Assembly (NCBI GenBank): GCA_030704615.1
Contig: CM060733.1
Location: 61,814,001 to 61,878,000 of the forward strand
Source of the DNA: Takakia lepidozioides
Taxonomy: Eukaryota; Plantae; Bryophyta
Length of the DNA stretch: 64,000 bases
Direction: 5' to 3'
Every line of letters starts with the position of its first letter. Position 1 is the stretch's first letter. A model generated the notes under the pieces. The model worked only from the letters and a program-made list of their open reading frames with translations, was not told the origin of the DNA and did no database searches. The position numbers were made by a program, and so were the translations under genes. Shown here piece after piece: positions 1 through 64,000 of this stretch.

Positions 1-969
1 GTTAAACGGAGCGCTGAGCACGCCTCTCATAAGAAAGCCCTCGATAAGCATCTTAGGCATTAGGAGTCTTGTAGGAGACTCTATCATAGCTAGAGGAATG
101 AGTCTGCCATGATGCCCTCCGAGTTCTTCTGCATCATTCATGATAAGATGGATCATAGGAAGACAGCTATTCCAAGGTTGCAGACGACAAACAAGATGGT
201 CTCCGGCTTAGGTCAGCTTCCAATCTCGCTTACCGACATGGTGATCCATGGTCACAGAGATGAAACTTACGGGCAGTACTCGCTGGACTTTTGGCGGCCT
301 GGAGATCTAAACTTCACGGTTGGATCTCCGGCAAGATGTCTTCGTCAATTAGAGCTTTGACTACCCACTTCAGAATTCATTTTTCAAAGTTTTCATACAG
401 GGTAAATCCAAGTGTATGGACGCTCTGAAGCCTTTCGGCGAAAACGAAAAGAAATGGGCAGTTTCACTTCCACGAAGACTCTACCTCCAGATGGACAACT
501 GTGTGAAATGAGAACCAAAACAGGTGGATGCTTGTTTTTTTGTCGCTCTTAACTGCAAGAGGTGTGTTTGAGAATATTCAGATGGGATTTCTCATGGTGG
601 GCCACACTCATGATGACATCGATGATAGATCTTTAGTTATCTGTCTAAGAAACTGAAGGAAAACAGCACATACGTTCTGTCCGATCTTATGAGGCATTTT
701 ATGATCTCTCAAGATATGCAATTCATTCCTCAAATCATTCAAGAGGTTCCTGACTTTAAGGCCTATGTGGACGGTTTCATTCTCGATGGAAAAGAGGCAT
801 TAGTCGGGCAAACAAAAACACAGTTTTCCATTTCTTTGTAGATCCCGTGGGGTTGGCCTGTCATGCAGTATAAGAAGTCTGCTACAGATTCTGATTGTCT
901 CCCCAAAAAAAGGCACAGTAAAGATGTGGAACTCGAATCCTAACGGATCTCCAAAGCTGCATGCTGGAG
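1..969 (+). pseudogene. Degenerate Sola-like (DUF7869-type) DDE transposase, 5' part
   Basis: ORF 109..360 (HDKMDH...GQLPISL..M.IHGH), then frameshifted LYLQMDNC (~481-502) and GFLMVGHTHDDID (~582-623). These are the DNC and GHT/GHS-x-D motifs typical of this transposase group. Multiple stops and frameshifts. Confidence 0.6.
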
Positions 970-1419
970 GGGAATGCTAGAGTGTGAGCCTAGCCACGCG
1001 AGCCCAGAAGCCTGTGAGCCCAAGAGCCTGACGTGAGCCCAGTCCACGTGGCACGAGAATGAGGGAAGATGCAGGGTGTATTTCCGCGTATGAGCACCCA
1101 TTACCGCGGAAATACGGCAAACACGACAAATCGGCAAATACAGCAAACCCGGCAAACCCTAATCCTAACCCTTAGCGAACTGCCATGTTCGTGAAGGGAA
1201 ACAGGCTGGGAATTAAGGTGACGTCATTACAGCGGAAACACGGCAAACCGGGGAAACACTGCAAATCGTAACCTCAAACCCTAACCCTAACCCTTAGTGA
1301 ACTGCCATGTTCGCGAAGGGAAACAGGGCTAGGAATTAAGGGGGTGTAAGGCCAATGAGAATTCAAAAAAATAAAAATAAAAATAAAATTATTTATTTAT
1401 TTCTCGGCATTTGGATAGA

Positions 1420-2070
1420 TGTCGTCGATGATCATCGTGAAATCAAGATCATGAAGAAATTGAGTGCGTTGACGCACTCAGTTCTCCGCCGGGGGGGGGG
1501 GGACAAAAAAAAAAAAAAAAAACTTTTTTTAATTGTTTTTTTTTTCGGTCCCCCCCCCCCGCAGCGGAGAACTGAGTGCGTCAACGCACTCAATTTCTTC
1601 ATGATCATCGACAACATCGACGACGGTGCTGTGCGGGTCCGGATTTTCACCTTGGGTACCCGGCGGGTTGGGGGGGGGAAAAAACAAAAAACAAAAAAAA
1701 CAAAAAAAAACAAATTTTTTTTTTATTGTTTATTTTTTCGTCCCCCCGGCGGAGAACTAAGTGCATCAACACACTCAATTTCCTCATGATCATGATTTCA
1801 TGATGCTCATCAACGACATCGACGACAGTGTTGTGCGGGTCCGGATTTTCACCCCGGGTACTCGGCGGGTTGGGGAAGGGGGGGGGAGGCGAAAAAAAAA
1901 ACAAAAAATAATAATAATAATAATAAATTTTGTTTTGTTCATCCCCCGCGGAGAATTGAGTGCGTCAACGCACTCAATTTCTTCATGATAATGATTTCAG
2001 GATGATCATCGACGACAGTGTTGTGCGGGTCCGGATTTTCACCCTGGGAACCCGGCGGGTTAGGGTTAGC
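1420..2070. repeat. Long hairpin plus ~190-200-bp tandem repeats inside the non-autonomous element
   Basis: 1423-1611 folds back on itself (GATCATGAAGAAATTGAGTGCGTTGACGCACTCAGTTCTCCG ... CGGAGAACTGAGTGCGTCAACGCACTCAATTTCTTCATGATC). The right arm is then repeated near 1750 and 1950 with G/A/T homopolymer spacers. Confidence 0.85.
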
Positions 2071-2757
2071 GTTTTTTTTATTGGCCATTTGGCCGCCTGA
2101 AAATCCCGTTGGCGAATGAAACAAAGGGAAAAAAATGTCCAAATAAGGCAGTTTTCGCCAAAAACTAGGGGTCTCAAACAGGTCCTCGCCTGTGGACCCA
2201 TGGGAGCAGCACAAATGTAGCCATGGCGGGCCCCATGCAGGATGATCTGACGAGGAGTGGGTTCAGGATTGTGGGGCCTCCTCCGTTTCCCAAGGAGATG
2301 CTCGTCGCCGGTCTTGCGAGAACTATACACCTCATTTGTACCAATTAACCTATGGTTTTCATATAGAATAGAAAGAGTTCCATTCGTCCTACGGTTTTCA
2401 ACTATTTCTGCACTTCACTTTCTATTGCTCATCAACATCCATTTGATTCGCAAAATATGGCAAGGGTGGAAATACATGTAGCCTACCAATTCGAGGGAAA
2501 TTACCTAGAGTGGGCCACTTGCACTAGCCTACACCCAATATATAAAGCCACTCCTACCCCTTTTCAAAATCCCTAAAAAAAACCCTGGTTAGGGTCCGGG
2601 TTACCTATCCGGATCCAGACCCGTACCATCACCAAAAACTCGGACCCTGACCCGGGTTCATTTTTAAAATGAACCCGTAACTGGACCCGGACGCGCCAGC
2701 TAGGTCCAGAACCCGTTAAACCCGCTACTCGCGGGCCAGAGTTGGTATAGCCATCTT

Positions 2758-2850
2758 CCCTAGTTCACTAGTTGACTTTCTAGAGAATTTTACTTTCTAG
2801 ATAGTTCACTAGTTGACTTTCTGGAGAGTTTTACTTTCTAGATAGTTCTA
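2758..2850 (+). repeat. Short tandem duplication (~41 bp, 2+ copies)
   Basis: TAGTTCACTAGTTGACTTTCT(A/G)GAGA(A/G)TTTTACTTTCTAGA repeated directly. Confidence 0.8.
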
Positions 2851-3367
2851 CTATTGTCGGTGGGTTGAAAAACAACTCTTTAGTGGGTGTGGCTGCTGCA
2901 GGAGTATACTTATAAGAACAGTGACCAGAGAAGGTTGGGGCTTGGTGAGAGTGGGGCCAGGTAGGATCACGGCTTGGAGCTCGTCTTCAAGGTGGAGCGC
3001 TTGGGGCTGGTGGAGGGTGGGACCAGCTGCGTGAAGTGCTTGGGGGTGGGAGTGCTTGGGGTTGACGAAGTAGGGCAGGGGGAATTGGGTCGATCGTCGT
3101 GCTTCTAAAGGGGACTCAATATTGCCGTATTTGTCGTGTTTGGAAGTTTTGCCGTGTTCACCTCTTCTTCCAAAATATACGCTTCCACGGTAATAGGACC
3201 CCCTCTAAACCCTGTCCTCGGTTATAGGACTTGTTTCTCCCTCCTCTAAACCCTGGGCTCACGCTTAGCAAGCGTGAGCCTAGGCTCACACTTAGAGGGC
3301 AAAGCGTGAGCCGAGCTCTTGGGCTCACGCGGCTAGGCTCACGCCGTAGCTACGCTCCATGCTGGAG

Positions 3368-3743
3368 AGCTGATTGCCGTAAAAAAACACCGATTTGGGG
3401 AGTGGGAAATGACTCCTCGGTAAAACAGTCTTTTATCAAAAATGGAATAAAAAAGTACAAGGACTTCTGGAAGAAGGGGATGTTGCTTGATGATAATTAT
3501 TGTGACATTATGATGCGGTACGATCAATACTGTGAAGGAATCATTGCAGAACTTGATCTTCATTTTCCTGAAGATTCATATGGAAAAAACAAGTGGCAAA
3601 CATGGACACGTACTTGCGACCTTTTGTTGATGAACTTAAGGAGTTATGAGGGATTTTGGCCCTCAACAAAATGGGCTGACAACCATCAGAGAGTCGGAAT
3701 CCACAGACCTACTGAGGTGATAAGTCGGAAGAAGAGGAAGTGA
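3368..3743 (+). pseudogene. 3' continuation of the Sola-like transposase after the insertion
   Basis: Coding-like sequence (FIKNGIKKYKDFWKKG...YEGFWPSTKW) resumes directly after the right TSD. Confidence 0.45.
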
Positions 3744-3749
3744 CAAAAA

Positions 3750-5215
3750 CACAATGGTTAGCCCTGGTGCATAACAAAGTCTACATCTAGTATGTCCATC
3801 CCACAGTACATGCTCCAATATGTTGTTTGTGGAGGAGCTTTTGAATGCAAAAAATGACTTATGCCCACATCGCTTGCGAGTGAAATCTCCGAATCCCAGC
3901 AATTTTGTGGATAAATAAAAAAAATGATCAATTTTGTGGAAAAATCAAAGGGTCCTTGCAGAGTCGGTCAGATTGTTCCGAATGATACTTTCATATGTGC
4001 ACACTGCAAATTACCTCCCACATGTACAGGGGTTTGTCCTGCAAAAATGTATCACGTTGTTCCCATAAAGGGGGTTATATCGTCTAAAGCAACAGTGCAC
4101 TGTGGACCCTCACTCGCATTCCACATGTCCATCGCCATGTAGGGGGATCGCAAATGAAATTAAAGCTGTGCAGTGGGCAAAGAGGTTGCCAATTATCGTG
4201 GTTGTGGCACAAATTCTGTCCAGCTGGAAGTGGGAAAGAAACTATTGTTCGTCATTATACTTTCCAAAGATAACTCCAATGAAAAAAATACACTCACAAA
4301 TATGGAGCTCCAACGAGCAATAGATGTTGTTGCTTCCCTCACCAGATCAAGTAATGTACGAAATTTTGCATACAATGCCAAGTCTGACTTACTTCCTTCT
4401 GGAGAGGTGGAAGGATTACTGACTCTGAAGCGACTGTGTGGATATGACTACATTCATGGTAATTGATTCCCAGGTTAGGGTCTGAAAGCGCCCACTGCTA
4501 TGTACATTCAACATGTCCACCACCGGCCCAGCATCTGGGGTGAACCTCATCAACAGGATGCGGCCGGACGGTGATCTAGGCCATTGTTGGGCAATGTTTG
4601 ACCATGTGAAGAGATTGACAAACGGCTAGACCACCATGGCTTGCGACGTGTACAATCCTCATGTTCAAAGGCTTCAGACCATTGCAATATGCGAAATGAA
4701 ATGCGAGGACATGCAATGTCAGATGATAATGTGGAACATGATCAACGACGGCCTCATTAGCAAAGGGATGAAGAAAGCAGAATTATGTGGCTTCATGGCT
4801 GATAACGCCATGGCCAATTTCAGAGCTGTCAGGTCGGTGTTTGGTGATGGACCTGATGTTCCACTTGATGGCAAAGAACAGTCGTGTGCATTTCACTGGA
4901 CTCAATCAGTTGAATCCCATACAGAAAGACTTATCCCGAGCGGTAGACAAGAAGAGCATAATTTTTTCTGCATGGCATGGAAGGATGCTACCCTAGAGAG
5001 CGAAGCTGATGTGTGAATTTCCATCCATGGGGGATTAGATGAAGTTGTCTCGGGGGGAGGGAGGGCCAGGTGGCGTTGCATACGAAAATTAGCTAACATC
5101 ATGGTGGCAAAATGAAGCAGATTGCCACAAAGAACATTTGCTCGAGCTGCAGAGTTGGATTTCATGGTGGCATGTGCGATATCGAATGTGGAGGAACTTT
5201 ATGCATTATGTACGT
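3750..5215 (+). pseudogene. Degenerate MULE transposase (GCM-like Zn domain plus MULE DDE core), divergent lineage A
   Basis: ORF pieces 3924..4142 (CAHC...C.A), 4173..4466 (CGYDYIHG), 4636..5016 (IAICEMK...GFMADNAMAN...SCAFHW) and 5138.. (SWISWWH.R) are collinear with the transposase at 29420-33053. The piece ends at a GT donor (5210) at the same position as the intron at 31550. Confidence 0.8.
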
Positions 5216-7539
5216 CTTCTACACATATCCAGAAATATGCTACATATAATATTCTTTATTTCATTATTTATTTATTTATTTATTTTAGAAAGGGGAGGTA
5301 GCCCTTGGAAAGTTTATTGAAGATTATTGAAGGGAAAAAAAATTAAAACCCTTACATGCCTGAAGGCTGCCATAAGACCTAACACACGGAGACCGTGTTG
5401 GAGATCCCAGGGGAACAGTCTATACTCACATCACGCGACGTGACAAGAAACAGGAACTATAGATCCAAGGCAGCTAAGAGCCTATTCTATCGGGTAGACA
5501 CGGAAGAGTAATGACCTCTAAGCACTAATCCCGAGACACAGAAGAGGCCGAAAAGGATGAGTCATGTGGTTATTAAGAAGCATGGTGCATAGATATTCAG
5601 TGAGAACAGTCTGAAAAGGGAGAGAACGGCATTCTATCTATGAAAGTCTAAGCGAGCCCTGGACGCTTTGACATGCTTCCAGTCCATATCTGATTTATCA
5701 AATTCAGATGATGCCGAAGGGGAGGGACCAGTGATGCTGCCAGGGGGCTGGTATGGTGGAAGGCCACTCACATGAGCCAAAGACAGAGCAGCTGCAAATG
5801 AGTCTGTGTCGTCCCCAGGTCTCCTGGAAAGTTGCGAACAGAGTGAGCCGACGTTGAGGCGCCCTGGCGATAGCCCAAGCATTTTTGGCTACCACAGTCA
5901 GATCAAAAAAGACCTGAGTAAGGATTGCAGTAGCCGAGGTGTTTGAGGAATCCAAAGTCCACTTACATCTGACTTTCCATAATTGCCAAAGAGTATCACT
6001 TCTAAGGGTCTCAAAAATAGGAGAGTCAACATGCTTTAGCTTTATCAGACTGGTTGTAATTGAGGAGCATAGAGATGGGTGATGAAGGAGTTCCTCAGAG
6101 GCGGTAGAAGGCTAAAACCAAGGGCCAGACTGCCCTAGGACCTGTGCAATGAAGCAGGCAATGCTTATCAAATACACTATAAGAAAAGTTGGCTTTTACG
6201 ACTCTATCTTATGACTGCAAATGTAGTTATGAAAGCCATGTACGACTTCCTGACTCTAAAGAAGTAGAAGCCGAGTTAGTTATGACATGGCAGTTACGAC
6301 TCCCCAGGCTTTCTGTGACGTGGCATCTAAGCAGCGTGCTCATAGTCATACACGCCAGCTTTACTGAATGACTGAACGGACAGTGTAGTCCATGTCAGCC
6401 GTTGTGTAAGAGAGACACGTGCTTGATAGAGAAAATGACACGTGGCATAGTGCACGTTTTTCATGACTGTGATCTATGACTACAGGCGAGGCAATACGGT
6501 TGCAACACGTGGCACGGCGCAATTTTTACACGTGGTCTCTCAAGAGATTGACACGTGTCATGATGGGTGTTTCTTTTGGTTGTATTGCTATTTTTTTTAC
6601 ATATTTGTATTTCTACCATGTGGTGTAGTACTATTGGAGAGTGAAAATAGATGTAGTCATTATTATGACTATGATAGAAGTCATATACATGTCTATTACA
6701 ACAATGAAATATAATATATAATACAAATAGAACAAGGCAGCAAGACATAACTGCAACAGGCTGAGCAAAACAAGAGATTGTACACCATCTCTATTTATCA
6801 ATCTATTTATCATTATCATTTTTGTGGCGATCTAAAAGTACATAAAATAGTCACATGTTCTCATGTGAATTATATTGTCTAACTATAACACTTTGAAAAG
6901 TGTTCACCCAGAATCTTCTAACTACTCATGTATTCCATCAATCTGCAACCCATCAAAAACTAAGGCTTGCATGGCTTTAAGAATTACTACAACAAGGACA
7001 TATGTTTGTTTTCCAAGTTCTTGCATAAGATGCACCAACCAACATTGCATTGTGAGACACTCACTCACTATACTCCAAAGCGTCCAGGGAAGGTCACTGA
7101 GCAACTTGCCAAGGCGGAAACAATTAAGAGAATTATCTAATACCATATATGAAAAACCAATGCCAGTGTTGTTTATGGTCACTTCTATCCCATGGACTCG
7201 TAAAGAAACCAAAGCAAAAAGGTTGGTGTGTGTTGGCGAAGTCAGATACTTCACAAAGAAACATGCACTAAAAATGAGAGCCAGGAGGATAGGAAGGTCA
7301 CTCACGTTTATACAAAGACGTCTTGCCCGCTGCCCAGCACCCTGCGTCACCCACACTCTATCTCTACTCCTTCAGCAATCCATGCCTCTGCACAAATCAA
7401 GCATTCATCCTTGCCTTGCTGCTAGCAGCTGACAATGACAGCCTACATTTGTTCTAAGAAACACCCAACTCAGCGTAGCACACTAGTTCCTATGCTGAAT
7501 TGCGTCTGCTACTCTCTGAAATGTAGCATGCATTCACCT

Positions 7540-10500
7540 TTCTGCCCCGGTTACCCATCAGTGACTGGGCTCAGATAAGTATTCATTCCACAGCTTCTCC
7601 TCATCTCTGTTACTTGTTTTTTGATACTTTCCTGTTGTCACATTGGCAATATCATGTCAAAGTCACTCCAAACTAGATTCACTCAACCAGCTAACTTGCA
7701 GAATTGAACATGGAAATTTAGGGCCGATTCTGATAAGAGGGAAAAACAGGGTGAAATGTGCTAAAGAAGATGCCTTCATTAGCAGTGCCTGATTTTATCA
7801 CTTGTGCCGCTGCTGCCAGTTGACCATCTACCCATGCAGGTTTCTTGTAGCTATCGATCCACAGGGAATCACAGGTAATCTTGTGCTTGAAATCTGGCCC
7901 TCTTGGATGAATCTGGACCCACACGAAATCCCTGCTCCTTCAGCTATCCATGCCTCTGTACAAATCATGCATACATCCTCGCCTTGCTGCTAGCAGCTGA
8001 CAATGACAGCCTAGAATTGTCAAAGCAAACACTAGCAGGGAAAACAGGGTGAAATATGTTGAAGAAGGTACCTTCACCCCTTTCCCCATCATTTGCTTTC
8101 AGGTCTCAAAAGCCCCATCCCGCGCCCCTGCTCTGCACATCCTGCAAGCATCGCATTCCACGACACCACATCTGGTCCAGCCATAGTGTTGAACACTCCA
8201 TTGGCATCCTCAATGCTCCCACATTTAGCATACATGGCCACCAGAGTAATATTCAGGATGACATCTGGTACAATTGCAGATTTGATGATGTGATCACCAG
8301 GGACCTCTTTGCCCTTTTCCAGGGCTGCCAGACGCACAGCAAACGCACACAAACGTTATGTCGGCGGCCTTCACCCCTTCCCCCATCATTTGCTCAAAGG
8401 TTGGAGCCTCCATCCCGCACCCCTGTTGTGCATACCCTGCAAGCATCGCATTCCACGACACCACATCTCGTTCAGCCATAGTGTTGAACACTCCCTTGGC
8501 ATCCTCAATGCACCCACATTTGGCATACATGTCCACCAGGGCAGGGGCAGTGTTCAGAATGACATCTGGTAATCTGACAGGCATTCACCTTTTTGCCTCG
8601 GTTGTCCCACCATTGACTGGGGTCAGAAAAGTATTCATTCCACAGCTTCTCCTCGTCTCTGTTACCTGTTTCTGGATATTTTCCTGTTGTCACATTGGCA
8701 GTATCATGTCAAAGTCATTCCAAACTATCCTAGATTCACTCAACCAGCTAACTTGCAGAATTCAACATGAAAATTTAGGGCCGATTCTGATAAGAGGGGA
8801 AAAAAGGGTCTCTATGTTGAAGAAGGTGCCTTCATTAGCAGTGCCTGATTTTATCAATTGTGCCGCTGCTGCTGCGGCTTCCAGTTGACCATGTACCCAT
8901 GCAGGTTTCTTGTATCTATCCTTCCACAGGGAATCATAGGTAATCTAGAGCTTGAAATCCAGCCCTATTGGATGAATCTGGACCCACACTCTATCCCTGC
9001 TCCTTCAACTATCTATGCCTCTGCACAAAATCATGCATACATCCTTGTCTTCTTGCTAGCAGCTGACAATGACAACCTAGAATTGTTCCAGCAAACACCC
9101 CCAACCCTACTTATCAACGAGCAACGAGCTAACTTACAGAATTCAATATGCATCTCAGGGCCGAGTCTGATGAGAGGGCAAAACAGGCTGAAATAGGTCG
9201 AAGAGGGTGCCCTCACCACATTGGCCTTGACCTTGTGTCATGACCCATGGAGGATTTGACCGACCATCAACCCAAAAGGACCTCTTGTGTGTGTTGCTTG
9301 TGTCTTGTGGCTCTTACAGCAGCGACCCGGCCCAGCTTCAATGAGCAACATAGGGGAGTCACCAACCCAACCCAAAAAAGAAACTTCAGTCATAGTGTGA
9401 GCATTTCAGTTATGTGGAAACCATTCAATCCATCTGCTGCTAGTTGATCATTTATGCTCGAGCATGTAAAGAACTCGCCACTACATGTTCGGTGGACTAA
9501 AGGAATGATATGTGGCGCCATGAGGCTAGAGACTGGCAGTTCATTGGCCGGGGAGGTCCATGCAGCATGGCTCTCGAACACTGCAAGTGAATTCATGATT
9601 TACGATGATCAATACCAGATGCATGACACTACTGGGCGATGCAAGAGACCCAGCCCCATATCAATATGCATCAAAATACCAGCAACAAATCCCAATTCGT
9701 AGAGAAAACCTCTCTCTCTCCCTCTCTCCTTGGTGGCTACAAAGGAAGACTTCACCTGCACAATGGAATGGATGAAGGCGTCCACCTCGGCCTGCGACCC
9801 AGATTACACCTGACCATGCCCTGCAGCAGTGGTTGCTACAGCTTGTCGCACTGCTGCGCTCGTAGCCTTTGCATCTCGATCGCTACAGACGGCCGCACAG
9901 CGCTCCGTCACGTATTGTCGGATTGGTCTGTGAGAACCACCACGGTGCAGCTGAGCAGGCAGAGATTGAAACACGGCCTGCTAAGACCATGCTGACTCTC
10001 CCAAGAACCTTGTAAACATCAGGAAGAATACCAAATCATGGTACTAACAGGAGCCAACAGCCCACATTTGCAGAATGGACAAACTTCTTCACATCGTACA
10101 TTAAGAAAAAGCCACACCTTGCGAGTGCGGTTCTCGCACCGTCGTGAAGGATCTTTAAAAAAACTCATGCCAGCTCTGCTCCGTGCTGCAAATTCAGGGC
10201 CGAGTCTGATGAGAGGGTAAAACAGGCTGAAATAGGTCGAAGAAGAAGGTGCCCTCACCACATTGTCCTCAACCTTGTGTCATGACCCATGGAGGATTTG
10301 ACTGACCATGAACCCAAGAGGACCTCTTGTGTGTGCTGCTTGTGTCTGTAGTCAGGTAATGTCGGATTGGTCTGTGCGAACCACCACGGTGCAGGTGAGC
10401 GGGTAGAGATTGAAACACGGCCTGCTAAGCTGACTCTCCCAAGAACGGCGAGCTCCCAGCCGAAACCTCCTCGCACACATTCCCTAGCGTTTCTAGGGTT

Positions 10501-10620
10501 GCTTGCTTTAGATGCGAAGGTTGCTCCAAATGCGGGCCTCCCATGCATGTTTGCCCTCCCTCCTGCTCGCTCGCTCGAAGTCCCAGCCCTCTCTCTCTCT
10601 CCCTCCCGCTCGCTCTAAAT
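7540..10620 (-). pseudogene. Captured, rearranged fragments of PLS-class PPR motifs and OSB-type PDF motifs
   Basis: PPR: PDVILNITLVAMYAKCGSIEDANGVFNTMAGPDVVSWNAMLAG (8089..8352; 8294..8584). PDF: EEKLWNEYFSDPSQWWDNRGKKVN (~8585-8660), PDFKHKITCDSLWIDSYKKPAWVDGQL (7718..7924), PTLPDYRHK (~10340-10370), SFFKDPS (~10145-10170). Modules are duplicated (7540-8000 vs 8580-9080; 9130-9310 vs 10190-10350). Confidence 0.8.
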
Positions 10621-10694
10621 TTGTTCACGGCTACCGTGATGGGCAACTTTTTAAGTTTTTCAACCTTTTTGTAAACCCTATAAGCAACTTTTTG

Positions 10695-10890
10695 ATTTTT
10701 TTCTTTTTTTCTTAAGGAAACCTCAGACCCTTGAGGAGGGGGAAAAATTAACCCCCTTTCATTTGGGCCATGAGACCTATAGGACGATCAAGCCCAAACA
10801 TACCGTCATGAACAATCCCACACACAGGGTAGGGCAGCGGGTTTGAACCCCGAACCACCAAGGCGACACACTGTGCACTTACCAGCCGAT
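10695..10890 (-). mobile_element. Probable tRNA-derived SINE
   Basis: Minus strand has an A-box-like GCTGGTAAG (~10885), B-box GGTTCAAACCC (~10839-10849) and an A-rich tail (T-run on + at ~10695-10712). Confidence 0.5.
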
Positions 10891-12211
10891 GTATATTTTT
10901 CAAATATTTTGCACTTTGATTCTTTTTTTTTGTTTTTTTCTTAATTAATTCTAGTGGTCAGAGTCTCGGTTTTTTCAAAATATAAATACTCATATATTAT
11001 ATATATAACCAAAAAAGCATGCATCGACACGTGCAGTCACGTAGTGATTCATCCATGTGATGATCTGGCAACATGCATTAGAGTGGGAGTCATGAAGTCA
11101 TATGTGCGTCTAGCAATATGCATGTGCATGTCATTCCAGTATAGCCACTGGTAAGTCATATCCGCCATGTGATGATCTAGCAACATGCATTAGAGTGAGA
11201 GTCATGAAGTCATATGTGCGTCTAGCAATATGCACACGTCATTCCAGTATAGCCATGTCTGTGACTGGTAGTCGTATCCGCCATGCCAATATTCATGGTC
11301 AAACATGTTTGACCTATGTTGAGCAGAGTCCGGAGTCATGCAGTCGCATATACGCCTTTCCCAAACCTGCGTTATGACTTCAAAAGCATTTTACGACTAC
11401 AAATGGCATTTCTACCACAAATCGGCCATGACTGCGCACCCATGGCAGTCATGAAAGCCGCAATCTGTTGTAGTGATAGAGCAATAGGCACACAATAGAG
11501 CTTCCTGAAAGCTCAAGAATTGACCGACCTTCAAAACCCTGTTAGGAATGGAAAGCACTAAGTTTCGCCGGTTTTGCCTTATCCCAAATGATTTTCCAAA
11601 TGTAGCTCAAGTTTTCCTACCTAAAGTTAGCATGTCCCCATCTGGCATTCCATTTTGCCTCCAACGGAGCTGCCTTGAGGAGAGCTCTGTAAGCCTTCTT
11701 GGCAGAATAAGAGAAGAAGGTTTGAGGCTGCCCCCCCAAGTTCCCTCCGAATTTCCAGAGCCATTTCAGCGGGATCTAGCTGCAGTTTCTGGATCTCCTG
11801 CCCTCCTATCCATGCAAAAGCCTCTTTGGCAAGCCAAGAGAACACATGAATAGATGGAGGGTGCAATGGATTGAAGTCATTTGTGGGTGAAGACCAGTGG
11901 CAGATACGTGCTGGTCTGGCCATAGCTGTAGGGAAGGAAAGCTTAACCGAGGAGGCGAGGGAAAGAGCACTAGAGAAGGGGTCAAGTTGGAATCCATACC
12001 CTTTGAGCAGAGTGCCTTGAGAGTCAGTGGTGTACACTATGTGAAGCAACTGAGCTTGGAAGATGACCCACTGTCCAGGGTAGACAGGGAGCTTCCCAGT
12101 CCTGAGAATGATTTTCCAGGGGTTCGGAACTTGCTGGAAGAGTGTTGATGCCAGACCTCAATCTATGTGCACCCAGGGCAGTCTGAAGGGTTTTGCCCGG
12201 ATTACTATTCC

Positions 12212-13977
12212 CACTACAGCAAATGGGGGGGTTTTGCGACACCAGCCCCGCCCCCACGCCCCGCGCGGCGCCAAGCGTGGACGCCAACCCCACGGAGCCT
12301 TTTTGCGACGCCGGGCCATCGCAACCAAACCCCGCGGGTCGCCACCTGGCCATCACACGGGCAGATGAAGGGCAGAAGACAGCCCTTCCGTGCGACGCCC
12401 ACGCGTCGCCCCCCAGCGAAGGGCAGAAGGCAACCCTTTCTGGCGACGGCCGGCCGTTGCGAGCGGAAAAAGACAGCCCTTTCTTGCCCTTTCTTTCATC
12501 ACAGCCCTTATTTGCGACGCCAGGCTGTCGCATGGTGGCATGAATGGCAAAAGGCCTTGGCGACGGCCGGACGTCGCAAACAGGGGCTGCCCAATTCTTT
12601 CAAAACAAAAAAAACAGGTCGCAGTTTGCGACAGCTTGCCGTCGCCGTGTGCGACCCCCGGCCTCATAAATCCAAAAAACGCGTCGCAGTTTGCGATGCG
12701 TGGGGGTCGTAGGCAGCAACGGCAGGGCTTTCTAGGTTTAGGTTTAGGGCCTTTGGGGGTTCTTAGTTTTTTTTCTTTTCTTTTTTTTCTTTTTTCATAT
12801 GGTACTGGGGTAGGGTGTTTGTTTTTCTTTATGGTTTAGCTTGTTGTTGTGGACCTTCTTGTAGATTGTGACATTCATTTTGATATTTCTCTTTATACCA
12901 CATTTGTATGTGTTACTCCAACATATTCATTGCCTCTGCCTTTTTTCTTGAAAGACTACCAGCCACAGCCATATTTGATCAATCATAGAAATAAGCTACA
13001 ATATGCATGTACATGTACAATCAATCGAAGGGATGGGTACAGTTCGGTGTGAGAATTGTTATGTAGCTTTGATTTTGTGTCTAATCAAGTTGAACATCAT
13101 TATCCGGAGCTTCTTCATCCTCATCAAGCTGCAAGTCTTCTTGGTCATCGGAGTCATCGTCATAAATGGCCCGGCCCTCAAAAGGCACCTCCGAATCATC
13201 CTCCACCTCGTTGTCAATGGCCGTGTCTTCGTCTCCTTCTCCAACATCTGTATCTTCTGGAGCTTCATCATATAGGGTCCAGGATGCATTCTCCGGGGTG
13301 TCATCATCTTCTTCTACCCCCTCTACCGAACCTCCATCATCAGCATCATTATGACCAATCTCTCCGTCCACCGCAATTGCCTCACCCCATGGAGATCCAA
13401 GACCATGATAGATACGTCTTCCTCTTGGCTGAGTATGCACAACCACCTTCCAATTCCCCCCTCTTGTTTTGTCATCGGAGAAGAAAACTTGCTCCATGTC
13501 TGAAGGCCGTGAAAAAAACTCTTCGGAGGGACGATGAGTAGGGTTGAGCCTATCTGCATTGACGCGCATGAAACCACAATCATCTTGCACTAGTGTTGTG
13601 GAGGGCCCCACAAGATGTGGCTGGAACCACCTTCCCTTGAAGAGAAGAGGCCGGTACCTTGTATACTGAAGTTGGAGTATGCTCTCAAGCTCTCCAATGT
13701 ACTCAAGTTTGCTCATAGCAGGTCATGTATCTCCCTTGCCCCACACGAAGTCTTGCCAATATGTGGTACACAAGCCAGAATCAAAGGTTGTTTTGCGCTT
13801 CATGTCAAGAGCACGAATGCGGAAATGACGACCGTGAACCCAAACTGCCGTGTATGAGGTCGCGAATTGAGAGGGGCCCTTTGCAATGTCTTGTACCAAA
13901 TCTTAAACCACCTCTCCTTGAGCAGGCCTGTGGCACAGAGGGGAATAATACCCGGTGGCCACTAAGTCTTCGAGCCT
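12212..13977 (-). mobile_element. CACTA element terminus with 3' end of the TnpD-like transposase (DUF4216 region)
   Basis: TIR CACTACAGCAAATGGGGGGGTTTTGCGAC at 12212 and GCGACG/CGTCGC subterminal repeats to ~12710. ORF 13081..13716 (YIGELESILQLQY...LFKGRWF...QDDCGFMRVN...EQVFFSDD...WKVVV, acidic tail) is the characteristic CACTA transposase C-terminus. Confidence 0.85.
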
Positions 13978-13979
13978 AA

Positions 13980-16697
13980 GGTTGCAGCTGATTAAGTTGT
14001 GGGGTCTAGTTATTAAATGATCACGTGGAGTGGTGGCATAGATAAGACCAAGTTTATGATCAGGTCAGGTACAAGACGAGTGGTGGCGGATAGTCATCTC
14101 TCTTAGTTTTTTGGTACTAGCTTACGTTTCTTCTTGCAGTAAAGCATGGAGATTATCATCATTCGGAAGCGAGCACTAGAATCAGCTTGGTGTGAAGTAG
14201 AATGGATCCATTAACATAGAGATGGTGTTATGATGGTTAGCTAAAGTGTTTTGTGAGGCCTAACTCTCATGCATCGAAGCATCTGATTTGCGTTTATACA
14301 AAGAGAAGCTGCAGGCTTAGCTAGCATGCACGATACGGTTGTGTACTAAGAATAGTGAACTTACCAGTATGTAGCAGGGTAGTTTCTCCATGCACTTCTC
14401 TGCAAAGCCAAGTTAGACATATGTGTTAATACTGGAGCAAGGCATGAACACTAGAGGGTCGGAAGTAAGCATCACGGCAGGCCTCGTGCGACCGGTGAAT
14501 GGTGCAAACACCGATATGAAAGCGAATGAAGTAACCAAGCTCAAGGGCATTTGGTCACCCTCCAGGGATGATAACAAAAAAAAGACAAACAATGTGTCTA
14601 GACAAATCTCAATGACGAATCTCTGTTTGTGCCAGGTTTTCTCTTCCGCTGCAGCCTGGGATAAATGGTGTACTGACTGGATGGATTGTCATGGGTTGTA
14701 GGCCCCTTCTTTTTACTTACAAAGCTTAAAGTTGAAAATCTGATTTAGACTCTTCAAAAGAGGAGAGTGCATTGTGGAATCCCATTATTTCATGTCTAGA
14801 AGTGACAAGGGGAAGACCCCCATAGTCTATTGGGAAGGGCATCAATAGAGGCTTGTATTTGAATTGTTGGAAGAAATAATCTTTGTGTTTGCTTACTAAT
14901 TTGAAATATAGCCAGCTTTGGCCAAGGCAGGCCAGTAGGCTGGATCTATGATATAAGGCCACTATAAGGCCCCTATGTGCTAATTCCCCCCCCCCACTAG
15001 CAAGCCATGGAGGCCTAGGGGAGGGTGGGTTGTATTTTTTTGTCTTGGGGTTTGGGCGGGCTAATTTCGCTTGACAGCAGCTACCCCAAAGTCGCGAGCA
15101 GCCCGAGTGTTGCGCCTAAAGAGTAGGGACTCGTACCGGCAAAGAAAAATCACGTACTCCTCTTCACAGGGCGAGTTTGCGTTTCTAAGTCCTACGGTAT
15201 CCTACAATCTACTCAGTAACTGCCTTCCAAGTCTTTGTGTTTTACTGTCTAATTCCTACCGCCTAGGCCCCCGAGCCGCCTATAGCCGGGACATGTTTTA
15301 ATCCCTTCACAAGGCACCTGCCGAGCCTAGGGAGAAGAGGGAAAATCTTCCTCTCCCAATGCCCCTCCTTCGCCGAGGGCTTGAGTTCAAGTCAGCTCTA
15401 AATGGAAGGGCCAATGCTTCCTACCCCAGTACCTAAATACTTTGTTTTAGCAAAGGAGTGGCCAAAATGCCTATCGTCATCCAATAGGTTCATTAAATTC
15501 AATAAGGTGGTTCTAAGCCCCTCAACTCAACAAGTTCAATCAGTTTAATCCACGCCCTGCAGGCTATAATGAGCACCACGTGCATCTATCCTCTTCAAGC
15601 AATTTCGCAAATCAGAAATGCTGGAAAATAAAAGAAATTAAGAAAATCAGAAAAAAATACCTCCCCTTTGGGAAATCATGTGGGGAAATCCAAAGATACC
15701 CTTGGCGCCTAAAGATGCCCTTGGGAACCCTATGGGAACCCAATGAGAACCGAGGAACACCCGGGAACCATTCACTGCCGCGGGGATCTGTCGCGGCTCT
15801 ATTGGATGAATGAATCTCGCTGAGAGCTCATCCCTGCCACTACATTCGTTAGTCCAGAACATGCACGCGTAAATAATAAAATAATCATTGGTGGGTCCAA
15901 GCCAGATTTCACCCCCCTTACATTATTTTAAGGTGCTGGTGCGCTTTCCCTCCGTGGAAAAAGTCATCCTCTACCTTGGGCTCTGACACAAAGACTCACT
16001 GTAGCCGAGTTTTTAGGACAGAGTACTTTCTCTCCTCCCTTGTCTCTCGAGGTCTCCGCCTCTAGCTCACTGCTCCCAGGCCCGCTTGGCTCTCTCTTGG
16101 AGTCCTAATAACGCTCCCCTCCAAGGCTACGTCCTCCCAAAATTCTAGATTTTATCTACCACTGGCGCCTTAGATAATGGCTCTTAACCCTTAGAGGGGT
16201 ATAAATTGAATCTAATAGCTAAAGGTAATAATACCCCCCTTTAAGGGAATTTGCAGACGCATTGCCCGCTGGGTAAAACACCCCCGCCACGTGGCGGGGC
16301 GCAGATCCGCGTGTAGCGGTCCAAACCTTGGACCGCTGTGGTTAATGCCAGCGTCTGCCGGTCCGTCTCAACTTTTGGTTATCCGGCGGGTAAAGACCCG
16401 CACCCTGCTCGCACGCTTCAGGGCCTCACGCCTGAGCCACGCGGCTGATGTACTTGATCTCAGTACGACTTAAGGTCAGCGTTGGGGCCCCGCTCTTGTA
16501 CGTCGTGGCTGGGCCACGGCTGCCTCCACTCTTTTAGTAACTTAGATAGTGATCATAGCCACCATGTACGACCACGGACCCCCTGCACTAACCACAGTCG
16601 GATAGGCGGTTCAGTGAGCCCAACCTACACCGCAACTTACCTCGGCCCCCCTAGACTACTATGTCGTCACCTTGACCGCGCGCGCTCAGGGTTCGTC
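13980..16697 (-). mobile_element. Probable non-coding LTR-retrotransposon remnant
   Basis: Abruptly truncates the CACTA ORF. Ends ...GGTTCGTCA (TG start on minus) next to a PPR fragment, with a PBS-like GCTCTGACACA near 15980. No recognisable coding domain. Confidence 0.3.
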
Positions 16698-16699
16698 AC

Positions 16700-16808
16700 T
16701 TGCTGCCAATGCGATCATCGCACTCCACAACACCACATCTCGTTGAGCCACATTGTCGAACACTACATTTACATCTTCAATGCTCCCGCATTCGGCATAC
16801 ATGTCCCC
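16700..16808 (-). pseudogene. Single PPR-motif fragment flanking the MULE left end
   Basis: Minus strand reads GDMYAECGSIEDVNVVFDNVAQRDVVLWSAMIA. Confidence 0.75.
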
Positions 16809-17023
16809 TAGGGGGGGGCTGCTATTTCATGAGTGGCATGAGCATGAGCGGAAAAAAAAAAAACATGAGCGGGCCATTGTGTGTCCACGGAAATAGGGTT
16901 AGGAGGCACGGAAATAGGGTCATGTGGACTCGTCATAGCAATGAAATGCAACATTTTATTGCAAATTTTGTGGCAAGCCACGTCTATACAAGTGTGTCCT
17001 AACTGACATAGCAAGAATGGAAA

Positions 17024-20000
17024 CTACTCTCCTACACCTTCCGAAGAACTTGGCCCTCCTTCTTCCTCATCCCCCTCATCCCCCCCATCCTCCGAGCTCT
17101 GTGATGCATCGGTTGCACTATGCCTCTCAAAAATTCCGTCCTCTCCTTGGGGGACTGTCCACCTCACCTCCTGGGAATCTTCTGCCTCTTCTCCCCCACT
17201 TTCCTCAGCAAAATCCAAGACAAATCTACGAGCCCGACGGGCTCTAATATCTGCTGCCTCCTCCCTCATCTTCATTTTCTTGAGGCTTGCCTCGTCTAAA
17301 ATCTGTTGTACACGACTAGGTTCGGAAGACCTCCTAATGGACACCGAAGCAAGCCGGGCAGCATAAGTAGGAAGGATGTAGTCCCTTTCTGGACTAGGCA
17401 TGAAATCCCCCCTGGCAAAAAAATGCACGTTCCTCCTGCCCATGAACTCCGGTGTAGACGTCCCTCCTGCAATACTTGGCATCCTACAGTAAGAACAAAT
17501 CCACTTCAAGAATGTCAATACCATCAGAAGCAGAAAGGGTTTTCAATGAAATAAGAGAGCGAAGGGAGGTGCCTCACAAAATCTGGAGGCAACTTACAAT
17601 GCGACCACTCACTCGTAAACCGGGGGCTCCTCGGCCTCGATCCCAACTTGTTCCTCCCCCTGCTCCTTCTCGGATTTTCCTCATCCTCCGAGGGTGCCTT
17701 TTCCTCTTTGGGCAGACGTTCAGCCGCTACAAGTTCCGAGTTGTGGAGGGCAGTATCTGGCTCGAAGGCGAACACATGCCTGTCGGACAATGTCCCTGCC
17801 CACATTGAAGCACCTGAGGAACAAAGCGGGCGGTTAATAGCTTGCGGCATGCAATTGCAATCGGGCCAGGGGACAAACTGAGCACGTGAAGGCTTACCCG
17901 TGCCACATGTGAGGTCAAGAATCCGCCCTTGGACATCCGAGCACGTCTCCATGAGGGTTTGGATGAAAGCAGGGCTCCGGGTCCGGCTGTACCGCCACGG
18001 TTTGCCTGTCTTTGTGTCCTTCGGCATACTGGAGTGGGGCACATAGTTGTAGAGGACATTGTAGGTAACAGGGTCCACAACGGCATCAACAAGACGACCG
18101 TCGTTGTGGAATTTGAACGTAGACCCTCTCTTCACAAAGCAATATGCCTCAAACACCAATGTCTGTACATCCAACAAAAGAGGGATCAACTCCGGGATCT
18201 AGTTTAGATACACCACAATATGAGGTGAATGCAATAGATTGATAACTTACACTTTGGCCCTCTGTTCGCAACCCCTGTGTATTGATGCAGAACCATTTTC
18301 TGAGGAGGACCGGGGTGACACTTTTCGGTGTCCATCTTGCCACCGCATTCTCTGTGGTCTTCCCTCTTGTGGCAAGGACAACCACACATCCACCGTCATC
18401 CAGGAGCATCCCCGCCAGCCCAAACCCGGCTTTCCAGTAGTCCTCAGTAAACCTGTTCCAGTTGGGCACACCATCCAGGCCCTCCAGCAGCTCCCCATCT
18501 GGAATGTCGAGGAGAATCATATCGCAAGCTCTCTCCACCTCCACCAGAAAGTCGGCACCAAGGGCAGGATCAGCTATGGCCACGTACTTTACCATCCGCA
18601 ACTTGTACTTTATGTGGGCCCTGGCCTCCGCAGCTTTGAGATACGATTCGAGTGCCGGGAGGGTTAGATTCTTCTCCTCTGACTCCATGTAGAACCTCCG
18701 CGCATGTGCCAAATCCTGCTGAATTTTCATCTGTCTGAATTTTCATAAGATTAGAGATCCTGCTCAACACTTTTTCTTCTATTGGGGGAGGAGAGACATA
18801 TTAGCTCAACAAAACAATCAGGAGCTTTACCCGAAATATGTAGTCCACCATGGCGTCCATGCTCAGCCTATACCAGGTTCTGTCTGCCTTTGCCTCCGAC
18901 TTGCGCAGGAGGTCGGCACTGAGCGAATTGGCAAACTCTTGCACCCCCTGCTTCCCGACATCCTTCATTTGGAAGAGCATATGGGACAAGTTGGTGGCAA
19001 TGAAGGCATTCTCAGTCACCCTGCAATGCCACATTTCCATCAAACAATTCTGAAATGGGAATTTACAACAAATATGAGGATTTGCAATGAAATGACTTAC
19101 AATCGGATGGGTCCAAAAGCAAGAGGCGTTGTAACTTACGAGTTGATGTCCGCCATTGCAGCTTTGAGAAGACTGCGATCTTTGGGCCCTGCAACCTTCA
19201 GCACAACACACTCCACGGCGAAATGCCAATCGAGGTCGTTGGGGTGGGCTTCGGCTATGTGCTCCATCCATGCCAGGAGGCGATGATTGCCGTCCCACAC
19301 GTAAAACATCTTTCCGGACAAGTGCTGGAAAAGAGGATCAGTAGCAATCGATCTCTCGAACTCCTCATTTTGCCTTTGCCAATGGGGACCCCATTTTTCC
19401 ACCTCATCGGAAGTGTGGGCACGGGAAGCTCCGTGGTCGTTCTCAATGGAAACGTAAAACGCGGCATACCCCATTCGATATCCATCCTGAAAAGAGAATT
19501 TCAGCTTGTCGATATTGCCTGGGAGGGCAGGTCTCACCACCTGCAAAGATACCAAGCGGCAAAGGGGAATTCGAAGCTTGGCCGGGTACACCATGCCCCC
19601 CAGCACCCTGCCAATGTTGCTATGGGTTGCCTCCAACATCTTGGCAGCGGCCAACTTCATATCCGCCTCCGACATGACGTCTGCTGCAGAGGGGTTCTCC
19701 GGCAGCCCACCAGGACCGCCAAATCCAGCCTGTATGTTGCGGGTTTGGGGCCTGGGGATGTCCGGGAGGATGTCATCCTGGTCAGAAAGCTCGGTGTCGT
19801 CCTCCTCAACATGGTCAACCACCGGCAAAACCACCTCGAGCACTCTCCCCGTCTCTACTGCCATCTCCCCGGCTTCACCTTGAACTTGCACAATCCGTGC
19901 TCTTTGTGGTGTTCTTTCCTCTCCTCCACTCTCCACCATATGGGTAATTGCGGGGGCTGCTCTTGTCCGTGATGGTGTAACCCGTGTGTTACTGCCTCTT

Positions 20001-20544
20001 TGTGGTGTCTTGGAGGGATCCACCGTCTCTGTGCATCCCTCGCTTACATGGGCATCTGTTTTCGGCACCCCCGGCCTCTTCAGTGGCCTTTTCTCTTTCC
20101 TCTTGGCTAGCCTTCTGTCCCTGTTCTTTTGCCCTCTCTTTTGCCCTCTCACGGGCTTTCTGTTTCTTACTAGGGCTAGCAGCAGGGGAGCCCTCCAGGA
20201 CGACCACCTTTGATTGAGGAGAACTGCCACCCTCGCGCGCACTGCTCACTCCCCCCTCCGCAGCCCGTGACGGCTCTCTCGCCGGGGATTGCATGTGTTT
20301 GGCTTTCTTCTTCTTCTTTGCGTGGGCGGGCCCTACTGCATGTGCATCAACAACCTCCATTGCCGGATCTGCTGTCCTCACGCCCTTCACCTGCCATGCC
20401 GCCTGCACCAACCTCCCCAATGCCTATTCTGTCGTACTCTCGCTGCAGGTCCTCCCGTCCACCAACAAAAGGTTTTCGTTTGCCCTCCCGCCCCAAGTTG
20501 GGCGATCCAAACTTGCGATGAGTTGGAGCTGTCGATGATACCAC
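17024..20544 (-). pseudogene. Intron-containing ParB-like domain + beta-class N4-cytosine/N6-adenine DNA methyltransferase gene (frameshifted in this copy)
   Basis: ParB/Srx signature YVWDGNHRLLA in ORF 19136..20242. MTase motif IV-like DMILLDIPDG plus LLDDGGCVVV in 18149..18730. RSPAFIQTLMETCSDVQGRILDLTCGTG in 17524..18189 joins after an 84-nt GT-AG intron (17897-17814) to ASMWAGTLSDRHVFAFEPD. Other frame-consistent introns: 19139-19021 and 18250-18163. Frameshifts near 20070 and at an imperfect 16-nt duplication (~18715-18746). Confidence 0.8.
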
Positions 20545-20899
20545 CAGCGTGCCGGGCTCGTCGTCACTCTGTCATTCCCGAAAATCGTGAGAACCAACAT
20601 CGGAATGAAAACCACCATCCGCCACGAGCAGCGCAACCACCATCGCAACAATCGTGGAACAACAATGAAAACAAAACAAAACCAAGTATGGAGTGGCATG
20701 GAACAACAATGAAAACAAATCCAACCAATGCCTAAGAATGACATGCGCAAGCAGCCTTCTCCAGAGCTGACGACTTTGCACACGCATTGCAAACTATCTA
20801 AGGTTCACTCAACCAGTAACTTGCATAAATCAACATGAAACACGATGAACAAATGAACACGAATTCCATAAGACGGGAAAATAGGGTGAAATGTTTTGA

Positions 20900-21115
20900 A
20901 GGCACTTCATCTGCTCAGACAATCTTCTCAGTTCAGCATGGATTTCCCTAATTCCAAGATGCAACCTGTTATCTACAGCGAGGTGTGCACCCTGTTCTGG
21001 CAAGCAATCTGAATGCAGCAACGACCTGGCTCCTTTCTAACCACTCTGACCTTGATCATTCTTCTCAACAACTCCTGCTTTTGTGATGCAACCATGCTCT
21101 TCCAGGGCTGCCAGG
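20900..21115 (-). pseudogene. Captured PPR E/PG-box-DYW N-terminal fragment inside the MULE
   Basis: Minus strand GAGAAGAATGATCAAGGTCAGAG...AAAGGAGCCAGGTCG...GGAAATCCATGCTGAACTGAGAAGATTGTCTGAGCAGATGAAG (IREIHAELRRLSEQMK) aligns with the DYW gene at ~44695-44852. Confidence 0.75.
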
Positions 21116-22176
21116 CGGAAGATATGAAAACAAACTAAAAAAACGAAGAAAACCGAAAGAGGAAGGGGTGGAACCTGAGAGTGCTCGGCTTCAGTTGGCG
21201 CGGGCTGTGAGCAAGACAATGGAATTTCCTGCTGGAGCTTAAGTTTGGCCATGCGAGAGGTTGGACGTCGCCCGTAGTACAAAGCCTTCAGCTTCCGCCG
21301 CGGTCTGGATGTGGGATTTCTCTCAGGAGAGCCACGCCCTTCTCCACGCGGCATAAGTCCCAGCAAAAGAAAAAAGATCTCGCAGTATGTGTGCGTACAT
21401 GCCTCGAATAGAAGTTCATCCAAGTTTAGCATCAGGTTTCCAAGGCGTATCCGGGAAGCAAGCGCGGAATCCTTGTGTCGCCAGCCCAGTTCAAAACCGA
21501 CGGCGGAGGACATTTAATGCTCAACTACGTCAATCGCCCGCTCGATGGAAAAAATCGGCGCCGAATTTCTATCCAGCGGATGAAGTATGACGCAACGAGG
21601 CCATCCCTCCGCCCGAGCCGTTCTCATCCAAGAGACGCCGGATGGAAATCTTGCGCCGCATTTCCATCCTGCCGGTAATTCGGAGCGCGGCCGGATGGAC
21701 AAACGGCGCCGAATTTCCATCTTGCAGGCAATTCGGAGCGCGGCCGGATGGAAATCCGGCGCTGGATTCCCATCAAACAGGTAACTCGGAGCGCGGCCGG
21801 ATGGAAATTCGGCGCCGAATTTCCATCCGCCAGGTTAGTCGAAGCGCCGAATTACCGTCCTGCAGGTAATTCTGAGCGTGGCCGCTTGTTTTTTTGGTCT
21901 AAAAAGACACAACCTTAAGTTTTAGACACGGTTTTCAGGGAATTCTCGACTGGTTGAGAGAAATTCCTTGCTTCTTTTCCATCCCTCGTAGTTCCTACAT
22001 GGAAATTCGTTGCCGAAATTCCATCTGGCCGCGATTGCGATTAAATGCTGAATGGAAATTCGGCGCTGGTTTTCCATCTGGCCGTGAGCGCGATTACATG
22101 CCAAATGGAAATTCGGCGCCGGTTTTCCATCCCCTCCGCCCGAGTCCACTTTATTCCGGCGCCCCCTATTGGATAT

Positions 22177-25100
22177 TGTCGCGCACCTCACTTCGGTAAA
22201 CTCCCCCACCTCAAGTCATAGTTACTCGCTTGATGCGCGCGCCTAACTCCCAACCTGGCCGCCGGGCCAACTTGGAGCTCCGGCTGCTCACCGGGGCATA
22301 ACGGTCCCCTTTTGGTCTCCCAAAGAACCCTCCAACGATTTGGAACTAGCGGGAATTCCCTTTGGTAGTTGCCAGTCCGGAACAGCTCCCCACTCTTTGG
22401 TTGCTTTCCGGCTCGCTCGCTTACTCACTAGTTTTTGGTCACCAACGGGCTTGCACCGTTCTCGGGGTTACTACTCCCTATATATACTTCTGTAGCTGTC
22501 CGCGGGGGTTTCACAAACAACCATGCCATTTTATGGCGAACCACCACGAACACCCTCGACTCCCGGTGATGAGTCGCGGTGAGTCTTGGCCCACCCACCA
22601 CGGCCCCAATGGACCGTGATGAGTCCCAAGACTCCCCACGACTCCCACCACGAGGTCTCCGCCCCAGGGTGAGTCCTATGCCACCCCCACTAAGTCCCGG
22701 TAAGCTACCACCACCCCTTGTGGAGCCACCCCCACCGCAACCCGGTATGCGGGGCTCCACCTAGTGAGCGCCTCCGCCTCCTTGAGTGCCTTGGCACTCA
22801 AGGGTGCTTTAGCCCCTCATACCTATCGCTGCCACTGCCCCCACCACAGGGGAAGCCCCTCTTGTGTCCCGACCCCCCCTGCCCTCAAGGCAAAGGGCCG
22901 CGACACACACCCCTACCAACAGGGAGTTGATGTCCTCATCGGCTTATCCATTTTGTGGAAACGAACATCCAAGTTGTGGCGTCCCACATCAAGGAGTTTG
23001 TTTCCGTACCATGGCGTCCCATGGCAAAGAACCAAACCCCACACTTGACTCTACTCTCCACTAGCTAGTTCGGCCGACTTCCTCCAAGTCCCGGCCAAGG
23101 GTGGAGCCTCTTAAGCTCCTCCCAGTGCACTCTTCTTGGCCTACTTCAAGGCCAAGGAACGATCCTCCCCGAGGATCGAATCGCCTTACTGCAACAACAT
23201 TGTTTGCGACCGCTCATGATGCCGCTTTTGGCATCACCTTGAGCAAGGGTTCACCTCGAACCCTCTTTGACTAGGAAGATAACCTTGAACCAACCGCGCA
23301 CCCCAATCACTACAATTGGGTCCGCCTTGGAATGCTGGCCTGAGGTACGGGAACACGCCGAAGCCGCACTATGACTTCGTCCCGAGGCTACACGATTATA
23401 GTACGTGAACGGAAGCACGTAGCTTCCGCATTAGCCCGCACTACAAAGCAACCCCCTCGGTAGCACAGTTATAGTATGCGCACGCGCCAGGTGCGCACTA
23501 GCACGTGAACTCCTAAAGAAGGCGCAAGTTTCCTTGCCCCTTGGATGGGAGTAACCCGATTTCGGCACTGCGCAAACACACGATTAACCCAATTTACCTC
23601 TCCCACTTTTGTAAGCTAGCATGCATTCTACACACTAGCCAACCACACCATGCATCACCATTCCAAACAAAATAGGACGCACAACATTTGGAACCCATTT
23701 CCTTTATAACAAATTTTTTGTACAATACAAGTTTTTGCAATCGGATTCCTAAGCTAGCTAAGCCGGGCTAAGCATGCATTTCCTCCCCCATGCTCGAAGG
23801 TTGATGTCCCCATCAACGCTTCTTCCACTTTTGAGGTCGCCCTTCGAAAACTGCAACTGCCTCGGATGCGTTTCCCACGCACCCAAGATGCCTCCACATG
23901 ATGATAGCCCTTCCATTTGACGAGATACTCCGTTTCTCGGTTCTTGAACCTCCTCAACTTAAGTACTGCCTCCACCTCGTACTCAGGTTTATTTTCATGA
24001 TCCAACAGCACAGGTGGCGGACGCAACACTTGATGCCGATTCGGACACGCTTCATCTTTGAAGTAAGGCTTCAAAAGGGAGACGTGGAATACTGGATGCA
24101 CCTTGCTGTTTGCCGGCAGCTCCAATTCATACACATCCTCATTCATAACCTTCCGGATGCGAAAGGGTCCCGCATACGGAGGTACGAACTTTGGACTCAC
24201 TTCCGGAGGTAGTCGGAAATTCTTGATGTTCAACCAGACCTCCGTGCCTGCCTCAAACTTCACTTCCCTCTGCTTCCGATTCGCCTGCCTTTCATACCGT
24301 TTCCTAGCTTTGGCAATGTTGTACTTTGCAAGCTTCAACAAACGCTCGCGTTCTTCCAGTACCGCCGCTACTGCCGGTTCCTCAACGTCCTAGGCGGCCC
24401 AACTTGTCGGCACCAGAGGTGCTTTTCCATAGACCAATACAAAAGGGGAAACTCCCGTTGCGGAGTGTTCTGTGTTATTATAACAAAACTCTGCCGCGTC
24501 TAAGTGTTCCACCCAGTCTGTTTGGTCTGCCGACACGTAATTCCGTAAGATCTGCTTCACTACGGAATTCACTCTTTCCGTTTGGCCGTCGGTCGTAGGT
24601 CGGAAAGCGGTGCTCATCTTCAGCCTCGTCCCCATCTTCTTTCAAAGTGCCCTCCAAAATTTACTCGTAAACTTTGGATCGCGGTCCGAGATAATATCCT
24701 TCGGGACACCATGATGCTTTAAGACGTGGGCGAAGTAAAGTCGCCGTGTTTCCTGCGTCGTTGCCGTCTCCTTGGTGGGGATGAAATGGCCCATTTTACT
24801 GAACCTATCCACCACCACCATGATTGCATCGAATCCTTTTGACAGCGGCATAGCAGTTATGAAATCCATCGAGACACTTTCCCAAATCCCCTCTGGAATC
24901 GGCAAAGGTTGTAACAGCCCCGCTTGCTTTTTGTACTCGCTCCGGTTTTGTTGGCATGTGGTGCATGTCTTGACATACTCCTCTGCCTCCTCCCTTAGTT
25001 TGGGCGAGAAATACTCTTTCTTCAAGAGTGCCGCAGTGCGCTTGGCTCCGCCGTGTCCCGCAAGCGGGCTATCATGACATTCTCTCAAGAGGCTATCTCT

Positions 25101-28100
25101 GATCCCTCCCTTCGGCACGTAGAGATGCTTTTGCTTATACCGGAGCAGTCCATTTTGCAAGTGGAACTGCGATTTAACCCCCATCCTCACCCGCGATCTT
25201 GGCGAAAATTCTCACATACTTCCAGTAATAGGAGGCGAGTCCTAGGAAGGATCGCACTCCCGGGACCGAAGTCGGAGGCTCCCAGTCCAAGATTGCCCTC
25301 ACCTTCCTGTCATCCATTCTGATCCCATCCTGTGTAATCACATGCCCCAAGAACTCCACTTTTGTGACCCCGAATTCGCACTTTGAAGCTCTGGCATACA
25401 GCTTCCCTTCCCGCAATTTCTGGAACACCCTTTTGAGGTGCTCCAGGTGCTCCTCCTTTGTTTTCGAATACACCAAGATGTCGTCGATGTACACGATCAC
25501 AAAGTCATCCAACCACTATTGGAAAAGGTTGTTCATCAGCGTGCTAAAGGTCGCGGGAGTGTTGGTGAGTCCAAAAGGCATCACCAAGAACTCATATGAA
25601 CCATACCTTGTCCTGCACGCGGTCTTCTCCTCATCTCCTTCCGCCACTCGAATTTGATGATAGCCGGAGCGCAGATCGATCCGGCTGAAATACTTTGCTC
25701 CTGCCAACCGATCGAAAAGGTCGTCGATCCTTGGCAAAGGGTACCGGTTTTTGATAGTCACCTTATTCAAAGCCCTGTAATCAACACACATCCGCAGCGT
25801 CCCATCCTTCTTGTCTGCGAATAGCACCGGGGCTCCGTAAGGTGACTTACTCGGCCGGATGTACCCCTTTGACATTAGATCTTTGAGTTGAGTCTTCAGC
25901 TCGACCAACTCTCTGTGGCTCAACTGGTAGGGTGCCTTGGCAGGCGGTTCCAATCCCGGTATCACCTCAATCTTGTGGTCAACTCCTCTTCGCGGTGGCA
26001 AGCCGCTTGGTAAATCCTCCGGCATCACATCCTGGTATTTCTCCAAAATCCCCTTGATCCAATCTGGGCTTGGCTCCCCATCGCCTTCTCCCTTCACTTC
26101 TCTAATGTAGAGCAAAAACTGGGGCTCGTGTGCCTCCTCCACGACCCACTCCCTTGCTGACAGAAGGTTTATTCTCCCTCCCACGGGTTTGGGCGTTTCC
26201 GACACTCGTAAGACCTCGCCACCATTCCCACATGGCAGCGTGACTACTCTCTTGCGACCATCTATGACCGCTCCGGATTTGCTCAAAAAGGTCATCCCCA
26301 AAATGAGATCCACTCCATCGATCTCGCAGATGGTGAAGTTCTCACGTCCCTCCCAACTCCCCAGTTGAAGAGGAACATCAAACGCCAACCTTGTCGCCAA
26401 TTGCGGTTCTCCTTTGGCAGAACGCACCTCAATAGAGGCCCCCACGTCACTTGTCGGGAGTCCCAGCTTTTGTGCCGTTGCCGGTGTCATGAAGGAGTGC
26501 GACGCTCTTGTGTCCACCAACAACAACACGTTAGTTCCGGATATTATCCCATCCACGAACAATAACTGACTCCCTTTACGTAAGGCGTCAGTTTCCTGAT
26601 ACAACTCACAAGAAAATTTACCTACCTTGCAAGTCCTGGCGACCACCGCTTCCACCAAGCGACTGATGGTATCTTCCGACAGCTCTGTGGTCGCCCGAGT
26701 CATGTTCAATTGTCGGGGCTTCGTGCACTTCTTGGCCATGTGCCTGGGCTCCCAGCAATTGAAACACACTCCATCAAAGGTCGCCTTCTGTCCGCCATAG
26801 GCCGCTCCACCCGCTTTTCCTTTGGAAGCACCGGGTGCCGCCTTGACTTGTGAAGGCCCTCCCTTTGATTTCCACGTGTCATTGTCGCCGCGTGGCCTAT
26901 CCCACTTCTTTTCCGGTCGGAAGGAGTCACCTTTCCGCCGGGTCTTCTTGTGGTTCACCTCCGTAGAGCCTTGTCTTTCACCCTTAGGGACATCCGAGAA
27001 ACATTCAGCCCTCTCAATTGCCACGTTCAAAGTCTTAAGTGACTTCTTCTCCAACTTCCGCCTGGTCCATGGGGCCAGTCCCGCCACAAAGTTGAAGACC
27101 ATTTCTGGTTTTGCCATGTCCGCGACTTCGAGCAACAGCACATTGAAAGCCTGGACATATCCCCGAATGACATTTGTTTGCTTCAAATTCCTCATCTTGT
27201 CCCGGGCTAGCCAGGACGCGTTGAGGGGCACAAACTGCCTCTTCATCAATTCCTTGAACCCACTCCAGTTCAAAGTTTCCGGGCTTGGACCTCGGTCGTG
27301 AAGGCGTTTTTGCCACCATTGTTGAGCATAGCCCCTCAAATAGGTGGGAGCCACTTCCACCCGATCCTCGTCACTCAACTTGGCCGCCCGGAAGTACTGC
27401 TCTAGCTCCAAGAGCCAGGTGTTGAGTGCCTTCCGATTTCGGACGCCCTCGAAGGTGCCGGGTTCCTTAGGCTTCACCTTAAACTTTGCCTTAGTGGAAG
27501 TGGCATTAGCCGCCTTCAACACGTCTTTCAACGTCCCGCCAAATTGCGCCAACAACCCTTCCCAAAAGGCTGCCGGCATGGGAGGCATCTGTTGGTCGGT
27601 CGAAGCTCTCAGGGATTCCTCAGGCTCCGACTCCTCAGATTCCTCCCGTTCTTGAGCGGCCTCGTTTTCGGAAACATGTTTCGCTTCCTCAAACGGCCGC
27701 CTCGGTGACACGTCACCCCCATCGGGCTCACTAGGATCATCATCTTTTGGGCCGTTACGCTTTTGCTTTGGCTTGCCCGACCCCATGATGAGGCCAATCC
27801 CAAGGACGATCGCGTACTGAACTCTAAGCGCTGATACCAAGTGTCGCGCACCTCACTTCGGTAAACTCCCCCACCTCAAGTCATAGTTACTCGCTTGATG
27901 CGCGCGCCTAACTCCCAACCTGGCCGCCGGGCCAACTTGGAGCTCCGGCTGCTCACCGGGGCATAACGGTCCCCCTTTGGTCTCCCAAAGAACCCTCCAA
28001 CGATTTGGAACCAGCGGGAATTCCCTTTGGTAGTTGCCAGTCCGGAACAGCTCCCCACTCTTTGGTCGCTTTCCGGCTCGCTCGCTTACTCACTAGTTTT

Positions 28101-28570
28101 TGGTCACCAACGGGCTTGCACCGTTCTCGGGGTTACTACTCCCTATATATACTTCTGTAGCTGTCCGCGGGGGTTTCACAAACAACCATGCCATTTTATG
28201 GCGAACCACCACGAACACCCTCGACTCCCGGTGATGAGTCGCGGTGAGTCTTGGCCCACCCACCACGGCCCAAGTGGACCGTGATGAGTCCCAAGACTCC
28301 CCACGACTCCCACCACGAGGTCTCCGCCCCAGGGTGAGTCCTATGCCACCCCCACTAAGTCCCGGTAAGCTACCACCACCCCTTGTGGAGCCACCCCCAC
28401 CGCAACCCGGTGTGCGGGGCTCCACCTAGTGAGCGCCTCCGCCTCCTTGAGTGCCTTTGCACTCAAGGGTGCTTCAGCCCCTCATACCTATCGCTGCCAC
28501 TGCCCCCACCACAAGGGCAGCCCCTCTTGTGTCCCGACCCCCCTTGCCCTCAAAGCAAAGGGCCGCGACA
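22177..28570 (-). mobile_element. Ty3/Gypsy chromovirus LTR retrotransposon (both LTRs present, RNase H deleted)
   Basis: 729-bp LTRs 22177-22905 and 27842-28570 (TG...CA), TSD GATAT (22172-22176, 28571-28575), PBS TGGTATCAG (27831-27839, minus), purine tract next to the left LTR. Gag-PR-RT-IN-chromodomain on the minus strand. Confidence 0.95.
23754..27840 (-). pseudogene. Gag-Pol of the chromovirus (gag, zinc knuckle, protease, RT, integrase, chromodomain)
   Basis: 25516..27840: [51 protein letters not shown]. 25174..25512: YIDDILVYS. 24642..25190: HDSPLAGH...CTTC, SMDF, SDRDPKF. 24390..24635: TDGQTER. 23754..24341: PYAGPF and chromodomain YEVEAVL...YLVKWKGY. Stops and frameshifts present. 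Confidence 0.92.
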
Positions 28571-29419
28571 GATATTCGGTGCCGAATTTCCGTCCAGGGG
28601 TTGTATTGTGACGGCCAGGTGCCGGCCTCTCCCCCCGAGCCGACTGCATCCGAACGACCCCGGATGTAAATTCGGCGCCGTTTTTCCATCCGGGGAGGTT
28701 TTTATGTCGGCCAGTTTTCGGCCTGACCCCCCGACATGACTTCCTTTGGGGGGGCCCGGATGGAAATTCGGCGCCGAATTTCCATCCGGGGTCGGACAGG
28801 TGCCGGCCTCTCCGCCCGAGGCGACTTCATCCGGGCGGCCCCTGTTGGATATTCGGTGCCGAATTCCCGTCCGGGGGTTGTAATGTGACGGCCATGTGCC
28901 GGCCTCTCCCCCCGAGCCGACTGCATCCGAACGGCCCCGGATGTAAATTCGGCGCCGTTTTTTCCATCCGGGGAGGTTTTTATGTCGGCCACTTTTCGGC
29001 CTGACCCCCCGACACGACTTCCTTTGGGGGGCCCGGATGGAAATTCGGCGCTGAATTTCCATCCGGGGGATGTTCTCTGTCGGACAGGTGCCGGCCTCTC
29101 CGCCCGAGTCGACTTCATCCGGGCGGCCCCTGTTGGATATTCGGTGCCGAATTTCCATCCGGGGTTGTAATGTGACGGCCCGGTGCCGGCTTCTCCCCTT
29201 CAGCCGACATCATCCGGGTGGTCCCCCACTTTCTGACTGCAAACCGTTGGCAGTTATTGCGCAAAGATCAGGGGCCGCATTCCGGAGACAATGTTCATTA
29301 ACACTCTGACTGTGGATTTTTGAGATAGTTGGCTCCCTGGATTTGGATGAGGCTTCATCGCTCGGACAAATCGGCACCGCATTCCTTCCCATCGGTGCAT
29401 CCCCCTTCTACCAGGGAGC

Positions 29420-32400
29420 TTGCCCGCACGCCATCTTGGCAGTCTTGTGTGCACATCTCCCATGGCGGAAAACCCGAGCGCTATAGTGTACTGCCCTCCT
29501 CACGAGCATAGAGCTTCATTTCCGTGCAGAGGCGACATCTGCCGTGTGATGGAGAAATATCTGTGCGTTCGATACCACCTGAAACCGGGGTCGGTTTTTT
29601 TGGAGGAGGAAAGGAAGGACTCAAACGGCCTTGTTGTCGAGAGTATTGTTGTGCTCCACGATGATTTCGGCGATGGCAGGGAATGGCGAGTTCCACCATC
29701 AGACAGCGTCATATACAGGGCAGTTGGGGACTTCATTTGCCCACCAAATGCACCTTCTATCCTGGCGCCTTCCACGAAACAATCCGCGAATCAGAGAGTG
29801 GGTACCTCAAAGAGAGAAGTCCGCAACGAAGTAAATCCAAAGCCCAACCCATCAATGAAGACGAGCGAGAACCGGGTTGTTCACAACCTGTCCGACTCCG
29901 ACGAGGTCATGCAAGTTCCGAGATCGTCCTGGAGATCAGGCAAGTCCTCAATGGACGTCAGTGGATGAGGGAGTCATATTCCTTGCACGAGCACCGCAGT
30001 TCGATCCATTCTTGAAATTCTGCGAGGGCTTCACATGGATGGACACCGCTCGGAGCTGGCCGGGCTGGACTACAGCAAGTTTGCAATTAAATCGGTTACA
30101 TGCCTTCCCACAGACGTCGACGGTAATATCTTCTTTGAGTTCCCTCCTCGGACGGACTACTCGAGGGCGTCCGGAATGTTGACAGATATGGATAGAAAAC
30201 ATGATGGTTATCCTTGGTGCGTCACCGAAACCACCAGCATGAAGATGCTCGATGGTGTGCGGGTGCGCTACGTTGTTTGTGCGGGCGCGTTGCGGTGTTT
30301 CTCCCCAACTTGCTTCCATTTTAAATCCAGAGGTCACAGGAACGAGACCGATTGGACAGGCACAGCTCATCAACCATTTTGAGCTCAGGAGAAGGTTCCG
30401 AACTCCACATTTAAGTGTGCGCATTGCAAAGAACCACCACACTGCATGTCTGTTTGTAATGCCAAGCAGTTCTATGTGTTGCACCGTTTCCCTGACCTCA
30501 CCCGAGCTGGCATACACGTTGGTTCCCATTGTCACAAATTGGCGAGGGGGAACTCGCGGGAGGCTGCCCACGAGGCAAAGCAGCTCGTTCAGGAGGAGGT
30601 TAAGTTTAGACCGGGTGCCAAACCCAAACAGATACAACTCCAAGCCGCCCATAAGATGGCATTGGCCAGAATTATGTCGGAAGACGGCTCTGATAGAGTT
30701 CCTCTCGATGAGAAGGAAATGGAGGCATTGCTGGAGTCGGTGTCCCACGTCTGTTCACCGAACGTCCGAAACCACATTGTCTCATGCAAACAGAAAATTG
30801 GGCGTGGCTCGGATATGCACTCCATTTTGGAGGTGAAGCGACGATGTGGATATGACTACATTCATGGAAGTAGGTTTCCAGGACAAGGGACTGAGGCAGA
30901 TCGTTGTTTCGTATTCAAAATGTCCACGTGTGGACCTGGCAGCGGCGTTGAACTGGTCGACAAGATGACGAGTGGGGACTTGTCAAACAGTTGGGTCATG
31001 TTCGACCATATCAAGCGAATTACAAATCACCAGTGGGTGACAATGGGTGCACATGTCTACGACACCCACTGCAGGATCCTAATGACAATTGCTATTTGTG
31101 AGATGAAAGGAGTGGACACACAATCGGAGATGCTTCTTTGGCAGGGAATAAACGATTAGATGGCCAAGGCGGGATTGCCCCCTCCCAATTTCGGTGGTTT
31201 CATGGCGGACAACGCACAAGCAAATTGGGCTGCCATCCGAAGGGTGTACGGGCAAGACCCCAATGTTCCCATGGAAGGCAAGGAGAGATCTTGTGGGTTC
31301 CATTTTCTACAGAGCCTTTCGCAGTACACAACCAGGCTGGTGGCGCCAGATTTCAGAGAGGAGCACCGTTCCATGTGTCTTGCGTGGAAGCGCGCTCCCA
31401 CCTTGGATGATGCAGAGACACAGTTTGTATGTATACGGGCTTGGTGGACATCGTCAGGTGCTGTAAGGAAATCAGACGAGGGAGCAATGGTCAGTTGGCT
31501 AGCTTGGTGGCATTATCGTTTCCTCCAGTTCGGCGACTATATGCGGGAGGTGAGTTGCACGAATTCGCGTCCCATTGAATATTATTCTTGGCATTATTTG
31601 TAACTTGCTTGTAACCTCAACATGTGCTTGTGCAGGAAATGTGTCTCAACTCCGACACCGACATGCCCACGACAAACATGGCTGAATCAGTGCATTCTTC
31701 CTGGCGTGCCTCCTCTGCGGCGCATCTGGTGGACATCCTCACTGCCACAACGGAGGACATTGTGAGGTCAATTATGCAGCAATGCAGGTACAACGAGTTC
31801 TTGAAAGGGAAACAGTGGGGCTTGGGGCCGGACAGGCAGGAAATGCTGATGCGGACTGCCTCCAAATCGAAGAATCCTCGGAAGTGGGCGGCGGCCTTGC
31901 GAGAGGGCCTTTGGGACACGCCATTGCTTCGAAGAGGCCAACATTTGGAAGGAGATGTTCATACCCGTCCAGTGAGACGAAGACTTGACGAGGCACCTGG
32001 CGGGGAAGAGGATTCATGGCGAGCTGACAAGAATATTCGCACGCTCCCTCGTGGTCCCGTGATGTTGTCCGAGGAGGTCTCGTCGAGCACCGCAAGTCCT
32101 GCACGTTCAAGATCGCCATCTCCTTTGAGCATAGGGCACGTGCTCGAGGAACATAACGAACCATCTGTAGTAACGCAGTACAACATACCCATTGTGGAGA
32201 CAAGAGTGTCGGAGTCACAGTGGAGAATTGCAAGGACATTGCCGACATTTCGAGGGAAGTGTTGCGCCATTCGGGTGGATACGAGAGCACGTTGTGGTGA
32301 GATGATTCGGAGGAACCCACATGGTGCTGTACCTGCACCTTGTTTCAGCGGCAGATTTTTGACTCCCACATTTGCTCACGCCACAACGCAGACGTTTTGG

Positions 32401-33053
32401 TTCTGTAGGCACGACATAATGACCTGTGTATTTGGCAAGCCCAAGTACGGGATTCAGGGAATGTCGGAGCCTCCGGACGTCTGGCCTGTTGCACCGGGTT
32501 GCAGCCTCTCTCAGAATGAGGCGGATGCTCTATCTACAACATGATTTTGAATGGTGCAACGCACAGACGTCCCGGCCCACGCATTTCCAGTTCCTCAGAC
32601 CCAGCCATTGCAGACTGCTCGGTCCAGTAGAGACGGATTGGACAATTTTGCACATCCCACAATGCGATTCGGAAGAGTGAAGAGACGACGCCTCCCAACA
32701 AGTTGAATGAGACTCGGATTGCCAATGCTCTTGGGATGGCTTGCACTATTCAAAGCTCCGTGGACGTACCTCCACCCGGCCTTGGGCGTGTTTATCGGAT
32801 GGCAACGGCCGGCTCGGCTGTTCGCGACGATGTATACACAATTACGATTGGAGTGGAGCCGACTTGCAATTGTACGGACTTCTCGTTGATGGAAGCACAG
32901 AAGGGTTCAAAGTATTATCCGTGCAAGCATCTGTATTACATTGACCTGAAGAGGTTGAGGATGAACGTGACTATTGATGACTTTATTCATGCACCGGCGT
33001 TGAGCGTGAACGAGCTGCACAAACTCCTCCTTAGGGATTCCAGAAATCATTGA
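29420..33053 (+). pseudogene. MULE transposase with N-terminal GCM-like Zn domain and C-terminal SWIM finger
   Basis: CAGALRC...CAHC...C.A...HVGSHCH; DDE core VMFDH...FMADN...CGFH, then intron 31550-31635, then TTNMAESVHSSW; SWIM CNCTDF...PCKHLY (32703..33053). In-frame stops at 29966, 30380 and 31157, plus 3' frameshifts. Confidence 0.88.
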
Positions 33054-33204
33054 TGGGGCAAAAGGAATCCTCCATATGGATATTTTCAATTGCATTTTCA
33101 TGTATCAGACTTTTTTTTGCAGTGTAATGAAATGCACCCCAAAACTCCTGGAATGAGGCAATATTCCATTCAAACTGAGGTCCAACAGAAGCAGTTGTGG
33201 GGCC

Positions 33205-33380
33205 ATTTCTGGAAAAATGGCGCCGAATTTCTCTATTTTGGCCCGAAAACTGGTTAAGTCCCAACATGCACTGGTACCCCTGTGTCTGGGAAAATGGCGC
33301 CGAATTTCCCTATTTTGGGCCGAAAACTAGCTAAGTCCGAACATGCTCAGGAACGATGTCTGGAAAAATGTCGCCGAATT
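33205..33380 (+). repeat. Right subterminal ~72-75-bp tandem repeats of the MULE
   Basis: TCTGGAAAAATGGCGCCGAATTTC...CGAAAACTGG(C/T)TAAGTCC repeated about 3 times; the same repeats recur at 59805-60000. Confidence 0.8.
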
Positions 33381-33384
33381 ATTG

Positions 33385-35177
33385 CTACGACTCCGGAGTC
33401 ATTGACGCAACTTCTATCCGCCATCTGAAATGCCCCCGTGGGCCTTCATTGTCCGTTGCGACTCTCCAGTAGTAACGTGTACTGCGAAGTTGTTCCCGAA
33501 GTGGTTTCGGGCACGCAGTCGATTCGGAAAAGACACGAATGCTTGTAGTGTTGGGTTGTAGCAGAAATGGTTGTTTGCTGGCTGGTCGATGTTGGCTGAT
33601 ATGTCCAGCGCACATACTTAGAGATGGCCAGTCCCATGGGAAACCTGAAATGCAGCTTACAGCAGTAGTGCTCCCACCATAGAGATCCACCCCGTTAGAA
33701 TTTACAGCATTAGCGTTCGGAGGCCTATCTGCGAAGGGTATATCATAAGGGGTGTGAACCATCATTTTCATGTCATAGTGAAACAGCTCATCATGAGTAA
33801 GTCGATGCAAGTCAGTGTAATGTTTAGAGTGGAGCGTGCACACCTGGGGGAGTGGTGTCGGCAGATCCAATGCGGGTGAGATTGGGGGGTGGGCTGTTGG
33901 TATGACTCGACGTGATCTGAGAACCGGTTCTGTGGAAAACTTGCATTAGAGGCAGTTGAGGCTGTAATCTCCCAGTGAGCAGCATAGGTGGCAGCATTAG
34001 TGCAAGTCAAGTCCTTATTTGAAGCAATCATCTGTAGATGCAACATCAAAGCAAGATCTGATGAAGCTCGTTCCGTGCTGTTTGCGGTGGTGATGGAATG
34101 AATGAGGCACCCAAGTTGATGGAAGAATAGAGCAGTAGGTTATTGCACCGGCATCCAAGCCAATTCATATGAATCTGCCATGCTGACCTGTATGAACAGC
34201 TTGCAGGCAGCCTTGCATGGAGACTGCTAAGACTTGGGGCAACCATCCTTGAGAGCATAGTTTTGTGATCATGTTCTGGATTGGTGGGAGGAGAGAGCAA
34301 GCGGAGGTTCCAGGGGGGCAGCAGCCATCCCTTGTTCCGACAGGCAAGGTGTCCAAATTCTGCTTCTGGAGAGGCCCAACAATGCTGTCAGGTCAAGAAA
34401 CCTCGTCACTTCAGCATGAGTTAACTGTTGATGCCGAGCCATATACAGTAGCCTATTTGTTTTGAAGTTCACAAGCAGCAAGGGGTGTGCTAGTGCATAA
34501 TGGTCGAGTAGAATAGGTCAGTGGTGAGTGGCACAGCCGTCACCATGGTGGCAGTGTCGTTGCCTTGTGTATTGGTTCCCGGGAGGGGGCGACAAACTCG
34601 TCATGCGGAAGTCAAAAGGCCCCACGGGGCGTTTGTCGCACAGCCGTCGAGGGTTGGGTGCCTTCATCTGGTTCACATGAACCTTATGAAGTTGCATATG
34701 TGGGAACTCCGACCTTAACATCTAACTGCTGTTGTACTTAGCAAAGTTTTGAGCAGGGCTAAGACACACTAAAAATGTGAGTTGCGCACCGACAGCCTTG
34801 TGCGAGCAACAATCCCTTGCATTTCGGCCATTGAGAAGCTTGAGTTGCTGAAAGATGCAGCAATGAAGGAGCTCATGAGTAGGTCGTTCCATCATGTTGA
34901 GAATGTAAGGTTGAGATGTGGCCAACATACCCATCCTTAGGGGGCTCATGAGAATGCAACGGAGGTCGGTAGGCGGTGCTTCATGACACAGCTGGTTCTG
35001 GTTCTGCAGAACTACGGATGCCTGGGAGGTGCGCTTCTCCGTATGCCCAAAAGTTGTCGAGCCAACACACTGGCTAACAGGGGTTTTGAAGCACGGTGCA
35101 ATGTCCTGGCACCCAAGCACACTATGGAGTGGTAGTACTCCGGCAATTAGAATAAACATCACATAGTAAAATAGCAT
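33385..35177 (-). other. Degenerate coding-like region of unknown family (signal-peptide-like start, Cys-rich)
   Basis: Chain of minus-strand ORFs from 34722..35177 (MLFYYVMFILIAGVLPLHSVLGC..., many Cys) to 33385..33870. No family recognised. Confidence 0.3.
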
Positions 35178-35189
35178 GTGGAGCCCTAC

Positions 35190-36500
35190 GAGCTAACTTA
35201 TAGAATTCAATATGCAAATTCAGGGTAGGCCTGATGAGAGGGCAAAACAGGCTGAAATAGGTTGAAGAAGAAGGTGCCTTCACCACATTGTCCCCGACCT
35301 TGCCTCATGATCCATGGAGGATGGACAAACTTCTTCACATCGTACATTAAGAAAAAACAACACCTTGCAATAGCGGTTGTCCCACAATTTCAGCTTTGAC
35401 GATGTCACCATGGACCTCTTTGCCCTTTTCGAGGGCTGCCAGGCTTGCACACGAATTGCAAACGCAAACAAACATTATGTGGTTGGGCTTCACCCCTTCC
35501 CTAACATTTGCTCATAAGTCTCCAAAGTCTCCATCCCGCGCCCAAGCTGTGCATATCTTGCGATCATGGCGTTACAAGACACCACATCTCGTTCAGTCAT
35601 ATTGTCGAACACTCTCTTTGCATCCTCGATGCACCCACAATTGGCATACATGTCCACGAGGGTATTGTTCAGAACAATATTTGGTTCAATTCCTGCTTTG
35701 ATGATGTCACCATGGACCTCTCTGCCCTTTTCCAAGGCTGCTAGGCTTGCACATGCATTGCAGACACAAATAAAGATGATGTGGTTGGGCTTCACCCCCT
35801 TCCCACATATTTGCTCATAGGTCTCCAAAGCCTCCATCCCGCACCCATGTTGTGCATATCCTGCAATCATTCCGCTCCAAGACACCACATTTCATTCAGC
35901 CATTAGATCAAACACTCCATTTGCATCCTCAATGCACCCACATTTAGCATACATGTCCACCAGGGTACTACTCAGAATGACATCTGGTAAAATTCCAGCT
36001 TTGACAATGTCCCCATGGACTTCCTTGCCCTTATCCAGTGCTGCCAGGCTTGCACACAACTTGCAAACCTAACCTGGGGTGATCTGGTCGGGCTTCACCC
36101 ATTCCCTCATCATTTGCTCATAGGTCTCCAAAGCCTCCATCCCGTGCCCCTGTTGTGCATAAGCTGTGATCATCGTAGTCCAAGACAACACATCTCGTTT
36201 GGCCATATTGTCCAACACTCCATTTGCATCCTCGATGCTCCCACATTTCGCATACATGTTCATCAGAGCAGTGTTCAGAACAACATCTGGTACGATTCCA
36301 GCTTCGACAACGTCAGCATGGACCTCTTTGCCTTTTTCCAGGGCTGCCAGGATTACACACGCATTGCAAACACAAACATGGGTGATGTACTTCATGTGTC
36401 GATGTACAAAGGCGAGGGTGGATGTGTACGAAAAGGAAAAAGGAAATGAAGGAAGAGGGGCTGCACTCGTCGGAGTAGATGAGGGAAGGGAAGACAAAGG
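35190..36500 (-). pseudogene. PLS-class PPR tandem array ending in a PDF-like module
   Basis: Three P-L-S triplets (36069..36497, 35490..35888 etc.: NTALMNMYAKCGSIEDA, VVSWSGMIAGYAQHG, CNACASLAALEKGREVH) followed by KLWDNR...NVRCEEVCP, which matches 10019-10261. Frameshifted. Confidence 0.85.
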
Positions 36501-36549
36501 AGATGGAGGTCGCGTCTGACTTGCAAATCTCGCTAAGTTCTCAGCCCCC

Positions 36550-37304
36550 TCACTGCGACTTACGAAGTAGAGAGAGTCTCATTTACTCTATAGAAAATCG
36601 ACGCGTGTCATTATAGTTAAGAAATAATACCATATAGGTTACAATTAATAAAAATGTCCCTGGGGGGTCCAACCCGCAGTCGTTAAAACAACAGAAGCTC
36701 CACACCAGCACTATCAGGACCAGTGTCAAAGGTGCGGACGTGTCCAGAGGCTACGAAGGGATATCTAGAAGAAGGCCAGAATCAATTGGATTGAAACTGC
36801 AGTCCAGTACTGATCCAACATTACTACATCTTTCCCCTCTTTTGACAGGGAGTTTGCATTCCGGATTGACGGAACTGTTCAAAGTTGTTTCGGAATGGCT
36901 GATGAGCCTCACTTCAAGTGAAAGATTGAACTGTGAAGGCGTCATTTCAAATCTGGTTTCTTATTTTCCGCAATATTTGAAGCCAAGAACCGATAGCATG
37001 GATGGAGTGCATCCATGGAGTGCGTGTTATTGGCTCACCAAGCTTGTATGAGGCTTGTACTAGCAAGTCTACCTCTGGAAAATCATAATATTAAAAATAT
37101 TTATTTTCTTATTTTTTGGAAATCGACATATAAACCCGCAGTGGTTTCGGCGACTTCTGATCCTCATCCGCCATGCCACCGTGGCCCCAATTTGCCTGCG
37201 ACGACTGGCAAGTCGTCATTTAGAACCTGGAGTCCAAGGCGCAGTCGTTTCGGACAGAATCGCAACCGCGAGTCGGGTGCGAAAAGCACCTATTCCTTGT
37301 AGTG
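36550..37304. mobile_element. Right terminus of another CACTA element
   Basis: Ends ...GAAAAGCACCTATTCCTTGTAGTG at 37304 (reverse complement CACTACAAGGAATAGG) with CGACT/AGTCG subterminal motifs at 37140-37280. It abuts the truncated start of a CACTA transposase. Confidence 0.65.
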
Positions 37305-38528
37305 TCAATCCATGACTATCCTGCATTTGGCTTACATTCAGGTCAAGTGACGAAAGGTTATGCTGGTTGTCCAGCTTGTGGACCCGGGGTGACTTCACAG
37401 AATTTACACTCATGTAGGAAAACTGTTTTCCTTGGCCATCGAAGATTTCTTGCCCGCAATCATCCATATAGAAGGTCACTGAATGTTCAATGGCATTGCT
37501 GAGCATCGAACGCAGAATGGAACACAAATCAGGGACCTCGCAACAGCTCGCATTGCATGGGTAGCAAATGGAGGGACACCAGATAGCATAACAGACCCTT
37601 CAAAAACTCATGGAGTTAAGCGATTGTCAATTTTATATCTTACCTTATTGGGAGGTAATTCCTTCTTGGCCTTTAAATTGGTTGTGTACATTTTTGCATG
37701 CTGCCTTAAAATTGTAAATGAGTAAATGTTCATTGCTTATGTGTTGATTTTGTAGGGCCTCCTCATCCGCCATACGTTTGACGCAATGCAGAACAGACCC
37801 TTCAAAAACGCATGGAGTTAAGCGATTGTCAATTTTATATGCCTTACCTTATTGGGAGGTAATTCCTTCTTGGCCTTTACATTGGCTATGTACATTTTTG
37901 CATGTTGCCTTAAAATTGTAAATGAGTAAATGTTCATTGCTTATGTGTTGATTTTGTAGGGCCTCCTCATCCGCCATACGTTTGATGCAATGCATTGCGA
38001 GAAGAACTTTGCTGAAAATATTATTAAAACTATCTTTGGTGAGAAAGACACATTGAAAGTTCGCCGTGATGTGGCTAAAACATCATCCCAACAGACCAGA
38101 TACATTAATTATGCCTCCTGCCCCTTATGTCCTCACTGAGGCTGAGTTAAAAGTCTTTCTGGAGATTGTGCAGAACCTGAAAGTGCCAACAGGCTATGCA
38201 TCAGCTCTCAAAAAGCATGTGGTGAAGAAGAAATTGTCTGGCATGAAATCACATGACTATCATGTGCTCATGCAGCAAATTATGCCACTTGCTATACATG
38301 GGCTTCATAGCAAGTGGTCCTCGCATGGCCATTTTGCGAGTATGTCGTGTATTTAGGAAGTTGTGTGCAAAAGTGGTGAATCCTGCAGAGTATGAGGAAT
38401 TGGAACGTGAAGCAGTTGTCACTCTGTGTCTTGTAGAGAAGGAGTTTCCACCATCATTTTTTGATGTGACGACACATTTGGTTGTCCACCTAGTGGATGA
38501 GTTGTACTTATGCGGGCCCATAGCATCC
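37305..38528 (+). pseudogene. CACTA TnpD-like transposase fragment (Transposase_21/DUF4218 region)
   Basis: SIHDYPAFGLHSG...GYAGCPAC...FLGHRRFL, HTFDAMHCEKN, LKVPTGYAS, GMKSHDYHVLMQ, FPPSFFDVTTHLVVHL...CGPI. Includes an intron and a ~200-bp direct duplication (37593-37790 / 37794-37990). Confidence 0.9.
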
Positions 38529-40690
38529 AACGACGCAATGGCGTGAGCCTTGCGCGTGAGCGCGCGAGCGTACGCTCACACAGGAGTGACGTGGCGTGAG
38601 CGTGCACCCCCGCCGACGTGGTGTTAGCGTGATGTAAGCAGGCTGATGTGGCGGCAAATGCTGACGTGGCCCTGCGCTGTCATCTGCCACGTCAGCATGA
38701 ACATGCGCCGCCTATAACCGAGGATGGTCCTATGACCGTGGGAATAATGAAGGGAATCCTTGGCTGAATACAATAAAGACTACCATGAGGCCTACAATTG
38801 CAGCATCCAACATTGTGCAATTACAAATGTTTGTTTCCCTTTTATAATTACAAGGGTTTGAAATATCCTCACAAAGTGTGCACCATAGAGGCTGCAACAG
38901 GAAGACCTTGCTCCCTCCCCAAATAACAATGAGAGTTAGGATCATCTTCAAAAGATGGTTGCAGTGCATAGCGACAGGAAGACATGTAGACTTTGAACGG
39001 TGCAATGATGAATGTGCTTTTAAAAGTTGCCACTCAGAGCTCACTCAGTATAGTTGGAAGGATAATGGAGGGATAAGGGACGCCATATCATTGCACCGCC
39101 GACGATGTTGCAAACAAATTGATTTGAATTGAATTTCCATGACAATGTTGCAAATTGCACATTTCATTGCATGATCGTCCATATACCACATGGCATAGTT
39201 GATGCTACCTATGTGTTGTATCCCGCTGCAATAGAGTATCGACCTCGTTGAAACTCAGAGTGGCCTGGTGAACGAAGTTGTCACGTTTGGGATCGCAAAC
39301 CATCCTCTTCAAAAAATACGAAATACAAATGTTTGCAGGGTATGAATTTACCTCTCTTGCCCAAACTGGTTGATAGCATATTCACAAAATCAGGACATGT
39401 GCAATTGGGAAAATTGGAAACCGTGATGTCGTATGCCCTGTCATGAACAGCAGGTGTCGAAGTGATCATTGTGTACACCCGACCATATCCTGGATCGGAC
39501 ACTTCCGTGGTGCTTGCAACACGAGCTTGGAGCATTCTTGCGGACTCCACTTTACCGAAGTGTTCAGCGGTTGGAGGCAAACGCCAAACCAGCTTTCCAT
39601 CTCGTTTGGTTGGCCACAAGTGAGGATTTGTCGGGGGACCCGAGAGGACGCAGAAGTAGAAACACATGTATGCAGTAGGGGTTGTCTCGCAAGGGAAAAG
39701 CCTGCCTCCTCCAGCATTGCAATCTCCTGACTTGTGAGATGTGTTCCCACCTTGACGGGCCAAACGGTTGGAGGAGCTGGCTTCATCACCACGGAAGGAC
39801 GCACAGTTCCATGCACACATCTACCACAATCGTCTGCGCAGAACCAGAACTTGTGGTTCTTTGCTTCTGGTTGGCCATATGGACGCATCAAACCCGTGAA
39901 AGTCGGAGCAGGAGTCTGGGCACCGCCTCTGGATATAGATGAAGTGCACTTCTCGAAATTAGTTGCCTTGATCGCTGTACATTTCACACGAGACCCTGCA
40001 CTTGTGCGTTCTATGTGCCAAACGTGGTCGGGGCATGCGGACTCCAACACATCAAGGGCGTAGTTTCTCTCCTGCACCATTTCAGTGGCACTGTTAGATG
40101 CTGGAGCATGTCGTCGAGTCGGAGGTTTCTCCAGAATGGAGGTTCCGGACATGGATCTGCCATGCAGGGGAACACGAGGCTTCGAGAAGTTATCACGGTC
40201 TGCCCTGTGCGAATCGGAATCCGAACCAGGTGGGGTGTTCAATTTCCTCTTACATGAGCCGAATCTCTCCTCCCCTTTAAGATGTGGAACTCTAGAAACA
40301 AGTGGCGTTCCCTGAGCATACATGCTCACCGCCCGTGCTATCTTGCTTGGATCCCCAGATCTGTTTGCAGCACACAACATCAACTCATGTTTGTCCGAGC
40401 CCTTGCCACCAGCCCCTCCTTGCAAGAAATCACGGTATCTGGTTTGTTGTTGCAAGGCACGTATCAGATCATCTATTGTTGCCACATACAAATCCCGACC
40501 TCATTTCCCAGACTGTTGCAACCATGCATTGTGCATCTCTGCCAAATTGCAAGATGGCATGTCCGCCATTTCCTCAATGGACATGTTCTGCAAAGAGCAG
40601 AACCACACTTCAGAACAGTGCATAGGGAACAACATAAAGAAAACAAAGAGAGCAAAATTTGGAAAGTAAATGTATGAATAAAGCTAGCAA
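38529..40690 (-). mobile_element. 3' half of a MULE (lineage C) with SWIM finger and terminal GCGTGAGCC repeats
   Basis: Minus-strand DMPSCNLAEMHNAW (~40520-40565), ORF 39466..40491 homologous to 31624..32544, SWIM CTCPDF...PCKHLYF (39281..39820). The end near 38530 has GGCGTGAGCC motifs like the TIR of the 970-3358 element. Confidence 0.8.
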
Positions 40691-40699
40691 TACAAGCTT

Positions 40700-43600
40700 C
40701 GCACCATTGTCATGGCTGCTCCCCACTGTCTGTACCGGAAGTGCCAAAACGTCAGCCAATCTTCCAATGCTCTAATTGGTCTGTCATGATATTCACTCCA
40801 GAGCCTCCATCTATCAGTACATCAGTTAGTTCTGTGCTTCCAATTCTCAATTGGATTACTGGCATAGAATCATCAAAGTCCATGACTGTTTCTCGTCCTT
40901 CCGGCTTCACATTATAACTGGTCACCTTGCTGTTCAGGTCTGTGTTTTCTGTCACATGGGCAATTTGATTGATTGCTTGATACAGCCTGTGTCTACAATA
41001 AGGTACCACAGCCAATAGCTGTCCAATGGTAATCTCTGCTTTGGTCTGGCATATTACTTCAGCCAAAGTCCCTTCATTACTCTACATGTCTGCAGCTTCT
41101 TTCTTCCTTTCATCCTCACTCACTTCTTCTTCTCCATCAGAATCAGAGGAATCTGCCATAGGAATATCAGTACTCTTCTGCATTTCCCTTATGGTATCTG
41201 CCACTTCCTTGTGAAGTTCCTTCTCATCCCTCCAAGCCTCATCATCTTCAGGCACATCACTGCCATCTTCATTTTCATCATCTTCCTCAACTACTGGAGG
41301 TGTTAGTTTGGCTTTGCTTCTCGTTATTATCATTGTACTTACTTTTGGTACAACACATGGCCTAACCATGTGAGCTGCCACCACTGGGCCCTCATTCACA
41401 TGAGCTCTCATCTCATTCTGGTGTCTAATCCAGTATGAACAGGCTGCCTTGCGATGTCCTGCCTGATTACAATAGTAACACAGTTCTTCACCATTGGGTC
41501 CTCGCCCTTGGTCTGCTCTAGGATTATTTCTGTAATCCTGATTCCCTGGATGGTAATTCCCCCTTGGATTACCCTGATAGTTGCATCTGGAATTTCCTTG
41601 GTAATTCCCTCTTGAATTACCTCTCCCTTCCATGCCATTGTTATAACCACCAGGCCTACCATAGTGGTCCTGATCACTGTTTCTTCTTGGCTGGGGCTGC
41701 ACTTGATGCACCCTTACTTGCCTAGGTTCTCTAGCTGTTGTCCTTCTGTTATAGTAACAATTCTCAGTAGAATGGTTATCCATCTTACAGATAGTACAGT
41801 GTTTCTCCTTCATGTGGCATTCAGTGGTGGTATGGCCTTCATTTTGGCACTTTGCACACCAAACACCCTTCCTCCAATGTGTTGCAGCCTCTGTGGCATA
41901 CTTCTTCAAGATTTCTTCTAATCTTTTCTCATAGTTATCTCTCTTCAACTTCTCCTTTCTCTTACTCTTCCTTTTCAGCTCTTGCTCTTCTTCCTCATCC
42001 GACTCATCCTCAGAGTCCTCATCATCCCTTTTCTCTCTCCTCAGCAATCCCAATTGCTCAATTTTGTTCGCTGTTTCAACTGCCTCCTCCACTGTATTAT
42101 GGGGTAACATATCCACTTTCTTTTGCAACTCTGGTCTTAGTCCACTCACAAACCAAGTCTTCTGTAAACCTGGTGTTGGTACAGCAGCCAGCTTTTCATC
42201 ATCAATTCCATCTTTTCCATATATTCCTCAACAGTTTCATGCTTCTTTTGCTTTAACTGTTGTAAACTTCCATACACTTCATCCTCAGTTTTACTTGTCC
42301 TGAACCTATTTCGAAATGTTGTATTCAAGCCATTCCAGGTTAGGAAATGATTATCAGGGAATCTTACATACCATTCACTTGCCTTCTTAATAAGGGAACA
42401 AGGAAACAGTCTCATCTTGGCATCATCGCCATTCTCATTGTTCACTATACACATGTGCTCAAATTGGCTAATGTGTACATCGGGAACCCCTTTTCCTGAA
42501 TATATTGGAAAATGTGGTTTTGCCCGTGTTGGTTGTAACGCCATCTGTGGCCCTACCCTCTGCCCACTAACAGATGCTGGCACCCTTGCTGGTGCTGGTC
42601 CTTGAGGACCTGTTGTAGTTGTGGTGGATCTTCCATCAAGTGGTGGCCCCTGAGCACTCCCTGCTACTGGCCCTACGATATTCACAGTATTCCCAACTCC
42701 AGTTGCACTACTTCCCACACTCCCTGTCCCCCCAGAGCCAGATCCAGGCAGCCCGCCTGATCCCCCTGAGCCGACACCTTCGTTGGCCTGTGATCCAAGT
42801 GCTCCACTTGATCCAGGTCCAACGGGTTGGGATGTCCTGGTTGTAGTCTCAACCTCAGCTGTTGGGTCTACTTCTTCATACTCTTCCTCTTCCAATTTCT
42901 TCTCTCTATTTTCATCCTCCAAGTTCTGCCCTTGGGTTTCTTCTTCACTCATGTAACTCAACTGTAATGGTGTTGGAGAGTCTGAACTCTCCGTTGGCTC
43001 TGCCACATCCTCTCCTCATTCTTCACCTTCCATTTCAGAAACTGGAGTTTCTGCTTTTGGTGTTCCATGCCAACTCTTATCAAAGATTTCTGTCAAATCT
43101 TTTATCCAGGGATGTACCTCAGATCTTTCACCTCGTGGTTGATCTTCTTCCCGTACCAATTCCCTTAATCTTTCTTGCAAAGAAAAAGAAGGAGTGGCAT
43201 CCAACTCTAGTTCTTCCGGTATGGGTGATGTACTCTCTGATCTTAATGGTGTGAGAGGTCCAGATGATTCCCCTATGTCTATTCCCCTCTCCCAAAGATA
43301 TGGATAATTAGCTTTCAGATAGCTTTCTTTTTTTGCTGAATATCTCTGGAGTCTAGCTTCTCTTTCATCACTCATGTCCCATGTCTTTCATTTCTTTAAT
43401 GTGGCAGTAACCAAAACTCTTCTGTAGTATCTCTCGTATATGCCTGGGTTTCTTTCAAGCTTCAATGCACCTTTGGCTATACTAGAAGTCTCCGTTACCA
43501 TATAACCATATGGCAAACAAGTCTGGAAAGTTGTTCTTGGTGTGAGTTTGATCCACAGAATATCTTTTGGAATCCAATTCTTTACCAGTACAAGCTCTTC

Positions 43601-44001
43601 ATGCACATGAGTATAAACATTCACCTTCTTTTCCTCCCAGCCTTCAAACTCTACTCGCTTAATGGATAGCAACGCTATCTACTGTGACAGGCTGTGTCAA
43701 GCTGTGTCGAGCTGTGACTGGCTGTGTCGGGCTGTGTCGGCTGTGCGAAGCTGTGGTGGGCTGTGTCGGGCTGTGTTGGCTGTGACTGGCTGTGCGAAGC
43801 TGTGTCTGGCTGTGTTGGTTGTGACTGACTGTGCGAAGCTGTGCCGGGCTGTGCCGGGCTGTGTTGGCTGTGTCACCCCCCCCCCCCCCCCCAAGCCTGC
43901 TGCTGCCACCCCTAAGGCTCTTGTTGGTCTCAGTCTGCGCAAAAATTAAGGGTACCCCACAGAACCCGTAAAAGCGTCTAAGTCCCAAGCAGCCCTCTAA
44001 C
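40700..44001 (-). mobile_element. Ty3-like LTR retrotransposon 5' part (extra ORFs, gag with CCHC knuckles, protease)
   Basis: Begins TGTTAGAGGGCTGCTTGGGAC (44001, minus), CACAGC repeat tract 43680-43870, ORFs 43388..43672 and 43016..43375, gag 42146..43006 and 41082..42149 (CAKCQNEGHTTTEC, CYYCNQAGHRKAAC), protease VLIDGGSGVNIM (40752..41066). Confidence 0.82.
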
Positions 44002-45137
44002 AGGTATGCAGAGCAAGGGCGCGGGATGGAGGCTTTGGAGACCTATGAGCAAATGATGGGGGAAGGGGTGAAGCCCGACCACATCACGTTTTTTTTTGTT
44101 TGCAATGCCTGTGCAAGCCTCCAGCAGCCCTTGAAAAGGGCAAAGAGGTCCATGGTGACATCGTCAAAGGTGGAATTGTACACTGCCCTGGGGGACATGT
44201 ATGCCAAATGTGGGCGCATTGAGGATGCAAAGGGAGTGTTCGACAATATGGCTGAACAAAATGTGGTGTCATGGAACGCGATGATCGCAGGATGTGCCCA
44301 ACATGGTTGTTGTAGGGAGGTCCTGCAACTATTTGAAGGAATGCAAAAGAACGGTTTGAAGCCAGACAGTATCACCTTTATATGTGTTCCCTTTGCATGC
44401 TGCCACACTGGCCTACTGAATGAAGGAAGACGCTACTTTGATTCCCTGAGTCAAGATCATGGTGTCACTCCGACAGTAAAGCACTTTGACTGCATGGTGG
44501 ACCTTATTGGATGTGCGGGACAACTGGATGAGGCAGTGGATCTGATTGGTGCCTGCACAATCCATGGCAATGTGGAGATGGCTGAATGTGCGGCAACATC
44601 TATCATCAAGTGGGATGAATAGGATGCCGTGACTTATGTGTTGCTATCAAACATATATGTTGTGCAGCTGGCAGGTGGGATGATACTACAAAGGTGAGAA
44701 GAATGATGAAGGTCAGAGGGGTTACAAAGGAGCCAAGTCGCTACTGCATTGACGTTGGCAACAGGGTGCACACCTTTGCTGTACAAGGAAGTTGCATCCC
44801 AGAATTAAGGAAATCCATGCTGAGCTGAGAAGATTGTCTGGGCAGATGAAAGGAGGCAGGGTATGTGCCTGACACACGCTTTGTATTGCATGATGTGGGG
44901 GAGGAGGAAAAGGAATTTTCTCTTTGCCACCACAGTGAGAAGCTGGGCATTGGTTTTGGGCTGATCAGCATGACCCCTAAGACGTCTCTCCGTCTCATCA
45001 AGAGTCTTCGAGTGGGTGGTGACTGCCACACCTCCACCAAATTCGTCTCAAAGATTGTTGGCCGAGCAATTGTTGTATGGGACGTTAACTGCTTTCACCA
45101 CTTTGAAGATGGGATTTGTTCTTGTGGTGATTACTAG
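44002..45137 (+). pseudogene. PLS-class PPR-E-DYW (RNA-editing factor type) pseudogene, 5'-truncated by the LTR element
   Basis: PPR motifs 44026..44622, E domain, and DYW domain [13 protein letters not shown]...HHSEKL...SLRVGGDCH...[14 protein letters not shown]. The CxxC is mutated to GGDC, the terminal Trp codon is a stop, and there are internal stops and frameshifts. Confidence 0.9.
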
Positions 45138-45679
45138 TGAAATGATGATTTCTTGGCAAGATGCAAGTGTCTTGCTTCATTCATTGATCTGTGTAGCTAC
45201 TCAGACCATCCACATTTCCTGAGAGTCTTGACCATCATGTACTGCCAGAGAGGGCTGGAGGATCAGATGAGGGTTTGACAAGCGCACGGGATTGTTAGAC
45301 AAGGCCGATCTAAATAGTTATATGTGGCATTTAGATCAATGCTGGAGCATGGAACAACGCTTGCATAAGTTTTTTAAAGATCCTTCACACTGGTGGGATA
45401 GTAGCTTTTACAAGGGAAGCTTTCTTCATGTAGGATAAGAAGGAGTATGAGGGAAATCTATTATGATTTTCTTGATTGTACCCCTAATAGTTAGAATCTC
45501 GCTTTGTTGTGCAAAAACTGCTTTTACTGTCTGTATCATAGGTTGTTCTTCCTGAGCAGGGCATGAAAGTAGGATGTCCAAGGCCTTTCCCTGAAGTTTG
45601 CAAAGTACTAGGGAGGGTCGAGACTATGGCTGCTCAGCTGCTCCCTGGTCGTTTTCACGGACCACTCCAAAATCTCCAG

Positions 45680-47700
45680 ACTATAGACAAGCTGGTGTAA
45701 GTTTGGACATGTCCGTATGTTCCTCATTGCGTAGAGTCCAATGGAACCCACATTGAATTGTTTGAAAGCTCACTAACACTTCTTCATAAAGGAACTTGTC
45801 TATACCTCGTTGTTTTGTTGGCAGTAGAAGAGGACTAAAGTAGAGGACCCTGCCCCAGCCATCGTTAAGGGAGCTGAGAAGAAGTACATGCGAAAAGGAG
45901 AGCGTGTAACCAGAGCCACTGCTGCCAAAGGCACAAAGTCCTTGATTGATGCAAATGGTGACATAACACCAAGTTCTAGCGGGAGTAAGAGTCAGGTGGC
46001 CTTCAGGAGGCACCTCTCCATGCAGCAGTTTCCGTACTAGAGGTGAGCATGCACGCACCTGTTGGCTATCAGTTCTGTACAATGTGGCCATTTACATGTT
46101 GGGTACTTCAAACTATTAGTAGATGCATTGCTAAATGAAACTGCTAAGGGGTGTTGGGCGTGATGTTTGCAGGCTGAGAAAGCCGCTCTTGATACTACCA
46201 CCGACAGTGCACCAACTGCGGCGCCTTCAAAGGCAACCCCCAAATATCAACCCCCTGCCACAGTGGCAGATATTCTTATGCTACCAAAAGTACTCTACAC
46301 TTTCAGTGATTGCTTATACTGGGCGGTCCTCATTATCTAGTTTTCAATGTACATGTATGTCTTCATGGGTTGATTAATGTGGGTTTTATGGTGGGTGTTG
46401 TGTGCAGTTTAAGTTGAAGGACAAAATCAGCTTGTATGATCCTCATTTACCACGACACAGGGCTGCCAGTGGAATTGTCACTGGTGTGCCTGGAAAAGAT
46501 ACATATCACTGCCGTGTTATACCTGAGGGATTGTGGTGGGTTGAGGTGAATGATATCTATATTGCCAATTATGTCTTGCCTCACCCTAACGAGGAAGAGG
46601 TCCCACCGCAAACAATGTTGGAGGATGTCGTTGGTTTGAATTGTCTTTGGCCAGAGAAGAACATGAAGAGGGCTTAGATTTCGTTTGCCCGGGCATAGAC
46701 ATTGCTGGCAGTGAGAAGAAGGCATGAAAGTAGTTCAGTGTTCCTAGCATGCATGCGGAGATGCCGTGTAGAAGTTAGGCTTAGTGCTTTTATCATGGCT
46801 GGATTTTGTTGACAGTGTTCCAGCACTTAACTCTCTGGGATTCTATTCTATTTTGTGGAGCTTGAATCCCCAATGGTACTTCTTTAAACACTACACTAGT
46901 GGTATGTGTTCCTTTAGTCATGTTCATAATCACTTGCACATCACTGTAATAATGGTATAATTTAAAACTGTGGGAGTAGCCAAATGCACACAATTGCCTA
47001 CATTACCACTTGTATAGTGGTATAAGTAGTCACATATATATTATTGTACTAGTGGTATGAATTCCTCCAGTGGTATTCCTAATCACTTACACACCACTCT
47101 GTTAGTAATGACTCAAATCCATAGTTCCCACTCAGAGAGACACCATGAATGACTCAAATAGCTTACACACCGCTCTGTGGGTAATCATTCCAGTGACCTG
47201 CTGAGAGACGTCATCCACTCACATAACCGCTCTGTGAGTGATATTGTATATTCTCAGTTTTCATAGAATGACTCTATAAGTCATTTTGTGATCACTCAAC
47301 AAGTGGTTTCGGAAGTCATTGAATTTTTCACTCCATCCATTTCGTAGCACTGACACACGACACGTGACCATGCTGAGAGTGTCGCCACGTGTCGACATAA
47401 TCTCCAATATCATCCACGGACCACCGGCTTACACGTCTCCACTACAAAACGGAAGTGGTTACTTTACCACTATGACACGTCATAAGTGGTTGGTTTACCT
47501 CAGTGACACGTCATTGACATATCACAGTGGTTAATTTACCACTGTGACACGTCAGCTAACAGGTGGACCCGGACGTGAGTGGTTCGAACCACTGTCCTTA
47601 ACCACCGGTGCCACGTAATGTCTTTTACCACTCATTTGTCCTAATGCACTGGTTCTTCATCACTCTGGGGCCAGAGTGGTTTAGTGTCTTTTACTATATC
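45680..47700 (+). mobile_element. CACTA accessory-gene (Tnp1/TnpA-like) 3' exon and ACCACT/AGTGGT subterminal-type repeats
   Basis: 46402..46677 (LYDP...AASGIV...YHCRVIPEGLWWVEVNDI...LPHP...LEDVVG...LWP) resembles the En/Spm Tnp1-type C-terminal domain. Dense ACCACT/AGTGGT motifs at 46890-47690. Confidence 0.6.
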
Positions 47701-48929
47701 CACCCGACTTTTGATGACCTTCTGACGAAGTACGTATCGCAGATGAGGGTGAAGCTGCAATTGTGTCCTCCCCACAACACGGTCTTCAAAATGAAGTTGG
47801 GATCGACTCTCGCCCCTCCGTATACGCTGAAGCCACCGGCAGTGGCCGAATGGAGCTCAGGGGTGATGAACTACCACGACCGAGTGACGTACGCAACCCT
47901 GTTCATACAAACGATGGTGGCGAACCCATTGTACAGTCGACGGGACGGGAACATGCCTCACCGATACGACCAACTCCACCACAATCCAAAAACCGGCTCA
48001 GCTCCCCATCAACACAGCGGGCATTAAGGAGCAACAGGGTTGATCTGTTTTCAACACGCACGCATCATTCTGCTGCATTGGACCGGGCGGAAGTTGAAGC
48101 CTCAGATGATGACAACCTGCCACTACAATTCCACCTTAACCGACGTGTTGCATAGCAGACCCGTGGTTCCTCACATGTCGGACCATCTAATGCCGGTCCA
48201 TCTCAGGCACAACCCTCTCCGAGACCTCCTTCGAGACCACCTTCGAATGCGTCCCAACAATCGACAGAGAACAATCCAACCTTTTGTAGGCGATCGGCCC
48301 ACAAATAGGCCAGATACTGTGGATGGTATTCAAGACCGGAGTGGGAATCAACCTCAGAGAGAACTAAATGTGGTTCGAGGTCGCTTACAGGTTCAAAGGC
48401 TTGGACATGGGAGGTCAGATAGGGAAGACGATTCTAGCACTGATAATGACAATGGTGCTGAAGTCCAGAGGGACTCGAATTATCAGCCCATCGGAGCATC
48501 AAAATAGGATTTTTTTTGTCCCGTCGTCGAAGCAACAGAAGGAATTGAAGCAAACAACTTTAGGCATCCAGCAGCACATTTTGGTGGACATGTTTATATT
48601 TATGTAGTGAAGCAATACTTGTGTGTTCCTTGTCACTATGAGTATTTGTATTGGTGTTGTGTATGTCTTGGGAAATAAAAGATGTTGCCCATGTGTATAC
48701 CACCCAAAATGTCGACGAAGACATTGTCACTTGCTCATGTTTGTGTTTGGTGTTTTGTTTTCGTAATGAGAAACAATATGGCTATGGCGGTCGCTACCAA
48801 ATATTTTATTATATTAAAAGAATCGGCGGTCCCTTGCAATTATATTATTATTGTCAAGTTATTTCACCACTAATGTGAAACTAGCTAGGAATAGCTAGCT
48901 TTTACATATTGATATTTGGGATTGGCCCA

Positions 48930-51900
48930 AGTGTCAATCCAGGGATCAAGGCAGATTTAGGCCCTGAAGTGGTTATCTTCACGGCAAGCGCAGGAGGCTC
49001 ATCTTTCTCGAGTTGAGCCTCACCGCGCCTAGCTATGGCGCCGTAGTGTGGATTCCCCATGGCATGGGGTGCACTTGGCTTGACTTGTATTTGAGTGATG
49101 AGTTTATATATGCATGAGTTTATGCTTCAGCTTTAGAGCTCGCATGAGCTTGTGCTTGTATTCTTCTTCTTTATCACTCGAGAAAGATGAGCTGGAGTCT
49201 GTGAGTGCCAAGTTCAAGTTGCGTTGTAGCACTTGTGGTTTTTGCTTGAAAATGAGAGAAACCAGGTTGTTATGCAAGGAGCACCGTGGAGCTCTTTGTT
49301 GTTAGAAGCGGAGGTGATGTTGGTTCCGAGGTGGTGGACCACGGCATTCGATCTTCAGCTTCAGAGATGAAAGCACCGTGCTGCAGGTAATTCCAGAGCA
49401 CCTTGATAGTTTCAAATTGTGTGCGGTGAGCACGAGTGGGAAGAGGCTCAGTCATGAGCATATAAGGCTGAACGAGAGCAAGTTATAGTGGCTCTGGCGG
49501 CAAATCTGAGAACTGGCTTTGGGATACGAGCTTCCATGGTGCGGAAGAGTAAAAGATCAAGCGAGAGGGCTGATTTGGCTTTGGGGCAAATCGGTGCACT
49601 TTGTGGAGTATGTTGAGATTGGGTTTCAATCTCAAGCTTCAGCATTGAGAGGGCTCTTGCCATGGCAAGAGCAGGGCTGGAACAGGAGCTAAGAGGTGCG
49701 GCAAGGCCATGGAATGTGCACCTAGGGTTTCAGAGCTTGGAAGAAGAGCTCTTGCACCACAAGAGGAGTGTCTTGTGGCTGGAAATATAAACCTTAGGGT
49801 TTCAGGAGCTTGGCAAAGGCTATAGATTGCTTAGTCTTGTCTTAGAGAGCATCAAGGAGCCAAAGAGCCAAGATAGGGGGCTGATACCTCTTGTATGAAG
49901 GGGTTGCATGTGTGGAGCATGCATTCAACCCATTGAAGCTTCCATCTTCAAGCTTGGAGGGCAAGCAAGGAAGAGGGAAGGGCTGATTTCTCTTATGTGA
50001 GGGCAATGTTGTGGAGCATGCTTCCAGCTTGCTGAAGCTTGTATTTTCACGTTGGTGGGTGCAAGAAAGGAAGCAAAGGGGCTGATTCTCTTGTGGTGAG
50101 AGTGGGGCATGTGTGGAGCATGCCTTCAGTCCATTGGGGTTTTGTTTTCAAGCTTTAGAGAGCTAGAATGGAAGGGCTAGGGCTGGTTCCCACTTGGGTG
50201 AAAGAAAAGCACTTGTAGGGCATATGTGAGTTGGGGTTTCAACCTCAAGCCTAGATAGAGCATGGCTCTTGAAGTGGCAGGTGTAGGGGGCTGGAATAGG
50301 CTCTAAGACACATACTATGACCAAGGAGAGCGCATGAATAAGTGCTCACAAGGGCTGGAAACCAACAAGGCTCGGTTGTTTGCCATTGAGTTGAGAGGCG
50401 GGTTTTGGGAGTCTAATTGAGAAAGAGGGCTTGGTTTGTGGCAAACATTTTCCTCATGACTTAGAGCTTTTGTTGGTGGTGTGTGGGAGCCAAAAAGAGC
50501 AAGAATACCTTGCTGATTTCCTCACAACCACCATAGCTCGGTGCAAAGAAGCCTAGAGTCCAAGAGACACAAACCCTAGCTTGGTGTGGCTAAACCCCTT
50601 GGAGAAATGGCTAAACTGCCATGAGCGGCCATGGATGGGGCTGTGACGGGCTATGACAGGCTGTGGCCTGTGGGGCTGTGACCCTGTGACCTGTGTAGGG
50701 CTGTGACCTGTGGCCTATGGGGCTGTGACGGCTGTGATCTGTGAAGCTGTGATGGGCTGTGATAGGCTGTGACGGCTGTGGCTTGTGTGGGGCTGTGACG
50801 GCTTGGCATGTGATCTGTGTGGGCCTGTGCTGGTCTGTGGTGGCCCGTGTTGACCTGTGGACGGCCTATGCTGACCCGTGGAGGCACTGGTGGACTGTCT
50901 GAGGACTAGCATGTGGTCTTGAAGGCCAAATTTCGAAGCTCGTGGAGGGCGGTTTGAGGAGTATCTTCATGATATTCCCATGGTCATGCAAGTGAGGGAA
51001 GAGAGGAGAGGAAGAGTGTTGGGATGAGGGCATGTTGGGATTAGGCATTGCTTTAGATTTTCTTCCTCGTAGTTTTTCACCCTCTCATTAGGTCAAGACC
51101 TTTCCGTAGGTGGAGGCAAGAGTCAGTCCGGGTTTGGGCTGGGGTGTCCTTGCAGGAGCGACACCGAGGAGTTGTTTTTAGGGTGGGGGAGTTGTCGTTC
51201 TGATTTCTTGTGTTTGGATCCCCTCCACACCTGCATGCTTGATTGTGCGCCATGTTAGTTTTGTGTAGGCGCTTGTTTTTATAGGTGATTGGTCCGGATT
51301 TGATCACCGGCCAGTCCTAGAGCTTGTTGTCGATGGTCAGGCTGGGGTGATGACCAGTCAGACCATCATTGTTTCTCTTGTGGTGAGGTTGGAAGTGATT
51401 ACCAGCCAACCATGGGAGTGCCTGAGGTGGATGCAGGTGCAGGTGCAGGTGCAGGCTATGTTAGGAATCTAGTATTCCAAACCATAAGCTGCATCAGGTT
51501 CTCTATCCAGTTACTTTGTGGAGATGGGGTTAGGGACATGTTCATGACCGGTTGAGTGTCAGTTGGTCAACATGGAGATGCCACTAGTTGTTGGGGAAAG
51601 TGCCGGTTCGAGCACTAGCGATACTAGTGGGAACACGAGACCAGGTGTGCGGTTTAGGCCACCTTCACCACCTGTGTCTTCTATGGAAGGTTCTGATTCG
51701 GATTGTGAATTAGGAGGACTCACACCAGTGGTGCAAGTTCCTTGCCATTGTTGTGGGACACAATGGAGGAGATGTATGGAGCTACCAAGGGGCCACGTCG
51801 ATACTCTGGGGCGGTGGGCACCATTGAGCTAGACGATTTTATCCAAGAGTTTGATAGTTGGTGTGATTTGCAGCAAATGCGCAATCCACAACTATTTACG

Positions 51901-53881
51901 CCTTTTAAGGCATGGAAGGGGCTATTTCAGCATCTTGAGGGGCCGCCCATGGATGATTACCATGAGTTCAGGCGGGGGCATGAGGTTGAGATTGAGGAGT
52001 GGAGGATGTATTGGTCACCCGACTATGTCTCCATCACTAGGGGCACTAGAGCCACGAGGGCTGTGGCTACACCTGCAGCTTCAACAAGCAGCATTGGGAC
52101 TAGTGGGACTGGTGGTACCATAGCTATGACGTCCACCCAAGCCACTGCCGCACCAGCACCAGTACCCGTGCTTGCCTTCAACCCTGTTGTGGAGTTCTTT
52201 GAAGAGTTGAAAGGGAACTACCAAGGGGTGAGGATAGAAAAGTTGCGGAGCTTGCAAGAATTCCAACGGAAGCCTACTAAGAGCTTGAGGGAGGCTTTCA
52301 CTCGCATGAGGCGCTTGATAAATGTAACCCAAGGGGTTACAGAAGCTCAGGCAGTCCAATTCTGGTATGGGATATTGGACAAGGAGCTGAGGAGAAGGGT
52401 GCAAGATGCAACTCTCCTACAAGTGGCCCAACCCATCTTAGCAAATGTGTTTTTTGCTGGCAAAGCGGATAGAGCTCAACATGGTGGAGGAACGAGGAGA
52501 CACCACGGGGTAGTGGTGCTCCTAGCCAACCACTACTCAACGTGGTCAAGGCGACAAGGGGGCTTAGGTGAAGCCCAGGGAAGGACAGAGAGGACCTCAG
52601 ATACAGGGGTCTCTCCCTTCGTTTGCAGGCCAACAACGAGCAAATGTGGTGTGTTGGACATGTGGAAGACCCCATGTCAAGAAAGATTGCCCAAAGAACG
52701 GCAAAGGGTTGGCTCAGGTATAGCCTGCACAGTTGCAGTGTGGGCATTGTGGCAGTTTGGGCATGGAGAGGCTCAGTGTTATGACTTGCATCCTGAGTTG
52801 CGGCCAGGCCAGTTCCAACGGAACAATGGTGGCCGGGGCGAGGTGGAGCAGCTCAAAGAGGACGAGGTGGCTAGGCACAAGGTGCAGGCCAAGGGCAAGC
52901 TCAGCATGGCCAGGGACGAGGAGGTTAGGGTGTTGACCAAGGCATGGCCAATCGGCTTCAGCAGCTAGAGTAGCGACTTATTGCCATGGCTACAGCTCAG
53001 GTGGTACCAGCTCCAAGGCCTGAGGGTCCACCTCCTATGGGAGGCATGGAATTCATGTGCGGAGCAGCACTACCACTAGTGCAGGTGGAGTCTGCTGCAG
53101 CCGTGACTCGAGGAGCAGCACGAGTTTCTGAGCCACGAGGTGCGGAGGTGGAGTTGGATCCACAGCGTGGGGAGGCAAGCCGTCAGGCTAGGCTGCCTCA
53201 ATCATTCACATTGGCAGAGACAGCGTCGACGCCATCCATGGTACCTAGTTCTCGCCCGACTGCTACCGAGGTGGAGATTATTGTGCCATTGGGGAGAGCC
53301 ACACGGGCAGCACCACTACCTGCTGCCAAGGCTACGGCAGCTAGTGTGCTGCTGGGGGCGGCCACATCTGTATGTCAGGCTCCATTGTGCTCGGCTACCA
53401 TGATTGCGACGCCAGGGGTAAGACCAGCTGAGGTGTTCAGGCTGGCAGCTACACTCTGTGAGAGTGGGGAGGTTACTTCATCTTCTGCGGAGATAGTGGG
53501 AGGTGTAGTGACGGAGGGATCCTCGGATATGAAGGTCAAGACTGCCACGGCGGCGCCATGGCAAGCTGCAGCTGCTAGGTTGGCGGAGCTGCCAGCTAGA
53601 CCAGCCATTGAGCGCGCCATGGTGACACCTGGGGTTGTCATGTTAGACAACCAGGATGGCATTTTCTGTTTGAGTGGACCGGCAGGCAAGAGATACTGGC
53701 CACTGCGAGTCTTGTTGGACTCGGGAGCTTAGCCATTGATGCTGGGTAGAGCTGCTATTGTAGGCTTGGGCCTCACGGAGGCGGATATAGAGCCTTGTCC
53801 TTTCCAGATACAGACATCTCTGAGAGGATCGGAGCAGGCTCGGGGCATGACACGGCGTGAGTTGGCTATCAGACTACGGCC
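48930..53881 (+). mobile_element. Second Ty3-like retrotransposon remnant (long non-coding 5' region, gag, protease)
   Basis: GCTGTG microrepeat 50640-50890; gag-like 51563-52968 (LDDFIQEFDSWCD...KLRSLQEFQRKP...LREAFTRMRRL) with frameshifted Cys-His knuckles; protease RVLLDSGA* (~53706-53730). Left boundary approximate. Confidence 0.65.
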
Positions 53882-54628
53882 TGTCGAGCACCTCACTTCG
53901 GTAAGCTCATCTTCACATCATAGTTACTCGCTTTGATGCGTGCGCCTAACTCCCAAACTGGCCGCCGGGGGTTTCACAAACAACACCGACCTTTTATGGC
54001 GAACCACCATGAAGACCCTTGACTCCCGATGATGAGTCGCGGTGAGTCTTGGCCCACCCACCACGGCCCCAATGGACCGTGATGAGTCCCAAGACTCCCC
54101 ACGACTCCCACCACAAGGTCTCCGCCCCATAATGAGTCCTATGCCACCCCCACTAAGACCCACTAAGCTACCACCACCCCTCGTGGAACCACCCCCACCG
54201 CAACCCGGTGTGCGGGGCTCCACCTAGTGAGCGCCTTCGCCTCCTTGAGTGCCTTGGGCACTCAAGGGTGCTTCAGCCCCCGTACCTATTGTTGCCACTG
54301 CCCCCACCACAGGGGCAGCCCCTTTTGTGTCCCAACCCCCTGCCCTCAAGGCAAAGGGCCGCAACACACACCCCTACCAAAAGGGAGTCGATGTCCTCAT
54401 TGACTTCTCCATTTTGTAGAAACTAATATCCAAGTTGTGGCGTCCCACATCAAGGAGTTTGTTTCCGTACCATGGCGTCCATAGCAAAGAACCAAACCCC
54501 CACTTGACTCTACTCTCCACTAGCTAGTTTGGCCGACTTCTTCCAAGTCCCAGCCAAGGGTGGAGCCTCTCCAGCTCCACCCAGTGCACGCTTCTTGGCC
54601 CACTTCAAGGCCAAGGAATGATCCTCCC
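53882..54628 (-). mobile_element. Truncated relative of the chromovirus (internally deleted LTR plus 3' UTR)
   Basis: TGTCGAGCACCTCACTTCGGTAA...AAAGGGCCGCAACA (53882-54366) matches the 22177-22905 LTR minus an internal block. It is followed by sequence matching 22906-23170. Confidence 0.9.
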
Positions 54629-57600
54629 TGTTGGAGGGCTGCTTGGGACTTTAACGCTTTTACGGGTTCTGTGGGGTACCGTTAATTTTTACATAGACTG
54701 AGACCAACAGAAGCCTTAGGGGTGACAGCAGTAGACTTTAGGGGGGGGGGGGGGGTTACACAACCCGACACAGCCCGACACAGCCGGTCACAGCCGCCAT
54801 AGCCGACACAGCTCGACAGTCACAGCCGCCACAGCTCGACAGTCACAGCTGCCACAGCCGACACAGCCCGTCACAGCCAACACAGCCCGATACAGCCCAA
54901 CACAGCCTGACACAGCCAGTCACAGCCCGTCACAGCTTCACACAGCCCAACCAGTTTTGCACAATTGTCACAGTACAGGGGGAACGGTTAACATGGACAG
55001 GGAACGACTGTGTGGGAACGACATCTGCAGAGGGAATATGTTACTTCAGGGGTGACAGATAGTTAGCAAGGCGGTTAGAACAACTTGTAGGTAGATAAAG
55101 CCAAGAGCAGGGACTTTTTGGGGATCACTTATTGGATCACTTCTTAGACATCAGGGGAGAAGGTCAGACGGAGGGCACGATCTTGGAGCTCAGGGATGAT
55201 GATGATTACACAGAAGAGGAGATGATGACTTGATGGAGGTTTATTTCATGCAGAGCTGTAGTGATACTGTAGGGCGGATTAGAGTCACCTTGACATTGGC
55301 CTAGTACCTGATAAATCGTAATCTGATACCTTATTCGATACAAGCACACTGTGTAGAGAGACATGAGTGAAGCTGTGAAATAAATGCATGATTAACTGGA
55401 ACTAAGAAGATACTGAAGCAATCTGATGCTTCAGTATCAGATAAGGTACATTGATAACATGAAGGCAAGAAGGAATACAAATGGGAAGCACAACCATGAT
55501 TCACTAGCTGCAGGTCATGACTGATTGTACTGAGCGGGCTGAGTGCTTAGAGATATCCAACTCTTCTATCTTGGAGTTTCCACCTCGGATAGCAAAGGGA
55601 TGGGTGAGTAAAAGCCGCTTGACATTTGGCGACCATACTGGGGAACTAAGTCTTGAACAACCAGATGTGACAGGCATCTGGTGGGATCATGGTGGTTGGA
55701 GAATTCAAGAATTTGATGTGAATCAAATTCCCTGTGAAACTGAGAAGGAAAGCTTGTCCAAACAATTCTTTCAGAGGTTCTTGGAATTGCCAGACGGTTG
55801 TAAAGAAAACATTCTTAAGAGAGTGCATGATGCTGACCCTGAGTGGGGTCTGGAGAAAGGGGTGATAAAGATTTATCAGGTGGCCTGTAGGGGAAGAGCA
55901 CGTTGGTTACCAACACTGGTTTATGTGATAGCATTGCTATCCATTAAGCGAGTAGAGTTTGAAGGCTGGGAGGAAAGGAAGGTGAATGTTTATACTCATA
56001 TGCATGAAGAGCTTGTACTGGTAAAGAATTGGATTCCAAAGGATACTCTGTGGATCAAACTCACACCAAGAACAGCTTTCTTGACGTGTTTGCCATATGG
56101 TTATATGGTAACAGAGACTTCTAGTATAGCCAAGGGTGCATTAAAGCTGGAAAGAAACCCAGGCATATACGAGAGATACTACAGAAGAGAGTTTTGGTTA
56201 TTGCCACATTAAAGAAATGAAAGACATGGGACATGAGTGATGAAAAAGAAGCTAGACTCCAGAGATATTCAGCAAAAAGAGAAAGTTATCTGAAAGCTAA
56301 TTATCCATATCTTTGGGAGAGAGGAATAGACATAGGGGAATCATCTGGACCTCTCACACCATTAAGATCAGAGAGTACAACACCCATACTGGAAGAACTA
56401 GAGTTGGATGCCACTCCTTCTTTTTCTTTGCAAGAAAGATTAAGGGAATTGGTACGGGAAGAAGATCAACCACGAGGTGAAAGATCTGAGGTACATCCCT
56501 GGATAAAAGATTTGACAGAAATCTTTGATAAGAGTTGGCATGGAACACCAAAAGCAGGAACTCCAGTTTCTGAAACGGAAGGTGAAGAAGGAGGAGAAGA
56601 TGTGGCAGAGCCAACGGAGAGTTCAGACTCTCCAACACCATTGTAGTTGAGTTACATGAGTGAAGAAGAAACCCAAGGGCAGAACTTGGAGGATGAAAAC
56701 AGAGAGAAGAAATTGGAAGAGGAAGAGTATGAAGAAGTAGACCCAACAGCTGAGGTTGAGACTACAACCAGGACATCCCAACCCGTTGGACCCGGATCAA
56801 GTGGAGCACTTGGATCACAGGCCAACGAAGGTGTCGGCTCAGGGGGATCAGGCGGGCAGCCTGGATCTGGCTCTGGGGGGACAGGGAGTGTGGGAAGTAG
56901 TGCAACTGGAGCTGGGAATACTGTGAATATCGTGGGGCCAGTAGCAGGGAGTGCTCAGGGGCCACCACTGGGTGGAAGATCCACCACAATTACAACAGGT
57001 CCTCAAGGACCAGCACCAGCAAGGGGGCCAACATCTGTCAGTGGGCAGAAGGTAGGGCCACAGATGGCGTTACAACCAACACGGGAAAAAACCACCTTTT
57101 CCAATATATTCAGGAAAAGGGGATCCTGATGTACACATTAGCCAATTTTAGCACATGTGTATTGTGAACAATGAGAATGGTGATGATGCCAAGATGAGAT
57201 TGTTTCCTTGTTCACTTATCAAGAAAGCAAGTGAGTGGTATGCAAGATTCCCGGATAATCATTTCCTAAGCTGGAATGGCTTGAATACAACATTCCAAAA
57301 TAGGTTTATGACAAGTAAAACTGAGGATGAAGTGTATGGAAGTTTACAACAGTTAAAGCAAAAGAAGCATGAAACTGTTGAGGAGTATATGGAAAAAATG
57401 GAATTGATGATGAAAAAGCTGGCTGTTGTACCAGCACCAGGTTTACAGAAGACTTGGTTTGTGAGTGGACTAAGACCAGAGTTGCAAAAGAAAGTGGATA
57501 TGTTACCCCATAATACAGTGGAAAAGGCATTTGAAACAGCGAACAGAATTGAGCAATTGGGAATGCTTAGGAGAGAGAAAAGGGATGATTAAGACTCTGA

Positions 57601-57751
57601 GGATGAGTTGGATGAGGAAGAAGAGCAAGAGCTGAAAAGGAAGAGTAAGAGAATGGAGAAGTTGAAGAGGGATAACTATGAGAAAAGATTAGAAGAAATC
57701 TTGAAGAAGTATGCCACAGAGGCTGCAACACATTGGAGGAAGGGTGTTTGG
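54629..57751 (+). mobile_element. Second copy (inverted) of the 40700-44001 retrotransposon, with a longer upstream extra ORF
   Basis: Starts TGTTGGAGGGCTGCTTGGGAC, CACAGC tract 54760-54975. ORFs 55517..56212, 56233..56646, 56647..57129 and 57155..57592 are near-identical to the ORFs at 41082-43672. Confidence 0.88.
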
Positions 57752-58175
57752 TGATATTCACTCCAGAGCCTCCATCTATCAGTACATCAGTTAGTTCTGT
57801 GCTTCCAATTCTCAATTGGATTATTGGCATAGAATCATCAAAGTCCATGACTGTTTCTCGCCCTTCTGGCTTCACATTATAACTAGTCACCTTGCTGTTC
57901 AGGTCTGTGTTCTCTGTCACATGGGCAATTCGATTGATTGCTTGATACAGCCTGTGTCTACAATAAGGTGCCACAGCCAATAGCTGTCCAATGGTAATCT
58001 CCGCTTTGGACTGGCATATTACTTCAGCCAAAGTCCCTTCATTACTCTGCATGTCTGCAGCTTCTTTCTTCCTTTCATCCTCACTCACTTCCTCTTCTCT
58101 TTCAAAATCAGAGGAATCTGCCATAGGAATATCAGTGCTCTTCTGCATTTCCCTTATGGTATCTGCCACTTCCTT
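57752..58175 (-). mobile_element. Inverted gag-end/protease segment of the same retrotransposon
   Basis: Matches 40788-41211 (KEVADTIREMQK...VLIDGGSGVNI). Confidence 0.88.
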
Positions 58176-60360
58176 GGAGAGGACACACAATCGGAGATGC
58201 TTCTTTGGCAGGGAATAAACGAAAAGATGGCCAAGGCTGGATTGCCCCCTCCCAATTTCCGTGGTTTCATGGCGGACAACGCACAAGCAAATTGGGCTGC
58301 CATCCGAAGGGTGTACGGGCAAGACCCCAATGTTCCCATGGAAGGCAAGGAGAGATCTTGTGGGTTCCATTTTCTGCAGAGCCTTTCGCAGTACACAACC
58401 AGGCTCGTGGTGCCAGATTTCAGAGAGGAGCACCGTTCCATGTGCCTTGCGTGGAAGCGCGCTCCCACCTTGGATGATGCAGAGACACAGTTTGCATGTA
58501 TACGGGCTTGGTGGACATTGTCAGGTGCTGTAAGGAAATCAGACGAGGGAGCAATGGTCAGTTGGCTAGCATGGTGGCATTATCGTTTCCTCCAGTTCGG
58601 CGACTATATGCGGGAGGTAAGTTGCACGAATTCGCGTCCCGTTGAATATTATTCTTGGCCATATTTGTAACTTGCTTGTAACCTCAACATGTGCTTGTGC
58701 AGGAAATGTGTCTTGACTCCGACACCGACATGCCCACGACAAACATGGCCGAATCAGTGCACTCTTCCTGGCGTGCCTCCTCTGCGGCGCATCTGGTGGA
58801 CATCCTCACTGCCACAACGGAGGACATTGTGAGGTCAATTATGCAGCAAAGCAGGTACAACGAGTTCTTGAAAGGGAAACAGTGGGGCTTGGGGCCGGAC
58901 AGGCAGGAAATGCTGATGCGGACTGCCTCTAGATCGAAGAATCCTCGGAAGTGGGCTGCGGCCTTGCAAGAGGGCCTTCGGGACACGCCATTGCTGCGAA
59001 GAGGCCAACATTTGGAAGAAGATGTTCATACCCGTCCAGTGAGACGAAAACTTGACGAGGCACCTGGCGGAGAATAGGATTCATGGCGAGCTGACAAGAA
59101 TATTTGCACGCTCCCTCGTGGTCCCGTGATGTTGCCCGAGGAGGTCTCGTCGAGCACCGCAAGTCCTGCACGTTCAAGATCGTCATCTCCTTTGAGCACA
59201 GGGCGCGTGCCCCGGCAACATAACGAGCCATCTGTAGTAAAGCAGTACAACATTCCCATTGTGGAGACAAGAGTGTCGGAGTCACAGTGGAGAATTGCGA
59301 GGACATTGCCGGCATTTCGAGGGAAGTGCTGCGCCATCCGGGTAGATACGAGAGCACGCTGTGGTGAGATGATTCGGAGGAACCCACACGGTGCTGTACC
59401 TGCACCTTGTTTCAGCGGCAGATTTTTGACTCCCACATTTGCTCACGCCACAATGCAGACATTTTGGTTCTGTAGGCACGACATAATGACCTGTGTATTT
59501 GGCAAGCCCAAGTACGGGATTCAAGGAATGCCGAAGCCTCCGGGCGTCTGGCCTGTTGCACCGGGTTGCAGCCTCTCTCAGAATGAGGCGGATGCTCTAT
59601 CTGCAGCAGGATTTCGAATGGTGCAACACACAGACATCCCGGCCCACGCATTTCCGGTTCCTCAGACCCAACCATTGCAGACTGCTCGGTCCAGTAGAGA
59701 CGGATTGGACAATTCTGCACATCCCACAATGCGATTCGGAAGAGTGAAGAGACGACACCCTCCCAACAAGTTGAATGAGACTCGGATTGCCAATGCTCTT
59801 GGGATGGCGCCGAATTTCTCTTTTTTGGGCCGAAAACTGGCTAAGTCCCAACATGCACTGGTACCGTGTCTGGAAAAATGGCGCCGAATTTCTCTTTTTT
59901 GGGCCGAAAACTGGCTAAGTCTCAACATGCACTGGTGCAGTGTCTGGAAAAATGGCGCCAAATTTCCCTATTTTGCGCCGAAAACTGGCTAAGTCCGAAC
60001 ATGTCATGAGGGGACCTATAGCCGCGGAATTCGGCACCATTTTTCGCCAGAGAGACCTATTACCGCGAAATACGTCGCCGTTTTTTCAGGTTACGGACCC
60101 TATTACCGCGAAATTCGGCGCCATATTTGCACATGTCGCTGGGAATTGGCATGAGCGGAAGACGAAATATCATGAGCACAACTGTCAAAACTACAATTTT
60201 CCCTTCAAGTGGCCGAATAATATATTTGTTTTTCCTGACACATTGCATTAAATTAATGTTTTTTTAGTGTTTTTTATTTTTGAAATTTGTACTTCTGCTC
60301 ATGAAAACCGATTGTTTTACTACTCCGCTCATGCCGCTCATGCTCATGAAATAGCTAACC
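58176..60360 (+). mobile_element. 3' half of MULE copy 2 with subterminal repeats and intact terminus
   Basis: Near-identical to 31114-32740, lacks the SWIM exon, then the 72-bp repeats (59805-60000) and terminus ...GCTCATGAAATAGCTAACC (60360). Confidence 0.88.
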
Positions 60361-60422
60361 TCATAATGAAGATGGCAGTGATGTGCCTGAAGATGATGAG
60401 GCTTGGAGAGATGAGAAGGAAC

Positions 60423-62280
60423 TGCCCACTGGTGATTTGTAATTCGCTTGATATGGTCGAACATGACCCAACTGTTTGACAAGTCCCCACTCGTCATCCT
60501 GTCGACCAATTCGACGCCGCTGCCAGGTCCACACGTGGACATTTTGAATACGAAACAACGATCTGCCTCAGTCCCTTGTCCTGGAAACCTACTTCCATGA
60601 ATGTAGTCATATCCACATCGTCGCTTCACCTCCAGAATAGAGTGCATATCCGAGCCACGCCCAATTTTCTGTTTGCATGAGACAATGTGGTTTCAGACAT
60701 TCAGTGAACATACGTGGGACACCGACTCCAGCAATGCCTCCATTTCCTTCTCATCGAGAGGAACTCTATCGGAGCCGTCTTCCGACATAATTCTGGCCAA
60801 GGCCATCTTATGGGCAGCTTGGAGCTGTATCTGTTTGGGTTTGGCACCCGGTCTCAACTTAACCTCCTCCTGAACGAGCTGCTCTGCCTCGTGGGCAGCC
60901 TCCCGCGAGTTCCCCCTCGCCAATTTGTGACAATAGGAACCAACGTGTATGCAAGCTCGGGTGAGGTCAGGGAAACGGTGCAACACATAGAACTGCTTGG
61001 CATTACAAACAGACATGCAGTGTGGTTGTTCTTTGCAATGCGCACACTTAAATGTGGAGTTCGGAACCTTCTCCTGAGCTCGAAATGGTTGATGAGCTGT
61101 GCCTGTCCAATCGGTCTCGTTCCTGTGACCTCTGGATTTAAAGTGGAAGCAAGTTGGGGAGAAACACCGCAACGCGCCCGCACAAATAATGTAGCGCACC
61201 CGCACACCATCGAGCATCTTCATGCTGGTGGTTTTGGTAACGCACCAAGGATGACCGTCATGTTTTCTATCCATATCTGTCAACATTCCGGACGCCCTCG
61301 AGTAGTCCGCCCGAGGAGAGAACTCAAAGAAGATATTACCGTCGACGTCGGCGGGAAGGCATGTAACCGATTTAATTGCGAACTTGCTGTACTCCAGCCC
61401 GGCCAGCTCCGACCGGTGTCCCTTCAGGTGAAGCCCTCGCAGAATTTCAAGAATAGATTGAACTGCGGTGCTCGTGCTGGGAATATGACTCCCTCGTCCA
61501 CTGACGTCCATTGAGGACTTGCCTGATCTCCAGGACGACCTCGGAACTTCCATGACCTCGTCTGAGTCGGACAGGTTGTGAACAACCCGGATCTCGCTCG
61601 TCTTCATGGATGGGTTTGGCTCTGGATTTACTTCGTTGCGGACTTCTCTCTTTGAGGTAGCCACTCTCTGATTCGCGGATTGTTTCGTGGAAGGCGCCAG
61701 GATAGAAGGTGCATTTGGCGGGCAAATGAAGTCCCCAACAGCCCTGTATATGACGCTGTCCGATGGTGGAACTCGCCATTCCCTGCCATCGCCGAAATCA
61801 TCATGGAGCACAACAATACTCTCGACAACAAGGCCGTTTGAGTCCTTCCTTTCCTCCTCCAAAAAAACCGACCCCGGTTTCAGGTGGTATCGAACGCACA
61901 GATATTTCTCCATCACCCGGCAGATGTCCCCACTGCACGGAAATGAAGCTCTATGCTCGTGAGGAGGGCAGTACACTGTAGCGCTCGGGTTTTCCGCCAT
62001 GGGAGATGTGCACACAAGACTGCCAGGATAGCGTGCGGGGAAGCTCCCTGGTAGAAGGAGGATGCAGCGATGGGAAGGAATGCGGTGCCGATTTGTCCGA
62101 GCGACGAAGCCTGATCCAAATCCAGGGAGCCAACTATCTCAAAAATCCACAGTTAGAGTGTTAATGAATCTTGTCTCCGGAATGCGGCCCCTGGTCTTTG
62201 CGCAATAATTGCCAACGGTATGCAGTCAGAATGTGGGGGGCCGTCCGGATGATGTCGGCTAAAGGGGAGAAGCCGGCACC
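60423..62280 (-). pseudogene. 5' half of MULE copy 2 transposase (GCM-like domain)
   Basis: ORF 60693..62015 (440 aa) and 60264..60647 match 29420-31037. It has CGA codons where copy 1 has TGA stops. Confidence 0.9.
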
Positions 62281-62289
62281 GTGCCGTCA

Positions 62290-64000
62290 CATTACTACCC
62301 CCGGATGGAAATTCGGCACTGAATATCCAACAGGGGCCGCACGTATGAAGTCGCCTCGGGCAGAGAAGCCGGAACCTATCCGACAGAGAACAACCCCCGG
62401 ATGGAAATTCAGCGTCGAATTTCCATTCGGATCCACCCAAAGAAAGTCATGTCGGGGGTCAGGCCGAAAATTGGCCGACATAAAAACCTCCGCGGATGGA
62501 AAAACGGCGCCGAATTTCCATCCGAGGCCTTTCGGATGCAGTCGGCTCGGGGGAAAGGCCGCCATCTGGCCCTTACATTACAACCCCCGGACGGAAATTC
62601 GGCACCGAATATACAACAGGGGAAGCCCGGATGAAGTCGCCTCGGGCGTAGAGGCCGACGCGTGTGCGACAGAGAATATCCCCTGGATGGAGATTCGGCA
62701 CCGAATTTCCATCCGGGCCCCCCCAAAGGAAGTCGTGTCGGGGGGTCAGGCCAAAAACTGGCCGGCATAAAAACATCCCCAGATGGAAAAACGGCGCCGA
62801 ATTTCCATCCGGGGCGGTTCGGATGCAATCGGGGAGGGGGGAGAGGCCGGCACCTGGCCGTCACAGTTCAACCCCCGGACGGAAATTCGGCACCGAATAT
62901 CCAACAGGGGACGCCCGGATGAAGTCGCCGCGGGCGTAGAGGCCGGCACGTGTTCGACAGAGAGTATTCCTTGGATGAAGATTCGGCGCCGAATTTCCAT
63001 CCGGGGCCGTTCCAATGCAGTCGGAGAGGGGGGAGAGGCCGGCACCTGGCCGTCATATTTCAACCCCCGGACGGAAATTCGGCACCGAATATCCAACAGA
63101 GCGGCGGAGAGGCCGGCACCTCTCCGACAGAGACCATCCCCCGGATGGAAATTCGGCGCCGAATTTCCATCGGGGCCCCCTCAAAGGAAGTCGTAAAAAC
63201 CTCCCAGAATGGAAAAACGGCGCCGAATTTCTTTCCGAGGCTGTTCCGATTTGCCTCTAGCAGTCAAGGATTCCAAGAAAAACGTGTCTACAAGTGCACT
63301 TCAGCCACAAAACAAACAGTTAGGTTTGTTTTTCTCCGAAAAATCAATCGGACACGCTCAGAATTACCTGCAGGAAGGTAATTCAGCGCTTCGAAATACC
63401 TGGCGAATGGAAATTCGGGGCCGAATATGCATACGCCAGCGATCCGACTTACCTGCTGGATGGAAATTCGGCGCCGGATTTCCATCCATCCGGGATTCGA
63501 ATTACCTGCAGGATGGAAATTCGGCGCCGGATTTCCATCCATCCGCCTCCGAATTACTTGCGTGAGGGAAATTTCGCGCGTCGCCCTATCTTGCAGGATG
63601 AAAATTCGGGGCCGGATTTCCATCCATCCGCCTCCGAATTACATGCATGAGGGAAATTTCGCGCGCCGCCCTACCTGCGCGGATGGAAATCCGGCGCCGG
63701 ATTTCCATCCATCCGCTTCTGAATTACCTGCGTGAGGGAAATTTCGCGCACCGCCCTACCTTGCAGGATGGAAATTCGGCGCTGAATTTCCATCCTGCTT
63801 GGCTCCGAATTACCTGCGTGAGGGAAATTTCGCGCGCCGCCCTACCTGCGCGGATGGAAATCCGGCGCCGGATTTCCATCCATCCGCTTCTGAATTACCT
63901 GCGTGAGGGAAATTTCACGCGCCGCCCTACCTTGCAGGATGGAAATTCGGCGCTGAATTTCCATCCTGCTTGGCTCTGAATTACCTGCGTGAGGGAAATT
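62290..64000. repeat. Palindrome array of MULE copy 2 (runs off the window)
   Basis: About 20 variants of GGATGGAAATTCGGCGCCG(A/G)ATTTCCATCC. From ~63560 they alternate with GAATTACCTGCGTGAGGGAAATTTCGCGCG in ~86-bp units (~172-bp higher-order unit). Confidence 0.92.

Follow-up and report, generated by a model that had tools for sequence, protein, structure and literature searches.

What is a gene that seems to join a ParB-like domain to a DNA methylase doing in Takakia lepidozioides, and what might its product do when its catalytic motif is deviant? The window, that is the whole 64-kb stretch of DNA analysed here, answers the first part directly. The gene, on its reverse strand, is a broken copy of the spliced, five-intron cargo gene of a plant transposon, and it lies beside the transposase of that element. 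The second part requires the gene, its carrier and its relatives to be considered together.

Read in its own direction, the gene opens with a low-complexity N-terminal coding region (19595..20568), in which no start codon was located, followed by the predicted ParB/Srx-fold domain with its DGNHRLLA motif (19140..19594; fold from the model of homologue P0010). Intron 1 (19021..19139, 119 nt) separates this from the helical region that follows the ParB-like domain (18831..19020), and intron 2 (18719..18830, 112 nt) leads to an exon with the deletion junction and motif IV (18251..18718). After intron 3 (18163..18250, 88 nt) comes a methylase-fold exon ending in ILDLTCGT (17898..18162), then intron 4 (17814..17897, 84 nt), which falls within SAM-binding motif I, an exon that completes motif I and carries the FAFEPD strand (17598..17813), intron 5 (17484..17597, 114 nt) and a last exon (17024..17483) that encodes an acidic tail but is not in frame here. 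A likely polyadenylation site lies at 16938, where an X1 contig representing a more diverged copy has a loose end of 29 T. All five introns are GT..AG. The first-pass annotation had proposed three of them (19139-19021, 18250-18163 and 17897-17814), all of which hold at exactly those coordinates, and had missed introns 2 and 5. An X1 contig skips precisely 18163-18250 and 17814-17897 (introns 3 and 4), whereas one from X2, of DNA type, runs through both gap-free; that run X1 is RNA is the tool's guess only, and the spliced contig differs at 24 letters in 770. The position of intron 4 is identical in L010, L020 and P0139. The joint of intron 5 is seen in one X1 contig, with 38 letters on the short side. 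Introns 1 and 2 have no RNA cover, X1 and X4 contigs being absent over 18676-19211, and here homologues provide the evidence. The position of intron 1 is common to them: this is where homologue ORFs stop, at 'DIN', and where tblastn alignments of the Ceratodon protein, in spliced form, break off in L014, L020 and L058. Removal of intron 2 leaves the frame intact and matches a homologue boundary at residues 450-454 of Ceratodon P0005.

This copy is dead, through frameshifts and an in-frame internal deletion. A frameshift suspected near 20070 proved real, as other copies have 2 extra bases at 20059/20060; a second, suspected at an imperfect duplication (18715-18746), disappeared because the missed intron 18830-18719 ends there. 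Compared with other copies, a further 8 nt are absent at 20372 and 1 nt at 17674. The deletion junction (18535..18545) shows an 11-nt microhomology, and X2 and X3 contigs have loose ends on both sides of it, continuing into other sequence for at least 805 nt. By protein alignment about 380 codons are lost and with them the helical middle region, the spliced model leaping from residue 519 to 902 of Ceratodon P0005 (blastp gap). We also note that the first-pass annotation had overlooked this junction.

The carrier is likely, from its sequence features, a Mutator-like transposon with a transposase of Mutator type. Its left end (16814..16851, forward strand) is a short, imperfect terminal inverted repeat starting with G, and contigs from X1, X3 and X4 leave the window at 16813/16814. 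This end resembles the reverse end at 60362, although the likeness is short and imperfect and the two ends belong to different element copies; the right end of the first copy was not found in the 64-kb window, and the left end of the second falls beyond it. MULEs have long terminal inverted repeats, or none, and target site duplications of 8-11 bp. A second, rearranged copy (58176..64000) holds transposase pieces, the right end at 60362 and a longer, unbroken palindrome array that runs off the window. The transposase gene (29462..33053, forward strand) contains several stops and encodes a Cys/His zinc region, putative D, D, CxxH and E motifs, and a C-terminal SWIM finger (PF04434, E 0.0012, 18.8 bits, just under the cut-off of 19.6). 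The stretches MFDH, FMADN, CGFH and TTNMAESVH fit the pattern of MULE transposases. No MULE, IS256 or PDB profile matched the transposase, and a piece of it found no relative among 4555 candidates and no Atlas match. A zinc finger such as SWIM is listed for MULEs in a published table (PMC6446971). Between the two genes, a Ty3 chromovirus-type LTR retrotransposon (22177..28570, reverse strand), foreign to the element, has inserted into the palindrome array; its LTRs are 98.4% identical and it is flanked by a 5-bp target duplication. We rejected a CACTA fragment (12212-13722) as a candidate carrier, since it possesses an end of its own and is situated beyond the element's left end at 16814. The element ends, the second copy and the transposase linkage support a place for the gene inside a transposon.

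In the window, cargo gene and transposase stand head-to-head. Among relatives, transposase matches were observed upstream on the opposite strand in four of the eight distinct loci with at least 6 kb upstream, and downstream in none of the seven with at least 6 kb downstream. The remaining four long loci have no nearby transposase. A transposase profile matched no further locus and, having been built from the same loci, shows no more than that. Of the four linked loci, only L057 revealed a palindrome family, by a lax 6-mismatch count with no control; in L070 there is an array of 116 bp but no palindrome in it, and L079 and L029 show none.

The spacer between the two genes holds palindromes of 30 bp, eight copies at 21545..22136 and seven at 28571..29225, and the spacing across the insertion comes to 64 nt once the retrotransposon is removed. 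The palindrome core gave 41 matches at ≤4 mismatches, 20 simulated windows yielding 0-1, and 40 of the 41 lie in non-coding parts of the element. Most copies are in this promoter-side spacer, far from the ends; others occur near the right end, at 33205-33380 (degenerate copies after the transposase) and 59874-60111, but no copy turned up close to the left end. The spacings fall within 1 nt of a multiple of 10.6 in 30 of 35 cases, but they are not independent because of tandem duplication; tested on nine distinct spacing classes, the phasing gave p 0.014, with three classes out of phase and the optimum falling at the limit of the periods scanned. The CpG observed/expected ratio is 1.04-1.39 in the arrays compared with 0.47-0.64 in the flanks and cargo gene, a contrast confounded because the motif has CpGs of its own.

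The intact protein is predicted to combine a ParB fold and a methylase fold in one chain; both had been claimed for this gene, and models of relatives (P0010 and P0009, respectively) support them. When the P0010 model was compared with 48,161 chains, the top eight were all of the ParB/Srx family (Z 5.2-7.8), with KorB at Z 7.8 (rmsd 2.6, 93 aligned) and the next unrelated chain at Z 4.0; all ParB-fold scores are below 8, and the best Foldseek E was 0.007, none reaching 0.001. Pfam gave no match to the ParB domain, and in exons from the window itself it recognized neither a ParB nor a methylase family. The Box II arginine of ParB proteins lies in the pattern GxxRxxA, which the window's GNHRLLA fits. 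Within GNHRxxA, N never varies across 36 sequences, and conservation of G, H, R and A reaches 90% or more. The role of the Box II arginine has been described (PMC12704722). ParB CTPase clamps have an HTH and a C-terminal dimerisation domain, a ParA partner and CTP-dependent clamping; here the helical region after the ParB-like domain gave no clear structural match, and no DNA-recognition helix was found. Median dN/dS values of 0.09-0.21 (137 usable of 1035 pairs, non-independent and filtered for open frames, 45 of 80 loci) show purifying selection on the ParB exon in relatives. The ParB pattern also occurs in 23 stretches of viral contigs, with no relative among them.

For the methylase fold, the P0009 model matched CcrM (Z 19.6, rmsd 3.7, 221 aligned; Foldseek E 3.9e-10), and PF01555 matches both P0005 and P0009; PDB sequence searches yielded nothing useful, the sole weak match being M1.HpyAVI (E 0.025). 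Motif IV precedes motif I, as claimed, and reads DIPD (18497..18508, reverse strand), a departure from the beta-class (D/N/S)PP(Y/F/W). The covering X1, X2 and X3 contigs list no difference there, so DIPD is not decay of this copy, because close copies have it too. Furthermore, none of 13 homologues is canonical or reads DIPY or DPPY. Position 4 is non-aromatic in nine and aromatic in four (DTPF, DQPY, DQPF, DIPW); it is acidic in four as well as in the window, L020 reading DIPE. P at position 3 is present in all 13 and D at position 1 in 11. In Ceratodon, M758_3G218200, the N-terminus of which needs re-annotation, stands for the DxPE type and M758_1G295400 for the DxP(F/Y) type. Motif IV is altered family-wide, in most relatives. 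The corresponding tyrosine has been modelled as stacking on the target base in N4CMT (PMC10406627). Motif I reads DLTCGTG in the window, with the acidic FAFEPD strand after it: its D and final G are found in all eight plant rows and the acidic E in all seven, while its first Gly is absent in P0005, P0160, P0139, L010 and L020, the window retaining GxG. The methylase fold therefore seems likely to bind SAM and likely not to methylate in the classical way.

Where did such a protein come from? A prokaryote or phage origin is plausible. The nearest named Atlas clusters are phage ParB and methylase fusions (score 0.84, a lead only), and fusions of a ParB-CTPase fold to an N6_N4 methylase in phages and prophages have both domains in matching order (PMC12704722, PMC4738411). 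However, they are about half the length of the plant protein and have neither introns nor the long helical middle region. DIPY was read in two of the three phage matches examined (of 144 phage records); both matches with a readable motif IV thus retain the tyrosine, unlike the window. We name no donor because the phage tblastn matches are weak (best E 7e-5) and a 12-row tree leaves the plant base unresolved on long branches; it is also silent on whether homologues with an aromatic motif IV are ancestral or have regained it. The first-pass annotation had seen an old horizontal acquisition domesticated inside a transposable element. The transposon location and old intron gain stand, but 'domesticated' is wrong because the gene is multicopy transposon cargo, not a host gene.

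From these observations we infer the following mechanism. The ParB domain would bind a nucleotide through its conserved GNHR motif, allowing a dimer to be loaded onto the phased palindromes or to link them. SAM and DNA would still be bound by the methylase fold, which, without the base-stacking aromatic in most lineages, would serve as a DNA-binding or shielding module. By analogy with VANC and VANDAL elements, the outcome may be that the promoter region shared by the two genes is kept open. That a SAM-binding, likely non-methylating ParB/methylase fusion binds the palindromes of its own element has, in our judgement, about an even chance of being correct. It has to face the four homologues that keep an aromatic residue, the conservation of motif IV D and P and of the SAM pocket, which an active enzyme would also need, and the possibility that the palindromes are transposase sites. 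We are doubtful of a bolder version, in which land-plant Mutator-like elements have a eukaryotic ParB/parS-like system of phage descent, with a nucleotide-switched clamp at helically phased palindromes; its methylase fold, in which an acidic residue replaces the stacking tyrosine, would shield cytosines from host silencing or make a mark other than classical 6mA or 4mC.

The same conserved residues, the F, Y or W of four homologues and the GxG of the window would also suit an active, deviant amino-methyltransferase, which ParB would guide to mark its own element with 6mA or 4mC, a proposal already made for algal transposons (Sola1-1_Ec32, PMC12477816). With the stacking aromatic absent in nine of 13 homologues and in the window's lineage, and the first Gly of motif I in five relatives, we consider this rather unlikely. 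A role in transposition, like that of MURB, in which the protein bridges palindromes and pairs ends or loads the transposase without any part in silencing, or a situation in which the palindromes serve as sites for the transposase while the cargo works elsewhere, accords with the conserved head-to-head linkage, with palindromes near the right end and with a described need for mudrB in integration (PMC6446971). The concentration of palindromes in the promoter-side spacer, their absence near the left end and the (confounded) CpG excess make it more doubtful still. That the gene has introns and a spliced contig, and that its relatives are under purifying selection, might suggest a domesticated host gene among transposons by chance, but its many similar and broken copies, the transposase linkage at half of the loci, and the ends and second copy in one window make this very improbable. 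It is hardly credible that an ordinary DIPY-type methylase was disabled here by a single mutation: this copy is indeed dead by several other lesions and two phage matches read DIPY, but the close copies share DIPD and L020 has DIPE. The earlier idea of an active family with a decayed DIPY copy is not supported on the same evidence, and of the two alternatives then offered, sequence comparison favours a non-catalytic DNA-binding protein.

How does the proposed self-binding protein compare with known systems? In Ectocarpus, the accessory gene of Sola1-1_Ec32, which lies on the opposite strand from the transposase, encodes a single ~1100-aa protein with a ParB-like and an N4C/N6A methylase domain, and this product is proposed to bind and modify its own element (PMC12477816). 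Compared by description, both systems place ParB-like and PF01555 domains on a DNA transposon opposite the transposase, theirs in a brown alga with a Sola transposase and ours in a land plant with a Mutator-like one; no algal name occurs among the named matches of similarity searches. PAG2 and PAG3 of red algal Plavaka elements, with homologues in Chondrus Mutator elements, are also described as ParB-like cargo beside tandem inverted-repeat arrays and PF01555 methylase cargo, with a self-binding hypothesis (bioRxiv 10.1101/2025.02.11.637652). In those elements, two separate genes are involved, one joining ParB to a 2OG oxygenase and the other the methylase to SET, instead of one ParB-methylase protein. 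VANDAL elements offer a likeness of design, with a Mutator-like element, an accessory protein and tandem-repeat targets in non-coding DNA; VANC activity has been demonstrated (PMC5735166), and we claim no homology to VANC. CcrM, M.BceJIV, rotifer N4CMT and Marchantia DN4MT1 share fold and motif order with the plant cargo protein, but their motif IV is DPPY or SPPY, and all are active enzymes of hosts or bacteria. N4CMT (PMC10406627) and DN4MT1 are described as eukaryotic enzymes of prokaryotic type, and the DN4MT1 preprint mentions a ParB domain 0 times. A search of mainly open-access literature found no report of a ParB-methylase fusion in land-plant transposons. Judged from these published descriptions, a similar cargo design is already in print, as a proposal, for algal transposons. 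If our reading is true, this would be a second, independently derived system of transposon self-regulation and possibly a ParB-type DNA clamp in a eukaryote. The full-length gene models in Ceratodon and Riccia extend the ParB/methylase cargo idea to land plants, and the family offers a candidate binding site together with two naturally occurring states of motif IV, one retaining and one lacking the aromatic residue, for direct comparison.

The ParB-methylase gene borne as cargo by the element (approximately 17024-20568, minus strand) is a real feature of the window, and represents a dead copy of a multicopy family under selection. Comparison with the contigs of four sequencing runs (X1 to X4) over 16800-20800 demonstrated that the gene is spliced. 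The three introns proposed in the first-pass annotation are bounded by GT and AG (19139-19021, 18250-18163 and 17897-17814), and the latter two are skipped exactly by one contig of X1, a run guessed to be RNA (24 of 770 letters differ); a DNA-type contig of X2 crosses both unspliced. The first intron is without RNA cover; homologous reading frames stop at the same 'DIN' position, where the alignment of P0005, a spliced Ceratodon protein, with loci L014, L020 and L058 also breaks. What had been taken for a frameshift at a duplication (approximately 18715-18746) is instead the end of a missed intron, 18830-18719, whose removal restores the frame and which coincides with a family boundary at P0005 450-454. 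A second missed intron, 17597-17484, appears as a joint in one X1 contig. As the intron within the SAM-binding motif I has an identical position in L010, L020 and P0139, intron gain in the cargo family is old.

The window copy itself is a pseudogene. Other copies carry bases that are missing here: 8 nt at 20372, 2 nt at 20059/20060 (the frameshift previously placed near 20070) and 1 nt at 17674. At a deletion junction with 11 nt of microhomology (18535-18545), X2 and X3 contigs depart from the window on both sides, one for 805 letters, and the spliced window model aligns to P0005 238-519 (37%) and then to 902-1123 (26%), with zero residues between. Thus, an in-frame deletion has removed approximately 380 codons of a middle region that the model of homologue P0009 shows as helical. 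The spliced contig comes from a near-identical copy, and a more distant copy ends at 16938 in what resembles a poly(A) tail.

Of 400 candidates searched with the ParB-like exon, 8 proteins matched, one being M758_1G295400 of Ceratodon purpureus (1147 aa, with PF01555). With this protein as query, 856 cluster representatives matched at E 0.001, and those among the matches listed (150 of 856) were mostly exon-sized; the named family members are from Ceratodon and Riccia sorocarpa, the latter with many paralogues. A dN/dS estimate on the ParB exon, run on 45 open, distinct exons drawn from 80 loci together with the window's own, gave medians of 0.09-0.21 (137 of 1035 pairs usable). Models of two homologues, not of the window's own protein, predict a ParB/Srx fold joined to a beta-class amino-methylase fold. 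For P0010 (pLDDT 81), the top 8 of 48,161 chains were all ParB/Srx proteins (KorB, PadC, Pnob8 ParB, SerK, Srx, Atu1540, SbnI and human Srx; Z 7.8 to 5.2; next row Z 4.0); Foldseek agrees, but with a best match of only E 0.007. The P0009 model resembles beta-class amino-methylases (CcrM, Z 19.6, E 3.9e-10).

The catalytic motif IV is altered, reading DIPD in the window (18497-18508, minus strand), with no listed difference in the covering contigs of X1, X2 and X3, which extend at least 37 letters to each side; X4 was left out because differences near contig ends go unlisted. A profile from 9 sequences was compared with 80 loci and the collected homologous proteins, identical loci and same-cluster proteins were merged, and six matches short of the motif were dropped (P0105, P0121, P0161, L029, L070 and L074). 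The 13 homologues kept read DTPF, DQPY, DQPF, DIPW, DAPE, DVPE, DIPE, DYPE, DMPS, DLPT, DMPT, NVPG and YVPS, the last two in copies containing stops; the fourth residue is aromatic in four and non-aromatic in nine. With DIPD unchanged in three runs and DIPY or DPPY in 0 of 13 homologues, the earlier suggestion of an active, DIPY-type family in which this copy alone decayed is barely credible. DIPY does occur in two of three phage matches examined (the third has no readable motif IV), so that DIP looks like an inheritance from a phage-type subfamily whose tyrosine most plant lineages went on to lose. A phylogeny built with phage sequences did not separate the lineages at the plant base. ParB-methylase fusions are described as common in phages (PMC12704722, PMC4738411).

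In N4CMT and CcrM, as one account describes them, the first motif IV residue binds the target amino group together with the carbonyl that follows, and models place the tyrosine stacked on the base (PMC10406627). Because motif IV is altered while the SAM-side residues are conserved in the plant family, we favour a SAM-binding pseudo-enzyme over an altered enzyme; a methylase still active with its deviant motif is unlikely, if well worth considering. The clade of P0005, P0009 and P0033 has kept an aromatic motif IV (DTPF, DQPY, DQPF), and in P0005 and P0009, the two in which it can be read, the first Gly of motif I is gone; the window's lineage shows the opposite combination. This clade and that lineage form a natural pair for comparison by assay.

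On the strand opposite the cargo gene, the broken gene at 29462-33053 encodes a zinc region of the Cys/His type and a SWIM finger. Its motifs agree with the Mutator DDE pattern; as MULE profile searches of this gene gave no match, we class the carrier transposase only as likely to be of Mutator type. The head-to-head linkage is conserved: transposase pieces match L029, L057, L070/72/76 and L078/79, in each case lying upstream of the ParB exon and on the other strand, and a linked transposase occurs at 4 of 8 distinct loci with at least 6 kb upstream and at 0 of 7 with at least 6 kb downstream. At the left end of the element, contigs from three runs depart at 16813/16814, where a short G-led repeat starts; in reversed orientation this repeat is seen again at 60362, which ends a second, rearranged copy. 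No target duplication is readable within the window. The second copy carries an apparent 2.25-kb inversion (58176-60424), which also flips approximately 60 nt of the adjoining retrotransposon. A second transposase subfamily is also present, as part of a paralogue that diverges further lies at 39466-40500 (minus strand; 39% identity to L057). In L057, the linked transposase has a 51-bp tandem array (4879-5385), possibly a coding repeat, at its 5' end.

The spacer between cargo gene and transposase contains 15 copies of a 30-bp palindrome, in an array split by a recent Ty3 insertion. With up to 4 mismatches allowed, the 18-nt palindrome core was found at 41 sites, compared with 0-1 in 20 simulated windows; all but one of the 41 fall outside coding sequence within the two copies of the element. 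Of the 35 spacings, 30 deviate by at most 1 nt from a multiple of 10.6. Among the distinct spacing classes, six (43, 53, 64, 74, 85 and 96) correspond to 4 to 9 turns, whereas 77, 120 and 198 are off; in a jitter test p was 0.014, the best-fitting period falling at the limit of the range scanned. The L057 spacer has a different palindrome family, L070 has a 116-bp array without a palindrome, and none was seen in L079 and L029.

We propose that a dimer of the cargo protein would bind the element's own palindromes, its ParB domain acting as a nucleotide switch and its methylase fold as a module binding SAM and DNA, and that the bound protein would keep the shared promoter region active. We rate the chances of this scheme as evenly balanced. 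VANC provides a tested precedent for anti-silencing aimed at its own element (PMC5735166). A role as a transposition helper seems rather improbable, and a host gene very improbable. This type of cargo is already known as a proposal: in red algae, Plavaka elements are described that bear genes for ParB and for a methylase next to arrays of inverted repeats, and Mutator elements of Chondrus are described as having homologues (10.1101/2025.02.11.637652). The window's family adds a further variant. We found no literature report of ParB-methylase transposon cargo in land plants, and the main text of a MULE survey makes no mention of a methyltransferase (PMC6446971).

The surroundings are transposon-rich plant DNA with PPR fragments, chromodomain Ty3 retrotransposons and a CACTA fragment. 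The PPR fragments recur at 8072-8572, 16710-16813, 35384-36409 and 44001-44320 (approximately 300-nt spacing, 76-87% alike), one being interrupted by the left end of the cargo-bearing element. A young chromodomain Ty3 element (22177-28570) has LTRs 98.4% identical and a 5-bp target duplication, and a related LTR lies at 53882-54628. The CACTA fragment at 12212-13722 (minus strand), which is separate from the ParB-methylase finding, is an element's right end and includes subterminal repeats along with a DUF4216 fragment. At 1418-2065 there are inverted repeats, imperfect and rich in A/T runs, that extend over several hundred bases.
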